This document shows, piece by piece, positions 1-64,000 of a stretch of 64,000 nt of DNA. The DNA lies in NCBI GenBank assembly GCA_054600435.1, contig BAAIJX010000001.1:620001-684000 (forward strand), read 5' to 3'. This DNA comes from Neophaeotheca triangularis (lineage: Eukaryota). Below the pieces are notes generated by a model. It did not search any database. It had not been told where the DNA came from and saw only the letters and a program-made list of their open reading frames with translations. Position 1 is the stretch's first letter. Each line of letters opens with the position of its first letter. The translations under genes were made by a program, and so were the position numbers.

Positions 1-165
1 CTGCGACTGCCTCTTTAGGCTACCCCGCCACAACACCTTTTCGCTTGGGGCTTTGCGTGCTTGTTGCATCTCCGGCGACATGTCGCATCCAGCACGTGAT
101 ATAGCCAGGATATATACACCTAGGTACCCAAGTTAGGTAGTATTGTTAAATGAATCTGTTGGACG

Positions 166-280
166 TGCTATTGCTATTGTTACTACTACTGCTACTGCTA
201 CTGCTACTGCTACTGCTACTGCTATGCTGTTGCTATTGCTATTGCTATTGCTATTGCTATTGCTATTGCTATTGCTATTG
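166..280. repeat. compound hexanucleotide microsatellite (TACTGC)n/(TATTGC)n
   Basis: Directly visible tandem runs of ctactg followed by gctatt. Confidence 0.95.
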
Positions 281-693
281 ATGAGTTAGGTAGGTAGGTC
301 GCAAGAGAAGGAGCCATGAACGCTCCCTACTACTGTAAGGTAGGTACCTACCTTATTACCTTACCGCCTCTCTCTGTATCAGAGCCGCCCATTCTCGCGC
401 CCTTTCCTACCAATTTACGTGGCTAAGCAAGGTAGCTCCCACCTGATTGATTGATTGTCGAGGGCGCCAGCAATCCAGAATTAATGCCCACCTCCATTCA
501 TTCGGTCCAAGATGCGACTTGCTCAAACGATCAATGTATCAAGGATCCGTTTGACCTTTCTTCCAGGTCGACATTCTGACCGGACGAACGAACTATATCT
601 CGACCAGCGACGTTTCAATCGGGGTCGCCATCGCAGACTCGAGGAGAGAATACATCGTGATGCAGTGTTGGAATCACTCCACTATTCGTGCCA

Positions 694-3591
694 ATGTCGA
701 GAACGCCACCACAATCTTCGACCGTCGTCTCATCACTACCATCCGAGCCCGGACACCAAGCAACAGCTACGCGCCCCTTGTCAGACATTCGCGAGATAAC
801 AGAACCCAGCCTGATTGACGCCGTGAGTCGTTGGCCTGGTGCTCAGCTTCAGCGCCAGTCGAGTCTGAACAGGGCAAGCTCGTTGAAGCGCAAGGGATCT
901 GTGAAGCGCAACGGGTCTGTTAGGATTACGGAGCCAGGGTCCAAGGGAACGTACCACACAAGGAGCAAGTCGACGGGCAACACTTCGTCCTCGTATTCCG
1001 ATTCGCCTGCGCAGGGTAGCTTCTACAGCATTCCCCCGTCAAGCGTCCCGAGGCGTTCGTCTTCTCAACGTCGCTCGTCACAGCGCCGACAGACCCATTC
1101 CCGAGGACCTTCGAATCGCGCTGAGCAACCAACCCCTCGCGGCTTCACGATTGCGAACCACGGCCACAGCGAGTCGCCGGTCAAAGAAGTCGGCTTGCGC
1201 GTTGATCCATACACCTCAGAGGCAGCTAGGAGAGTGCCTTCCAGGACCTTCATCAGGACTGCTCATCCTGGAGATATACCGTCCTCTCCAGCATTCAAAC
1301 ATCCGCGCGTACGCCTGGAATTGCAAGTATCTGCGCCGCTGTTTGTAGGAGGTGGGAGTATAGAAGGTTTTGTCAAGATCACGGTAGATGACAATGAGCG
1401 TATCAATCATAGAAGGAGCCTGAGCATTTGCGCAATTTCAGTCGACTTGGTGGGATACGAAGAGATGACTGGAGGTAGCAGCGGCCGCAAAGCGACATTC
1501 CTGGCCCTGGGTACAGAACTCCTGGACGAAAACAATCACCCTCCTCCAAACATGGTAGAGCCTGCGAATCCCATCTTCTTCGATGAATCCTGGACGCTCG
1601 TACCCTCGGCTTCTGCGCTTCCTTTTATGCTCAGTCTACCTCTCGATACCGGACCACCGCCATTTCAATCCAAGCACGCTAACATCCGCTTTCTACTCAG
1701 TGCCACACTGCAGATCAAAGACACCGGGAAGCTATATCGCGTGCGGACTTCGCATACTGTGTGTGTGCTCGGTACACACGATCCGGAAAAGGCCTTGACC
1801 TCGCTACCCAGCCCACTGACAGCGTCAGACGAGCTTCCACTTTCACGATCCGGCGAAGCGGAAAAGATCAAGCTAACGGCTGGTCTGCACCGGCAAGTCT
1901 GGGTGAGCGGTAGCAGCATATTCGTCGACGTGCACATAGCCAACAAATCCCGAAAAATCGTCAAACGCCTTGACCTCACACTGGAGAGAAACATCCTGTG
2001 CTACAGACATGCGGCTGCTGCAACGCTAGAGAGGTCTGCAGGGCAAGCGAGAATCTTTGAAAGCAATGAGCAAACGCTACTGGCCAAGTCAACAATGCGT
2101 CTGGGCCATGGTTGGCGAGGGGTCGATCCGTTTACATCAGACACCAGAACCTGCGACCTCGAAGTTCCCAGGGGCCACGCGACAGTGCGATGTGGCAAGT
2201 ACTTCGAAGTACGCTACTTCTTGAATGTAACCGCGCACATCTCCAGCTCCAAATTCGTCTCGGTGCAGCTTCCCATCATCCTCATCCACATGAACTCCCT
2301 CGACGTCCTGCCAAACTCAGTTGCCCAAGTCGCCGCAGCCATCGAAGAGAAACGAGCACACCACCAGCACCAGCGATCGCAATCACGCAACGAGAGTCGG
2401 CATGGCAGAACACGCTCAGCTTCCTCCCCCGCCCCCTCAAAACCGGACCTCCACCGTAAACCCTCTTACGCACAAGGCCGAGCCTTCGCAGCCCCTCGCC
2501 AACAATCCCTCGACCGCCAACGCGCCAAACGCGAAGACCTGGCCCAACTAACAGCAACCCTCGAGTCCTCGCCCCGTAAACACCACCCGCAAGCCCACCT
2601 CGCGCGAAAACTCACCAGCGCCATGTCCATTGGCAACTTCCACGACCCAAACTCCCACAAACCCCAGCGAAACCTAAACCACCACCCCACCTCCCGCCCA
2701 CCAACAAGCCAAAGCACGAGCACCCCCTCCAGCCTCCCGGACCCCGAAACCGGCCATACAGTAGGGAACTACCACAGCCCGGCATCGAACCGCAAAGGCC
2801 GCCACTTCGGCGACCTACTGCACAACAGCGAAGATTTCGAGGGTTTGCGCGACCGCTTGCGCCGAATGCGCAGTTTCGACTCGGTGCACAGCAAGAAATC
2901 CATCGCGACTGTTCGGTCGAGAAAGGCTCATCTGTACTCTGCTGCCGCGACGGCGAGGAGTTCTTCCCAGCACACCACGGCTAGGAGGCTGCCTGAGAGG
3001 GCGCGGAGTGCTTTTGGCCGCAGGGGGGAGGGGGCCAGTCGGCGGGACTCGCACGAGGGAAAGGGTGTGCGGCTTGCGTCGCCGGGGTTGCAGGTTTCGT
3101 CGCTGCGGTCGCCGGTCGGGGGGTCGGAAGTCGGGGTTTGTGGAGTTGCGACGATTGCGCCGGGGAGTTTGGGTTTGCCGCCTCTTGGAGCTGGCTTGGA
3201 TGGGGGTGGGAGGACGGGGGTGGATGGTGCTGTGACTGTGGGGCTTGGGAGGTTGCAGGCGACGGCTGTTGAAGCGTCGAGACCGGCGCTGGGCTTGGGG
3301 CTTAGGGAGAAGTTTGATAGGGGCCGGTTTGAGGTTCGGGGGGTTGGGAAGAAAGCAGCTGGTGGGAGTGGGAATGGGAGTGGGAGTGGAGGAGGTCTGA
3401 GGGAGCGAGGGAGGGGTTGGTGGGATGGGTTTAGAGGGAGGGAGAGGGATAGGGCGCCGAGTCAGGGTGGAGAGAAGGGGGGGAGTCGGCAGAGGTTGGT
3501 GCCGGAGGTGGAGCGGGTGGGTGGTGTTTGGCAGGTTACTGATGTGGGTGAGGGCAGGGATGTGCGGAAGGAGATGGAGGGGTGGATATAA
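694..3591 (+). CDS. arrestin-like (arrestin C-terminal domain) protein with low-complexity N- and C-terminal regions
   Basis: Long ORF; central beta-sandwich-like region (RLELQVSAPLFVGGGSIEG, LPFMLSLPLDTGPPPF, WVSGSSIFVDVHIAN, GKYFEVRYFLNV, VQLPIILIH) typical of fungal arrestin-related proteins. First in-frame ATG at 694; a short upstream exon cannot be excluded. Confidence 0.75.
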   Translation: MSRTPPQSSTVVSSLPSEPGHQATATRPLSDIREITEPSLIDAVSRWPGAQLQRQSSLNRASSLKRKGSVKRNGSVRITEPGSKGTYHTRSKSTGNTSSSYSDSPAQGSFYSIPPSSVPRRSSSQRRSSQRRQTHSRGPSNRAEQPTPRGFTIANHGHSESPVKEVGLRVDPYTSEAARRVPSRTFIRTAHPGDIPSSPAFKHPRVRLELQVSAPLFVGGGSIEGFVKITVDDNERINHRRSLSICAISVDLVGYEEMTGGSSGRKATFLALGTELLDENNHPPPNMVEPANPIFFDESWTLVPSASALPFMLSLPLDTGPPPFQSKHANIRFLLSATLQIKDTGKLYRVRTSHTVCVLGTHDPEKALTSLPSPLTASDELPLSRSGEAEKIKLTAGLHRQVWVSGSSIFVDVHIANKSRKIVKRLDLTLERNILCYRHAAAATLERSAGQARIFESNEQTLLAKSTMRLGHGWRGVDPFTSDTRTCDLEVPRGHATVRCGKYFEVRYFLNVTAHISSSKFVSVQLPIILIHMNSLDVLPNSVAQVAAAIEEKRAHHQHQRSQSRNESRHGRTRSASSPAPSKPDLHRKPSYAQGRAFAAPRQQSLDRQRAKREDLAQLTATLESSPRKHHPQAHLARKLTSAMSIGNFHDPNSHKPQRNLNHHPTSRPPTSQSTSTPSSLPDPETGHTVGNYHSPASNRKGRHFGDLLHNSEDFEGLRDRLRRMRSFDSVHSKKSIATVRSRKAHLYSAAATARSSSQHTTARRLPERARSAFGRRGEGASRRDSHEGKGVRLASPGLQVSSLRSPVGGSEVGVCGVATIAPGSLGLPPLGAGLDGGGRTGVDGAVTVGLGRLQATAVEASRPALGLGLREKFDRGRFEVRGVGKKAAGGSGNGSGSGGGLRERGRGWWDGFRGRERDRAPSQGGEKGGSRQRLVPEVERVGGVWQVTDVGEGRDVRKEMEGWI

Positions 3592-4014
3592 TGAGGTTAA
3601 TTTTCTTAGACGGCTTGTTTTTTCTTTGGATAGGTGGTGTAATAAAAAGGACACGCGGGTCTTGATCGTTTTGAACCTGAACCACGTGTGGAGGATCGTG
3701 TGCTCGTTGACGTCTAGTGTGATGGGTGGGCTATGTGCAGACTGGTATGGCTCCTCTTCAAGGCACAGAATGCTAGAGCTACTAGACTTTACTGCTTGAA
3801 TGCTTCAAAAGATGAGGATCGAGCCAATGAAAGCTCAGCCACCTGCATCTTTTGTTGCGCGCTGGGCGTCATCAAGCCGGACCTATACCCAGCCAGCCAA
3901 CCCCGAGTCCCCTTTTGTCCACCGGCGTCCATCATCGTGTCAACCGCATCCCGTAGCCGTCGTGTTGAGATCGTGAGCAAAGATCCCGTGGTATCAATTT
4001 TTCGCGCTCCATTT

Positions 4015-5014
4015 TCAAAAAGTCTCCTCCTCATTCGCACCGTCACCCTCAGCGGGAATCTCGAAGCCCTCCTGCAGAACGAAAGAAATCAGTCAGCAAG
4101 CCGTCCTCCCTTCGCTCTCAAACCATTGCCCCTCCACATAAAGAACCGTGACCAGACTCACCTCAGTCGAGTACAGAATCGTCTGTATTTGCTTCAACAA
4201 GCTGCCCTCGTCCTGCTCCAGCGCAGGCTCGGCCTCCATAGCCTGCTGGATCAACAACTCAATATCCCGCAGCTTGCTGAAGTAGAAGTCGCGCTCGCGC
4301 TCCAGCCCCGTCACCGTCTCCATGAGCTCCGCGTTCTTGGCCGACAGCGCCGCGTTCTGCGCGCTGCTCGCTCCGCCCGTGCTCCCACCCATCTGTCGGC
4401 TACTACTCCTAGGCGCAGCCGCAGACGCCGCGGGAGCAGCCCTTCTCGCGGCCGTACCACTGCCTCCTCCCGCCCCACCAGTCCTACTCGGAGGCATGGC
4501 GGGCGCCGCACCAGGACCCGCGCCCTTGCGTCTGCTCGCCGCATCGTAGTCACCACCAGGGTAGTATTGGTCCCAGTAGCGCTTGGTGTACTGCAGAAAG
4601 TCGAGGTTGTCCTGCATCTTGCACTTGATGAGGTCCTGGATGGGGATGGTGCGCTCGATGTTGTGTTTGCGGAAGCAATTGGAGAGGATCTTGAAGTTCT
4701 CGAGGTAGGCGTATTCGGTGTTGACGTTGAATTTGACGCGCGACATGGGCACGTCGAGGAAGATGCTGTCGTAGACTTGGCAGAAGGCGGCGCTGTTTGG
4801 GAGGAACGCTGGTGGTTAGCAGTGTACCCAAGGTGTGGTTGGAGATGTAGCCAGTCCTGCTTACCCGGTCCCGCATTGTTCGACCTTGGTCATGCTGAGC
4901 TGTAGCAGGCTGTTGAGCCATGCCAACAACTCCTGCCTGGGTGGGTTCACTGTCAGTGTATGCTACTCAACTCAGCTCATCCATGGCCGTTGCATACCTG
5001 GACTCTCCCGCCAT
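4015..5014 (-). CDS. BIM1: EB1/Bim1/Mal3 microtubule plus-end binding protein; exons 5014-4998, 4936-4865, 4792-4162, 4071-4015
   Basis: Spliced product begins MAGESRQELLAWLN, contains a CH domain (YDSIFLDVPMSRVKF, MQDNLDFLQY) and EB1 motif (GLERERDFYFSKLRDIE), and ends in the acidic-aromatic tail EEETF; canonical GT-AG introns. Confidence 0.93.
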
Positions 5015-5618
5015 GTTGCTCTTCGCTATCGCAGGGGTTTCAGGGCGTTGGGTATGGGTGGAAGTGTGCGTGTGAACGAGTGAAAGTTGGAGCAGCGAAA
5101 GTGTTTGATGCCTTTGGATTGTTTTGTTCCAAGTGAACCCTGAACCAGGTACACACATGTATGTTTCTAGCCCCACCTGCACCAATCGACTGCACGCGCT
5201 ACCTGCCTTCTTAGCGAGCTTATTTAAGCCTCATCGTCCAAATTACAGCCTAAGGCATACCTAAATCTTGTCTACCATTGGAACGCTCTGCACAGCTCTC
5301 GAAAAACATCATTACATGCACACCTGTAGGTGGTTGAAGCAAGTACTATCGAGTGTACTGTCTCTGTGTATTACGGACGGTTCTAGCCCGCCATGTACCA
5401 TGTATTTTGATCCTACCGAAGAGCACAAGCGATGTTGCCACCGTCAGCAGCAAGGCTGGCTTCAAGAGGTACGGTATTTCGAAGCTGTGGTCTCAGCCTG
5501 ATTGGAGGCATATAAGTAAGACGCATGTGTTCTCTCTGCGACTAGCAAGGCAGCCGATTTCCTCAGAACCAAGAGCCTTGTCTTACAGAACTAAACGAAC
5601 GAACAAGCCGTAGCGAGC

Positions 5619-6009
5619 ATGGTGTACCCGCAGTACGTCCCGTATATTGCTTCACGATGTCCTAGCACTAACACTGTTTACCAGATACCCGTCGCCCACT
5701 TACCAGCAGCAACAGCCCATGCGCGGCGGTCACCGCGGTGGTGGACGTGGCCAACGAGGTGGCCGCGGGCAACGTGGCAATCACCAACAGCGTGGTGGCT
5801 ACCAGACGCATGGAGGGCCACATACGCGAGGCGGCCACCAGATGCGTGGAGGGCCACAAACTCGAGGCGGCTACCAGATGCGTGGAGGGCCACAAATGCG
5901 AGGCGGCTACCAAATGCAACCGCAGATGCAATATGGTCATACTCCTCAGCAACACAACCGTCCTCAGCAGCAGTATCGAGATGACGATGATTGTTGCGGT
6001 TGCTGCTGA
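5619..6009 (+). CDS. small Gln/RGG-repeat protein ending DDDDCCGCC; exons 5619-5632, 5685-6009
   Basis: ATG at 5619; 52-nt intron gtacgt...cactaac...ccag (5633-5684) joins to give MVYPQYPSPTYQQQQPMRGG...; 18-nt RGG repeats; Cys cluster before TGA. Confidence 0.7.
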
Positions 6010-7347
6010 GATCCGAAGCGATAGCCGTATGTCGTGGGTGGGATGTGAGCGTGGCGGTCGCGATTTCTTTGCGGTCGTTCAGAATATGCAGTCGGGGTTT
6101 CCTAAGTCGAATGAGGTTGAAACGGCAGAATGGGTATGAAGTAATGAGAAAGAGATGGACTATGTAGCGATAGTTGCGTTTCGTCGCGAGATATCTGAGT
6201 CTAACCTAAGCCCTGTCATGAGTCCTGGAGGGTCTGTCGTCCTCGCAATACCGCTGCAAGGCGGAGGCGGGGTGTCGATGTGCTCCGAACGAGGTCTCCC
6301 ATTAATTCACCTAGGTGGACATGTACTTGCTAAAGCAGCCAAGAAGACTTCTGAAGAGCAGGACACCGGACATGGTAGCCTTGTGAAACGACGGCAGTGA
6401 AGGTGCATGCATCACCTGTGCACCGGGACGGCATCGAACGCGGTGTGTCTCGGTGGATGTGATAGTAGTGTAATATGAGTTGAGGTGTACGCGGTGTGGT
6501 GTAGGTTTTTTGAAGCAGGACTAAGAGGGCTGACAGCTCCACCAATCATCAACTGGCAATTAAATCTCAGCGGCGTTCCTGGCCCCATCCAGGCCCTCGA
6601 AACGTACAACAGTAGTAGTACCTCGTACACAAGCTGCAACGACGACGACGGTACAATAAAAGGTAGTGACACTGAATTAACTTATTAGCTACTACTCCAG
6701 CAGTCTGGTCACTGGGCAATAACGTTACCAAGAACAACAGCCTTGGCCCGGACAACAACCCGACTGCTTCACCGGTCGGCTCTCCGCCCTTGGCTTCACA
6801 CATTCCATCTCACTACTACTACTACGTTGACTACTACTACTATCACCGACCATATGCGGCTTACCGTTGCATGCCTTCGGTTGCTCGCCCGCAGATGATA
6901 CAATTACTTTATCCTCCGGATTTCTCTTTCTCCTAGTTGGCCGCGTGCGAAAAGCGTGTTTCCGGCAAGTGCATGCATGCAGCAACAGCTGTCGCAAGAG
7001 TCAAGACTCGCAATGGTGCTGCACAAAGTCTATCTTGAGCCACCAAAAACCCACCACCAACACACGCCTTTGTCCCCGTGTCACTGCCAACTGGGGCTAC
7101 ATGACAAGCCTCCATGGTGACGAATCTACGGATTGCTGACCACCCGTTAAGTGCCAACCTCGGAAATGATCAGGCTGGGGTTTGTATACATCTCGTTGTT
7201 TCCTACCTTCGACCCCCCTCCCCCCGGTTGCCTCCCGCTTTGTTTCTGCAGTGCTTTGTTTGTATCTCATTCCTCCCAACTCTCACGGCTCCTAGGGTCG
7301 TCCTTACAACGTACTGACTTGACCTGCTGTAAACTATACATTGTAAC

Positions 7348-8929
7348 ATGGGTAGACACGCCCTCTACGCAACGGCCTTGAGCCTTGGTAAGTACTTTGA
7401 TTGTTCCTAAACACCCAACACCATACTGATCGATCACAGCGGCAACGGCCTACGGTCAAAGCGCACAAATGTGCCCCGAATCTGATGTCTGCTACCAACT
7501 CAACGTCCCGACGGATACCGCGGATTCAGGTAGTGGCGACATCTTCTTCCAACTCTCTGCCCCTACATCCTACTCATGGGTTGCGCTGGGCCAAGGGTCG
7601 TCGATGAGCGGCTCACAGATGTTCGTCATGTACACCTCGGCAGACGGCAACAACGTTACCGTTTCACCCAGACTTGGAACCGGGCACGTGGAACCCTCGT
7701 ACAACAGCGATGCGCAAATCACCGTCCTCGAAGGCTCTGGCGTCAGCGATGGCGTAATGACTGCCAATGTCAGGTGTAGCAGCTGCAACTCCTGGAGTGG
7801 AGGCGACATGGACTTCTCCAGTACGAGCAGTGACTGGATATATGCCATTAGTTCCGGCTCGGCTTTGGACTCTGATGAGTTGGACGCGAGTATCAGCAGA
7901 CACAACAGTGCACGGTCGTTCAGCTGGGAGCTTGCTGCTGCCACTGGCGGAGACGGTACCGACCCGTTTGCCGCTTCCTCTGGAACCGAGTCCGGCTCGA
8001 GTACTCCTTCTTGCACTCCCATCGGCGGTGGTTCAGGCTCGGGCTCCGGATCCGGCTCCGGATCAGGGTCAAGCCAGACCTCTTCAGGTCAAGGCTCTCG
8101 CCCTACAGGGCCACCTTGGGGAGAGGATTGGGAGGATGCGCCTTGGAATGATGGGGACTGGGACGGTCGTGACTGGAACGGGAACGGGAATAACAAGCGC
8201 CAAAGCAGCAACAGCTGCCCCGAAGGCCAGGAGCCTGTCAGAGATAGCAGCGGCGTCAACTTCCAGAACAACGCCTTCGGTGGTGCTCTCGGCCCAAATG
8301 GCATGACGATCCTCATCGCTCACGGTGTTATCGCCAGTTTGTGCTTCGTTGTGCTCTTCCCCATTGGCGGCATCCTCATTCGCCTTGCCAGCTTCCGCGG
8401 TCTCATCTGGGTGCATGCCGGTATCCAAGCACTCACATATGCTCTCTACATCGCTGCCTTCGGCCTCGGCCTATACATTGCCACCACGATGGACTATCTC
8501 CACGAGCCTCACGCCATTATTGGCATCGTCCTCTTCGTCGTACTTTTGGCTCAACCTATCCTCGGTCTTTTGCACCACAAGCTGTTCAAGAAGTACGGCA
8601 TGCGAACTCTTTGGTCACACGCTCACATCTGGCTTGGTCGTGCCATCATCCCTCTCGGCATCATCAATGGTGGCTTGGGTCTTGCGCTCGCCGCCAACGC
8701 TTCCACCGGTCAACTCGCAGCATATGCCGTCGTTGCTGCGATTATGGGTATTGCTTACATTGTAGCCATTGTGCTCGGTGAGCGACGACGTAGCAGGGCC
8801 GTCGCGCGAGACCCGCCCAGCTACGAGCGCAGCCAGATGGAGGGAATCAGCGGGAGCAGCTCTGCGAGCGATGATGGTAATGGTAACAGAGAGTTTTACG
8901 CATCGAGGCCTAAGCAGCAACCGACGTAA
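7348..8929 (+). CDS. signal peptide + CDH-cytochrome-like DOMON domain + cytochrome b561-like membrane domain; exons 7348-7387, 7440-8929
   Basis: Spliced N-terminus MGRHALYATALSLAATAYG; DOMON motifs WVALGQGSSMSGS (heme Met) and ISRH (heme His); TM segments with b561-type histidines (AHGVIA, WVHAGIQ, EPHAIIG, HAHIWLGR). Confidence 0.88.
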
Positions 8930-9375
8930 GTAGCTGAGGTTCATTGCAGTAGAGTAATTTAGAGACCATGACAACAACCTAGGCTTTGGGAAGACCAACA
9001 ACGGTCGGTGAAGGACTGGGAATGAATCAATTAATTGTATTCGATGATTGCATAATTCGCATGTAGCATGACAATACGAAATCTCACAATATCTCACGCT
9101 TCCATGATTGTGGACACTTTTTCTACATGAAGTCAACGAAAAGGCGTCGGGATGTTTTGTCTTTCGAGCTCGGTCCGGAGCAAGCCATCAGCAAAGCAAT
9201 GGAAACCAGACCCCTCCTTCGGCCCACTTTGTATCTAACGTCCAATGGCTCAACGAGCAGTCGGCCTTACAGTTATGACTTCTACACTCGACCACGACTT
9301 TCTCACCATCCACCATCTCTCCTCTCTCCTCACCCTCACCCACCCCCACCACTACCACCACACTCGTTTTCGACC

Positions 9376-10623
9376 ATGGCGTTGACATTCCTTTCCAAGA
9401 GGGCCGCCTCCCGCACCGTTTCAACCCAGCTCCGATCATTTAGCACCGCAGTCGACGACGTCTTTTCGCCCATTGCACCATCCAGTGCCCCTCCACCACC
9501 AACGCCAGAGAACCAAAAGCAAGATGTCCTCGGCGAAGCGGTACGGGCTCGAGGACCCAGGCACAACTGGACCAGGGAGGAAATCGGCGAGCTTTACCGC
9601 ATGCCGCTCATGGAGCTGGCCTTCCAAAGTGGCACCCTTCACCGACGCTTCCACTCGCCCTCGGCCGTTCAAATGTGCACGCTCATGAACATCAAGACCG
9701 GAGGCTGCAGCGAGGACTGCTCGTACTGCGCGCAATCCTCCCGCTACAATACCGGTCTCAAAGCCTCCAAAATGTCCTCGGTTGACTCCGTCTTAGAGGC
9801 CGCCCGCATAGCCAAATCGAACGGCAGCACACGCTTCTGCATGGGAGCCGCCTGGCGCGACATGCGCGGCCGCAAGACCAGTCTTAAGAACGTCAAGGCC
9901 ATGGTCTCGGGAATCCGTGAGATGGACATGGAAGTGTGCGTTACACTGGGCATGATTGATCAATCGCAAGCCGACGACCTGGCCTCTGCCGGTCTCACAG
10001 CCTACAACCACAACGTCGACACCTCGCGGGAACACTACCCCTCGGTCATCACGACCCGCACCTACGACGAGCGGCTCCAAACCCTTTCCCACGTCCGCGA
10101 CGCCGGCATCAACGTCTGCTCCGGCGGCATCCTGGGACTGGGAGAGAAGCCCGAAGACCACATCGGCCTGCTGCACACCGTCTCAACGCTGCCTGCGCAC
10201 CCGGAATCTTTCCCTGTCAACGCCCTCGTCCCCATCAAAGGCACGCCCCTCGGCGACGACCCTTCCCGCAAACGCATTGAATTCGATGCCATCCTACGCA
10301 CCATCGCCACAGCCCGTCTAGTCATGCCCGCAACCATCATTCGCATTGCCGCGGGCCGGACAACCATGAGCGAAGCTGAGCAGATTCTGTGTTTCAACGC
10401 CGGCGCCAACGCCGTCTTCACCGGCGAGAAGATGTTGACAACCGAAGCCGTTGGCTGGGACGCCGATAAGGAGATGTTCCAGAAATACGGGCTCACGCCT
10501 ATGAAGAGCTTTGAGCGTGGTGGTTTGAGGGATGAGAGTGCGACTAGCTGGGCTAGTGTCAAGGCTGCCGCTATGGGGGAAACTACTGCCACTGCCGGGC
10601 AACAGCCTGCTGCCGCTGCGTAG
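9376..10623 (+). CDS. BIO2: biotin synthase (radical SAM), mitochondrial
   Basis: NIKTGGCSEDCSYCAQS (CxxxCxxC), RFCMGAAWR, YNHNVDT, VCSGGILGLGE; MALTFLSKRAASR presequence-like start at 9376. Confidence 0.96.
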   Translation: MALTFLSKRAASRTVSTQLRSFSTAVDDVFSPIAPSSAPPPPTPENQKQDVLGEAVRARGPRHNWTREEIGELYRMPLMELAFQSGTLHRRFHSPSAVQMCTLMNIKTGGCSEDCSYCAQSSRYNTGLKASKMSSVDSVLEAARIAKSNGSTRFCMGAAWRDMRGRKTSLKNVKAMVSGIREMDMEVCVTLGMIDQSQADDLASAGLTAYNHNVDTSREHYPSVITTRTYDERLQTLSHVRDAGINVCSGGILGLGEKPEDHIGLLHTVSTLPAHPESFPVNALVPIKGTPLGDDPSRKRIEFDAILRTIATARLVMPATIIRIAAGRTTMSEAEQILCFNAGANAVFTGEKMLTTEAVGWDADKEMFQKYGLTPMKSFERGGLRDESATSWASVKAAAMGETTATAGQQPAAAA

Positions 10624-11389
10624 ATGAGGATGCATAGATTGTGGCTACACTACACTACTATATTACGAGGTCTTTGATGAATAAAGGTGGAAGACGCATT
10701 TCCGTATTCCGTAAGGATGGTGCTTAAACCGTCTGTCCGCCGGTTACAGTACTGTCGACGGTCTGCGTGTGGCTACGGCTATGAACTCCCGACCTTGTCT
10801 TATGTGATCCGATCAACCGGAGTTACCCTTTGCTCAAACATATCCACTGCGACTGCGTACGCCAGGCGGTGTAGACTTGACCAGCGTGAGAGTTTGGGTG
10901 TGATCTTAGGTGCAAGCATCCAGCATGCGGCCATGTTCGCTTCGATTTCAGCGGACGAGCAGAAGAAAGGCGATGTTCGAGCCGTACACTACCCAGGCGC
11001 TCTTGCCACGGACGTAGCACATGTAGACATTCACTGGCAACCTTGGATGATGTTTAGACGGCTTTTGCCCATTGTAAAAGGTGATGGCTTTACTAGCTCG
11101 CCTCTCCAACACTTCATACAACCACCGACAAGCCCTGTTCATGATAGACACCAGTCTTCCCTATACGACGTGTCCCACACCGTCCGTCTGTAGCTCAAGT
11201 GACATAACTACGGCGCTCCGCCCTAGACTTGCACACATAGGAGGTAGATACAGTACCTATTGACTGTGCCTCGGTTGAACATTCCGCTTTGGGACAATAT
11301 TGAGAAGCCGATTTCAGGCTTGCAACTCAAGTCGAACTTCGACTCTCGAATGCGCCGGAACGCCTTATGCCAGCCAAAGAACTGTAATC

Positions 11390-13186
11390 ATGGGTAAAGG
11401 TATGTAAAACCACTCCCCAATGCTCTTTGAACACCGCTAATCGATTGGTTAGGCACCGACAAGTTGTACGTGAGTCTCAACCACCAACTACACACCACAT
11501 CCTCCTCTCTAACGCCGTTTACAGATCACCCACAGCGAGTGGAATTCCGAGGATGCATTCGGAGCCTCAGCCGGAGCGAATGCACGCAAGGCGGCCAACG
11601 GGAGCGTGAGCGCGAGCTTCAAGAGACTGCCCTTCAACTTTTGCGCCCTCTCACTTCTCCCGTTCGAACACCCCGTATGTACTGCCGAGGGAACCGTTTT
11701 CGACCTCACCAACATCCTACCATGGCTGAAGAAGCACGGCACAAATCCGGTGGATGGCAAACCTCTGAAGCGATCCGATTTGATCAAGCTTAACTTTGGA
11801 AAGAATGATGCTGGCGAATACGTCGATCCTGTGACATATAAGGTGCTCACGGATAATACCCATGTGGTCGCGCTGAAAACTACTGGAAATGTGTACTCTT
11901 GGGATACCGTAGAGAGGCTGAATATCAAGGCGAAGAACTGGCACGATCTTCAGGATGAGTCGGAATTTTCGCGAAAGGACATTATTACGATCCAGGACCC
12001 GCAGAACATAGAGTCGCGAGATCTGAGCAAGTTCAAATACCTTCAGGATGGCGAGGATACTCTCACAGAGGAGCAAAAGGCCGAGAGGTCAGCCGGTGTC
12101 AAGACAGATGCATTAGGCTCAGCAGGCAAGATCCTCAAAGCCAAAGAAGCTGTCGCAAAAGCCCGGGCAGAGCGCGAGAAAAAGGATGTTTCCTCAGCAG
12201 AAGCGCAAGCTCTCTCCAAATCCCGCGGTGCTCACGCCTCAGTCTCACAAACCGCCCGGTCCGCCAAACCAACCCCCTACAATGCAGCCCAATATACCAA
12301 CGGGCAAGCCGCCGCCTCCTTCACCTCCACTGGCCTCACCCCCAACACCTCCAACGAACGCCACATCTACAGCGACGAAGAATACATGCTGCAACCCAAG
12401 CGCGTCAAGCTGACCGGCTACGCCCGCATGGAAACCAACCACGGCTCCCTCAATCTAGAACTCTACCCCGAACACGCGCCCAAAGCCGTCTGGAACTTCA
12501 TCCAACTCGCCAAGCAAGGCAAATACCGCGACATCTCCTTCCACCGCAACATCAAGAACTTCATGATCCAGGGGGGCGACCCGAGCGGTACCGGGAGAGG
12601 CGGGCAAAGCTGCTGGGGCAAACCATTCGCTGACGAATTCGACGGCCCGCTCGCCCACGACACCCGCGGTGTCTTGAGCATGGCAAACAAGGGCAAAGAC
12701 ACAAACACTTCACAATTCTTCATCACTTACCGGCCTGTGCCGCACTTGAACAACAAGCACACGATCTTCGGCCGGGTGGTCGAGGGCGAAAACACGACGC
12801 TACGCAAACTGGAGTCCGTGGACGTGGACGAAGGGTCCAAACCCCTCGACCCGTGCGTTTTGCGCGACGTAGTCGTCTACCTAGACCCTTTCGAGGAGTT
12901 CTTGGCGCAGCGCGATAGCAAGGAAGCCGAGGAGGCGAGGAAGCGGCAACAGGAGTTGGAAGGCGGTGCCGAGGACGAGCGGACTACGTGGACGGGTAAG
13001 CGGATTCGCAAGGATGGCAAGGTGGAAGACGAGGGTGGGGAAGGAGGGGTGGGGAGGTATTTGAAAGCCGCGAGCGAGATGATGCCCGGGGAGGAGGAGA
13101 TTGTGGAGGAGGTTGATGAGGGGATGGCGCCGCCGCCCGCGAAGAAGAAGAAGGGTGCGGGGTTTGGGAATTTTGACGCGTGGTGA
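11390..13186 (+). CDS. peptidyl-prolyl cis-trans isomerase-like 2 (Cyp60/PPIL2; U-box + cyclophilin); exons 11390-11399, 11453-11469, 11525-13186
   Basis: Spliced start MGKGTDKLYITHSEW; U-box region FKRLPFNFCALSLLPFEHPVCT; cyclophilin FHRNIKNFMIQGGDPSGTGRGG; ends FGNFDAW. Confidence 0.93.
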
Positions 13187-13559
13187 GGGGATTGTTCTTA
13201 TAATCTGTGGATGGCGGATCGTGTTTGTACGTTGAGGCTTCCTAGTTCGTAGAACGTGTTCATGACGCTCGGTCGTATGGTGTGGTATGGTCGTTACGGT
13301 CTTCAGTGCTGTCATGGTGAAGCCTCAGCTTTCTCGAAAGCGTTAGTTGAGTCTTTCGGTCTCGTCGCGACGATATCAGCCCACTTCTACGCCGTTGAAA
13401 CAAAGAGTCGACAAAGCTCGCATCTGCTTCTGTACCTGGGCCGATGGAGTGCGTCGTGTCTCGTGAATGTCATTTTTTCTTATCTCTATCTCGTGCTGGC
13501 ATCGCTGCAACGTCGCGAATGAAAACCGATTCACTACACAAGAGATCTTTTACTCCTCT

Positions 13560-13780
13560 ACCCATGTACTACTTATTGTTCTGCTTGCTTACCTACTTAC
13601 TCTTACTTACTCCTCTACTCATTTACTTACTTACTTACTTAGTCACTTACTTAGTCACTTACTCTTACTTACTTACTTACTCTTACCTACTCCTCTACTC
13701 ACTTACTCACTTACTTACATAGTCACTTAGTCACTTACTTACTTACTATTGTTTACTCCTCCACTCACTCACTTACCCTA
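13560..13780. repeat. degenerate (TACT/TTAC)n low-complexity repeat
   Basis: Runs of acttactt, actcactt and agtcacttactt visible. Confidence 0.9.
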
Positions 13781-14000
13781 TGCCCTCAGAAAGGTACACT
13801 CGATCCAAGCCAAAAGGCTGTGATGAAGCCCACCCCTGCCACGACTTATGACCACCCATGTGGCAAGCGCAGTGAGTCCCACGGCTTTTGGCACGGAGCT
13901 ATGGCTGAGTAAGCCGCGCTAAGCGCACAGGCCCACTGCGCAGACACAAAACCGAGCTGCTCTTCCAGTTCTCTCCGTCTCCTTTTCTTCTTCTCCTCTC

Positions 14001-14189
14001 CAGCTCTCTTTGCCTTTTGGCTTAGATCAAGTGTAGTATCTGTTCTTTTCAGTTTAATCTCTGAAACGGTCCTACGGGACCTTCAAGATTATTCTTATTT
14101 TTGTCACCCGACGGTGAGCTCCTGTGCTTGCGCATGCTCACCGTCACCGTGTCGCTGGTATCGCACTACTTCCAGCTGACGCGAACCAC
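14001..14189 (+). ncRNA. U2: U2 spliceosomal snRNA
   Basis: ctctttgccttttggcttagatcaagtgtagtatctgttcttttcagtttaatctctgaaa matches the conserved U2 5' region, including the branch-site recognition sequence GTAGTA and stem IIa; Sm site tatttttg at about 14096-14103; two 3' stem-loops (gacggtgagc...gctcaccgtc and gctgg-tatcgcacta-...ccagc). Ends approximate. Confidence 0.93.
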
Positions 14190-15124
14190 TACCTTTTTTT
14201 TTCATCACGCTCTTGTTGCTTTTGCGCAAGGTCTTGGAGAAGAAACCTGACTTGCGCCGCTGGCCTATGGACATTATACATTGTATGCACTCAGTCTCAA
14301 ACAAATATCGAGCCTGTACGTGTGCGAGGCCATTAAAGTCTCGGCGTTACAGGACCGCGAACGCAGCGGCTGCTTTCTTGCCAACCCAAGCTCCCCCTGG
14401 ACAGGATACCAGCACTTCGCTCTACCACTGAGGCAACACACCTGAGAAGACGACCTTCACGTGAGGCGGAGCGGACCACGGAAGTAGAAAGAAAAGGCAG
14501 CATGAACGACCTGGACATTCTGAAGGACCCAAGCTACCATCTTCACCGCGTTCAGTCTGGTCTTGATTCCCACGTCTCTGGCTAAAGCACAATACCTACG
14601 ATTCCTCGTTGTCTGGATATGCCGTCAAGAAAGCTCCAATTACACCTCGTGAATGACTGCTTCTCTGCATTCGGCTGCCTCGGTAGGCGCAAATGCCACG
14701 CGATGCGCCTCATCTGAAGCTGTTACCGGATTCGGCAATGCCGACGAGGTCTCCCTTTATGCCATGTGGAGATGGGATGGTCGTTCGTAGTTTCTAGAGC
14801 ATCGATTCCATGGCAGGGCAGTCTTCACTGGCTGGATTGGAGTCATGCCGTCACAAGCCTTTGTCGTTCAAGAACAATATCAAGCACAACCACAAAGGCA
14901 ACTTCCCATACCCGGCCCATTACAGCTACTCGACAACAATACTAACGGCAATCGAGCATCTGCAATGGCTACACCAATCTCCAAGAAGCCTTTCTCTCCT
15001 CTGTTCTGCAACCAACCAACAATCTCCAGCGCCAGCTACTTAAGCACAACCAAATCCCAACCGAAGACATTTTCTCCCTCCACCGATATCCAACACTTTA
15101 TCAAACTACACACACTCGTTCAAG

Positions 15125-15195
15125 GTAAGCCTGAACTTCCACCTCCAACACCTCTCCCCCAATCCACCAGCAACTAACACTCCTCCCCCCCGCAG
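15125..15195 (+). other. predicted 5'-UTR intron of the pheromone-like gene
   Basis: gtaagc donor, ctaac branch point, pyrimidine tract and cgcag acceptor 31 nt before the ATG at 15227. Confidence 0.7.
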
Positions 15196-15226
15196 TCACC
15201 GACTTACCCAACCAACCAAAATCAAC

Positions 15227-15391
15227 ATGTACGCCACCACCACCACCACCGACTTCGCCAACGAGAAGCGCAGGGGCGCTCCTCTCTCCGGCTGCGAGCT
15301 CCAGAGGCGCCGCCGCGGTGCCCCCCTGTCCGGCTGCGAGCTCCAGAGACGCCGCCGCGGCGCTCCCCTCTCCGGCTGCGAGCTCATGTAA
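15227..15391 (+). CDS. putative lipopeptide (a-class/hybrid-type) mating pheromone precursor, 54 aa, three GAPLSGCEL(Q/M) repeats
   Basis: MYATTTTTDFANEKRRGAPLSGCELQRRRRGAPLSGCELQRRRRGAPLSGCELM*; terminal CaaX-like CELM; no signal peptide; repeat differences are synonymous; good start context (atcaacATG). Confidence 0.82.
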   Translation: MYATTTTTDFANEKRRGAPLSGCELQRRRRGAPLSGCELQRRRRGAPLSGCELM

Positions 15392-16120
15392 GCTGCCCAC
15401 ACTCCTCCTCTCCACCATTAGACGGAGTTGAGTCGTAGCTTGCGCCACCCAAGAAAACCACCCCCTACTCAAGCACGCCGGCCGGGCGATTCGAAGGTCG
15501 ACAACTACCACTACAAACACCACGGAAAAGGAAAACGACGAAAAAAAAAAAAAAGGGACTTTTTGATTCTTCTCGCGCCATGCACGCAGGACGACGACGC
15601 CCGTGAGACCTGGGTCTCCGGCTGTTTTTTTCTTCGCCCTGCCAGTGCGGTATTCGACCGGATGCTGCGCTTGTTTTTACATACAACCCACCAAAACATT
15701 TACTCGGTCTTGGAGTTGCGGTTTTGTTTTTGCGGCAAGGGATTGCGTCTTGGATGGGCTTGTCACCGGGCTTAGATAGGAGCTTTTTTCTTGAGAATGC
15801 AGAACTTATTGCGCTCCAAAGTCTGATCCACCTTTTCTTTCTCTTTCTGCTTAGTTTGCAAGTCATTTTGTATTGCTGTGGTTCACTCTACTGACCTTGT
15901 CTCCGTCTTGCGCAGTGCGACCGCGCAGTTATTCCCGATGCTGCGAATTTCGAGGTGAGGTCTTGAAAGAACAAAGCCAATGTGATGGAAAGCTAGGTAT
16001 TGTTCTCGCAGAGCACAAAGCGGAAATGCGCCCAGCTTCACCCAACGTATGTCAGAGAGGACTATCGAGGTATAACCCCTACACGCACAGGGAACGCCGC
16101 ACGCATCTGAATACCTCCAA

Positions 16121-18979
16121 TCAAAAAATACCCCAACCCTTCTTCCGCTTCCCTTCACTCTCCGTCTGCGAACCCCTCGAGCCCCTCCTCTTTTCCACCC
16201 TCTCCAGTTCCCTCAACCCCTCCATTTCCTTCAGAACGTGCTCCAGCAAATCCTTCCTCCTAACCACATCCAAATGCCTTCGAATCTTCGGATCCTCCCG
16301 CGCGAATCTCTCAAGCGTAGATTCATCCAACTGCTTGAATTGTTGCTCCAGCACCCGCGGGAATTGATAGTAGAATTTACTCAAAAGCTCAGCATCGAGG
16401 AACAGGTCCGCCGTAGACGTGAGCTTGTCGGCGACGGCATCGAGGAAGATTTCCGGACAGTAGTATTTATTCTTCGGGTTTGAGCATTGCCGGCTCTTGA
16501 CAGCCGCGAGCCGCATGCGGAGAATGTCCGAGCGGTCGCGCAGGAACAGCGCTTCCCGGCCTTTTTGCAAGAGTGCGGCGCTGAAACCTCCCGCCCCGCC
16601 TACGCCGTCGCCTTCGAGGACGACTTCGCCTTTGCGGACGCGGTCAATGAAGGCAACGACGTCTTTTGCTTTACGCCGCCCGCCGAGTGATTCTTCGATG
16701 CCCTTGGTGGCGTTCTCGCAGTCGCGGAGTTCGTGCTTGAGAACCTCAGTGATGTTATCTCTACCGCGGCGCCATTCGGCGTCGTCGAGCTCGATGCGAT
16801 ATTTGTAGGGTTTGACGCAGATCTCGAGCTCGTCGCTTGTATCGTAGGAAAGATCGCGGAGGATGTTCTCCGAGGCTTGCGTGATTGCTTGTACAGCGAA
16901 AGGATGGGCGGCAAAGGGGCTGCTTTTAATGAGGGTTTGGATCGAGTTTTGTAGGCTTTGGGCTGTAATTGTTGTGGCCAAGCGTCCAATACCTAGCTTG
17001 GTGAGAGTCGAAGTAGAGGCATCTAGCTTCAAGTGCCAGAGCGGGTTCTCAGGGTCGGCTTTTGGCAGCGACTCGAGTGGTTCTTGCACTGGTTCTGAAT
17101 GGGGGTTCAAGGGGCGCAGGGTCTCGACTGGGCGGTTCCAATATCGCTGAGCCAAAAGGTTGAGCACTTGCTGGTCAAGCTCACTCTTGACAATCTCCCT
17201 GACTTCCTTTCGGCCAAATGTGTCTGCAAGGCCCTTGAAAGAGTGCTTGAAAGTATCTAGGGACTCGGCAAGATGTGACTCCGCGCTGAGTGGACGCTCG
17301 TTGTATTGTACCTTGAACTCATAACTAGCTTCGGCGAGCTCGTGGTGGATAGCTTCGCTCGTGCTGGCAAGCGACGCACTCATGGTCGATTCAAGCACAT
17401 GCATCAGCTTCTTCCTCAAATTTGGTGTACCAGTCAATACCGAAGACGCCTCGCCGAAAGCTTCAGGGTGCGCATTGAAGTACGCCGACTCATTCCGCGT
17501 AATGGCGTTTGTGATGTTAGCTGAGCCCCGCGAGAAGAGCGACTTGGATTCTTGGGGAATCTTGCAGACGACACCGACATAACCCAGCCTCAGAGGATAG
17601 TTCTTGTCTGTCAAGATTTGCGTGCCTCGAGCCGGATCAACAAGGTCCATCTTCGTGACCACACCAATGGTCCGCTCGCCCCGTGGATCTACTCTTCGCG
17701 AGGCTCGGAGCGCAGTTGAATTGGCGAGATCGACGTCGGCTGCCGAGATGGCAAGGATCACGTTCGGTGGCTGAATGTACTTGTCGCATAGCTCTTGAAT
17801 TTTCGTCTTGAGCTCTGTTGGCTGGTCAAAAGCCTCGACCTGGATGTAACCTGGCAAGTCAATCAAGCTCAGATCCGGGACGTTGGGGGAGTGGATGCGC
17901 AACTGAATCGGATCGTCTGAGACACAGTCTGTTTCCGGCACGGCGAGGTTGAGATCAGTCAACGTCTTTTGAATCTGGCTGAAATCTGTGATCCTTCCGA
18001 GCCCTAAAGCCGGGAATTCGCCGTACTCTGCATGAGCTTTTGGTGTGTTGACAAGCGTCAGCTCTATTGGTCGTCTCGTGACCATGTTGGAGCCCTTTGG
18101 CAGAAACTCATGCCCAACAATAGCTTCCAGCACTGAGCTCTTCCCCGATGACTGCGATCCAACCACTACTATCGACGGCAGCGTGAGCGATTCGGACTGT
18201 CCGATCGTCTGAAGCAGCGACCGTATCTCAATCATCTTGCGAGTCAACATCATCATCTGGTCATCCCTTGCGGCCTTGTCGTCTGGACGAGTATCCTCCT
18301 CGCCATCAGCATCATAACCAAAAGCGGCCGCAGTCGCAGCACCAGCTCCAACAGCTCCAACGTTACTTTCACGAGGTTGATTCGGTCCACCGCCCCCTCC
18401 ACCACCTTCTCCTTCCTCCCTGCCTGCTCTTCCTTCGTATATATCCCTCATCCACTGCGGAAGCTTCGGGCCCTCACCCACATCATCCTTAGTCTTGTCC
18501 CAGCCCCTCCCCATCCGCTCATACACATCTGCCGCGCCCTCGAGGAACCCCTTGCCGGCAGCGCTAGCAGCATCTTTGGCAGTACTGAAAACACCAATCG
18601 CATAATTCCCCGCCTGAGCAGCCTGGTACTGCAAGTAGGCCAGACCACCAATCATGGCCGCCCCAAACATAGCCGGCAACCGCACCAGCTTCAAAGCAAG
18701 CTTGGGCAGAGCACGCGCAAATGAGGCATGTCGGACGGCGGGCAAGTTGTGGATAGCGTTGCGGCCATACGGCCATCGAGGTTGGGAAGCCCATCTTGAG
18801 CCCGTCGGAAGCAGGCCGCCCGTTCGAGAGAGCAAAAGGGCATTCGCAGGTCGGCGGGCAGCTACGGTGCTGCCGTGGCGTGTTGAGGCTACATTCTGTC
18901 CGGCGAGCGCGGGCCGACGTCCTAGGAGGCCTGCTTTCGCGGAGGAGACGAAGCGCGAGGACAGCAGCCTCGAAAGCAT
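16121..18979 (-). CDS. MGM1: mitochondrial dynamin-like GTPase Mgm1/Msp1 (OPA1 family)
   Basis: Presequence MLSRLLSSRF; TM segment; dynamin G motifs VVVGSQSSGKSS, VTRRP, DLPG, TKMD; intronless ORF. Confidence 0.95.
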   Translation of the reverse strand: MLSRLLSSRFVSSAKAGLLGRRPALAGQNVASTRHGSTVAARRPANALLLSRTGGLLPTGSRWASQPRWPYGRNAIHNLPAVRHASFARALPKLALKLVRLPAMFGAAMIGGLAYLQYQAAQAGNYAIGVFSTAKDAASAAGKGFLEGAADVYERMGRGWDKTKDDVGEGPKLPQWMRDIYEGRAGREEGEGGGGGGGPNQPRESNVGAVGAGAATAAAFGYDADGEEDTRPDDKAARDDQMMMLTRKMIEIRSLLQTIGQSESLTLPSIVVVGSQSSGKSSVLEAIVGHEFLPKGSNMVTRRPIELTLVNTPKAHAEYGEFPALGLGRITDFSQIQKTLTDLNLAVPETDCVSDDPIQLRIHSPNVPDLSLIDLPGYIQVEAFDQPTELKTKIQELCDKYIQPPNVILAISAADVDLANSTALRASRRVDPRGERTIGVVTKMDLVDPARGTQILTDKNYPLRLGYVGVVCKIPQESKSLFSRGSANITNAITRNESAYFNAHPEAFGEASSVLTGTPNLRKKLMHVLESTMSASLASTSEAIHHELAEASYEFKVQYNERPLSAESHLAESLDTFKHSFKGLADTFGRKEVREIVKSELDQQVLNLLAQRYWNRPVETLRPLNPHSEPVQEPLESLPKADPENPLWHLKLDASTSTLTKLGIGRLATTITAQSLQNSIQTLIKSSPFAAHPFAVQAITQASENILRDLSYDTSDELEICVKPYKYRIELDDAEWRRGRDNITEVLKHELRDCENATKGIEESLGGRRKAKDVVAFIDRVRKGEVVLEGDGVGGAGGFSAALLQKGREALFLRDRSDILRMRLAAVKSRQCSNPKNKYYCPEIFLDAVADKLTSTADLFLDAELLSKFYYQFPRVLEQQFKQLDESTLERFAREDPKIRRHLDVVRRKDLLEHVLKEMEGLRELERVEKRRGSRGSQTESEGKRKKGWGIF

Positions 18980-19524
18980 TCTCACCTGCTCATCGGCGAG
19001 CACGATCTGGCGTTTCTAGTAAGATAGCCAGTGAAAGGTAAGTGTTGGTCCGTTTCGGTATTCCTGAGGTTACATGTTTGTTTCGAAACCTTGACGTCGA
19101 GCACTGGAGGTCGTCACTGTGCTGACTAAGCATATCATGTCACGTGCATCTATCTAGCGCCGCTCAAATGCGAGGTAAGACTAGACTTCTGTAGACCATG
19201 GGAGTTGCAGTAGTCTGGGATGCAATATCAAGCGACGGAGAGTTAAGAAAACGCGAGTTCGTCGGCCGTAAAAGCGGTGCACATTTAGCCGAGGAAGAAG
19301 CCCCCCAGGCAAATGCGCATTGATTTGGGTATACAGGTAGACCTCGCTTGCTCGCTGATCCACGCCATCCTCTCCCGATAGCAGCAGGGAGAGCAACAGG
19401 GCACTCCAAACCAAGCCAAGAAGCCTCACACACAACCATCCAAGCCAAGCAACTTTCTTGCACAGTCACGACCACTCGTCGTGAACCCGCGCCAACTCGC
19501 AACTAGGCCCCCTCAAGCTCCCGC

Positions 19525-21660
19525 TCACAACACACCACCAGGGACCTAGCACGCACAGACGTCAGCGCCCAATCCATCAGAGCCCCGTCATGAAGAACGA
19601 AGCACACTCACCTTCCCATCAGCTCTCCCACCCTCACCACTACCGCCGCTTCCCCCTCCACCTCCGCCGCCTCCACCACCACTTCCAGTACTCCCACTCC
19701 ACCCTTCCTGCGGACTAGCATGCCTCCTGAGCATAAACATAGGTTTCCTGCCTTCCTTGTCGAGTTGCTTGAAAAGCAGCAGAGGTTTCTCCTCGAGCCC
19801 AAGACAGCGCTCCTGGTCGCCGTGGACGATGTAAAGAGCGTATTGGCGCCAGTCGTCGGTGATATTGTAGCGTTTGAGGGCCTGTTGTAGGAGGGAAGGC
19901 GGGTGTGTTAGTGAGGATGTTCTTTGAGGGTATTTCGGTGCAGGAGTAGGGGGTGAGGTGGTGAGTTCTTCGTGGAAGTGGACGCGTTTGGGGGTTGGGG
20001 TGGAGGGGAGGGGTTGGAATGGGCTTGTCAAGCAGGTGTGCTGGGGTTTTGGAGTCTGAGGGAGGGGTGAGGCGAAATAGTTGGCTCGTACCACTGGTAA
20101 GACGACGCGGCAAGGGTCGTCGATGGAGACTCGGAAAGATTTGAAGATTTCGACTTGAGGGTTGTCGCGGTCGCCTCTGTTTGGGGTAGCTTTGTTAGCC
20201 CGATGCTTTCTGTCTTTGTATGTTTCGTATACTTCTGCAACGGATGGTGAGATGATGAGAGGGTAATCGTGGACGTGCCTTTCGCGCTCCCCGCGATCTC
20301 TGTCCCGTTCGCGCACGCTACCGCCGCTACCCGGAGTCTCGTCTTCTCTCGGACTTGGTGTCGGAGCTTGTCTACGCATACGATCGCGTTCTCTGTTGGT
20401 CAGTGTGCTTGCTCCGCTTTCGGGAACGGCCGTTGTAGAGCTCCAATTGCTAGTCGTAGAGTAGCCGGTACCTGTCTCTTCGTTGGCGTGCGAAGCGTAT
20501 GCTCGTGGGTCGTGTCTCGCGGACGCTGCTGTGCCATCTCGGGGAAATGATCGAGCGGCCGCCGACCCGGGCTGATGCTGGTAAGAACCGCCTGACGATG
20601 GAGCGTGAGTGCTATACGCCGGGCTTGTCGGACTCATCTGCGAACCAGGGTAGCCGTTTGGGCTTGTCTGGCTTGCCATGCTCGCTGTCAGATGACTGCT
20701 AGCCGCCATCGCCGCAGCTGAAGCCTCCAAATGCCCGCCACCATCATCCCGCACCTCTCGAGGCTGAGGAGTATGCGATTGAGGTGGATGTGTCGGTGAC
20801 GGCTGTTTCGGCGCAGATCCGAGAAAAAGTTTCTTGGTTGAAAACTTGCGGCTCAGCGAGCTACCTTTGCTCTCCTTCACAGGCAAAGGGTTCTCGTTTT
20901 GCTTTGACGAGTCGAATTCACGGGGCGAGGGGATGGTGCCACCAGAAGGATCCGGAAGAGGTGTTCTTTGGTCCTTTACGAGCCTCATGATTGGAAGCGT
21001 CTCTTCTCTCAGCTTCCGATTCTCATCAACCACTCGATCCAGATCTTGCCGCAACGTCCGGAGCTCCTTCTCAGTCGCAATTATGCGCTCGTCTCGCAGA
21101 CGTATGCTCTCAATAACACGCGCAATATCATCTTGAGTAGCTGACATGTCCCCTTTCTCTCCCTCCGCGGATAGCGGCACGTAGTCTCCGTCCTTGATCT
21201 TGACGCCTGACAGTATCTTCTGCTCGTATACAGCCCTTAGAATAGTCAGGCGATGTCCAACACTGACGATGCCCAACTCGCGAAGCTCGTCATGACCCAA
21301 ATCAACGAGGACAGAGCCATCAATCCCCTCTTCCTGCATGGCTGGCGCATATTGCCTTAATGCAGGTGACAACGAAGCAACATACTCTGCCGCCTGCTCC
21401 AAATTCCACTGTAAAATGCTTCCTGTTGGGCTCCTGCCTTCCCTGTCTGTCCAAGCCTGCGTAGTCGGAGTGTCTTCGCCATTGAGAGAGCGACGCTCTT
21501 CATCCGATTCCGAAGGGTGATCCGAAGAGCCGTCGTCATCATCATCAGCAAAGTGTGCAGGCAGCGTGGGCGAAGTGAAGACAGAGCGCTCAAACTCATC
21601 GTCCGCCTCCGCATCACTGTCGTACATGCTATCGCCCGCTTGCCTCGCATATTTGTCCAT
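19525..21660 (-). CDS. STE50: Ste50 MAPK adaptor (SAM + Ras-association domains); exons 21660-20279, 20176-20092, 19881-19612, 19545-19525
   Basis: SAM (LRELGIVSVGHRLTILRAVY), coiled coil, RA domain (EIFKSFRVSIDDPC...ALKRYNITDDWRQYALYIVHGDQERCLG...KPMFMLR); spliced C-terminus VPGGVL. Confidence 0.9.
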
Positions 21661-22846
21661 GTTGTCCGGCTCAAGCCTCTTGGCCGTCTCTGGCTGCGTA
21701 GCCGTGCCGCTCCTGCTCCTCTGAGTTTTCAAACCAGTTCTATCGCTCAAATACCTCTCTTGCGCCGTTCGTGCAGTGTGTGGAGCTAGAGCGGCGGGCT
21801 CCGCTCGCTCCCCGAAACTGGCGTCAATGGGTGTAGCAGCGAACTCGGTTTCTGCGGGACTTGCAGGGCTCGAAGGACTGGCAGGATAGCTCGAAGTCTT
21901 TTGAAGACCCGGCAGGCGATCATGCGAGGCGCCGAAGCTGCCACCAGCACCGCCAGCCCTCAGCGGCAAGATGCCGGACGCGCTCCCGGCAGAGCCTGCG
22001 GTGTTATTGCTGCTATTCCCTCGGCCCGGAATGTGGCTCGCTCTATGACTGACGCGCGATAGCCAGGAGCCTTTGGAGGAAGAAGCGGCCTGCGAGCCGT
22101 AGGCTTGGTCGTAGGTCGGTTGAGCCAGTGTGACGACGGGTCACGAGTCGGGTGCTCTTTGTGAGCAACCCGACTACAGTAGAATTGGAGGATCAGATGT
22201 GAGGTGGCTCGGGTGGGCGCCGTTTGGTATACTTGTTACACGGCGTGGCTAGGTGCCTGGAGCTGTTTCACAATGACAGGGCGGATGTAAGTTTGTAGCC
22301 GGCTATGGCTGCTGTTATTGTGACCTCACTGGCGCGATGATGTCGGCGACGAGCACGTTCTTACGAATTGGCGGAATGCGTACGGCGTCGATCCAAGGCG
22401 GGAGTTTGGATTAAATTGATCGATAGAGTTGGTAGACAGACAGACCCTTGACAGGTGAGGCGGTGGCAGTTGTTAACGGCCGGCCAGGTGCTTAAGGTTG
22501 TGCAAGCGAGCAGGGCAACCCGGGGACTTCACTCTCTATCCGCCGCGCTTAGACAGGCGGCTAATTCCTGCCAGCATCACCCCGGTCACTAGAACCTTGG
22601 AACCTTATCGTTCTAACGTCCCGCTACCTGTTTAAACTTCACTTGAACCACTTCCAGCAACGTGCTAGTCCTTGAGCTATGGTGCAGCTAAATACATGTG
22701 CATTGGCTGAGGCTTCTCCACAACACCTCAAACGATTACCACCGACCGTCAGCGTGGATCACTACTCTCTCAAAAGCCGCGGTAAGACATCGTGATCCAT
22801 CCGCATTTTCTGAAATGCTGGTAGTTCGACAAGCCCCATCTTCACT

Positions 22847-25800
22847 CTAGCTCAAAAGCTCGCGGATATCCTCAATGCGTTGCATCTTCTTTTCCTCGTC
22901 ACTCATCATGCCCAATGAGCTCGCACTGTAGCAATCTCGTTAGCCAATCGTCCCTCGTCCGGTGCGCAAAACATTCAATACTCACATAAATTTCTTCCGA
23001 TCCTGAATCCGGAGCATCTTTTCCTCAATACTCCCCTCGACAACAAACCTCGTGACTTTGACCTCTTGCGTTTGTCCCATACGATGCACGCGGTCAATAG
23101 CCTGCGCCTCAACAGCCCAGCTCCACCAGGGATCCATCATCCACACCCTGCTCGCACAAGTGAGATTGAGCCCCACGCCTCCGGCCCGCAGACTCAGCAG
23201 CAGCACGCAGAATCTAGGCTCTTCGGCGAAAATCTTGAGGATTTGCGCTCGCTGCTTTTGCGACATGGTGCCGTCGAAGCGGAGGTAGCGGATGCGAGCC
23301 GTGTCGAGGGAGGGCGAGAGGAGGTCGAGGAAGGATGTGAATTGGCTGAAGATGACGGATTTCATGTTGGGGTGCGTTTTACGGAGGGCTTTCAATTGGC
23401 GTAGCAGGGTGGTGATTTTGGCGGAAGAGAGGGCATTGTGACGGCGGAGTGAGACGCGTACGGTGGAAGTTGAGGGTTCTGTGGACTTGGAGGGCTGCTG
23501 CGTGCTGCCATACAAGTCTTCTTCCCCTTCTTCCTCGTTCACAGCGTCTAGTAGAGGGTCGCCTAGGGAGTCATCATGTTCTTCATGACGAATGACTTCG
23601 AACACGTCCCGCGCGTTGATGGGTTCTCGGCAGCTGAAGCAACGCGGCAGCTCGCCTTTGCTTCTTTGGTGCTCAATGTAGTCGAGCAGACATTTTTTGC
23701 ACGCAGAGTGCCAGCAGCCTGTGACGGCCTGCTCTTCCATTGGCTCCTCGCTACAGATCGGACACTCCATGTCCGCGTCCGCTTGAATCTGTTTAAGGAC
23801 GTGAGCGCCGTACTTAGAGGCGTCTTGCTCTCCCTCATCAGCTTCGAAACGTTCGACCAGAGAACTCAAATCCATGTCGTCCGCGAGCCCGTTGGCGACG
23901 TCCGAAGCCGCTGCTGCATCGTCTTCTTCTGCCAGTATTGTTTTGTTGCGGGTCAAAATCGGATGGCAGCACGATTGTCGCAGCCGCAATATTTGAGCGA
24001 AGATTGCAGCGTAGCTTTTCATGAGCGTGCCTGCTTCCATGTTCGAAGAGAACGTTCGCTTAGTACGGGCGTAAATGTGATGGTACACTTCTGATTCCGG
24101 AGTCGAGAATTTGATGCGCTCTACGTCAATTGTTCGAGGCGGAAGGGGGACCAGGGCTTGGCCATCAGGCGTCTTCATATCCTTGGTCCTGCGAAGTACT
24201 AATGGCTCCAGGACTGTTTGCACCACATCCAGCGCGCGAACGAAATCGCCCTTCTCAAAAGGCGTTGTGATAAACGTCTTCCAGAAGCTGAAATTGGACC
24301 ATGGCTCGACACGTAGAAAGCGCACCAAACTGAAGAGATCTTCCAGCCGGTTCACGATAGGTGTGCCGGTCAAGGTCCATCTGTGCGTAGCAGCTAGCTC
24401 GTAGCATGCCTTTGCGGTTTTGGACTGCCTGTTTTTTATCATGTGGGCTTCGTCAAGGATGATGCGCCAGTAATCAAGACTGAATATTCCGCCGTGATTG
24501 CCTCTGTTGCCGCCTTGTCCGGCAACAGCGTTGTACTCGGACAAGACGGTACCGTAGCTTGTGATGATCAGATTGGGTGCGTTGGCAGCATTCGAGGCGC
24601 AACAAAGGTTTTGCAAATTGGCACCTCTCTCGCTGCCGTAGTATAGAAGAACCTTCAGCGACCCAGACTTGGACGCCTTCTCTGCTTCACTCGCCCATTG
24701 CGCTAGAAGAGACATCGGGGCAACTACGAGTGTTGTAGCGGGTGCTCGCTCGATTTCGCTAGACTTGTTCGGCAAGCGTGGCAGACTATTCACGGTCTCG
24801 CTGCCGTTAACGTCCATGGCGGCTTGCTGCTCTGGCGAAGAATTGGTATGCATGAGCGAAAGCATCTCGATTGTCTTTCCGAGACCCATCTCGTCAGCTA
24901 GAACACCGCCGAGACAGTTTTGCTCTTGCACAGGGAAGTCAAGGCTGAGCTCGCCAGAGTAGGGGTTGACGTAGAAGCAGTCTTGGTCTTGAACCGACGG
25001 TAGATCTTTGTCCTCGACATCCTTCGCTGGCCAGGCGTACTCCTCCCACAAAGGATGCATCGACTGCTCCTTGTTGGCATCTTTCTCCGAATTCTCTTTA
25101 CTCATCATCCAATGTAGAGCTTGCCGTTGATATTTCCGAAGATCCATGGTGAAAGTCGAAGCTGGCTGCGCTTCAGGGGTATTGAAGTCAAATGACTGAG
25201 CTTTCTTGTACAAGCTGTCAAGCTGATCTTGCTCCAGTTCCTCGCCCTCTTCTTCCGCGTCTTCAGAAGGTGGGCTTGAGCCCCTATTGTTTGGCGTGCT
25301 GTCACCTTTGCTCTTCTTTCCACCGTCTTGTGTAGAACCATATTGCTCCGCCACCTCAGCAGCTTGTAGAATGCCTTCTCTCTTGTGCTTTGCTGTAGTC
25401 TCGTTGATCTTGGTCGGATGGAGATTGATCTCAGAGAACAGCTTGACAAGCCCGACCTGTCGAATGCGTAGGTCACGCTCGTCTACCGTCTCCCTTGTCT
25501 CGAAGATACCAGTCTCTCGGTTATTTTCCAACGGCTTAATGTAGTTGCTCGAATCAAAGGCTCCTTTCAGCAGATAGCATCGAAGCTGCAAATACACCGT
25601 ATCGTTCGTTCGGAGCCTCTCTGGTGCAAAAACACAGTGACCCTCGAATTGACAAACCTTCTGATCAATGAGTGTGCTTATCCAGGCAGCATTCTCTTTC
25701 TCTAGCCTGCCGACTTCCTGCCCTTTGCTGTTTGTGAAGCGCACGATAACGTCTTGGGTCCTTCTCATAACCTGCTTCGTCTTGCCGCCCTTGCCTGGCT

Positions 25801-26404
25801 TCTGAGGCGCCTGCTGCTTCACACGCTCGAGATTGATCGTTTCATCCGGGGCCAAGATGTTGGTGCCACTTCTTGTCGTCCATCCCGCAACACCCAAGGC
25901 ACCGATGTAGCGTTGGTTCGGCGTTGAAGACAGAGTGTCTGCTTTCGAAGACGAAGACGCCGCGTCTTTACGAGAGGACGAGCCATTGGTTCTCGCTTGA
26001 CTCGCCGTCCCACTAGACTCTTTCCTAAACGCTAATGGTTTCTGAGTATCTGGTGGAGGCCCTAGTCGTGGTTTCTGCGGCGAGGGAGTCTTCCAGGACC
26101 CATCAAAGTATGCGTTTACGGCGCGCTCGAGGTTGTTGCCACAAGAAGCCTGAAGGGATCTGACAGCTTTTTCCGGCACTTCTGCACCCACAAATCCTTT
26201 AAATGTCGCAACATCGAACGTGTTCTCCTTCTCGTCGCTCGATGGGGCCTCGGTAGGCAGGCTCGAAGACGCAAGAGGTGCTTCGGGGATGGTGTTGATT
26301 TCGTCTGGGAGATTCGGTTCGGCCGTGAGAGAGGCGTCTTCATCGACTGTGTCTTCAACAAAGAAACGGCGTTTCTTGTGAGGCCTCTCGTGGATGTCAG
26401 CCAT
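22847..26404 (-). CDS. RAD5: DNA repair protein Rad5 (HIRAN, SNF2 helicase, RING); exons 26404-22986, 22925-22847
   Basis: HIRAN region, GGVLADEMGLGKT, DEAH, RING CPIC...CWHSAC...CFSC, QAIDRVHRMGQ; last exon ASSLGMMSDEEKKMQRIEDIRELLS. Confidence 0.95.
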
Positions 26405-26878
26405 GCTTTCCAATGGCGAGTGAGTGTGTGAGTGGTTGGAAGGCGTTGTTGTGTGGTCTGATCAGAAGTCGCCGTTGCGGGAGACGCGATGAGACGCGTT
26501 AATTGATTGATACCGAAGTACTGTACCTCCAAGTAGTACCCGACTACCTAAAGTGTTAGCCGCCGTCGGTGACGCCTGCTGTTGCTTTCCCGAGGACAGC
26601 CCGTTGGTAGTCCGTTGGTAGTCCGCATTTGGCTTTTGCCTCTTGTCTGTTCGCATGTGATGAAGAGCTGGCTTAACTAAGTTACTTATTATTTTGTTAT
26701 TATTATACCTCCTAGTACAGGAGCTATCTTGAGCTACCTTTAGCTTCCTCAATCGTCCTCTCTTTCCTGTCAAATTGGTAATCGACTATTGACTCAATCA
26801 ATTGACGAGTACCCATAGTGAGGGGAACGTACAGCAATATTTATTAGTCCCGTCGCAGCCTCTGTCCTCCTCCGGACC

Positions 26879-28060
26879 ATGAACAACGCCCGCCTCCTTT
26901 GCGACCGGACACCGCAGGCACTTCAAAAGCATCCGCGTGTTGCTTCTCGTCTTGTTCATGCCTCGCAGAAACGATTCGCAAGTAACAATGTCAGTCAGCC
27001 CGCAGGCGTCATTAGTTCTGCTGCGGAGATACTGTCTGCGCGAAGATTCTGCCTCGACACTTTGAGGCGTTACGATACGCCTTCGTCTCTACTCTTGCCT
27101 TACATCCCCAACCATGCTCGCGACGCATACATTGCCTTGCGTGCTTTCAACATCGACGTTGCACGCACTGCCGATACCACTTCGACACCCACAATTGGGG
27201 CGATGCGGTTGCAGTTCCAGCGGGATGCAGTGACCAAAGCTTTGGCGGGTTCGCCACCCAAGCAACCCATCTCGATACTCCTTGCCAAAGCAGCGGATGA
27301 CATCGAGGCCGTTTCCGACGGCAAAACGAAGTGGAGCAGAAGCTGGTTCATGCGTCTTGTCGACACTCGCGAAAAGCATTTGTCGAACCCGCCCTACCAG
27401 AATGTCGCCGCTCTGGAGAGTTATGCGGAAAATACCTACAGCACTTTGTTGTATCTCACTTTGCAGGCACTCCCCATGGCCAGCCTAACCGCTGACCACG
27501 TCGCGAGTCACATTGGTAAGGCGACCGGCATCGCGGCCGTGTTGCGCGGCCTTCCGCTCATTGCCTTCCCTGGACCCGCCAACAGCCACAGCAATCAAGG
27601 GCAAATGTCTGGAGACGTTGGGTCAACTCGGCAGGGGGCTGTCTTATTACCCTTGGACGTCATGGCAGAGGCTGGTGTTCGCGAAGAAGACGTACTCCGG
27701 AATGGAGCCGACGCCCATGGATTGCGCGATGCCGTCTTTAATGTGGCCACGCGCGCAAATGACCACTTAATCACAGCCCGCCAAATGCTTACCAACATCA
27801 AAGCCGGTCAAGATGCAGGCCACGAGTTCGAACACCAAGACGAAGAAGAGCACGTGTACTTGCCGTCGGTAAGCAAAGCAGAGACTCAGGCGCAAGAAGT
27901 CGAAAGGGCATTTGGAGCTTTCATGCCAGCTGTTGCCACTCAACTGTGGCTCGACAGACTTCAAAAACAAGATTTTGATGTCTTTTCGCCCAAGCTGAGA
28001 GTCACTGATTGGAAGTTACCATTCAAGGCTTTCCGAGGGTACTATCGCCGCAGTCTTTGA
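26879..28060 (+). CDS. squalene/phytoene synthase-like complex I assembly factor (NDUFAF6-like)
   Basis: Presequence-like N-terminus; ALRAFNIDVA, LESYAENTYSTLLYL, HIGKATGIAAVLRG, DFDVF motifs. Confidence 0.88.
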   Translation: MNNARLLCDRTPQALQKHPRVASRLVHASQKRFASNNVSQPAGVISSAAEILSARRFCLDTLRRYDTPSSLLLPYIPNHARDAYIALRAFNIDVARTADTTSTPTIGAMRLQFQRDAVTKALAGSPPKQPISILLAKAADDIEAVSDGKTKWSRSWFMRLVDTREKHLSNPPYQNVAALESYAENTYSTLLYLTLQALPMASLTADHVASHIGKATGIAAVLRGLPLIAFPGPANSHSNQGQMSGDVGSTRQGAVLLPLDVMAEAGVREEDVLRNGADAHGLRDAVFNVATRANDHLITARQMLTNIKAGQDAGHEFEHQDEEEHVYLPSVSKAETQAQEVERAFGAFMPAVATQLWLDRLQKQDFDVFSPKLRVTDWKLPFKAFRGYYRRSL

Positions 28061-28670
28061 TGGCTGCCAGCAGTACTCGACCATCGAATTTGGACTGTGT
28101 GAAAGTGGGAACCTGGAGATGCCAGACTTATTGCTTTATTGCTGACATTACAAGAAGCGTGGTTCGTACATTTGCACACCGCTCGTCCGTAGCTAGATGC
28201 AGATGCGCAAAACACCATTTGATGTTTACGCTATTGGCGCATGAGATAGGGCGAGCCGCGGTGGTCCATTTCCAAAAAGCGCTGGACTATGGCAATGGCG
28301 CACGCTACGTGCCGACTGGGGCCATGGTTGCTTCCGTCGGAGGTCAGCAAGAAGGTGCACTTGAATTGTTATCCCTTCAAGAAGTCTGGCGACCTCTTCT
28401 TCTTCTTCTTTCCTCCATCGGAAATGCGATCTGCATCTTACACTGCAGGCATCGAACGTTCAGATCGCCCACCGTAGTCCTGTCAAACGCTCAGCGGCCT
28501 TCAGCGAACTCGCAGCATCCAGCTACAAAAGGCTGACAGTCTTGCTCCATCGACCGCCAGCTCATCGTCAAGATCCGCCGGTCGCACAACAGCCGCGATA
28601 TCGACGCCCTCTGAGGACTGATCTTTCCAACTTACTGTAAGCCGCAACACCGACGGAACGAGTAGAGCAA

Positions 28671-29468
28671 ATGTCAACCCACGCGACCTCCAAAATGCAA
28701 GCCCCGTATTACACGGTGCCCTTGTTCTCGCACCCGATCAAGCTGGATGGTAGCACCTCGGCAAACGCAGGGCCCTCCATCGCCGAGATCAACGAGACGT
28801 CCGACACCGACTCTGACGCCTCTGCCATGGGGGTGGAGTCGGACATCGTGTGCCCTTTCGAACGCTGTTCTGGGACGAAGATTGCCTACCGCGCTCTATT
28901 GGACAGTCACGACAAACTTGAATACAAGACATTCGAGGTGACTTCTTGGAGAGACAAGTACCAGCGAAAAAACCATGAGCTCCGCCTTGCGCTTCACGGG
29001 ACTCAGCAAGAACTTTACGCTTGTAAGCGCGAGATTGCCGTTCGCGGCGGCAGGCTCGTCACCATGGAAGCGGCGCTGGGCCAAGCCGGTTACCAGTGCG
29101 TGCAGATAGGCCGTGACAACCACTTCATGGTTATACCCTCTGCGCATATGCAACCCCGCCCGGGAAACCTCCAAGTTCCCCGCCAGCGCGACTTCGAATC
29201 CATGGACGCCGGTGCCACGAACCTCAACAGCCGCAACACCCGTCCATTCAATACCAATCGCTATGCTGCGCAGCCCGCGGCCCCCGTCGACGAGAAAGTC
29301 AATCAGGATCTTAAGGCCATGGACCTCAACGGCGACAAGTTCACCGTGCCTGTCGTCATCACCGACGACAAGAAGTTGGAGATCGAAGATGAGGTCGCCG
29401 AAGATCGCGTTAACAGCGCCTCCGAGCGCGACTGCCTGTCTCCTGCCGAAGCCCAGCCCTCTGCCTAA
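28671..29468 (+). CDS. hypothetical protein with a short coiled-coil segment
   Basis: 265-codon ORF with coding-like C/G third positions in an otherwise empty interval; no recognisable motif. Confidence 0.6.
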   Translation: MSTHATSKMQAPYYTVPLFSHPIKLDGSTSANAGPSIAEINETSDTDSDASAMGVESDIVCPFERCSGTKIAYRALLDSHDKLEYKTFEVTSWRDKYQRKNHELRLALHGTQQELYACKREIAVRGGRLVTMEAALGQAGYQCVQIGRDNHFMVIPSAHMQPRPGNLQVPRQRDFESMDAGATNLNSRNTRPFNTNRYAAQPAAPVDEKVNQDLKAMDLNGDKFTVPVVITDDKKLEIEDEVAEDRVNSASERDCLSPAEAQPSA

Positions 29469-29896
29469 ATTCGCATTGGTCTCTCGCCCGGCTTTGACAA
29501 CCGGGACTTCTCACGATTGTAACCGGTCACGCTCGATAAGGGAGGGTTTGGAGGGAATGAGGAGCGGGTGCTTTGCGAATCTGAGCAGTAGTTGTACATG
29601 AGATGGCCTGGCGGGAGTTACTGTTCGCTGGGTACGATTATGAACCCCTTTGCAGTACGCTCACTTCTCAGCATCCACCGGCCCCTGCGCATTTCTGTAC
29701 ATGGAGAAAACTTCCCGAAGGACTAAGGACCAGTTCTGGCAATGTGCTTTTGTATTAAGTTTATAGACTGTATACTACCTCAAGAACAACCGTACACGAA
29801 CTCTGTCACAAAAGGCACATTTATGATATCAAATACCAAGTATGTAGTCGTCGCTACGTCTGCATCGCAAAGTGTATACACCACGTAACTCGCCAT

Positions 29897-31387
29897 CTAC
29901 ACGCTAATCGTCTTAAACACCCCAAAACCGCTGCCCCCCGTCGCGATCAAAGCGCCCGGAACCTGCGGGTGCCAGTGACACTCCTTGACCATGTCCATAT
30001 AATGCACAAACAGCAACTGCGGCGGCACGTCACTGACATCGGCCGTATACCTGCTCTCCTCGTCATCCAACTCGACGGCCAAATCCCACAAAGTCAGCGT
30101 GTTATCGCCCGCGCAGACGGAGATGATGGAATTGTCCGTGGGATGCCACTCGAGACTGGTGATTTGCTCCTTGTGGAAATCAAAGTGCGCGACGGGTTTG
30201 GACTCTGCTGCGGCCGCGGTGGATTTCCAGTTTCGCAAGTCCCAGACGCTCCAGCTGCCGTCGTCGTGGCCCGAGGCTAGGAGGTAGTTTTCCGTGCGCG
30301 ACCAGGAGAGCACGTTGACGTCGGTTTGGCTCGCTTGGACTGAGACGTTGTGGGAGCGGGATTTGGAGCGCGAGTCCCAGATCTTGACGGTGCCGTCCGA
30401 TGAGGCGGAGGCGAAGACGTTGCGGTCGTTGGGCTGCCACTGCAATTCTTCCACTGAGCCTGCGTGGCCGGTGAAGGCCCGGTCGTCGGTTACGAAGCCC
30501 CCGCCGTCGGTGCGCGTGGTGGTGAATATTTTGCCCGCGCTGTCGCCAGTGATGAGCTTACCCGCGGGGACTTGGGGCGACCAGTCTAGGGCGTAGCCTT
30601 CGGTTTTCTTGTGGGCGCGGATAGTGCTGAGGGGTTTGCTGGCCGTGGTGGGGATTTGGTAGCCCGGCTCGTCGAAGGCGCGGAGGTGCGGCGTGATGTC
30701 GTGGATGAGGACGTCGCCGGATTCTTGCATGGAGGCTGTGATGGTTGTTGGTGGGGTCGAGGAGCTGGCTTGTGGGGATTGGTGGGCGCGGATGCGATTG
30801 GTGGTGGAGGTTAGGGGAATGGTCTTGGTTTCGAGGATCGGGTCCGTGGTTGCTTCGTCGTCGTCATCATCTTCCTCGTCTGAGTCAATGTTGCCGGCTT
30901 GATCGTTGCGGGAGAGGCCGGAGAGTTTCATGACCATGATTTGGTTGTCTTTTTCGCGGCCCGCTGCTGCTTGTGTTCCCGCCACTGCGTACATGGTTGC
31001 GGGATAGGATTTGCGGTTGTCGCCGAGCTGGTCCTTGAGAACGTCCATGGAAAGACACGGCCAGTTGGACTCCATAGTATGCAGCATTTCGTAGGTACTC
31101 AGATCGGGTGAAAGGGTCTGTCCGGGATCCAGTTTGTTTCGGCCGGGGATGAAAGTCTTCTGGTCTAGCTCCATGCCTGATGCCGCCCTCTCCTCTGCCT
31201 CCCTCTCCTCGTCCGGCCTTCCGTCTACACCGGCTTCCATGATCTCGTCCTCGCTTTCGAATTCATCCTCGAATTCATCTTCGAATTCCTCGCCTTCAGC
31301 AGTTGCGACATCAGCTACCGGGCGCTCGCCACTTTTCAGAGCGCCAGGCGAGGCCTCTTCGTCATCTTGAGCGGGACGTTTGGACAT
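29897..31387 (-). CDS. RRB1: ribosome assembly WD40 protein Rrb1 (GRWD1)
   Basis: Acidic N-terminus, STYEMLH..WPCLSMD, EGYALDWS, GHAGSVEELQW, VPPQLLFVH, C-terminal FKTISV; ATG at 31387 (MSKRPA). Confidence 0.95.
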   Translation of the reverse strand: MSKRPAQDDEEASPGALKSGERPVADVATAEGEEFEDEFEDEFESEDEIMEAGVDGRPDEEREAEERAASGMELDQKTFIPGRNKLDPGQTLSPDLSTYEMLHTMESNWPCLSMDVLKDQLGDNRKSYPATMYAVAGTQAAAGREKDNQIMVMKLSGLSRNDQAGNIDSDEEDDDDDEATTDPILETKTIPLTSTTNRIRAHQSPQASSSTPPTTITASMQESGDVLIHDITPHLRAFDEPGYQIPTTASKPLSTIRAHKKTEGYALDWSPQVPAGKLITGDSAGKIFTTTRTDGGGFVTDDRAFTGHAGSVEELQWQPNDRNVFASASSDGTVKIWDSRSKSRSHNVSVQASQTDVNVLSWSRTENYLLASGHDDGSWSVWDLRNWKSTAAAAESKPVAHFDFHKEQITSLEWHPTDNSIISVCAGDNTLTLWDLAVELDDEESRYTADVSDVPPQLLFVHYMDMVKECHWHPQVPGALIATGGSGFGVFKTISV

Positions 31388-31672
31388 GTTGTAGTTTTCG
31401 AAATGTGCAAAGGGGGTTTTCGTAGTTTTCAACCTTTGCCTTGTCGGGGGTTTCTGTGCAATGTTGGCCGACCAAATTAATATGAATTTTTGTGTCAAAT
31501 GGCAGTGTTAGTCAGCAACTTAGATTGCCTACCTAGGTTAGGTAGGTATAAGTTGTGATATGCATGATGTGCACTAGCGTGTTGCTTGGCCAGGTCGCGT
31601 TGTGGCCCGAGTTTGTGTTTGGCCGTTTCTTCAGCTTGATTGGCTCTCGTCGACCTCAATTGCAGCACACCA

Positions 31673-31673
31673 C

Positions 31674-31700
<27 letters not shown>
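31673..31700. repeat. (CT)n microsatellite
   Basis: Visible ctctct run in the rrb1/spg1 intergenic region. Confidence 0.95.
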
Positions 31701-31704
<4 letters not shown>

Positions 31705-32059
31705 CCACCCAATTCTACTCTCCCTCTTGCTGCAGAACACCCTCAGGCGCATACTGCTACAGTACTGGCAGATCACTTCACACCCCGACTTGAGCGAGGA
31801 CACCGAAGAATCAAGGTCACAAAGAGGCTGAGGCGCTTACGGCTGGCGATTGTAAACATCCCACTGCGCTTATCCACAACTACACCACCGCAACTCAGTA
31901 TCCGTGCCGAAGAGTCGACACATTCGGCAGCATTCCGACACCCTGGTTGGAGACCGGGTCCCACAGCAGTCAAAGCCCCGTGTCTAGACGGGCGAATCTT
32001 CTCGGATAGCGCCCACGTACATTTGGAGACTTCATACTCTCTCGTGGAAACACTCCAAC

Positions 32060-33126
32060 ATGGACAACTACGGGCACCAGCAAGTCGGCGGCGGCAGTGA
32101 GAAACACACCCCCATTGACGACGCCAGCATGCACACCATCACCTCCTCGTCTCTCCAGCAATCAGCCGACCCGACATACGACCGCAGACCGCAAACCTCA
32201 TACTCCGACACCGGATTTACCCGTCCCTACACTTCGCAGTCCGCAGACAATACCCCTGAACATTACAAATCTTTCTCCCCCTCACCAAACCCGGACGTGC
32301 AGTCTCAGAACGGAGCTGGGCTTAGCAGGCCACCGTCAGGGCTGTCGCAAGGGCAGAGTGCGTATGGCAACCAGGCACAGAGCGAGGCAGCGCAACGGCA
32401 GCAGGCGCAGAAGAATGCGAGCGTGGTTATAAAAGTGGGAATGGTGGGAGATGCGCAGATTGGCAAGACAAGCTTGATGGTGAAGTACGTCGAGGGAAGC
32501 TGGGACGAAGACTACATACAAACACTGGGTACGCCTATACTGGCTGCATTAGAGAAGCAACGCCGCTCTTGGGGCTAACATCCATGCGCAGGCGTCAACT
32601 TCATGGAAAAGACCATCAGCATCCGAAACACCGAAATCACCTTCTCCATCTGGGATCTGGGAGGCCAACGAGAGTTTGTCAACATGCTTCCACTCGTCTG
32701 CAACGACGCTGTCGCCATTCTATTCATGTTTGACCTCACTCGCAAATCCACCCTCAACTCTATCAAGGAATGGTACCGCCAGGGTCGCGGCTTCAACAAA
32801 ACAGCAATCCCTTTCTTGGTAGGAACCAAATACGACCATTTCGTCAACTTCCCAAAAGAAGAGCAAGAGGAAATCAGTCTACAGGTTAGTAATAATCGAG
32901 CCCCGCATCCTCCCTAAGATCGCATGATACTTACTCTCAAAACGCGCAACAGGCCAAACGCTTTGCCAAAGCCATGAAAGCCAGCCTAATCTTCAGTTCC
33001 ACCAGCCACAGCATCAACGTGCAGAAAATCTTTAAAATCGTTCTGAGCAAAGCTTTCGACTTGCGCTGTACGATCCCAGAGATTGAGCACGTCGGCGAGC
33101 CGCTGCTCTTGTACCAGAGCGTTTGA
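32060..33126 (+). CDS. SPG1: septum-promoting GTPase Spg1/Tem1; exons 32060-32528, 32592-32884, 32953-33126
   Basis: [49 protein letters not shown]-terminal [10 protein letters not shown]. Confidence 0.95.
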
Positions 33127-33632
33127 GCAGCCAGTCATCACACTGGAGGTATGAAAACATGGCGTTTATTTCATGCATCGATGGGGCATCGTCATTATAT
33201 GCCACCGTGGCGGATCCCGCGATGAGGAGAGGTCTGAGGCTGGAGACGAATACACGAGCGAGACGATCAAGACGAAAGATAGGGGGGCGTGATTCGGGCT
33301 TTATCAAGTTTTCTTTTTGTGTTTTTCACAAGCTCGGCGACTGGCGTTTCGACGAAATCACGCATGCTGCATCCGAGTGGAAGCGCGCTCGCATAGCTGG
33401 GGCTTCGAGAGCTCACAGATAGTTTCCAAGGAACGATTGTATCCAGAACTTTTGATCTCACTCGTGATCCGTTGGCGTGACGCACTAGAGGTTTTTAATG
33501 CCACGCAGATAGAGCGGTATAACATTACCTCCTCCGCTCTCTCAGAGCCGAAAGATTCCACTTCTCCCTCATCCCAGCTCCCTCCGCCAACCCTCAACTT
33601 CAACCCTTCCCACTATCGCCTACGTCCTTCAC

Positions 33633-34706
33633 TCATAAAGCAACCCTCCTCCCACTCCGACTACTCTCGACCGCGGCTTCAATGATCCTCAGCACCGCCG
33701 CGGCCTCCTCAGCCCTGACGGGTACCTCGCCCTCTCCATTCAACGCTCCAACAAACCGCCTATAGAATTCCACATAAGTCGGAGGGGGCATCACAGTTGG
33801 CAGCCTGCTAACCTCCAATCCCTTCTCCCCGACCCTCGCCAGCGTGGCATAATGCCCCTCAGGCTCAATCCCGTAGCCAGAATCTCCAGGCCTAAGCCCC
33901 GCTTTGAGCTGATCCTCCTGCACGTCCAGATGGTTCTTACGGAAACTGCCTTTCGTGCCGCGCACCCAGTACCGTAATTGTTCGGGCTCGGGGCTCACGA
34001 CGCCCGCTTTGGCCGTCACGAGCATTCCCGTCTCGTACTGCAGTAGCACGGTGCAACTGTCCGGCGAGCCGCCTTGGACGCCACGTCGTTGGTTTCCCAC
34101 GAACCCCGTTACGGTCTGCGGCATGCCGAAAGAATGGTAGACTTGGTCGAGCAGGTGCACGCCGAGGTCATAGGCAGCGCCTGTCGCGGGAGCGCCTTGA
34201 GTTTTCCATGAATCCGGCGGAGGGTCAGGGCGGTGGCGGTCGAAGTGCGTTTCGAATTCGGCGATTTCACCTAGGCTGCCTGCTTCGAGCACTTGACGGA
34301 GGGTCTGGTAGTCGCTGTCCCAGCGTCTGTTTTGGTAGACCGCGAGTTTCTTGCCGGTTTTGTGGGCGACGGCTGCGAGTTCTTGCGCTTCGGCTGAGGT
34401 GGGCACGAAGGGTTTCTCGACAACGCAGTGTTTGCCTGCTTCGAGGCTGGCTTTGGTCATTTCGAAGTGGGTTTCCGGGACGGTGGTGAGGACTACAACG
34501 TCCACGGCTGGATCGGTGTAGACTTCGTCGATGGAGCGGTAGGACTTGACGCCTGGATGGTCATTGGAGCAGTCGTCGTCGGGTTTTGGATTGCGTTGTA
34601 CGATGCCGTAGAGGTTGAGGTCTGGAATCGGGAGGATGAAGGGAATGTGGAAGATCTTGGCTGAGAGGCCGTAGCCTACTACAGCTACATTGTAGGATTT
34701 GGACAT
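33633..34706 (-). CDS. Gfo/Idh/MocA family NAD(P)-dependent oxidoreductase
   Basis: VAVVGYGLSAKIFH Rossmann start, HCVVEKP, YQNRRWDSDY, DLGVHLLDQ. Confidence 0.92.
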   Translation of the reverse strand: MSKSYNVAVVGYGLSAKIFHIPFILPIPDLNLYGIVQRNPKPDDDCSNDHPGVKSYRSIDEVYTDPAVDVVVLTTVPETHFEMTKASLEAGKHCVVEKPFVPTSAEAQELAAVAHKTGKKLAVYQNRRWDSDYQTLRQVLEAGSLGEIAEFETHFDRHRPDPPPDSWKTQGAPATGAAYDLGVHLLDQVYHSFGMPQTVTGFVGNQRRGVQGGSPDSCTVLLQYETGMLVTAKAGVVSPEPEQLRYWVRGTKGSFRKNHLDVQEDQLKAGLRPGDSGYGIEPEGHYATLARVGEKGLEVSRLPTVMPPPTYVEFYRRFVGALNGEGEVPVRAEEAAAVLRIIEAAVESSRSGRRVAL

Positions 34707-34980
34707 TGTGCGAGCGCCGGTGGTTGATTGATGTGTGTGACTGTCTTTACGTCGGGTCAGAAGAGAGTACTCATGTAGGTACCTAAATAGTATGTCCAGC
34801 CAGCACTTCGGCTCCAAGCAAATGTCGTGGTGGGGCACCGCAAGTGCAGACGGTTGGCGGGCAAGGCGGGGTTGGAGCGTGGGGTCCAGCTTCGTGGGAG
34901 AGAGAGGCCTGAGCGTGCCTGAGGCCGTCGGAATGGAGCCGAGAAAGGCAAGACTTCCCGCGACCTCATGCCTTCCACTT

Positions 34981-36557
34981 TCAGCCTACTAGAGTGTTTC
35001 TCCTAGTCCTCTCGCCCCTCAAATCTTTCCTACCAACGACAGCTTCCAATGCCTGCGTCAATGCTTTTGCGTCGTACCTGGCGGCGCCTGTCCCACTCTC
35101 TTCCTTGCGCCCGTACATTCGAAGCGATTCGATGCCCATCTCCGTGAACAGATCTTTGTCCAACCTGGGCGAAGCTGGATTCTCCAGATAAATAACATGG
35201 GTGACATACTTCCAATATTCTTCCGGCGCTGGCCTGACAAGCCCTCGCGACTCAGCGCACGCGGATGCAATGGCTGCGACAAAGTCGAGCGCTGTAAAAG
35301 GCGATGCTGCTGGGCCAGTTTCACGGTCGTTTGTCCCGTTCAGGATTAAGATCTTGCTTCTCACTAGAGGTGATGCGATTGCGTCGCCTACACCCCGAAT
35401 GACTAGAGAAGGCACGATTGACGTGAACAGCGAGCCGATACTGTAAATGACACACGAGCTAGTGTTGAGGGCATCAACCACTCGCGGGTTCGCAGGCATG
35501 GGAATCTCCTGGCCGTAGGGGCTGATGTACCATAGTCGCTCGATTCGAGACGGCAAGTCTTCTTCGTCTGCTTTCGAGAACGCGATGGCGGGCTTTCTTA
35601 GAGTTGGCAGAGTCCCTGGTAGATTTGCGTCTTCCACTTTATCCTGCTCTTCGGTTTCTTGACGCAGCAGGCTGGCAGGCGAGCTGGGAGGCTCTGGGAC
35701 AGCGTGCGTGGGCTCGCTGGGGTGACTGATGTTGTTCTGACCCGTAATGACTGTGCCGTCCGCCAGCCCAACGGCAATGTGACATGCGAAGTTGGTGCTT
35801 AAGGCTGGTAAGACCGAAACTGAACTGGGTACACCACAAATGCTCGACAGCAAGTAGACCGCTGCCTCAAAGCTGCCGGTGAACAGTCGTGCCCTATCGA
35901 TGTAGTCAGTACTGCCTTGATCATCGCAATTGAAGAACCAACCCTGTCAAAAAGAGGTTACCAATGCTAGCCCCCGAAAAGTCGAAGCGACTCGTTGGTC
36001 TGACCCTTTTGACAATCTCAAGATTGATTGTGTTCAGGAAGCTTCGAATGAGCTCCCTCTTCGGCGTCGAAATATCGCGCCAGATGGGGTGAACGGCCTC
36101 AACAATGTCGAGCCATTCTGCACGGGCGGCAGCGTAGTTGTCCCTTGGGAGGCGGTGGTTGAAAAAGTGCTTGATAGCTGCAGCTTCTGGACCGTCTTCC
36201 GGAATCAGACGGACAAGACGTGACCTGACATCTCCAATTCCTGTGGATGCATGTCAGTTTACGTATTCTTTGTTTCGTGGAGTTTCAAGGATCTCCCGAC
36301 ACACCAGGACCTCCAAATACACGTATCAGCTCACTGGAGCTCCCTCCGTTGTCTGAGATTGGAATCACATAACTGAGTTTCTTCTTGCGCCCCTCCGCCA
36401 CATCATGAAATACATCGACGAGACTGTTAGCTGCGCTTCCACCAGAGAAGACGACTATGCCGTTTCGATCTCTTGAAGGGGACGAGGCGCGTGCCTGGGC
36501 TGATTCGGCAGGGATGTGCAGTAGAGGCGCAAACCCCTCTTGAGCCGCGTTCGTCAT
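34981..36557 (-). CDS. UPF0052/CofD-related protein; exons about 36557-36305, 36240-35943, 35893-34981
   Basis: IVVFSGGSAAN, ISDNGGSSSEL, GIGDVRSRL, SIGNLFLTGAR, GQNNISHP, IYSIGSLFTSIVP after splicing two short introns. Confidence 0.88.
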
Positions 36558-36953
36558 GGTTAACTCTTATTACATATCACACGATGGTATCACTGCAAAG
36601 GATGAAGCAGACCATGAGGGAATCATTCGAATATGTACTGTCGGTGTTGTCGAAGGGCAGCGGCATTGTTTACTGACGGCTTCACAGACTGGGCAAGCGG
36701 CTTACGCTAACAAGCTTCGCAATGGCTGAGCGGTATGTACAAATACGGCAACGACGCCGCTACAGGAAACCTATCAAGGCTGATTGCGTGTTTCCCAATA
36801 CGCCATGTAGAAAGCAAACCATAATCCCCCCTCATGACAGACTCTTTCTTATTCGGCAGGCCTCGTATCTTGGCACAAAGGGAGCCCTCCACTGGTCCAG
36901 CATCCTCATCCTACCTCACTCCTGCCCTCCACCCCGTACAGCTCCAAGATAGT

Positions 36954-37380
36954 TTACGCAGCAGCAGTAGTCTCAACAGCGCCCTCCTTCACGCCGGCAC
37001 CCCTCTCAACCACAACCCTCGGGCTAGCGAACAAACCCTCCTCAGTCTTCTGCGCAAGGGTTCCGCTCTCGAAACCACCCTCTCTCTCAGCCCTCCTTCG
37101 CCTCTTCTCCAACAGTCTGTCCCTCGTAGCGGTCAAGTAGCGCATCTGATTGTCCTCAACGCCCTGCAGCCAGTATCCGAAGCTTGCGCCGATGCCGCCG
37201 TAGATGGGGTAGGCCCAGAGCTGTTCGCGCATGAAGAAGGGACGCATCTCGATACCGAGTTGCCATAGTCGGACGGCGATGCCTGTAGCGTTGTGTCAGA
37301 AGCTATCTCATGTTATCGGGACTTCTTTCAGCATTGGGCTATGTACCGAAGCCGGACCAGAAGAGGATCTTGTGGACCAT
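36954..37380 (-). CDS. NADH:ubiquinone oxidoreductase accessory subunit (about 14 kDa, NDUFC2/B14.5b-like); exons 37380-37347, 37282-36954
   Basis: Spliced product MVHKILFWSGFGIAVRLWQLGIEMRPFF...WAYPIYGGIGASFGYWL...LLEKRRRR. Confidence 0.85.
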
Positions 37381-37696
37381 TGTGCGCGGTGGAGAGGCTC
37401 AATCTAGGGTTTCGTGGTTGCAGCTAATTGTCCAGCATTTAATATGTCGCGTCTAGCAGATTGACAGGACGTGCGGTTGTCGAAGGGCTGTACTGTCTGT
37501 TTGAGTTGCTTGTAGTGGGTTGCACAAGACAGTCCCTCCGGGTGATCGCTTGCCAAGCCTTCGTCGGGTTTACCTCGGTAGATCTCAAACGCGTCCGCCG
37601 ACCTCACTTCCAGGTGCATTGGATCCATGGATGTCAATCTACTCTACCTATTTACTCTTCACTCCAGAACGTCAAATCTATCTTCCTTGTCGCGCA

Positions 37697-39637
37697 ATGG
37701 CGGCGACTCAAGAAAATGTCGCCATGGGCGGAACCGACGACTTCACACTACCACCACGGAAGAAACCAAAAGTGTCGGAGCTCCCTCTGTCTTCCGCGCA
37801 ACGCTCTTCGATCGACGGCATGCTTCACACGTTCAAGAAGAAAGGCGAATTTGACGGTTTGCGCAAGAAGACGTTCCAGCAATACAATGAGAGCGCACAG
37901 CGCGGCATGTTCGAAGCCTCGTTGCGTAACTTCACCGGTAGCGAAATCGAACGCGATGCTGTCAAATACCTCAAGCCAGACCGACGTATTGCTGCACCGC
38001 TGCTTGAGGGTGCTGCGGCTAGAGCCGAAGTGTACTTGAGGACTGAGGAAGACGTCGACAAATACCTTGCTGGCTACCTTGCAGACGCGGAGAGGAAGTT
38101 GAGAGCGATTCGGGTTACAGAGATAGGCGAGGAGGCTGCAGCGGAGGAACAAAGAAAAGGTGTGATCAGCGATGAGGTCTACGAGGAGGAGGCTGAGGTG
38201 CGCAGACAGCAGCGTGCCAAGAAGTTCGCGGAAGATCAAAAGAAGAAGAAGAAACAGGAGGCTCAGGAGCGCAAGAAGAAGGAGTTGGAAGCTTTGAAGA
38301 AGAAGCAGGAAGCGCTGATGCAGGAGACTGAGCGTCTTCAGCGCGATCAGAAAAGGCGCGCTGAACGTGAGGCTTGGAAACAGGCGGAGAAGGAGAAGGA
38401 GAAGGAGCGCATTCGACTATTCAACGAGAAGCGTGAACGTGAGAAGAAGGAGCAGGAAGAGAAAGAGAAGGCCATAGCGGAGGAAAAGCTGAAGCGTGAA
38501 AAGGAACGTGAGGCACAGGAACAGAAACGCTTGGAGGAAGAGGCTTTGGAGTTGCTACTACAGGAGGGCAAGCGCACGGCAGAAAAGTCGAGAAGGCCAG
38601 AGTACGAGAGAAGCGAAAGCATGGAGCCTCCTCCCCGACTGAACCGTGGACCCAGCAACAGCACTCATCGGGATGAACTGCGCGCTCAAGGCCTGATGCC
38701 CACGTCGATGTCACTTCGCAAGTCCGGCAGCAGGCCTAGCATGTCCGCTGTTGACGACTCTGAGCCTGCGCCCTCTGCCGACGATCGGCACAGAGCTTCT
38801 CGCATGCGATCTCCATCACCGGGCCGCTCGTCCTACACCCGGCGACATGAGTCTTCTGCGCGTGACGATGACCGTCGCTCCTCATACCGCAAGGAAACCA
38901 GTTACAGGGACTCGCTCGCTACTCGGCCAACAAGTCGAGACCGCGGTGGAGAGGAAGGCGAAGTGGTCGAGCGCCCTTCGACGCGGGCTCGCAGTAGGTC
39001 CGCCGATCGCGACTCCTACCGTGGTCGCCGCTACGAATCCCGCTCCCCTCCTCGCAGGAGAGACCGCAGCCGTGTCCGCTCGCCTCCACGCCGTGCTTCG
39101 TACCGCGAGAGAGATTACAGTCCAGCTCCCCGAGAGCGCCGCCGTCGTAGCCGCAGCCGAAGCCCCGCTGGAATCGACCGGTACATCCCAGGAGGCGGCT
39201 CCGGCGCTGCAACCGGCACTGTGCGCAGAAGTCGGGACGACGACTACGGCCGTGACCGCGACAGAGAGCGCGAGACTGGCAGAGAGCGTGAACGGGATAG
39301 GGACGAGCGCCAGCCCTACAGAGCCAGCGACAAGATCGACCGTGAGCGTGACGACCGCGACCGCGACCGCGACAGGGAGAGAGCCCGCTACCGCGAAAGA
39401 GAGGACGATCGTAGGACCTCGACCAGAGACGACGACCGCAGACGCTCGACGCGTTACGACGACCGCCCTAAGCCCATGGAGATTGATCGGTATGTTCCAG
39501 GTGGCGGTGGTGGTGGCAGGGGCGATGCACCGGCATCGAGGCCTGCGCGGAGAGAGCGAAGCCCTGAGAATGAAAGAACTGGCGCTGGTGCGAGGGATCG
39601 GAGCAGGGAGAAGGAGCGGAAGAATGATGGCAAGTGA
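37697..39637 (+). CDS. BOD1/Shg1-domain protein (COMPASS-associated-like) with coiled coil and RS/RD-rich tail
   Basis: FKKKGEFDGLRKK and AAPLLEGAAAR motifs of the Shg1/BOD1 domain; long E/K coil; Arg-Asp/Arg-Ser repeats. Confidence 0.78.
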   Translation: MAATQENVAMGGTDDFTLPPRKKPKVSELPLSSAQRSSIDGMLHTFKKKGEFDGLRKKTFQQYNESAQRGMFEASLRNFTGSEIERDAVKYLKPDRRIAAPLLEGAAARAEVYLRTEEDVDKYLAGYLADAERKLRAIRVTEIGEEAAAEEQRKGVISDEVYEEEAEVRRQQRAKKFAEDQKKKKKQEAQERKKKELEALKKKQEALMQETERLQRDQKRRAEREAWKQAEKEKEKERIRLFNEKREREKKEQEEKEKAIAEEKLKREKEREAQEQKRLEEEALELLLQEGKRTAEKSRRPEYERSESMEPPPRLNRGPSNSTHRDELRAQGLMPTSMSLRKSGSRPSMSAVDDSEPAPSADDRHRASRMRSPSPGRSSYTRRHESSARDDDRRSSYRKETSYRDSLATRPTSRDRGGEEGEVVERPSTRARSRSADRDSYRGRRYESRSPPRRRDRSRVRSPPRRASYRERDYSPAPRERRRRSRSRSPAGIDRYIPGGGSGAATGTVRRSRDDDYGRDRDRERETGRERERDRDERQPYRASDKIDRERDDRDRDRDRERARYREREDDRRTSTRDDDRRRSTRYDDRPKPMEIDRYVPGGGGGGRGDAPASRPARRERSPENERTGAGARDRSREKERKNDGK

Positions 39638-40011
39638 GACCGGATGGACTAACGTTGATTTAGTTGGGAGCGATATTATAGGAGCTTACACTATGGAAGG
39701 ATGATGCGAGAATGGTGATTGTTGGCGGCACGTGCCCATCGTGAGCTCCAGCAGCAAAGAGACTTAACTGCTTAAGCCGGTGGTAATGAATGGAGCAGAC
39801 GAGGTGGCTCGCTGGAAAGCTTCGGCAGCAGCGCAGAGAATTTCTGGCCAAGCAAATGGGATGGCAAGGGCTGCAGCCAATGCTGCACGCTAAACGGCGG
39901 CATGTACCATTATGCCACACTATTTAACAAAACCATGAGAAGCGAGAAACGTTCGCTCGTCCCAAAACCCGAGCTCCTCGCTAAAAGCTAGCAAAAAAGT
40001 TATAACAACGC

Positions 40012-43000
40012 TCAGTAATAAGCAGACCACCCAGCAAACAGTGTAGCAAGATTCTTCTCATCCGTCGCCTGCTGAATCAACTCATTTACGGTAGCACTCG
40101 TACTCAGCGTCTTACTCAGCTTCTTCTCCACCACACTCAACGCCCTCTCCGCCTCGCCGGCCTCCTGCTCCGTGCCCCAACTGCCAGCCTTCACAGCCTC
40201 CCCGGGCCTGGGCACGCCCCCGGCGGCATTCGTATCTTCCGCCGCGTCCTGCATCCGCTTCGCTCGCAGCGGCGACATGGACCACTCGTACAGCGGGTCG
40301 TAGCGCAGCACGTTCAGCAGCGTCATGATGGAGTCCTTGTCTTGGCGCAGTGCGTCCATGGTGAACTCGCAGCAGCGGCGGAAAACGCCCTCAGTCTGCG
40401 TGACGCCCATACCATCCACAATGTCTCGCGTCAGGCGGAACGGCACGTTTTCCGGGATGGGGAGGACACGGCCGGCTTCGAAGGCGACGCCCAGGTCGAT
40501 GTGGATGACGTCGCCCTTTTCCTCGTCGAGCAGGATGTTGTGGCAGTGTCGGTCGCCGAGGCCGAGTACGTAGCCGAGGATGGAGATGGCTGCTGTCGTG
40601 CGTGTGTAGGCGGTGCGTTTTTGGAACCACTCGTCTGGGTCGTCAAAGCGCTCGAGGAAGAAGTGCCGCATGACTGGATGCAGGTTGTCGGTGATTTTGC
40701 GGAAGGTTTTGATGCGGGTTTCGATGGAATCTTTCTCGACTTTTCGGATTGAGTTGCGGGCTTCGTCGTTTTTGACGTCCGTCGGATAGTATTTCTTGTG
40801 GGCGGGTGCGAGGTAGTCGTTGATGGGCATCGAGTTGGCCACGAACTCGATGATGCCGGATTGGGTGGAGAGGGGGATGACTTTGTAGGTTCGGATGTGC
40901 AGGTTGCGTTGCTGTGTCGCCTTATGATCCTGTAGCATCTTGCTCACTTCTTCGAAGACTTGCTCCATGATTGCATCCTGGCGGAGGTCGTCGTTCCCGC
41001 TCTTGAAAAGAGCGCGCTGTTGCTTGCCGTCGGAGGAAGTAATTGTGAGAACCATGGGTGTACTGAGACCGTTCATTACTAAGACGTTACTGCTCACGCG
41101 TGTGAACAAGGGGGTATCGCTGTAGTCTCCATTTGGTCGTAGGGCCATGGGGACTGTAGGAGGTGGCAGCTGCATTTGAGGCACTTTCTTTGATATCTCC
41201 AGAGCTGGTGGGACGGTTGCCAATTGGACCTTGTTCCCCTTTCGTTTATCGTCAAGTTCATATTTGGCGAGCTTGTGGTACATGTTGTCGGCGGCGAACC
41301 AGTTCTGCATGAGCTGCTGCTTGCTTTGAATGTTAAACAACTCCGTGCGGATAGTTGCAGCAGCGTTGGCCCGCGAAGTCGCCGTTTCTTCTTTTGCGGG
41401 TGGACGTCTGGTGGCCGCAAACAGATGGTGCAGGCTATGGTAGGGATGCTCTGCCATGATACGAGAAAGGAGGCCCCTGAGCGCCGATTGAAACGTTGAA
41501 GGCTCGTCTTTGAGTCGCGATATTAGTTGGTTCATCAGCAGCACGAACTTCCAGCTTGCGACGAAGGGGAGATACTTCGATACAATGCCGTTTGCTTCAG
41601 ACATGTCGGCATTCTCCAGCCACAAAGCGAAGAAGCGAAGAGCGCAAATATTATGGTCGTCCGAAGCTTGCAGGGCGTGTAGGTAGTTTTGCAAGCTCTG
41701 CTGGGCGAACGCCTTCCTGCTCTTCAGAAGTCGCTGATATTCGGCATCGTCGAGGTTGAACCATTGCCGGGTCTTGCTCGCCTCGCGTTGTAGAGTTTGC
41801 TTCTCGTGACTTCTCTTTGCCCCTTTTTCTAGCTCCTCGATGTCCATTAACTCTGCTTTTTTCTGCTCGCGTAGCCTCGCAATCCGCCTGAAGTCTTCAA
41901 GGTTTCCAGGGTTCTGCAGTTGCTGATCACAGAAGTTGGCGAATTCGAAGAAAACTTCGCCAGCTTCTTGGCCTTCCCTTCTGTTCCCCAAGTGCTCGAT
42001 TGCGCGCTTCAAAATGTCGTTCATGATGATCTCCGGTTTCTCTAAGCGTGCGTTTGCGAGTTGATGACCCACCTGAGCCATGATGCCAGACCTCCCGACT
42101 GGTACTGTCTGCTTCTCGATATCTTTCATGGCTAGAACCTCTCTCAACAGGCTCACAGAAGCGGCAGCCTCACCATGACCCCACAGAACTTTGGCAACCT
42201 CGGACTTTGCTGCGGCTTCTACTTGCATGCCCATTTGGTTGCAATCGAGCGCCAGGTCGCTGACGTGTGTTGCCGCAGAAAGTGCATCTTGCAGTCGACC
42301 ACTCTTTCTTGCCAACTCTGATACGCTCAGAAGAGCCTTCACCTGCAGGACACGACAGGTCTTCGGGCTCAAGTGTAGGGCGTCAAGAATGCTGCGGTTC
42401 TGGCCAAGCGCTCCGAACAGAGCCGGCCTGTTTGTTGCGAGCTCCTCAAAGTCTTCAAATTTAGATAGCTGCATCCAACTTTGCCTCAAGGCCATTTTTG
42501 CCCAGAGCGACCGGGATTGATCCTCTCCAGGAAGACGCAAAACTTCGGTCATTTCGGTAAGAGAAGCAAGCGTGGAGAAAAAAGCTGAAGACAGTGTGCG
42601 ACCCTGCTGATCAGTCATTTGGCCAAGCAGCGGTTGAATTAGGTCGTTCTCAACCGTAGCTTGTAGCGGCGACAACTGCGATGCACGGCTGATCTCTTGT
42701 AGTGCGCGAAAAGAAGCGATCATGGTATCTTCTGCTTCAGTATCTACGACAGTAACGTCCCATTGCTGCAACTTTTTCGCTGCACTAAGCATCTGCCCAG
42801 AAGACGCTGGTTGTCCGAGCTTGCCAGACAGGATAGCGAAGGTCACACTACTGAGGCCCAAGGTCGCCAATGAGTGAGTCATGCCGGCTCCGTCCACCGT
42901 ACTTGATGAATGTGTCGACTGCATGCGGCTGTCCATTTGTGCGGATCGAAACATAAGACTTTTCAAGCCATCGCCTTCGTAGTCCAATCGCTCTAACACA

Positions 43001-46000
43001 GAACTCAGGGTTGAGGACTGTTGAACGCCGTAGAAAGAGTCTGGTTCGTCAACTTGCTTGAAGATGGACAGCAGGAGACTGTCTGGCACTGGCTCAGGTG
43101 GCAGCTGGGATAAAGATGCCCTGCTCGACACTCGTCTGTTTCCTTTGGAAGGTGTTGGTGTTGCTGTCTCGGCGAGCAATAGCGCGCTAGTTGGCAAGCC
43201 ACACCGTGAAGCGCAGTCGGCGGCGCTTATATAGTCAATTTCTAGCCAGCGAACCCGGTCTACCTTGGTTCGTTCACCTGGGTAGGTCATGGTTCGAAGG
43301 TACAATACAACCTCCAATAAGAACTTCTGCCGGCTTCTGAGATCCTCGATTTTGCTGGCGAAGAAATGTTGCATTGCTGCTGAGAGTTCCGACCGTACGA
43401 CAGCATCACGGTCCATCTCAGAGCTCAATAGAATATGCAAGATGCTGGGAAGCATCTGGAAAGCCATTGATCCGTCCGCTATAAATATTGTTGGCAGTGG
43501 GGCTAAGATGGGGACGTCGGCCGCCCAGCAACAAAGAGTCGTGGCGAGCTCGATGCACCATTCTTCAAACGAGCTGGTAGTTTTCGAGAGTGCGGACCTT
43601 ATTCCAGTCCTGTCTACTGAGGCGGTTGTTTTCCCCTCTACACCAGGTGGTTCGTAGCCATAGGTCCCGTGAGCAATAGCAGCTGGTATTGCGGTGGCCA
43701 GCATGTTCTCAAATGCAACCACGCCTTCAACATCGTTGACTTGCCTAAAGCCGTTTACGATACGTCGAAGCACGTAGTCTGCGAGAGCTGCCCGTGATCT
43801 GCTTCTCGAAAGTAGGGCTCTGGAGAGTTCTTGCGCAATTGTCGTTTGCGACTTGAAGACATCGGGGAGTTTGTCATCAGAAGCCGTTGCAGATGATTTG
43901 ACTCCTTTCGATACACCCGGTCGGATGCCAGTGGAAGCATACGCACGGCCGACCGCACCAGCCACCCACAAATAGAACGAACGGTCAAGGCCGGGCATTT
44001 TGAGTGCAGGTAACAGCGCCGTCGCATATCTTGCCGAGCTCTCGTCACTTCCTAGCTGGTCCTCGTGGTTTGCCATTGGACGGCGAAACTCCCTGGTCAG
44101 CATCTTGATTGCTTCTGTACAGTCCGATTGACTTAGTAGCGGCTCATCATGCTGCCTTTCATGCAGCAACTGTAACAACAGGATGCTCTCAGGGCTGTCC
44201 ACCAACCCATTGCCCGGTAGGCGCGTGCCACTCAAGGAGGAGGCCATTGTATCATATCGCGCTTTGTTGCTTGTCACGACCGAACGCCTAAAGTCTTTCA
44301 GGTACTTGACGAGCCAGGCTTCAAACTCCTGCATCTTCTTTACGGTCGCTTGGTGCTGGGATTCTTGGGTTGTACTCGCCTGTTTGCTGATTACGTGGGT
44401 TTTCAACGACAGGAGAATGAGTGTAGCAGTTCCAGTGAGAAATTCAGGCCTTGTTTCGAGGTATGAGCGGCCACGAGTAAGTAGGTACCGCACGATACCG
44501 AGCGTGTCGTCTGCACACTGACTATCGCGGAGGAAAGGATGTAGCGAATGAAGAAGCATCTCTAGTGCGAACCCGTTCGTTGCCACGTCTCCAGCAACAC
44601 AGATAAGCGTTCGCACTTTCCGAATCATTGTACATGTATGCAAGGAGCCCAGTGCCTCTTCGATTCCAGCGAGGAGGATGCGTACAGACAAGTTGAACGC
44701 AGAGGGATCCCATGCAGAGGCGGCGTTTTGCGAAGCACGTCGACAGAGCCTTTCGAGTTGATCAAGAATGTATCTGCTCTTAAAGGACGGTTGCTGGTTG
44801 GTCAAAACGTTCTTATCTGAATGACTGTAGCCTTTGATATCGCGCAGAGCTTGGAGAGCATATGCGTACTCCTGCTTCCTTGCAAGCTGGCGTTCCAAAT
44901 CGCTTTCGTTCTGCTGCATGGACAGGAAGAAGTGAGCGGCCGTGACCGGAAACCTCTGAACGGCCAACTCCTTCAGCAGTTCTTTTGATCCTATTATGGT
45001 GCGCAATCGAGCCTCACTGCCGGCATCCGTATTGCCATGCACCAGGTCCCATGACATGCTGTACGCAAGAGCTTTGCCAAAAGAACGTTCTACTATGGAT
45101 CTTATGTCAGTCTTCAGAGCACTGCTAACCGCTTGCATGCCGTCGTCAAAGCCTCTCATTAGCAGCTGAGAGATGACTTCGCTCTCATTGTTGCGTAGCA
45201 GCTCTTCTAATGAGGAATAGTGGAATGCCTCGAAAGGCAGGCTCGTCACCGTGTTTTCCTCGAGCCATGTATGCAATAGCTGAGGGGCGAAAAGCGTAAA
45301 GATCTTTCGTGGCGAATCAAAGGCAAGGGCACTTGCAACGTCCTTGACGCAGTGAGCGGCGTACAAGGTCGAGCCTTTGACCCGGCCAGCTGTTTCGAAG
45401 ATGTAGTAGATGCATCGCCGCAACAGAGAGTGCCATGCTGATGCCAACTTCGCCAGGAACAACAGCCGGACCGCGATGCCCTCTTTCCAGTCAACTGCAG
45501 CAGGCAAACTCTCCTGCAGGTCGTCAAACATTGCTTCATGCGCAGACAGCGTGAATCGGGCGAAGATTGTGGAAATTTTATCGGCGAGATGATATTGTAC
45601 GTTGATGCTCCCCTGTTTCAAAAGCTTGAAGAGGCTGGTCCGTACTGATGGTACGTCTTCGTCACTGCCGTAGTCCGTATCGACGTCGCATAGCTGCAGT
45701 AGCATTGTTGCCACTCTTTGTTGCACGCTGGAAGATAGAACGCCGGCGGAGAGCGCTGTAGTTGTAAACCAGGCGTACATGTCGACGCCCAACCCGAACA
45801 ACGCCTTGTTTTCGGGGTTCGCCCATACCGTCGTCATACTCGACATGACGTCCAGGATCGTGCCAAGAGCAACCTCGGAACGTTCAAAGGCATATACTGA
45901 GAGAACGTTCTCGGTGAGTGACTCGAGTAGACGTTCCGTGTCAGAGAGACCCAGGTGGAGACCAAGGTTAGGGAGATTGGCCACGACTTCGCGTCCTTCG

Positions 46001-48822
46001 ATGAGTGTGGTCTCTGGGAGTGAAAGGAGGAAATCGACAAACTCAACCGAAATGTCGTCCGCATGATGCTCATCGTTCGCGGAAGACGTAAACATGTGAA
46101 TCGCAGTAGCGTATATTTGCGTTGCGGCCCTGAGTGCTGCAGGGCTATTCAGGACGGCCAGATCGTTTGTCAAGATACTTTTCAATTGCTTGGAGTCGCC
46201 TCGTTTGCTGTCTTGTGAGTCGTTAGGCTGGTCCAAGTCCATCATGTCGTCGTCGTCCCCGGCATCATGGGCAAGGGAATCTTGTTGAGCCAGGAAGATC
46301 TTGTACACAGCGGTACAAAGCTTTTGCTCGAGTTCGGGATGGTTGCGGTTGCTCCCCACGTAAGTATCGGACAGACCGGTGAACGCCCGGCAGAAGGTGT
46401 GAAGAAGGACATCGGTCTTGTCTTGAGTACACGAAGAGCTAGACGTGAATGTGATGGTAGTCTCCAAGAGGCGGTCGACATGTTGCATCAGCTCTGCCTT
46501 GCGCCTTCGATCGCGGAATTCGCTACCAGTGGCAAGTCCTATGGCAACGAACACACTAGAGCAGATAGACGTGAACATATCTAGACTAATGTTGCGAGAA
46601 CGTTCCTTTGTCCAACGTGACCACGTCTCGTTGATTCGACGGAGCTCCGAACAAAATGTGTTCAAGAGGAGCGCTTCGCAGGAAGGATCTGGTGGATTGG
46701 TGGTCGAAACAGGGTGTTTGTATTTTTGCCACCGGGTATAATCGTGCAAGTAAGGGCCTGGTTCAGGTAATAATAGCAAGTATGAGGTGAGTGGCTGGAC
46801 TGTGGCGACATGGAGCCAGCTCTGAGCGATGATATCCCATTGCTGGAATCTGGAGGGCTCAGCGAAACTGGGCTTTTCTTGGTTCAAACAAGCGCCAATA
46901 GCCCACAGTAGGTCTTCCGCTTCACATTGATTTGAAATCGACGTGTACTGACGGTCCTCGTAGCGGGACGGTGTGAATCTACGCAGAATCCAGCCAAGTG
47001 TGGCTTCCGCCGTGGGCACGGCTAGAGCTGCGTTCGTTTCCCGAATTGCTTTCAATGTGGTGTTCATCAGCCGAAGTGCGCAGTCGGAGAGGGCAACTGG
47101 ACCGTTTAGATCAACGGAAATTGTGATGCGCTGCATAAGCTCGTTTATGGTTGCTTGGTCGACGAGTTGTAACCTCATCAGCACCAATAGCAAGAAGCAG
47201 GCACTTCGGCAAGTTGAAGCGATGCTTATCGCTCTTGTTGCGACTTGCCATATGCTTTTCCAGCGTTCAGAGAGGCTCGGGTGGGCAGAATTGACTTGGC
47301 TCGCACAGCCTGCGATGGCCACAAAAGCCCAGCTAACGACCTCGCTGTCCTCCGCCGCACCACTGATGGCGAGCTTATCAAAGGTTCTAGTCAATCGCTT
47401 CGGTGAAAAGGCCTGTTGTAGAATTTGGAACGCCAGAATCTGCAAGTGACAAGCGCGTGCTGAAGCTAACCCTGCAAGGGTGCCGTCGAGCATTTCGTCG
47501 AAACTGCTGGTTAGGCGTTGGCGTTTACGGGGTCGTCGCTCGGCGTCTTCATCATCGTGGTCAGAGGCGTCTTCTCGGGTCTCTGCCCCGTACACGTGTT
47601 CGTAGAACGAAGCCATGACGGAAACAAGAGCCCACTGGTGCTCCACTCGCGCACCATGGCATTTGAGTACGAACAACGGCGTGTGAATATCTGATCGAGC
47701 GCGCCGTCTGTCAGATATTGATTCGAGGCGTATGTTGTCGAGTGATAATTGGTCACGATCCAAGCGCTTCGAGTACTCCAAGCTCAAGACCTGAAGCAGT
47801 CCGCTAAGTTCTATGCGAAGAGGGGTTGGCGTACTCTGTCGCAACAAGTTCTCGACAGTAGGGCGTAAAAGAATCATGGAAATGAGCAGTTCGTCCTTGA
47901 GGCTACTTGACTTGGTAGACCAGAAGTGGCGGATCAGACGAAGAAGCTCAACAGCGCTTCCCTGCACCAGATCAATGGCCTCCGTAATTGCCCATTTCAC
48001 AATGTTATTTACGGTCGCGAAGGCATCTTGGTGAGCTTTGGTGGCTAGTGTCGATTGCCGAAGGTACTGAATCAGACCTTCTATCAACGACGAAGCTTTC
48101 GCGGTGACATTTGCGTTTGGCGCGGCGGTGAGAAGTCGGAGTGTACCCACAAGTTCATCTGAAACTTGTTTGTTCACCGAACGTACGCCTTGAGAAGCAG
48201 CTGGTTCTTTGGCACCCGATCTCGAAGAACGATAACTTTGACCATTTGCACCACTAGTGCCATTTGTCGAGGGAACATGCAATCCGCTACGATTGTCGCT
48301 ATCCTCGGGATCGACGTCAGTCTCAACAAGGCTGTCCAAGCAAAAGGTAGCAGCTCGTTCCCATTCTTTCCCCGGTAAGTGCTCAACGTGCGGCTGATAA
48401 CTCAAGAGGCTCTTCAAACATTTCGCGTAATCAAGAGCAATTGGTTCGCAATAACCGCCCGAAGGGATCGAAATCGTCTGCATCAGATGGTCCAGAAGCG
48501 CCCTGATGGACTTGAGCTTCAAGCTCTTCACACCTACTTCGACAGCAAGCCGCAAAGCACCTGCGCATGCTGATAGTCGACCCTCGGCAGCGGAGCGCGT
48601 CGTTGGTGTCTTTGACTTGATGTACGTCGACTGCTCGTTTACAGCGACCTTGAAAAGCACTTCAAGAATGCGATGGAAAGAAGCGTCTCCTAGAGTTTCG
48701 ACTTTCGGATTGCTCTGGTTGTGCCGCAAGATATGCTTCAAGTCTGATAGGCCCTCGTTTCGCTGTCGGATAGCGTTGGACTCGATGTGTTCCAGCGCAT
48801 CTCGCAAAGTCACTTGCGCCAT
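40012..48822 (-). CDS. TEL1: serine/threonine kinase Tel1/ATM (PIKK)
   Basis: N-terminal TAN-like region, FAT repeats, kinase DDLRQDAIMEQVF, GLGDRHCHNILLD, HIDLG, VPFRLTRD, FATC end NLATLFAGWSAYY; single uninterrupted ORF, ATG at 48822. Confidence 0.96.
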   Translation of the reverse strand: MAQVTLRDALEHIESNAIRQRNEGLSDLKHILRHNQSNPKVETLGDASFHRILEVLFKVAVNEQSTYIKSKTPTTRSAAEGRLSACAGALRLAVEVGVKSLKLKSIRALLDHLMQTISIPSGGYCEPIALDYAKCLKSLLSYQPHVEHLPGKEWERAATFCLDSLVETDVDPEDSDNRSGLHVPSTNGTSGANGQSYRSSRSGAKEPAASQGVRSVNKQVSDELVGTLRLLTAAPNANVTAKASSLIEGLIQYLRQSTLATKAHQDAFATVNNIVKWAITEAIDLVQGSAVELLRLIRHFWSTKSSSLKDELLISMILLRPTVENLLRQSTPTPLRIELSGLLQVLSLEYSKRLDRDQLSLDNIRLESISDRRRARSDIHTPLFVLKCHGARVEHQWALVSVMASFYEHVYGAETREDASDHDDEDAERRPRKRQRLTSSFDEMLDGTLAGLASARACHLQILAFQILQQAFSPKRLTRTFDKLAISGAAEDSEVVSWAFVAIAGCASQVNSAHPSLSERWKSIWQVATRAISIASTCRSACFLLLVLMRLQLVDQATINELMQRITISVDLNGPVALSDCALRLMNTTLKAIRETNAALAVPTAEATLGWILRRFTPSRYEDRQYTSISNQCEAEDLLWAIGACLNQEKPSFAEPSRFQQWDIIAQSWLHVATVQPLTSYLLLLPEPGPYLHDYTRWQKYKHPVSTTNPPDPSCEALLLNTFCSELRRINETWSRWTKERSRNISLDMFTSICSSVFVAIGLATGSEFRDRRRKAELMQHVDRLLETTITFTSSSSCTQDKTDVLLHTFCRAFTGLSDTYVGSNRNHPELEQKLCTAVYKIFLAQQDSLAHDAGDDDDMMDLDQPNDSQDSKRGDSKQLKSILTNDLAVLNSPAALRAATQIYATAIHMFTSSANDEHHADDISVEFVDFLLSLPETTLIEGREVVANLPNLGLHLGLSDTERLLESLTENVLSVYAFERSEVALGTILDVMSSMTTVWANPENKALFGLGVDMYAWFTTTALSAGVLSSSVQQRVATMLLQLCDVDTDYGSDEDVPSVRTSLFKLLKQGSINVQYHLADKISTIFARFTLSAHEAMFDDLQESLPAAVDWKEGIAVRLLFLAKLASAWHSLLRRCIYYIFETAGRVKGSTLYAAHCVKDVASALAFDSPRKIFTLFAPQLLHTWLEENTVTSLPFEAFHYSSLEELLRNNESEVISQLLMRGFDDGMQAVSSALKTDIRSIVERSFGKALAYSMSWDLVHGNTDAGSEARLRTIIGSKELLKELAVQRFPVTAAHFFLSMQQNESDLERQLARKQEYAYALQALRDIKGYSHSDKNVLTNQQPSFKSRYILDQLERLCRRASQNAASAWDPSAFNLSVRILLAGIEEALGSLHTCTMIRKVRTLICVAGDVATNGFALEMLLHSLHPFLRDSQCADDTLGIVRYLLTRGRSYLETRPEFLTGTATLILLSLKTHVISKQASTTQESQHQATVKKMQEFEAWLVKYLKDFRRSVVTSNKARYDTMASSLSGTRLPGNGLVDSPESILLLQLLHERQHDEPLLSQSDCTEAIKMLTREFRRPMANHEDQLGSDESSARYATALLPALKMPGLDRSFYLWVAGAVGRAYASTGIRPGVSKGVKSSATASDDKLPDVFKSQTTIAQELSRALLSRSRSRAALADYVLRRIVNGFRQVNDVEGVVAFENMLATAIPAAIAHGTYGYEPPGVEGKTTASVDRTGIRSALSKTTSSFEEWCIELATTLCCWAADVPILAPLPTIFIADGSMAFQMLPSILHILLSSEMDRDAVVRSELSAAMQHFFASKIEDLRSRQKFLLEVVLYLRTMTYPGERTKVDRVRWLEIDYISAADCASRCGLPTSALLLAETATPTPSKGNRRVSSRASLSQLPPEPVPDSLLLSIFKQVDEPDSFYGVQQSSTLSSVLERLDYEGDGLKSLMFRSAQMDSRMQSTHSSSTVDGAGMTHSLATLGLSSVTFAILSGKLGQPASSGQMLSAAKKLQQWDVTVVDTEAEDTMIASFRALQEISRASQLSPLQATVENDLIQPLLGQMTDQQGRTLSSAFFSTLASLTEMTEVLRLPGEDQSRSLWAKMALRQSWMQLSKFEDFEELATNRPALFGALGQNRSILDALHLSPKTCRVLQVKALLSVSELARKSGRLQDALSAATHVSDLALDCNQMGMQVEAAAKSEVAKVLWGHGEAAASVSLLREVLAMKDIEKQTVPVGRSGIMAQVGHQLANARLEKPEIIMNDILKRAIEHLGNRREGQEAGEVFFEFANFCDQQLQNPGNLEDFRRIARLREQKKAELMDIEELEKGAKRSHEKQTLQREASKTRQWFNLDDAEYQRLLKSRKAFAQQSLQNYLHALQASDDHNICALRFFALWLENADMSEANGIVSKYLPFVASWKFVLLMNQLISRLKDEPSTFQSALRGLLSRIMAEHPYHSLHHLFAATRRPPAKEETATSRANAAATIRTELFNIQSKQQLMQNWFAADNMYHKLAKYELDDKRKGNKVQLATVPPALEISKKVPQMQLPPPTVPMALRPNGDYSDTPLFTRVSSNVLVMNGLSTPMVLTITSSDGKQQRALFKSGNDDLRQDAIMEQVFEEVSKMLQDHKATQQRNLHIRTYKVIPLSTQSGIIEFVANSMPINDYLAPAHKKYYPTDVKNDEARNSIRKVEKDSIETRIKTFRKITDNLHPVMRHFFLERFDDPDEWFQKRTAYTRTTAAISILGYVLGLGDRHCHNILLDEEKGDVIHIDLGVAFEAGRVLPIPENVPFRLTRDIVDGMGVTQTEGVFRRCCEFTMDALRQDKDSIMTLLNVLRYDPLYEWSMSPLRAKRMQDAAEDTNAAGGVPRPGEAVKAGSWGTEQEAGEAERALSVVEKKLSKTLSTSATVNELIQQATDEKNLATLFAGWSAYY

Positions 48823-49259
48823 GGTGAAGTCGATTCTCAGAAACGACAAAGCATGCTGGCCTGAGGTGTTTTCTTCGTCCAATATGGAACACAACGCCTG
48901 CAAAGTGCACACGCGGTGCGAAGCGTCATGAGAGTCTTAAGTCAGAGCGCCTCTTGGTATGCACTTCTCATTGCAGAACGAATGAATGGTGTTGAGCCTG
49001 AGGCTCAAAGCATAGGAGATGTCGGGTCAGAGGTGTATTTAAGCTTCGATACAGAAGGCCCGAGCTTTCTCTCACGGAAGCGCGTTATTACGGCGCGTGT
49101 TTCTTTGCCCGAGCTGTCTCGAATCTTTCACAACTTCACTTGCGACTGACCGCCTAGTGTTCTCTTTGAGTGAGTGACACAAGTTATCGCCACGCCCGCC
49201 AAACCGAGCTTCATTCTCCCTGCTGAGTACATTAGCTTGCAACCGGAAAAACCGCCGCC

Positions 49260-52200
49260 ATGGAGCAAGAGGAGCCTCTGCAGCGGCTGCAGAACCTACA
49301 GCGGGACTTGGTCGCATTCACCGAAACACAGGTGGTGAATGTTGGCAGGCTATCGGCTGAGTTGGAGGCTAGTATTGAGGACCTGCGGAGGCTGCTGGAT
49401 CACAAGTCAAAGGATAGCGCGAGCAGGCAGGCATTGGATACTGGGAAAGTGACAGTCGACGAAGTGGAATACGCCATTACGGAAGAGTTCAAGCAATGCG
49501 TTTTTACCGTCGCTGATGAGCTGGACCTCGATGAAATGCAGGCGGCGAAGCTCTGCATTGAATGCCAAAATGATCCTATGGGCGGGGCCGGAGCTCTGCC
49601 TTTGCGGGCCCTGCTGCGCTTCCATGAGCATCGCCGTGTGCTACTCGAATGCTTGAGGCTGCTCATGAAGTGTAACGATGAGAGTGACGACATGGAGGAT
49701 GAACAGATGGCGGAGATGTGTCAGAAGGCGGCCAATCTGGTCACGAAAGGCCCATCGGGAACGACCACCGACACCTCTGCCTTCTTCCGCAAATGTATGG
49801 ACGCATTGAAGACGACTGAGAACGATCTGCGCAAGATACAGGACCATACTCAGACTATCATCATGACAGGCCAGATCCTCCAAGGCGATATGGCAGAGGC
49901 TCTCCAGATCCAGCGCCTCTTCCTATCCCAGCAACACGAGAATCTGGCTGCCACGATCACCCATCTTATACACGCGAACCGTGTGCTTCCGGAAGATTTC
50001 ATTTCGCTCTTACAACACCTGGCAGGTCTCGAAACATTTAACCACGTCATGCTCCACTACACTCCCGTCCTCATAAGCGGATCGGCGCAGTTTGGGTCCA
50101 ACAACGCAACACCATTTGAGGAGGCACGGAAAATACATCATTACTTCGCGGAAGGGACAAGTAAGCTGCAATGGAAAAACAAGCACTTTCAGGCACTGTC
50201 GACGGTCTGGTGGCTTGCAGAGTATGGAGCTCGCTTCGCGGATACGTCCAACGAGCCGACGCTGCGCAACACAAACCGTGAGGCTGAAGCAGAAGCTCGG
50301 CAAAAGCTCTTTTTCGAGTGCCTCAAGGACAGAGCTCTGCACATGATGCTGGCCATGTGCCAAAACGCCAGGCCTGAGATTTGGTTTGACCCTGCCAAAG
50401 TTGGCTTGATCCGCTTTCTTCTTGGTGAGGGTCCGAACATTGATGAGGCATCCGTACCACTTTCGAGTCACATCGCGGAACTTGCCATGAAAGAGCTCCA
50501 GTTCTTTGCTGATGGTTTCGTATCTCACATGCCTGACGTCTTGCGGCGTTTACGATCACACGAAGATGATATGCTACGGAACGACGTTCACGATTCCTCC
50601 AAGACAGAAAGGTCACTTACCATGAACCTCGAGCGCTTCATACTGGTCGTTGCGTACGCTTATCGCGACAGCCCGACGTCGGCAGTAGACGATTTTTGGA
50701 CACAAAAGGAGGGCAACTTGTACGGCTTTCTCCGCTGGACCTCCCAAAGGCTCCCAACCATTCGCGTCGCCGCCTTCTGTGACCTCTTGCGATCCCTTGC
50801 AAATGACGAAGAGTCTGCCAACCACGCACATCGTTTCCTGCTTGAAGAACAAAGCCTTGTTGCCGGCAAGCTGCGGAAGGCACACTCCGTAAGTTGGAAC
50901 CAGATCTTCACAGAACTGGACATCTACGCGGCCAGTATCAAGGATCGCGTGTCAATGCCACAGCCGACTTCGGCACAGAACGGCGATTCGACCGAGCTGT
51001 CTCTGCAAGAACCAGACACTGATATCATGCTGGAGGCGTATCTGCGGCTGACGGCACATGTCTGCCGAGCGAGCCCTGACGCCCGCAACTGGGTTCTGAG
51101 GGAACAGCCATATCGCCTTCATGAAACACTGCTGCAGCTCGTGCAGAGCTTCACTGATCCACGTATTCGGGCCTGTTGCTTCGACACCCTTGCTGCCTTG
51201 ATGACCGGCAAAACACCTGAAGTCAACACTGGCATGTGGATCCTATTGGAGAGCTGGGTTAGTGGCGGTATCGAGGCCGGTAACAACGCGCCAAAAGCCT
51301 ACACAAGGACCGGTTTTACCGAGAAGGGTTATCTCCAGCGCATTGCGCGCAACCCGGAAGAGGCCACTGCGTTCGTCGGCTTGCTCATCGCTTTGATCGA
51401 ACCTGGCACAGGCCAAGATGACACCATATCCGACGCACTCCCCTTTCCCGAGCACCTCAGTGCTGCCTCGCACCGGAACGCTGGCATAGAACCCTACATT
51501 GACTTCGTCCTTGGAAGCGTATTCCGCTCAACAACGACAACGGCTGCCCTTGGCGTTGAAGACGAGAAGCAAGCCAATGTGCTGCGATTCGTCTGTCTCC
51601 GACTCATCAATACCTGTCTTTCAACTTTCAATGAGGATCTAGTTATCCTGGCTAACGGCTCGAACGTTTCCGTCGACAACGCTCTCAAAACAGCCTCCTT
51701 GGCCCAATACGTGTGTCTGCATCCATTTGCCCGCGTCATGGAATACATGTTCAATGACCGGGTTGTTGAAGCACTCATGATCACGGCAAATCAGAACGCA
51801 GACACTCTGAAAGAGCTTGATGTGGATTCCCCGCTCGTACAAGCAACGTTGAAGAGCGTCGAAACCATGAGCTTAGTAATGAGCTTACAGACAACGTACT
51901 TGACCGTGGTACGACCCATTGTGAAAACCCAATCGACCAGCCGCAACGGGCCAGTTGCGAACCCTGCTCTGGCATCTTTCGAGGATGTCATTCTATCCAA
52001 CTTGAATGTGATTGTCGAATGCGCTTGTTTCGCCGCTGGGACACATCTCAACCTCTGCCTCGCCTCTTTGGATCTTTTGAAGAAGCTCGCCGCCTCTAGA
52101 AGGCTCTCCAGCAACCAGGTGCGAGCAGGCAACCGACTAGTCGGGCGACTGACCGAAGTGAGCGAAGTTGCGTCGCCTCAGTTGCAGGATGCATTCGTGA

Positions 52201-54320
52201 TCACCGACTCCGATCTCGAAATTGAGGGCATACCTCCGGGTATCATCAAAGCCAGAGCAATCCTTGATCTTCTCAACAACAGCTTGGATCTTTCACCGAA
52301 CTCTCCAGGAATTGCGCACTGTTTATTGGGCTTCGGCTGCCAAGAGCGAAGTGTCAGCATTGCGCCGGAGAGCCACTTTGACAAAAGCAAGTCTCTCTTC
52401 CATCGAATCGCGGAATGCGCAGCAACTTTTATATCTGGGCTGGATAACAACATGACTTCCTGGCTCCTGGCAGTCAAGCGAGGTTGTCTTGACGTCGTCC
52501 TCAAATTGGCCTCGTCTCCAATGACAGCAAAAATCGTCAAACAGGAGCTTAGGAGCATGGACTTTCTCTCGGCTTCTTCCCTACACCAGCAGACTCTTTT
52601 GGCAGGCACCTTGTGGGACGGTCTTGACTACGTCGCTCCGGAAGTGTTAGTGAGGGACTCTGCGTCTGCGATTAGAGATTTCTTGCATACCCGCGAGCTC
52701 TTCTTTGAGTACGCCGCCATTGATCTGCGGGGCGCCGCGCAGGCCGGGGCTTTGTCGATACAAGAGCGCATCATGGCCTGCTTGCTCGGCGAGGTCCAAG
52801 GTCCAACCGGCGAAGCGGACCCTGCACCTAGCGTATACGATCTCTTCGACTTCTTCAGGAACCAGACTGCTGTGCCCCTTGAAGCCGAACGCACAATCTT
52901 GGCGGATGTTGACCTGTCGGGATGCGTAGAGAATTCGGAAACCGGCTTCAAGTACAGCCTCAAAATGGCTGAAGAGCTGCTCATACTTCGGAAGCGTGAA
53001 CTCTACAGAGCTGGCAATATAAGCGATGCGAGTGTGGAGCAGAGGGTGGATGATGAGATCCAAGCCACTCTGTATTGTTTGAAGAGCGGCAATGCGTGGA
53101 AAGAGATACAAAAGGCTCGTCTGGACGCTCTAGAGGCGTGGGCAGAGCTCCTGGCGCTCATGGTGACAAGTGGGGGGCTAAGCGTGGACCAACAGTCTGC
53201 TCTTACGTTGCAAACACTTCAGTTGGCCGTGAGCAATCTGGAAAAGTCGCTGTCCGACGATCAGGAAGCCTCAGCCTTGCTAGCCAGATTGACCCTGGCC
53301 CTGGCACAGGGAGCTGGACAGTCTATGGCGTCCTCGTCAGAACACAGTTTGACCGCAGCTACAGATTTACTATCGACAAGCTTCCGAGTCAGCTTGCGAG
53401 CCATCACCGATGGCGAAATGGGTCTTGCCCTTCGAGATGTCAGCTACAGGATCAGCAACGTGGTCATCGACACTTGCCTGTCGCGCAAACCCGGCCAAGC
53501 CTCTTCGCAATCAACGGCAAAGCAACTGTCGCAACAAGTCCAGAGCTTCGGCACACGCCTCATCACCACCATCACCGAGGACGCCTTCTCCGGCCGTGGC
53601 GCCACACGCATATCCGCACTGCTTTTCCTTGACGGCCTGCTTCGCCTTTCGCATCTCACCAAATTCAACCACACTCTTCTCCAAGCCCTTACGAAACTCA
53701 ACTTCGTCCCCGTGCTCATCGACACAACCATCGGCAGCGTCGCGACCTCCTTCCGCGCCCCCGACAACTCCGATCTTAGCAGCACCCTCGCCTACTTCCA
53801 CACGGCGCTCACACTCCTGCTGCGCTTCAGCGAAACCCCCGCAGGCGCCCAGCTCCTCCTCAACGCCGGCCTTTTCCCCGCCGTCGCCGACAGCCGCCTC
53901 TTCAGCACCGACCCCGATGTCGGCCTCGACATTGACAACCCCACAGCCCTGCGCGAGTTCTACAAACTCATGTCCTCAGTGCTCAAAGTCGTCGTCGCCG
54001 TGGTGCTGACTAAAGGCCCCAATAACGCGGCCACCGTGCAACAAGCCAAGCGCTTCCTACAAGAAAACAGATTCAGCATGCAGGCGGTTTTCAAGCGCAC
54101 GAGCGCCGTCAAGAACACCGCCGGCCCGCCCGAGGCCGAGGCCGTAGAAGTTGCGGAGCATTTCGCCCGCCTTTTGATCGCCACGGGGTTCATGGATGTA
54201 AGTGGTCTCCTCCTCGACGTTGCTGTGCCTTGGTTCTGTGTGGCTAATATTCTCGCTCCGTCTTCGTAGGATGAGGAGCCTGCGTATGCTCGTTCGACTA
54301 GATTAAATGGTTTCACTTGA
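49260..54320 (+). CDS. NUP192: nucleoporin Nup192/Nup205; exons 49260-54197, 54270-54320
   Basis: About 1660-aa helical protein with VADELDLDEMQAAKL, WWLAEY, LERF, NLYGFLRW motifs; terminal gtaagt...tag intron. Confidence 0.85.
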
Positions 54321-54583
54321 GTCTATCATTCCCTGCATGGTAATGACTAGGCCAATTGCGATTGGCTGAGGTGAGTGGGAAGGGAAAATTGTGTTACATA
54401 GACATACTTATAATTCGTTCTCTGTTCATTTCACCCTGTTGCAATAACGTATTCGTGCCACTCGTTCTAAAATGCACCTGGGTATCTCTATAGCTCATAG
54501 ATCAAGCATGAAAAGCGTGCCCCTAACTAGCGCCATCTCGCTGAGCGAAAATCTCCAAACGCCAATACCTGCAAATGCTATTT

Positions 54584-55741
54584 TCACCCTCCGTCTGCGG
54601 CAGCCTCTTTGCGCCGAATCTCATCCTCCAGCCGCTTCTTCTCGGCGTTGCGAAGCCGGATATGCATCAACTCCTCATTGGTAGGGGTATTGGGAGCACG
54701 GCTGGCGGAAGCTTTGAACGAGCCAAAGGAGGGTTTGGATTTCAAGCCATGGGCGCCGGGAGTCGAGGGGTTGAATTTGAAAGACGTGGAAGCTGGAGTT
54801 CCCGGCGTGGTGGTCGAGGCGGGTTTAGGAGTACTCGGTGTGGAGGGCTGGGTCGGAGTGACGGGGCTTTCGGATGGGTTTTTGGGTTGAGGGAGGAAGT
54901 CGGGGGCTTTTCCCATGCCCCAGGCGACGCTGTGGTAGCTTTGGAGACGAGGGTCGGTAGCTTTGTGGCGCTCGAAGTCGGTCACGGCTGCGTGGGCGCC
55001 TACGATGCTTTGGTAGATTATGGCGGCTGTGTGGAAATGTTGCCGGTGTTTGGAGCCTGCAGTTTTGATCTTCTTCTCGCCGAGTGTGAGAGATTCTTCG
55101 ATGGGGCCGAAGCGCGCGAAGGCCTTTTCTAACTTCTCTTGAGAAACGAGCGAGGCGTCTTCGGTGGTCGGTAAGCGGACTTCAACGGTGCGGTGTTCCA
55201 TAGCTACCGAGCCTTGCGTTCCCTGTTTGCCATTCGAGGTCTCACCAGCATCCTCCACATACTCTCCCTTCGCCTTCTTCCTCTCAATCCGCTCCTCTTC
55301 CCGCTGCAGCGCCTTCATCTCGTCCATAGCCCGTCGCCTCCTCTGAGTGTCTTCCCGCAACCGCTCCAACTTCCTCTCGTAATCGGCCTCCGTTTTCTGC
55401 CTCTTGGCACCTTCATTCTCGCGCCTTTCCAGATCCTCCACCATGGATTTGCGCTTCCCATTCAGAGCCTCGGTGCGCGCCGCCTTTTCGCGGTGGGCGC
55501 GGCGTATTGCATCGTAGCGTTCCTTGACGGCAGGGTCTGATAGAGCATCGTAGGCGATTTGCAGCAGGTGAAACTTGTCGAGCGTTTCTGTGTTGTCAGG
55601 GCCCACCTTATCCGGATGGTATTTCAGGGCGGTCTTGCGGTATGCGGTGCGGATCTCAGTTTCGCTGGAGCCCTCGTTGACTCCGAGGAGCTCATAAAAG
55701 TCGTGAGGGCTTTCTGCCGCATCTTCGCTGTCGTTTGCCAT
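54584..55741 (-). CDS. CWC23: J-domain splicing factor Cwc23/Cwf23 (DNAJC17-like)
   Basis: DFYELLG...YRKTALKYHPDK J domain, DLERRE coil, degenerate RRM, C-terminal RLRNAEKKRLEDEIRR. Confidence 0.85.
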   Translation of the reverse strand: MANDSEDAAESPHDFYELLGVNEGSSETEIRTAYRKTALKYHPDKVGPDNTETLDKFHLLQIAYDALSDPAVKERYDAIRRAHREKAARTEALNGKRKSMVEDLERRENEGAKRQKTEADYERKLERLREDTQRRRRAMDEMKALQREEERIERKKAKGEYVEDAGETSNGKQGTQGSVAMEHRTVEVRLPTTEDASLVSQEKLEKAFARFGPIEESLTLGEKKIKTAGSKHRQHFHTAAIIYQSIVGAHAAVTDFERHKATDPRLQSYHSVAWGMGKAPDFLPQPKNPSESPVTPTQPSTPSTPKPASTTTPGTPASTSFKFNPSTPGAHGLKSKPSFGSFKASASRAPNTPTNEELMHIRLRNAEKKRLEDEIRRKEAAADGG

Positions 55742-56235
55742 GGTAGTTGCGGGTTGAAGGCTCCGGTTCGTGCTCACTCATAAGTAGGAGTAGTGTAGCT
55801 AGGTAGTCGAGGTATCTAGATAGAGATCATAGTAGATAAGATAAGATAAGATAAGATCATCACGTCTATCTCGTCTACCCGAGTTTTAAGCGGTGACTAG
55901 CAACTGCTGCAACGACAAGCTCTCCATCACGACCACTTTCACCGACGCGCTGCTCTTATAACCTTTTGTCACTTCCCTCCTCTCACCACCCTTGAGCGCC
56001 CACGACATCTCTTTCTATCAATCACTGACGGTCGCCAGACCAACACCTTCACAGACCGTTGTATTCCACAACGACCACAATAACAACACCACAATCATCA
56101 TCACCAGAAAGCTGCCTTATTCTTCCACCCAGCCGCAGTCCGCCTACGCGCCCGGGCGGATCGCTGCTCCTCGCTGCCTCTCGTCAATCGGCGACGTGGA
56201 AATGCTGCAAAGCCCATCACGCGACACTGGACAAC

Positions 56236-59200
56236 ATGGCAGAGCCAAAGATGGCACTAGCTGATTGGCTCGACGATTTAACCGTTCGCTTCATCCTTAA
56301 CCTCCCCCCAGGCGAGCTTTCAAGTGTACCGCGCTTGTGCTTCCAGGTAGAAGAGGCGCAATGGTTCTACGAAGATTTCGTGCGCCCGGCTGCGGCCGTC
56401 GAAGGCGACCAGCTACCTTCGCTCAACCTGCGCGCATTCGCCCTCCTTTTATTCCAACACTGCCCGCTCTTCTCTGACTTCACCCCGGCACAGCACCTAG
56501 AAGCTTACGAAGAGTTTTTAGCCTACAAGGTGCGCGTGCCCGTGCGAGGCGCTATCTTGCTCGACGAAGCTATGAATCACGCGCTGTTGGTACGTGGCTG
56601 GAAAAAGGGCTCTAGTTGGGCTTTTCCAAGGGGCAAAATCAACAAAGACGAAAAGGATCTTGATTGCGCTATTCGTGAAGTCTACGAAGAGACGGGCTAC
56701 GACATCAAAGCTGCTGGGCTGGTGCCCGACGACGAGGACAACGCCAAATTCATCGACGTGACTATGAAGGGACAGCATGTCAGACTTTACGTGTTTCGCG
56801 GTGTTCCACTCAATACGTACTTTGAGCCACGAACCAGGAAGGAGATTAGTAAGATCCAATGGTATCGGGTTCAAACTCTACCCGGCTTTAAGAAGGCAAA
56901 GGCACAGGTACACGATACCGATGGTGAGGCTGTGAATACGAACAAATTCTACATGATTGCACCTTTTCTTGGTCAATTAAAGAAATGGATTGCGCAACAA
57001 CGCAAACAGGATAAGCAGCAGACCAACATGGTGACGGAAGAAGAGCAGAATATGGAGGAAGAAGGGGCTGTCGAGTCGGACGCTGCGGATCTACTAAACA
57101 AGTTGCAAGGCGCCCGTGCTGAAGCACCGCATGATCAGGCTACCGCCTCTGCAGGCATGTCACACGATGCAAATGCCGGAAGTACGCTTCTGGCTATGTT
57201 GCAAGGCGGACCTACACAACCCACGAACATAGGTATTCCACAGACTCCATTGGACCAGATCAACCAGTTCCCTCATCAACCCGAAACGCCACAGCCTCGC
57301 CACCCTAAACAACAATCAGTAGGCTACCCTCAAGCTCCGCCTCAGTTTCCGTACTCGCCTTCACATTTTCAACACCTGCAGCAACAGCAGAGGCCATCGC
57401 TTCCCACCCCAAGTGTGTTCGGCCAAGGCAATCACGGTGGGTTTCCCCAAGGACCGAGCCCCCACCTCCATGGCCACCCAAACCTGCAAAATCAATATCG
57501 TCAAAGCATGCAAGGTCCTTTTACCGGAAACGGCACAATACCCGAACCCAGCATGCCCTTCACCAATGGACCACAGAATCATCCTCAGCCTCCAGTACAG
57601 CCTCAAATGCCACAAGAGAATCTGCAGCAGCCTCACTGGACCCAAAGGATGCAGTCAGAAGATTTCGGTGCAGTCGGGGGTGGTTCGAACGCTCCGCGGG
57701 CTTCGGAGGTTCCAATGCCTCATCTAAGTACACAGGCTGCGAACTTGTTGAACGCCTTCAAGAGCGGCAATAGCACTAACTGCTCGACATCCGCTTACAC
57801 GGCCCAGCAAACTTCTCGCACGGGAAGTACCCAACAGTCGGCGCTTCTCGATCTTTTCAACAAGCCCTCTACTGCGCAGACACAGCCTGCCCAAGCGGCA
57901 GAAACGCCCGTCCAAACAGAGGCAGTGCCAAGCGCGGCTGCCGAGGAGAGTAAAGCAGCGCCTGCGAGAGATACCGTGCAAGAACTCGCAGCAACGGTGA
58001 TTCCTCCGGGTGAGCCGACACAGACTCAATCACAGAAGGAATCCGAGCCAGTTGCGCCCCCGCCCCCACAAGATGAAATTCACGAGACCTTCAAGCAGAC
58101 TGTCGCAAAAGGCCCGTTAGGCTCGCGCCGGAAGACTGTAAAGGTTCAGCATTCAATCCATGACGGTTCAGGGTCGCGAAAAGTGGAGTCACTCCCTGTA
58201 GAGGAGAAACAGAAGAATAATAGTGGAGCCACTGGCAATGATAGTTCGAATGATTTGCAAGGTGACGAAGCTAACGGGCATACGTCGCAAACGTCAAAAA
58301 CGCCGAAGAAGCCAAGCAACGCTCGCCGAGACGGAAAGTCAGAAGGACGAGCAAACCCACCACGTTCGGCAGATGCTACCAAGGCAAGCTCCGAGCCTCC
58401 TATTCAACTGGCCCCTGACGCCCCCCGTCCATCGGAGAAGAATGGTGGACGTAAGCAGCTCTTTGATCCTGCAAACCCGACACAAACATCCAGGGCGAAA
58501 CCTCAAGAGGCACAGAAGCCAGTAACGCTCGCTCAAAGGCCTGCCTCTCAACGGCGAGGCCAGTCACCGAAGCCCAAAGCCTCGACACCGACCAAGGCGC
58601 CCTCCACAAAGCCAGACCAGAACGGTGCACTTACACCCTCGTTCACAATCCTCCAGCGTCCTGGGTCCGCTCACGGAAAGGCCACGGATTCCAAAGATCC
58701 TTCAGCTGCCTCTGCCCAACCGCAGCTTCTGAAACGACCAACTACGCCCGCGGAGCACAAACCCTCGCCACTGTCCGTCTCAACACAAGCTAGCGAAAAG
58801 CCGGTGCAGCCATCCGGAGACAAAAAGGACGACCTCCTTGCCTTGCTAAGCGGCAAAGCCTCTCCAGCACCACCGCAAGCCTGCCCGAACCCTCCAGCGG
58901 CGCCCCAGCTCGAGCCCACGCGCTCACATAACCGTCCAAGCGACGCCGGCTCCGAGAGCCAAAAGAATGCCCTCCTAGGCCTCTTCGGCGCTTCGAAAGC
59001 CCCATCGCCGCAACCTGCAACCTCACCACAGCCCACAACCTCACCCCCTCAAACCCAACAAGCCACCCACGCCTTCCCCCCGCGCAAAACCTCCGCCCCC
59101 ACCAACACCCGCCAATCCGCCCTCCTAGACCTCTTCACCAAACCCGGCAGCCCCAGCACCTCAGCCGCGGCAACGCCCATCTCGCCCTTCACCCTCGTCG

Positions 59201-59433
59201 GAGGAGGAGGCGGGCACGGAAGTGGAAGCGGAATACACACGCCACGCTTCGAAACGCAGCAGAACCCGAATTTGCGCGAGAGTCGATTTAACAGTGTAGT
59301 TTCTGCTGGAAGTGGGGGGAGTCGGAGAGCCAGTGGTGCGGGGACACCGGTTAGTCCTGAGGATCAGAAGGATTTTTTGATGGGGTATTTGAATGGGGTT
59401 ATTGGGAAGGAGGGGGGCGCGGGGAAGAAATAG
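56236..59433 (+). CDS. DCP2: mRNA decapping enzyme Dcp2
   Basis: WLDDLTVRFILNLP, FQVEEAQWFYEDF, Nudix box FPRGKINKDE...AIREVYEETG, RKEISKIQWY; long disordered tail. Confidence 0.95.
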   Translation: MAEPKMALADWLDDLTVRFILNLPPGELSSVPRLCFQVEEAQWFYEDFVRPAAAVEGDQLPSLNLRAFALLLFQHCPLFSDFTPAQHLEAYEEFLAYKVRVPVRGAILLDEAMNHALLVRGWKKGSSWAFPRGKINKDEKDLDCAIREVYEETGYDIKAAGLVPDDEDNAKFIDVTMKGQHVRLYVFRGVPLNTYFEPRTRKEISKIQWYRVQTLPGFKKAKAQVHDTDGEAVNTNKFYMIAPFLGQLKKWIAQQRKQDKQQTNMVTEEEQNMEEEGAVESDAADLLNKLQGARAEAPHDQATASAGMSHDANAGSTLLAMLQGGPTQPTNIGIPQTPLDQINQFPHQPETPQPRHPKQQSVGYPQAPPQFPYSPSHFQHLQQQQRPSLPTPSVFGQGNHGGFPQGPSPHLHGHPNLQNQYRQSMQGPFTGNGTIPEPSMPFTNGPQNHPQPPVQPQMPQENLQQPHWTQRMQSEDFGAVGGGSNAPRASEVPMPHLSTQAANLLNAFKSGNSTNCSTSAYTAQQTSRTGSTQQSALLDLFNKPSTAQTQPAQAAETPVQTEAVPSAAAEESKAAPARDTVQELAATVIPPGEPTQTQSQKESEPVAPPPPQDEIHETFKQTVAKGPLGSRRKTVKVQHSIHDGSGSRKVESLPVEEKQKNNSGATGNDSSNDLQGDEANGHTSQTSKTPKKPSNARRDGKSEGRANPPRSADATKASSEPPIQLAPDAPRPSEKNGGRKQLFDPANPTQTSRAKPQEAQKPVTLAQRPASQRRGQSPKPKASTPTKAPSTKPDQNGALTPSFTILQRPGSAHGKATDSKDPSAASAQPQLLKRPTTPAEHKPSPLSVSTQASEKPVQPSGDKKDDLLALLSGKASPAPPQACPNPPAAPQLEPTRSHNRPSDAGSESQKNALLGLFGASKAPSPQPATSPQPTTSPPQTQQATHAFPPRKTSAPTNTRQSALLDLFTKPGSPSTSAAATPISPFTLVGGGGGHGSGSGIHTPRFETQQNPNLRESRFNSVVSAGSGGSRRASGAGTPVSPEDQKDFLMGYLNGVIGKEGGAGKK

Positions 59434-59927
59434 GTGTGAAATTGGATTGCGGTGAGGCTGGCGAGGGAAGGAAGGTACGAAGGATGGTGCGGGCTTAGTG
59501 AGGTTTTAACATGCGGTGATGAAGCAGAATTCACCCATCATTTGACAACCCATGCTGATTGTTCTTGAGAATTCTCGCGCAAGCGGACATTGTTTCCGGA
59601 TTAGTTGAGCGTGTGTGCAAAGTGTGTTTCTGTTCGTTCACAGGGCTCGGAATTGCTGGTAGTATCTATCTATCCATTCCGTCCGCCTTTCGTCCCATCT
59701 CATACTTCATATATGTCGTTTGTCGTGTCAAATCGCGCAGTGCAGTAGCCATATGTAGAGCCCCTCCTCTAGCCGGGGTCCCGGGGCAGCAAAAGCAAAC
59801 AAACTCATAACGCCCCGAAGCCCTCTCATTCCCCACGCTCAGAACGCCGCAAACCAGCCAAAAGAAACCTGTTCATTCATCCATGTTGATCCATCCATGC
59901 ATCCACCCAGCACTCAACACCCCCGCC

Positions 59928-61343
59928 TCAAATGCCCCCATAGCCCCTTCCCCCTTCCCTCCCATCATCCTCACACTCAATCAACGCCTCCCTCTCCCCA
60001 TCCCCACGCCCATCTCCAGATCCAGAACTCACACTCGGCACCCAGCCACGCATCCATCCACTAACCCGCCTCCACCGCCACCTGCCGCCACCCCTCCCCT
60101 CAACGCCCTCGACAACGACAACAGCCCCACCACCACCACCACCATCACACTCGCCCCTCCCGCCATAGACCCAAAACTGCACCCCGACGCTCGCGTCCAG
60201 CCCAAGCACCCCCGCTGCTCCCAGAAAGAACGGCAGGACTGCTAGAACGAAGCCGGCTCGCTCGGAGGCTTGCGGTCCCACCCAGCCGTGGCAGCCGTGC
60301 GCGGGGTAGCTGTTCCAGACTCGAGGGTTGGCGGCGAGGGCGGAAGCGTAGAAGAGGTTTCCGAAGAAGGCTGCGAGGAAGAGGTGGGGGGAGAGGCCGG
60401 TTGTGGATTTTCGGGAGTAGTTTTTTAGGAGTTGCGGGAGGCGGGAGATGAGGTAGAGGGCGGCGGAGACCCAGGAGAGGAGGGTGCCGGCTTTTTCTAG
60501 TGGGGTTGGCGGGGTTGGGGTTGGGGTTTGGGAGGTAAGCGGGGTGGGGTGGGTGGGGAGTGGGTTTGCGTGGGTTAGGGCGACGAGGCAGGCTAGGAAG
60601 AGGATTGTCCGGGGTGAGGGGGAGGGGAAGGGGGAAGGGCTAGAGGTGCTTCCTCTTCCTCCCCCTCCCGCGCGGTGGATTGTTTTGCGGTTTGTGGGGA
60701 CGGAGGTGAGGCTGGAGGAGGGGGTGCGCTTTTCTTCGTCTTTGGTGAAGGTGGGTTGGCGGAAGATGACTTGTGGGCGAGCGGCTTTGTTATTATTATG
60801 GTGAGTTTCGTCTTTCGCGTTCGATTCTTGTCCTTCTAATTCAGCGAATGCGCCGTCTGTGAGTGGCCGCCCTTCGATCACGACTTGCTGCATCCCCTCC
60901 CCGGCACCGGTGTCGTTGTCATTCCCACCTTTGTTCCAGACTCTCCGCACCCTCTTGCCGTGTTTCAGCTTCTCGTACCAGAGCCACTGTCCCACTAGAC
61001 ACAGGTCCACGAAGACATAGTAGCAGCCTATTATGACCTGCCAGCTGGCTTGGTGGGTAAAGAGCGCTCCGAGCAAGTTTGAAATGTCACCCAAACACCA
61101 TTCTATGAGGAAAAAGGCGGACAAGCCGGAGGTGCTCTTGATGTTGTAGTTTTTGGCTATTTGCGGTAATTGGGCGAAGAGCCATGCGACTATGCTCAGA
61201 GTGCCGAGAGCGGTAGAGAGGAAGGCTAGGGGTGTTGGTACGCAGGTGTGAAAGGCGCTGCTGAAGCGAAGGAGGAAGTCGGTGGTGGGCTCGCAGTGCG
61301 CCGGGAGAGCTGGATGGAAGAATAGACCCGAGGAAGAGGTCAT
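59928..61343 (-). CDS. PQ-loop vacuolar amino acid transporter (Ypq/PQLC2 family)
   Basis: Two PQ-loop repeats (FAQLPQIAKNY, ISRLPQLLKNY) with surrounding TM helices. Confidence 0.9.
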   Translation of the reverse strand: MTSSSGLFFHPALPAHCEPTTDFLLRFSSAFHTCVPTPLAFLSTALGTLSIVAWLFAQLPQIAKNYNIKSTSGLSAFFLIEWCLGDISNLLGALFTHQASWQVIIGCYYVFVDLCLVGQWLWYEKLKHGKRVRRVWNKGGNDNDTGAGEGMQQVVIEGRPLTDGAFAELEGQESNAKDETHHNNNKAARPQVIFRQPTFTKDEEKRTPSSSLTSVPTNRKTIHRAGGGGRGSTSSPSPFPSPSPRTILFLACLVALTHANPLPTHPTPLTSQTPTPTPPTPLEKAGTLLSWVSAALYLISRLPQLLKNYSRKSTTGLSPHLFLAAFFGNLFYASALAANPRVWNSYPAHGCHGWVGPQASERAGFVLAVLPFFLGAAGVLGLDASVGVQFWVYGGRGECDGGGGGGAVVVVEGVEGRGGGRWRWRRVSGWMRGWVPSVSSGSGDGRGDGEREALIECEDDGREGGRGYGGI

Positions 61344-61684
61344 GGTCGGGGGTTTGAGGCGGCGGGGTCAACTATTTGTCGTTGTCGTTGTCGTTTGGTG
61401 ATGCCGTATATTTTGTAATAATTGACTGGACGCCGTGAGACGTCCAGATGGGTTCGTTTGTCCCCACCTTACGCCTGACGACAATTCGTCGCACAATCTA
61501 CCTCCTAAACAAGTGCGGATCGATAGGGATAGCCTAATCCAAGGCTCCTCGGGTCGTCTATATCTGCTCTACTCAAGCCGTAGCGTTTACCCGTGGAATA
61601 TTTCTGGATTGATAGGGCGGGGGCGGGAAGTAGGAGATGGCGAATAGAAGGAAGAGTAATAAGAAGTAAGAAAGGAGGAGACGA

Positions 61685-61710
61685 AAGAGGGAGGGAGGGA
61701 GAGAGGGAGT

Positions 61711-61762
<52 letters not shown>
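61685..61762. repeat. (GA)n microsatellite in a purine tract
   Basis: Visible long gagaga run. Confidence 0.95.
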
Positions 61763-61764
<2 letters not shown>

Positions 61765-62012
61765 TAAGAAGAAAGGGAAGACAGTGACGCCCCTACCTTA
61801 GTTAGCAGTGACTCGAGGACATGATTAAGCGAACAAAGTCGAGGCGAGCGAGACCTGTTGCTTGTCTATCTATCTCGCCGGCGGTCTGGGTATCAGTGTC
61901 GAGGATAGGTACAGGTGGGTAGCACGCGCGCGGTGGGAGGATGGATGGATGACAACCCCCACTACTACGTGATAGAGAGATAAGGAAGTACCTTAGGTAC
62001 ATACAGTAAGTA

Positions 62013-63113
62013 GGGAAATTCTAATCACTGTCCCACCTGTGATCGGATCTCCCTGCCGATCGGGCCGGGGATCCACCGACCCACTAAAATTGGGAGAGCT
62101 TTGCGATGTCGGTCCCGCCAAGGTGGGCGCCATTGAGTCGCGTCAGGTACGTATCGAGTCGCGCCCGCGACAACATATCACCATATCGCCATACTACTAT
62201 ACTACTATACTACTATACCACTATGTCGTAGGCTACTTACGAGGCTTATATCTTTAACCTAGACGCTCCCCTTAACACTAAGGACAGTCTACCTACGCCT
62301 ATACCTACGCTAATAGACCTTACTACTACTTTAGACGATGAAATACCGCTAAATCTTGAAGTAATAGAGGGATTTAAGGACCTACTAGTACTACTACTAC
62401 CCCTAGAGGCTACGTATACATCTTAGGAGGCCTATATTAAGGTAGCCTAGGTATAGTTAGTATAAGAAGGTTATGCCTTAGTCCTAGGCTACTAGTATAA
62501 GTATAATAAGGAAAGAAAGTAGTACTAGAAGTAGCTCGTCTATATGCACTATAGTAAATATCGCGACTAAAAGGGCTTTAAAGACTACGAGTATAAGTAG
62601 TAACGACTAGTACGAGGTTATAAGGCTCTTAATTGTCCTATAAGAGTCCAAATCAATATAGTAGATATTAATAACCCTAGCGGTCTATAGTAGCTTAAAC
62701 ACTATGTCTTAGAGTATAACTATAGCCGCTCTAGAGCTCGTAGTTATACTCTTTATTGTCGAGAGGCTCGTCGCCCTTATAAGACTACAATCTACTAGTC
62801 ATTAGCTACTAGTATTAGTCCTAACTAGATCTTATAATAGCTTAATGACTAGGGGTGTCTATAGATAGTAAAGGACATTTATAACGAAGGAACAAGAGCT
62901 CGTACTACACTCCTTACTAGCTACCCTCCTACTATCCGTCTATTTATAGAGTTCGACCGTCTTAATATTTACTAGCGAAGAGACATTAATCTATCTACTA
63001 GGTAGATCAAGCGGCTTCTTATAGTTAATCTAAAGTCACTAGAGCACTTAAAGTAGTACCCTAATATACTACTCCTTAACTATACCTATAAGACTAATAA
63101 GTATAACTAGCCT
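62013..63113 (+). mobile_element. RIP-inactivated, 3'-truncated Mutator-like (MULE) transposon; transposase remnant about 62335-63113
   Basis: One frame reads PLEATYTS*EA...EGYAL...CPIRV...LEYNY...ISPN*IL...KDIYNE...YPNILLLNYTYKTNKYN, with many TAG/TAA codons where CAG/CAA/TGG are expected; reverting TpA gives EHNH and LLDCTYKTNKY, characteristic of FAR1/MULE transposases. Left end at GGGAAATT (62013) is a guess. Confidence 0.8.
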
Positions 63114-64000
63114 TCGTCTAGAAAACCCTCTAGGCGCGTCTTACCGTATCCGCCGCTTCCTACCGCGTAACGCGGTAGACATAGTGGAGGGTTTTAATGC
63201 GACCCCCTATGTAGGCCTTCGCGTTATGTAGTACGCTTCGTGTAACGCGAGACATGTCAAAAAACATAGTTAGAATAACATTTCGCTACCCTTCATAATT
63301 TACATCACCTTAATACCTATACCTTATTAAAGCTATTACATGTCACATCTATTATCGCTAACCTATATACTACTAACACCTTACCCTCGTTCTACTATAC
63401 CCTAATAGCGTAGATACTTCTAGGAACTCTTCGAACTTATTAGTACCTAGTATTTTTCCCTTACTCCCCTTAATATGAGTCCGTGATTCCTTATGAACTA
63501 GTTACTGAACTAGAACCCGAATCAGTTCATAAGTTAGGTACTAGTTCATGAACTAGTTAAATTTCTGGTTCATAGGGTGTTCGACTTCGAAACTACCTAT
63601 ACGTTTTGTGGATTGGTCGTTATTAGGGTTATATAAGGCCTATACTGCTTATAGAGAGGCAATATATTGTTCCTAGGCGTTACTAAAATCAGATCCAAAT
63701 TATATAGTATAGTATTTACTCTTTAGACAATTCATCGTCTATATCTACTTAGTATACCCTTAGTTTCCTACCCTTCACTACATTACCTTTAGCCTAAGAG
63801 TTCTTAATCGACTATAGTAATTCCTTATTAAAAGTAGCTTCCTTCCTCTCGTTAGTTCCCTTCCTGTCCTTTACTACATAATGCTAAAGATATCCCCCTT
63901 CTTCTAGGTCTATAGCCTTATTCAATCGCATTTCTATCGACGTCTATATCCCTAGATCGCGCTTAGAGAAATCCTAATAACCTTAGAAAGTAGTTGTTCC
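63114..64000. mobile_element. unclassified RIP-like repeat debris (nested element or LTR-like fragments)
   Basis: TpA-rich, CpA/TpG-poor composition, abrupt junction with the MULE frame, several inverted repeats, no ORFs in the track. Confidence 0.5.

Follow-up and report, generated by a model that had tools for sequence, protein, structure and literature searches.

A short three-repeat gene ending in a CaaX-like box is a candidate lipopeptide pheromone precursor in a Dothideomycete fungus

Precursors of the a-factor class that carry several repeats with internal CaaX-like motifs have been published for Trichoderma (HPP1) and Fusarium, and the available excerpts of that report describe HPP1 as needed for male fertility (PMC3068285). 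Further multi-repeat CaaX precursors have been described in Verticillium (Ppg2, PMC8295516) and in the Ceratocystidaceae, Huntiella among them (PMC10182648, PMC13037118). A Thr/Ser-rich N-terminus is common among a-factor precursors (PMC10569646). In the same paper, Wilson et al. 2023 stated that no a-factor gene was known in filamentous ascomycetes beyond the Sordariomycetes, a putative Leotiomycete gene being the first exception. The literature we searched, including that on Mycosphaerellaceae, Teratosphaeria and Zymoseptoria, held no description of a Dothideomycete a-factor gene, and a single Ste6-like gene per genome is reported for all Dothideomycetes analysed in the available part of PMC6071951.

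Here we analyse an open reading frame (ORF) of 54 residues plus stop, at 15227-15391 on the plus strand of a 64,000-nucleotide stretch of DNA, the whole of which is referred to as the window. Judged by the similarity of its Mgm1 protein, the host, a black-yeast-type fungus, is a Dothideomycete of the Mycosphaerellales and not a member of the Sordariomycetes, the home of the known multi-repeat precursors. The ORF opens with a Thr-rich leader, continues with three GAPLSGCEL(Q/M) units with RRRR between them, and ends in CELM followed by the stop. The features of the locus are as follows.

15227..15391, plus strand: candidate precursor coding sequence, 54 aa, stop included (translation; GC3 0.91; codon log-odds +10.8)
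15227..15274, plus strand: leader MYATTTTTDFANEKRR, Thr-rich, without a hydrophobic signal (translation; alignments with repeats removed; codon endings)
15275..15304, plus strand: unit 1, GAPLSGCELQ, with the internal CaaX-like box CELQ (unit comparison)
15305..15316, plus strand: spacer RRRR, AGG CGC CGC CGC (unit comparison)
15317..15346, plus strand: unit 2, GAPLSGCELQ (unit comparison)
15347..15358, plus strand: spacer RRRR, AGA CGC CGC CGC (unit comparison)
15359..15391, plus strand: unit 3, GAPLSGCELM, with TAA directly after it; terminal CaaX box CELM (translation, unit comparison)
15125..15195, plus strand: putative 71-nt intron of the 5' untranslated region, GTAAGC ... ACTAAC ... CAG (by eye)
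14000..14190, plus strand: U2 snRNA gene, upstream of the ORF (RF00004, 159.3 bits)
16121..19015, minus strand: Mgm1/Msp1 dynamin-like GTPase gene, convergent with the ORF (protein similarity)
11513-13186: cyclophilin with a RING/U-box-like domain

The translation reproduces exactly the 54-aa product of the original prediction, which had also described a product without a signal peptide; on inspection we likewise see none, the N-terminus being polar with a run of five Thr. At 54 aa the product falls under the 100 aa given for a-factor-class precursors. Tandem Repeats Finder places the array at 15275-15385, with a period of 42 nt, 2.6 copies, 88% matches and 0 indels. The ATG at 15227 has an A at -3 (CAACATG). 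An ATG at 14965 would open an upstream ORF if the transcript start lies further 5'.

When the units are compared as 42-nt blocks, 14 of the 42 columns are variable. Six of these fall within the 33 columns for RRGAPLSGCEL, the segment common to the three units, and all six are synonymous (GGC/GGT, GCT/GCC, CCT/CCC, CTC/CTG, AGG vs CGC), which bears out, for the shared parts, the earlier claim that the units differ at synonymous positions only. The remaining eight belong to the first spacer (E-K for R-R, together with the synonymous AGG/AGA) and to the final CAG to ATG change (Q to M). Six random substitutions placed on the RRGAPLSGCEL segment left the peptide intact in 0.03% of 200,000 trials (~3e-4), a single random substitution there being synonymous in 29 of 99 cases. 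The base composition is equally distinct: GC3 of the ORF is 0.91, vs a GC of 0.51 in the flanking intergenic sequence and a GC3 of 0.59-0.74 in six adjacent genes, and the leader, which is not repeated, has G/C-ending codons in 16 of 16 positions. Codon log-odds are +10.8 for the ORF frame, as against -10.6 and -12.8 for the remaining frames of the sense strand. On the opposite strand, the frame with the same wobble positions runs open for 72 aa from one stop to the next, with a single E/D change between units, so that the strand is not fixed by the synonymous pattern alone. The ORF carries signs of selection on its frame, and the gene is probably real.

Chance occurrence of such an architecture was assessed in the window together with 80 related loci. 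A six-frame reading of their 787,420 bases shows the motif P-[LIVM]-x-G-C-x-[LIVM]-[QMSAC] three times, each time in the ORF. Short ORFs ending in CxxX are far from rare, numbering 331 across the window and the 80 loci; 33 ORFs of 15-100 aa with a Met start end in this way in the window, and repeated units were present in that at 15227-15391 only. The window's tandem repeats fill 17 rows, which amount to ~13 arrays because overlapping rows describe the same array. One of the other repeats, a 36-nt repeat at 5782-5917, was considered as an alpha-factor-like gene and rejected, as it belongs to an RGG/Q-rich small ORF.

We then turned to protein databases. Searched exhaustively with phmmer, a set of 1.84 billion proteins gave 48 matches to the ORF product (P0001) at E<=1e-3, eight of them to proteins of at most 201 aa. 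The closest sequence relative is P0003 (KAK3048800.1, LTR09_009912), a hypothetical 61-aa protein of Extremus antarcticus, which by Mgm1 similarity would belong to a different genus of the same order as the host. Its three GSAPLAGCxxQ units are followed by a terminal ...AGCEVM-stop. Another, P0008, is an unnamed 79-aa protein with four G-R-x-I-D-G-C-T-[LV]-S units, ending in ...GCTVSYM without a terminal CaaX box; its last unit may likewise require trimming, or else a terminal CaaX box does not define the family. With the repeats removed, leader plus first unit scored 49 against P0003 and 60 against P0008, and none of 20,000 shuffles reached either score. This repeat-free alignment extends into the leader ([DE]FA..K / NDEK), the DFANEK part of which is similar to the leaders of both proteins. 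BLASTP gave E 1e-11 between P0001 and P0003, E-values being inflated for repeat peptides, as seen for a fish protein (P0006) that reached E 4e-8. The latter, predicted in Boreogadus saida and with GGPVSGCEVL units, was rejected as a family member: it has 134 aa and no terminal CaaX box, and its match is confined to a 9-residue core once the repeats are removed.

The resemblance of the Extremus protein is detailed. Its leader ends in DEK, three units have the core APL[A/S]GC in common with the ORF, Gln occupies the internal X with a basic residue next to it, and the stop comes straight after a terminal CE[V/L]M, with Met at X in both. The Extremus protein differs from the ORF in having four units, the last of them divergent (DRPIAGCEVM), in spacers of K-L or K-V-K-V-V instead of RRRR, and in an internal a1 of T or V instead of E. 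In eight of eight internal units across the three proteins, K/R comes immediately after CxxX, X being Q or S, an arrangement that would fit cleavage exposing new CaaX ends. In Extremus the part before the Cys is identical in three units and aaX varies (TLQ, VVQ, VLQ), as might be expected of a segment that is removed. Dibasic Kex2-type sites are not conserved, the Extremus protein having single K spacers (Q-K-L) and none that are dibasic. The original prediction had argued for a cytosolic protease in place of Golgi Kex2, and these spacers strengthen the point; its description of the tetra-Arg spacers as unusual is better put as a particularity of this species, not a feature of the family.

Similarly built relatives were sparse, with P0003 and P0008 the only two among billions of proteins, and a profile built from these two and the ORF product recovered its own members only. 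A word-indexed protein search with the ORF product gave no match at E<=10, and the exact products of the ORF and of a 105-aa antisense ORF were absent from a collection of 15 billion proteins. In the Protein Atlas, P0001 and P0003 had best scores of 0.76-0.77 to bacterial clusters, which is uninformative. The peptide string of the ORF had no match in the literature searched.

The terminal box CELM-TAA is a CxxX with Leu at a2, Met at X and Glu at a1, and it departs from a strict CaaX/CpaX box, Glu being neither an aliphatic nor a polar-uncharged a1 residue. For CELM, CELQ and CEVM, the table of 8000 CXXX sequences (supplement file 7, PMC9231725) gives prenylation as the prediction of both the SVM and the frequency model and cleavage as that of both cleavage models, whereas FlexPepBind rejects CELM and CEVM, and PrePS rejects CELM. 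An in vivo Ydj1 screen in yeast gave enrichments of 2.25 for CELM, 2.59 for CELQ and 1.67 for CEVM (File S2, PMC10320760), next to 1.608 for the natural farnesylated CASQ and 0.406 for the canonical CVIA. According to the same study, a1 accepts many residue types, and E at a1 in combination with a2 is one of two negative a1 patterns in Ras-based yeast data. Sequences that undergo prenylation without cleavage typically show high Ydj1 enrichment, so efficient removal of aaX is uncertain. All three boxes are rated farnesylatable in published yeast data sets, and the acidic a1, earlier held to be unusual, recurs in the Extremus box CEVM and loses that standing.

Next, the genomic surroundings were compared. 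The cyclophilin, U2 and mgm1 genes are those the original prediction had named as neighbours, correctly, and a Ste50-like gene lies further out than U2 and mgm1. With the C-terminal 480 aa of Mgm1 we fetched 80 metagenome loci (identity 52-86%), 56 of which have at least 1 kb downstream of mgm1 and 49 at least 2.5 kb upstream of it. U2, cyclophilin, Ste50-like, Rad5 and biotin synthase genes were found beside mgm1 in 0 of these 80 related loci, even at E 1e-3. A repeat-CaaX ORF near mgm1 was likewise found in 0 of 80, and P0001, P0003 and P0008 had no credible match in any of the 80 (best E 0.36). As these loci keep no neighbour of the window, micro-synteny is uninformative on the ORF. The cyanase-EBP2 neighbourhood that marks the Sordariomycete a-factor locus is absent, the ORF being flanked by U2 snRNA and mgm1; the available text of PMC3068285 reports that location as variable even inside the Sordariomycetes. 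The upstream kilobase has one HMG-box-like WWCAAWG site, without enrichment (82 in the whole window vs 58.8 expected), and no Ste12-type TGAAACA site (6 in the whole window vs 8.3 expected). Sequencing runs sharing words with the window comprised two DNA runs with the same organism label (1.00 and 0.52), two with small shares (0.07) and no RNA run.

With confidence slightly better than even, we favour the reading that the ORF is a real, translated gene for a cytosolic precursor of a farnesylated, carboxymethylated a-factor-class pheromone in a multi-copy (hybrid, h-type) layout. The following order of maturation is what we infer for it. The 54-aa product would remain in the cytosol, where farnesyltransferase would act on the Cys of the terminal CELM, a CaaX protease of the Rce1 or Ste24 type would take off ELM, and a Ste14-type methyltransferase would esterify the new C-terminus. 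An endoprotease may then cut at the junction of X with the basic spacer, at Q|R in the ORF and at Q|K or S|R/K among the relatives, which would free the lipopeptide and leave CELQ as the new C-terminus. As the exposed CELQ is itself a CaaX box, units 2 and 1 could be matured likewise. Each precursor would thereby yield at most three molecules of approximately GAPLSGC(farnesyl)-OMe, which may retain N-terminal Arg, would be exported by a Ste6-type ABC exporter and would act on a Ste3-type receptor. For the farnesylated GAPLSGC methyl ester the computed [M+H]+ is 822.479, and with one, two or four residual N-terminal Arg it becomes 978.581, 1134.682 or 1446.884. We more tentatively suggest, with distinctly less than even confidence, that the ORF, Extremus LTR09_009912 and P0008 represent a Dothideomycete, or at least Mycosphaerellales, a-factor family, in which one leaderless precursor would yield several farnesylated peptides through iterative cytosolic X|basic cleavage (Q|R/K, S|R/K) into successive CaaX ends, P0008 having no encoded terminal CaaX box.

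Other readings have to be weighed against this one. A real small gene could serve something other than mating, as another prenylated signalling or membrane-associated peptide or as the precursor of a different modified peptide, a possibility we regard as unlikely. It would suit the housekeeping character of the adjacent genes, and many of the host's relatives are rock or surface fungi known in asexual form only. Against it speak the lack of a signal peptide and of adjacent tailoring enzymes as found beside fungal Kex2-processed precursors of peptide natural products, and the agreement of size, leader composition, repeats and terminal CxxM with the a-pheromone criteria in the available part of PMC13037118, the hydrophobic N-terminus excepted. 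Slightly less probable again is an a-factor-class precursor from which the C-terminal unit alone becomes pheromone, the internal units being an N-terminal extension that is removed and broken down, as happens in single-unit precursors. A CaaX box encoded at the true C-terminus is found in the last unit alone, Met at X is restricted to that unit in the ORF and in Extremus, and no cytosolic enzyme is known for exposing internal CaaX boxes, all of which would be accounted for. Such a discarded extension does not explain why the internal units are held identical in peptide through synonymous changes, nor why a farnesyltransferase-acceptable Q/S precedes a basic residue in every internal unit of three proteins, and P0008 has no terminal CaaX box at all.

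The wealth of tandem arrays and of CxxX-ending short ORFs, as well as the absence of the exact protein from the largest collection and of any relative beside mgm1, could instead point to an intergenic 42-nt minisatellite, open in one frame by chance and ending in CxxX. This we consider improbable, marginally more so than the preceding reading, as the unit differences are synonymous only, the leader keeps to G/C-ending codons amid 51% GC, A stands at -3, and a similar 61-aa protein with a similar leader exists in another genus of the same order. Selection on a different frame, finally, is very improbable. Here the wobble-sharing antisense frame (72 aa), open and nearly invariant between units, would be the coding one, or else a spliced protein starting from ATG 14845 or 14965 would read the repeat in +1, for which the intron at 15125-15195, plausible by eye, would link the upstream ORF to that frame. 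However, the +1 units are dissimilar (GALLSP / VPPCP / ALPSP), codon log-odds are negative for +1, +2 and antisense (-5.3 for the latter), the upstream ORF has no Pfam match, and the stop directly after CELM and the relatives of the sense peptide would be left unexplained.

With three copies of a short peptide that each carry a putative lipid-attachment signal, the ORF is a good candidate for an undescribed lipid-modified mating pheromone of Dothideomycetes, and most of the interest lies in this host class. Among the Dothideomycetes are major pathogens of crops and trees as well as many fungi without a known sexual stage. Should the family supply the missing ligand for the Ste3-type receptor, other genomes could be screened for the gene with a concrete sequence pattern, cryptic sexuality would become testable with synthetic lipopeptides, and the exposure of internal CaaX boxes in multi-copy precursors could be studied in a second, independent lineage.

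Set beside the described systems, the ORF is nearest in layout to HPP1 of Trichoderma reesei (Schmoll et al. 2010, PMC3068285). As presented in the available excerpts, HPP1 is likewise short (48 aa vs 54 aa), cytosolic and without a signal peptide, with three short Cys motifs, one of them forming a CaaX box at the extreme C-terminus, basic sites in between and a Gly before the Cys. The motifs, compared with those given in that text, are (L/I)GC(T/S)VM in HPP1 vs SGCEL(Q/M) in the ORF, having in common G-C and a hydrophobic a2 only; a1 is polar-uncharged in HPP1 but acidic in the ORF, and the internal X is Met in HPP1 but Gln in the ORF. HPP1, from the Hypocreales within the Sordariomycetes, differs from the ORF in class and locus, and its role in male fertility is proven genetically, the mating role of the ORF being predicted. 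In the available descriptions, the precursors of Huntiella and other Ceratocystidaceae and the Ppg2-like ones of Verticillium are also short, with up to five mature repeats, each with its own CaaX/CpaX, an aaX more variable than the preceding peptide, and proposed Ste6-type export. Their repeats differ, e.g. Huntiella has Arg-initial, Pro-final peptides, and Verticillium Ppg2, set beside the ORF by its description in PMC8295516, is modelled with Lys and Asn processing sites; all are from Sordariomycetes.

The single-unit a-factors (S. cerevisiae; Sordariomycete mfa-1/ppg2; the Leotiomycete BCIN_13g03330 family, PMC10569646) resemble the ORF in a length of <100 aa, no signal peptide, a Ser/Thr-rich N-terminus, a C-terminal CxxM and non-classical export. 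Unlike the ORF, they hold one mature peptide, boxes of the CVIM, CVVM or CTVM types and a GY motif before the Cys, the Sordariomycete gene also lying in the cyanase-EBP2 neighbourhood. The N-terminus of the ORF matches the Ser/Thr-rich description (PMC10569646) and not the hydrophobic one found in the available part of PMC13037118. Alpha-factor and other Kex2-processed precursors need a signal peptide and repeats flanked by dibasic Kex2/Ste13 sites; the ORF has Arg runs yet no signal peptide, and its Extremus relative has single-Lys spacers. The original reading as a hybrid lipopeptide precursor is supported in part, by the architecture, the signs of selection, the similarly built proteins and the published kind it resembles. 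With three GAPLSGCEL(Q/M) units, the last at the extreme C-terminus, the ORF appears, as judged by motif, to be h-type in working layout and not a sequence member of the Hypocreales HPP1 family. It probably belongs to the known multi-repeat (h-type) a-factor-like kind, in a host class without a described a-factor.

Translation of the window yields an open reading frame of 54 codons on the + strand (15227-15391, ATG to TAA), the product of which comprises a leader, MYATTTTTDFANEKRR, followed by three GAPLSGCEL(Q/Q/M) units with RRRR between them, and the TAA is located directly 3' of CELM. Tandem Repeats Finder recovers the repeat at 15275-15385 (period 42 nt, 2.6 copies, 88% matches, no indels), confirming the short repeat ORF with a terminal CxxX as first laid out in the original prediction. 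Among the 42 columns of the unit 14 are variable. Six of these fall within the stretch common to the three units (33 columns, RRGAPLSGCEL), and 6/6 are synonymous; the remaining ones belong to the first spacer (E-K versus R-R, plus a synonymous AGG/AGA) and to the last codon, where CAG is replaced by ATG. The claim that the units differ synonymously apart from this final exchange thus holds for the RRGAPLSGCEL part. Single substitutions on this segment are synonymous in 29 of 99 cases, and when six substitutions were placed on it at random the peptide remained unchanged in 0.03% of 200,000 trials.

A signal independent of the repeat is found in the non-repeated leader, where 16 of 16 codons have G or C in third position. 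For the ORF as a whole GC3 reaches 0.91, as compared to 0.59-0.74 in six neighbouring genes, with the flanking intergenic DNA at 51% GC, and the codon log-odds are +10.8 in this frame, the two remaining sense frames scoring -10.6 and -12.8. The ATG sits in a CAACATG context (A at -3). A chance ORF inside a minisatellite would account for the tandem repeat as such; set against the leader composition and the codon log-odds, we consider it quite improbable. The synonymous pattern alone does not fix the strand, as the antisense frame that shares the wobble position is open over 72 aa with near-identical units (one E/D change between them). This frame has negative codon log-odds (-5.3) and leaves the stop directly after the CxxM box unexplained. 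In the codon-aligned antisense frame, which belongs to an uninterrupted 191 aa (15101-15676), the units are dissimilar, and a hypothetical protein started at ATG 14845 or 14965 and joined by splicing would cross the repeat in the +1 frame, in which the units are not conserved. That another reading frame is the selected one is hence very improbable.

Short ORFs ending in CxxX are common (33 in the window; 331 in the window together with 80 metagenome loci bearing a relative of the flanking mgm1), so a terminal CaaX alone carries little weight. Four residues ending in Cys are repeated in only two of the 331, the ORF and a low-complexity (TGCTAT)n stretch. Six-frame reading of 787,420 bases turns up three instances of the pattern P-[LIVM]-x-G-C-x-[LIVM]-[QMSAC], each inside the ORF.

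The window holds another repeat ORF, with a 36-nt tandem repeat (5782-5917, 3.8 copies) inside a small Arg/Gly/Gln-rich ORF (region 5619-6009, +). A short intron probably joins an upstream ATG at 5619 to the ORF at 5719-6009, which spans 96 aa and terminates in DDDDCCGCC followed by a stop. An alpha-factor-like precursor was rejected here, the region having neither a signal peptide nor a Kex2-flanked repeat; the Cys-rich C-terminus may represent a lipidation or membrane module.

A word-indexed protein search with the ORF product (P0001) returned no matches, and phmmer, run exhaustively against 1.84 billion representatives, yielded 48 at E<=1e-3, mostly long low-complexity proteins. Eight are at most 201 aa, and two share the build of the ORF. 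P0003 (KAK3048800.1, a 61-aa hypothetical protein, phmmer E 3.1e-9) originates from Extremus antarcticus, of the same order as the window. It has a leader ending in ...YNDEK, then L-GSAPLAGCTLQ, K-L-GSAPLAGCVVQ and K-L-GSAPLAGCVLQ, and closes with K-V-K-V-V-DRPIAGCEVM and a stop. P0008 (79 aa) reads, from an internal Met, MEFALSKKV-GRPIDGCTLS-RRRV-GRPIDGCTLS-RKDK-GRHIDGCTLS-KDK-GRDIDGCTVS-YM. Whole-protein BLASTP, repeats included, gives E 1e-11 for P0001 against P0003. When de-repeated to the leader and first unit, P0001 scores 49 against P0003 and 60 against P0008; neither score is reached in 20,000 shuffles, and both alignments extend into the leader. A third short match, P0006 (134 aa, predicted from a Boreogadus saida chromosome assembly, GGPVSGCEVL units, phmmer E 4e-8), aligns only over a 9-residue core once de-repeated, and probably arises from a minisatellite read by chance. 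Its four GGPVSGCEVLNADA units and one DRPVSGCEVQ recur every 14 residues, a period also seen in the ORF. As its score shows, E-values from database searches are inflated and unreliable for peptides of this repetitive type. What speaks for P0003 and P0008 is therefore the leader, size and layout they share with the ORF and, for P0003, taxonomy as well. A profile built from P0001, P0003 and P0008 retrieved no further members among annotated proteins, as expected for an ORF of this size, leaving a family of three.

In 8/8 internal units of P0001, P0003 and P0008, Q or S occupies the X position of CxxX, and K or R follows directly. Q and S are among the X residues classically preferred by farnesyltransferase. 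Dibasic sites are not conserved (P0003 has Q-K-L), hence a Golgi Kex2-type route is not a family feature, and for the ORF, in which no signal peptide is visible by inspection, such a route appears unlikely. The doubt already voiced about Golgi Kex2 acting on a leaderless precursor is upheld by the Extremus spacers. The simplest reading of the three-protein comparison would be cleavage in the cytosol at the bond joining X to the basic residue, so that every internal CxxX becomes a genuine C-terminal CaaX box; that the protease is of the Axl1/Ste23 (M16) type would be a guess by analogy with the yeast a-factor pathway. The nearest rival, a pheromone precursor of which the last unit only is matured, may draw on the terminal X being Met in both the ORF and P0003; we judge it rather unlikely in view of the uniform internal junctions. 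The P0008 C-terminus, ...CTVS-YM, is without a CaaX box and would likewise point to X/basic cleavage, unless it reflects an error or a decayed copy. In P0003 three units agree in all seven residues through Cys, whereas the two positions that follow vary (TL, VV, VL); loss of the aaX tail, with activity residing in the pre-Cys peptide, would be expected to leave such a pattern.

Farnesylation of CELM and CELQ is plausible on the basis of yeast data sets. In a table of 8000 CXXX predictions (Berger et al. 2022, PMC9231725, supplement file 7), CELM, CELQ and CEVM are prenylated according to SVM and frequency models and cleaved according to both cleavage models; FlexPepBind rejects CELM and CEVM, PrePS rejects CELM, and CTLQ and CTLS belong to the positive training sets. 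Enrichment factors from an in vivo Ydj1 screen are 2.25 for CELM, 2.59 for CELQ and 1.67 for CEVM (Kim et al. 2023, PMC10320760, File S2), next to 1.608 for the natural farnesylated CASQ. Many residue types are tolerated at a1, while E at a1 (with a2) is one of two negative a1 patterns in Ras-based data, and high Ydj1 enrichment is typical for prenylated-but-uncleaved sequences, as opposed to 0.406 for the canonical CVIA (PMC10320760). These two observations leave efficient aaX removal in doubt.

The best named relatives of Mgm1 are Dothideomycetes of the order Mycosphaerellales and allies, and the window is thus not from a Sordariomycete: Extremus antarcticus (81% identity over 89% of the query), Baudoinia panamericana (80%), Acrodontium crateriforme (79%) and Zasmidium cellare (78%), with Hortaea, Teratosphaeria, Friedmanniomyces and others. 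Surrounding features are as follows.

14000-14190, +, complete gene for the U2 spliceosomal snRNA (Rfam RF00004, 159.3 bits), 1 kb 5' of the ORF
15125-15195, canonical-looking 71-nt intron (GTAAGC ... ACTAAC ... CAG), read by eye, just upstream of the ORF
22982-26461, -, Rad5-type SNF2/HIRAN/RING helicase (Pfam)
26822-28060, +, squalene/phytoene synthase (Pfam)
40012-48936, -, Tel1/ATM-type kinase (TAN, PI3/4-kinase, FATC; Pfam)
49236-54269, +, Nup192 (Pfam)

The putative intron, if real, would fall in the 5' untranslated region of the ORF. Between the cyclophilin gene and U2 there is a CTTA-rich microsatellite (13584-13747), alternatively described as an 80-nt repeat in 2 copies, and elsewhere in the window Pfam finds genes of the usual housekeeping type. 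Of the 80 metagenome loci (Mgm1 52-86% identity over the C-terminal 480 aa), which served for the synteny check suggested in the original prediction, 56 extend at least 1 kb downstream of mgm1. None of the 80 has U2, cyclophilin, Ste50-like, Rad5 or biotin synthase genes beside mgm1, so the order of genes around mgm1 seems to change rapidly among these fungi. Relatives of the ORF peptide are likewise found in 0/80; as the whole neighbourhood differs there, this synteny result is uninformative on the ORF rather than negative. Adjoining mgm1, about 4 kb from the ORF, 19588-22140 (-) encodes a protein with SAM and Ras-association domains, a pair we take to be that of Ste50, the adaptor protein in the MAP kinase pathway of the fungal pheromone response. 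With the neighbourhood not conserved in relatives, this proximity is probably coincidence.

Window ORFs of at least 220 aa include no MAT gene, pheromone receptor or cyanase, the setting is not the cyanase-EBP2 neighbourhood, and promoter motif scans for the ORF found nothing. The most likely reading, held at about even confidence, is a genuine small gene, the product of which would be a farnesylated multi-copy pheromone precursor of the a-factor class. A small peptide gene without a mating role is unlikely. The interest of the ORF lies in a host class without a described a-factor, and in relatives that point to cleavage at the X/basic junction rather than at dibasic sites. The literature searched, with most subscription journals outside its coverage, yielded no description of such an a-factor gene in Dothideomycetes. 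Ste6-like exporters are reported once per genome in all Dothideomycetes analysed in PMC6071951, and a putative single-unit gene of Leotiomycetes is presented by Wilson et al. 2023 (PMC10569646) as the first a-factor gene in filamentous ascomycetes outside Sordariomycetes.

In Sordariomycetes, pheromone precursors with several CaaX copies form an established type (PMC3068285, PMC8295516, PMC10182648, PMC13037118). Trichoderma reesei HPP1 has three (L/I)GC(T/S)VM copies and two Kex2 sites without a signal peptide, is required for male fertility and has relatives in Fusarium (PMC3068285). The Verticillium Ppg2-like precursor contains five repeats with internal CaaX-like motifs (PMC8295516), and those of Huntiella and other Ceratocystidaceae up to five, each with its own CpaX, the further processing of which is stated there to be unknown (PMC10182648, PMC13037118). 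The ORF shares the architecture that defines hybrid-type (h-type) precursors in PMC3068285, but not the consensus motif (L/I)GC(T/S)VM. Judged by architecture only, it would thus work like the h-type family without being a member by sequence.
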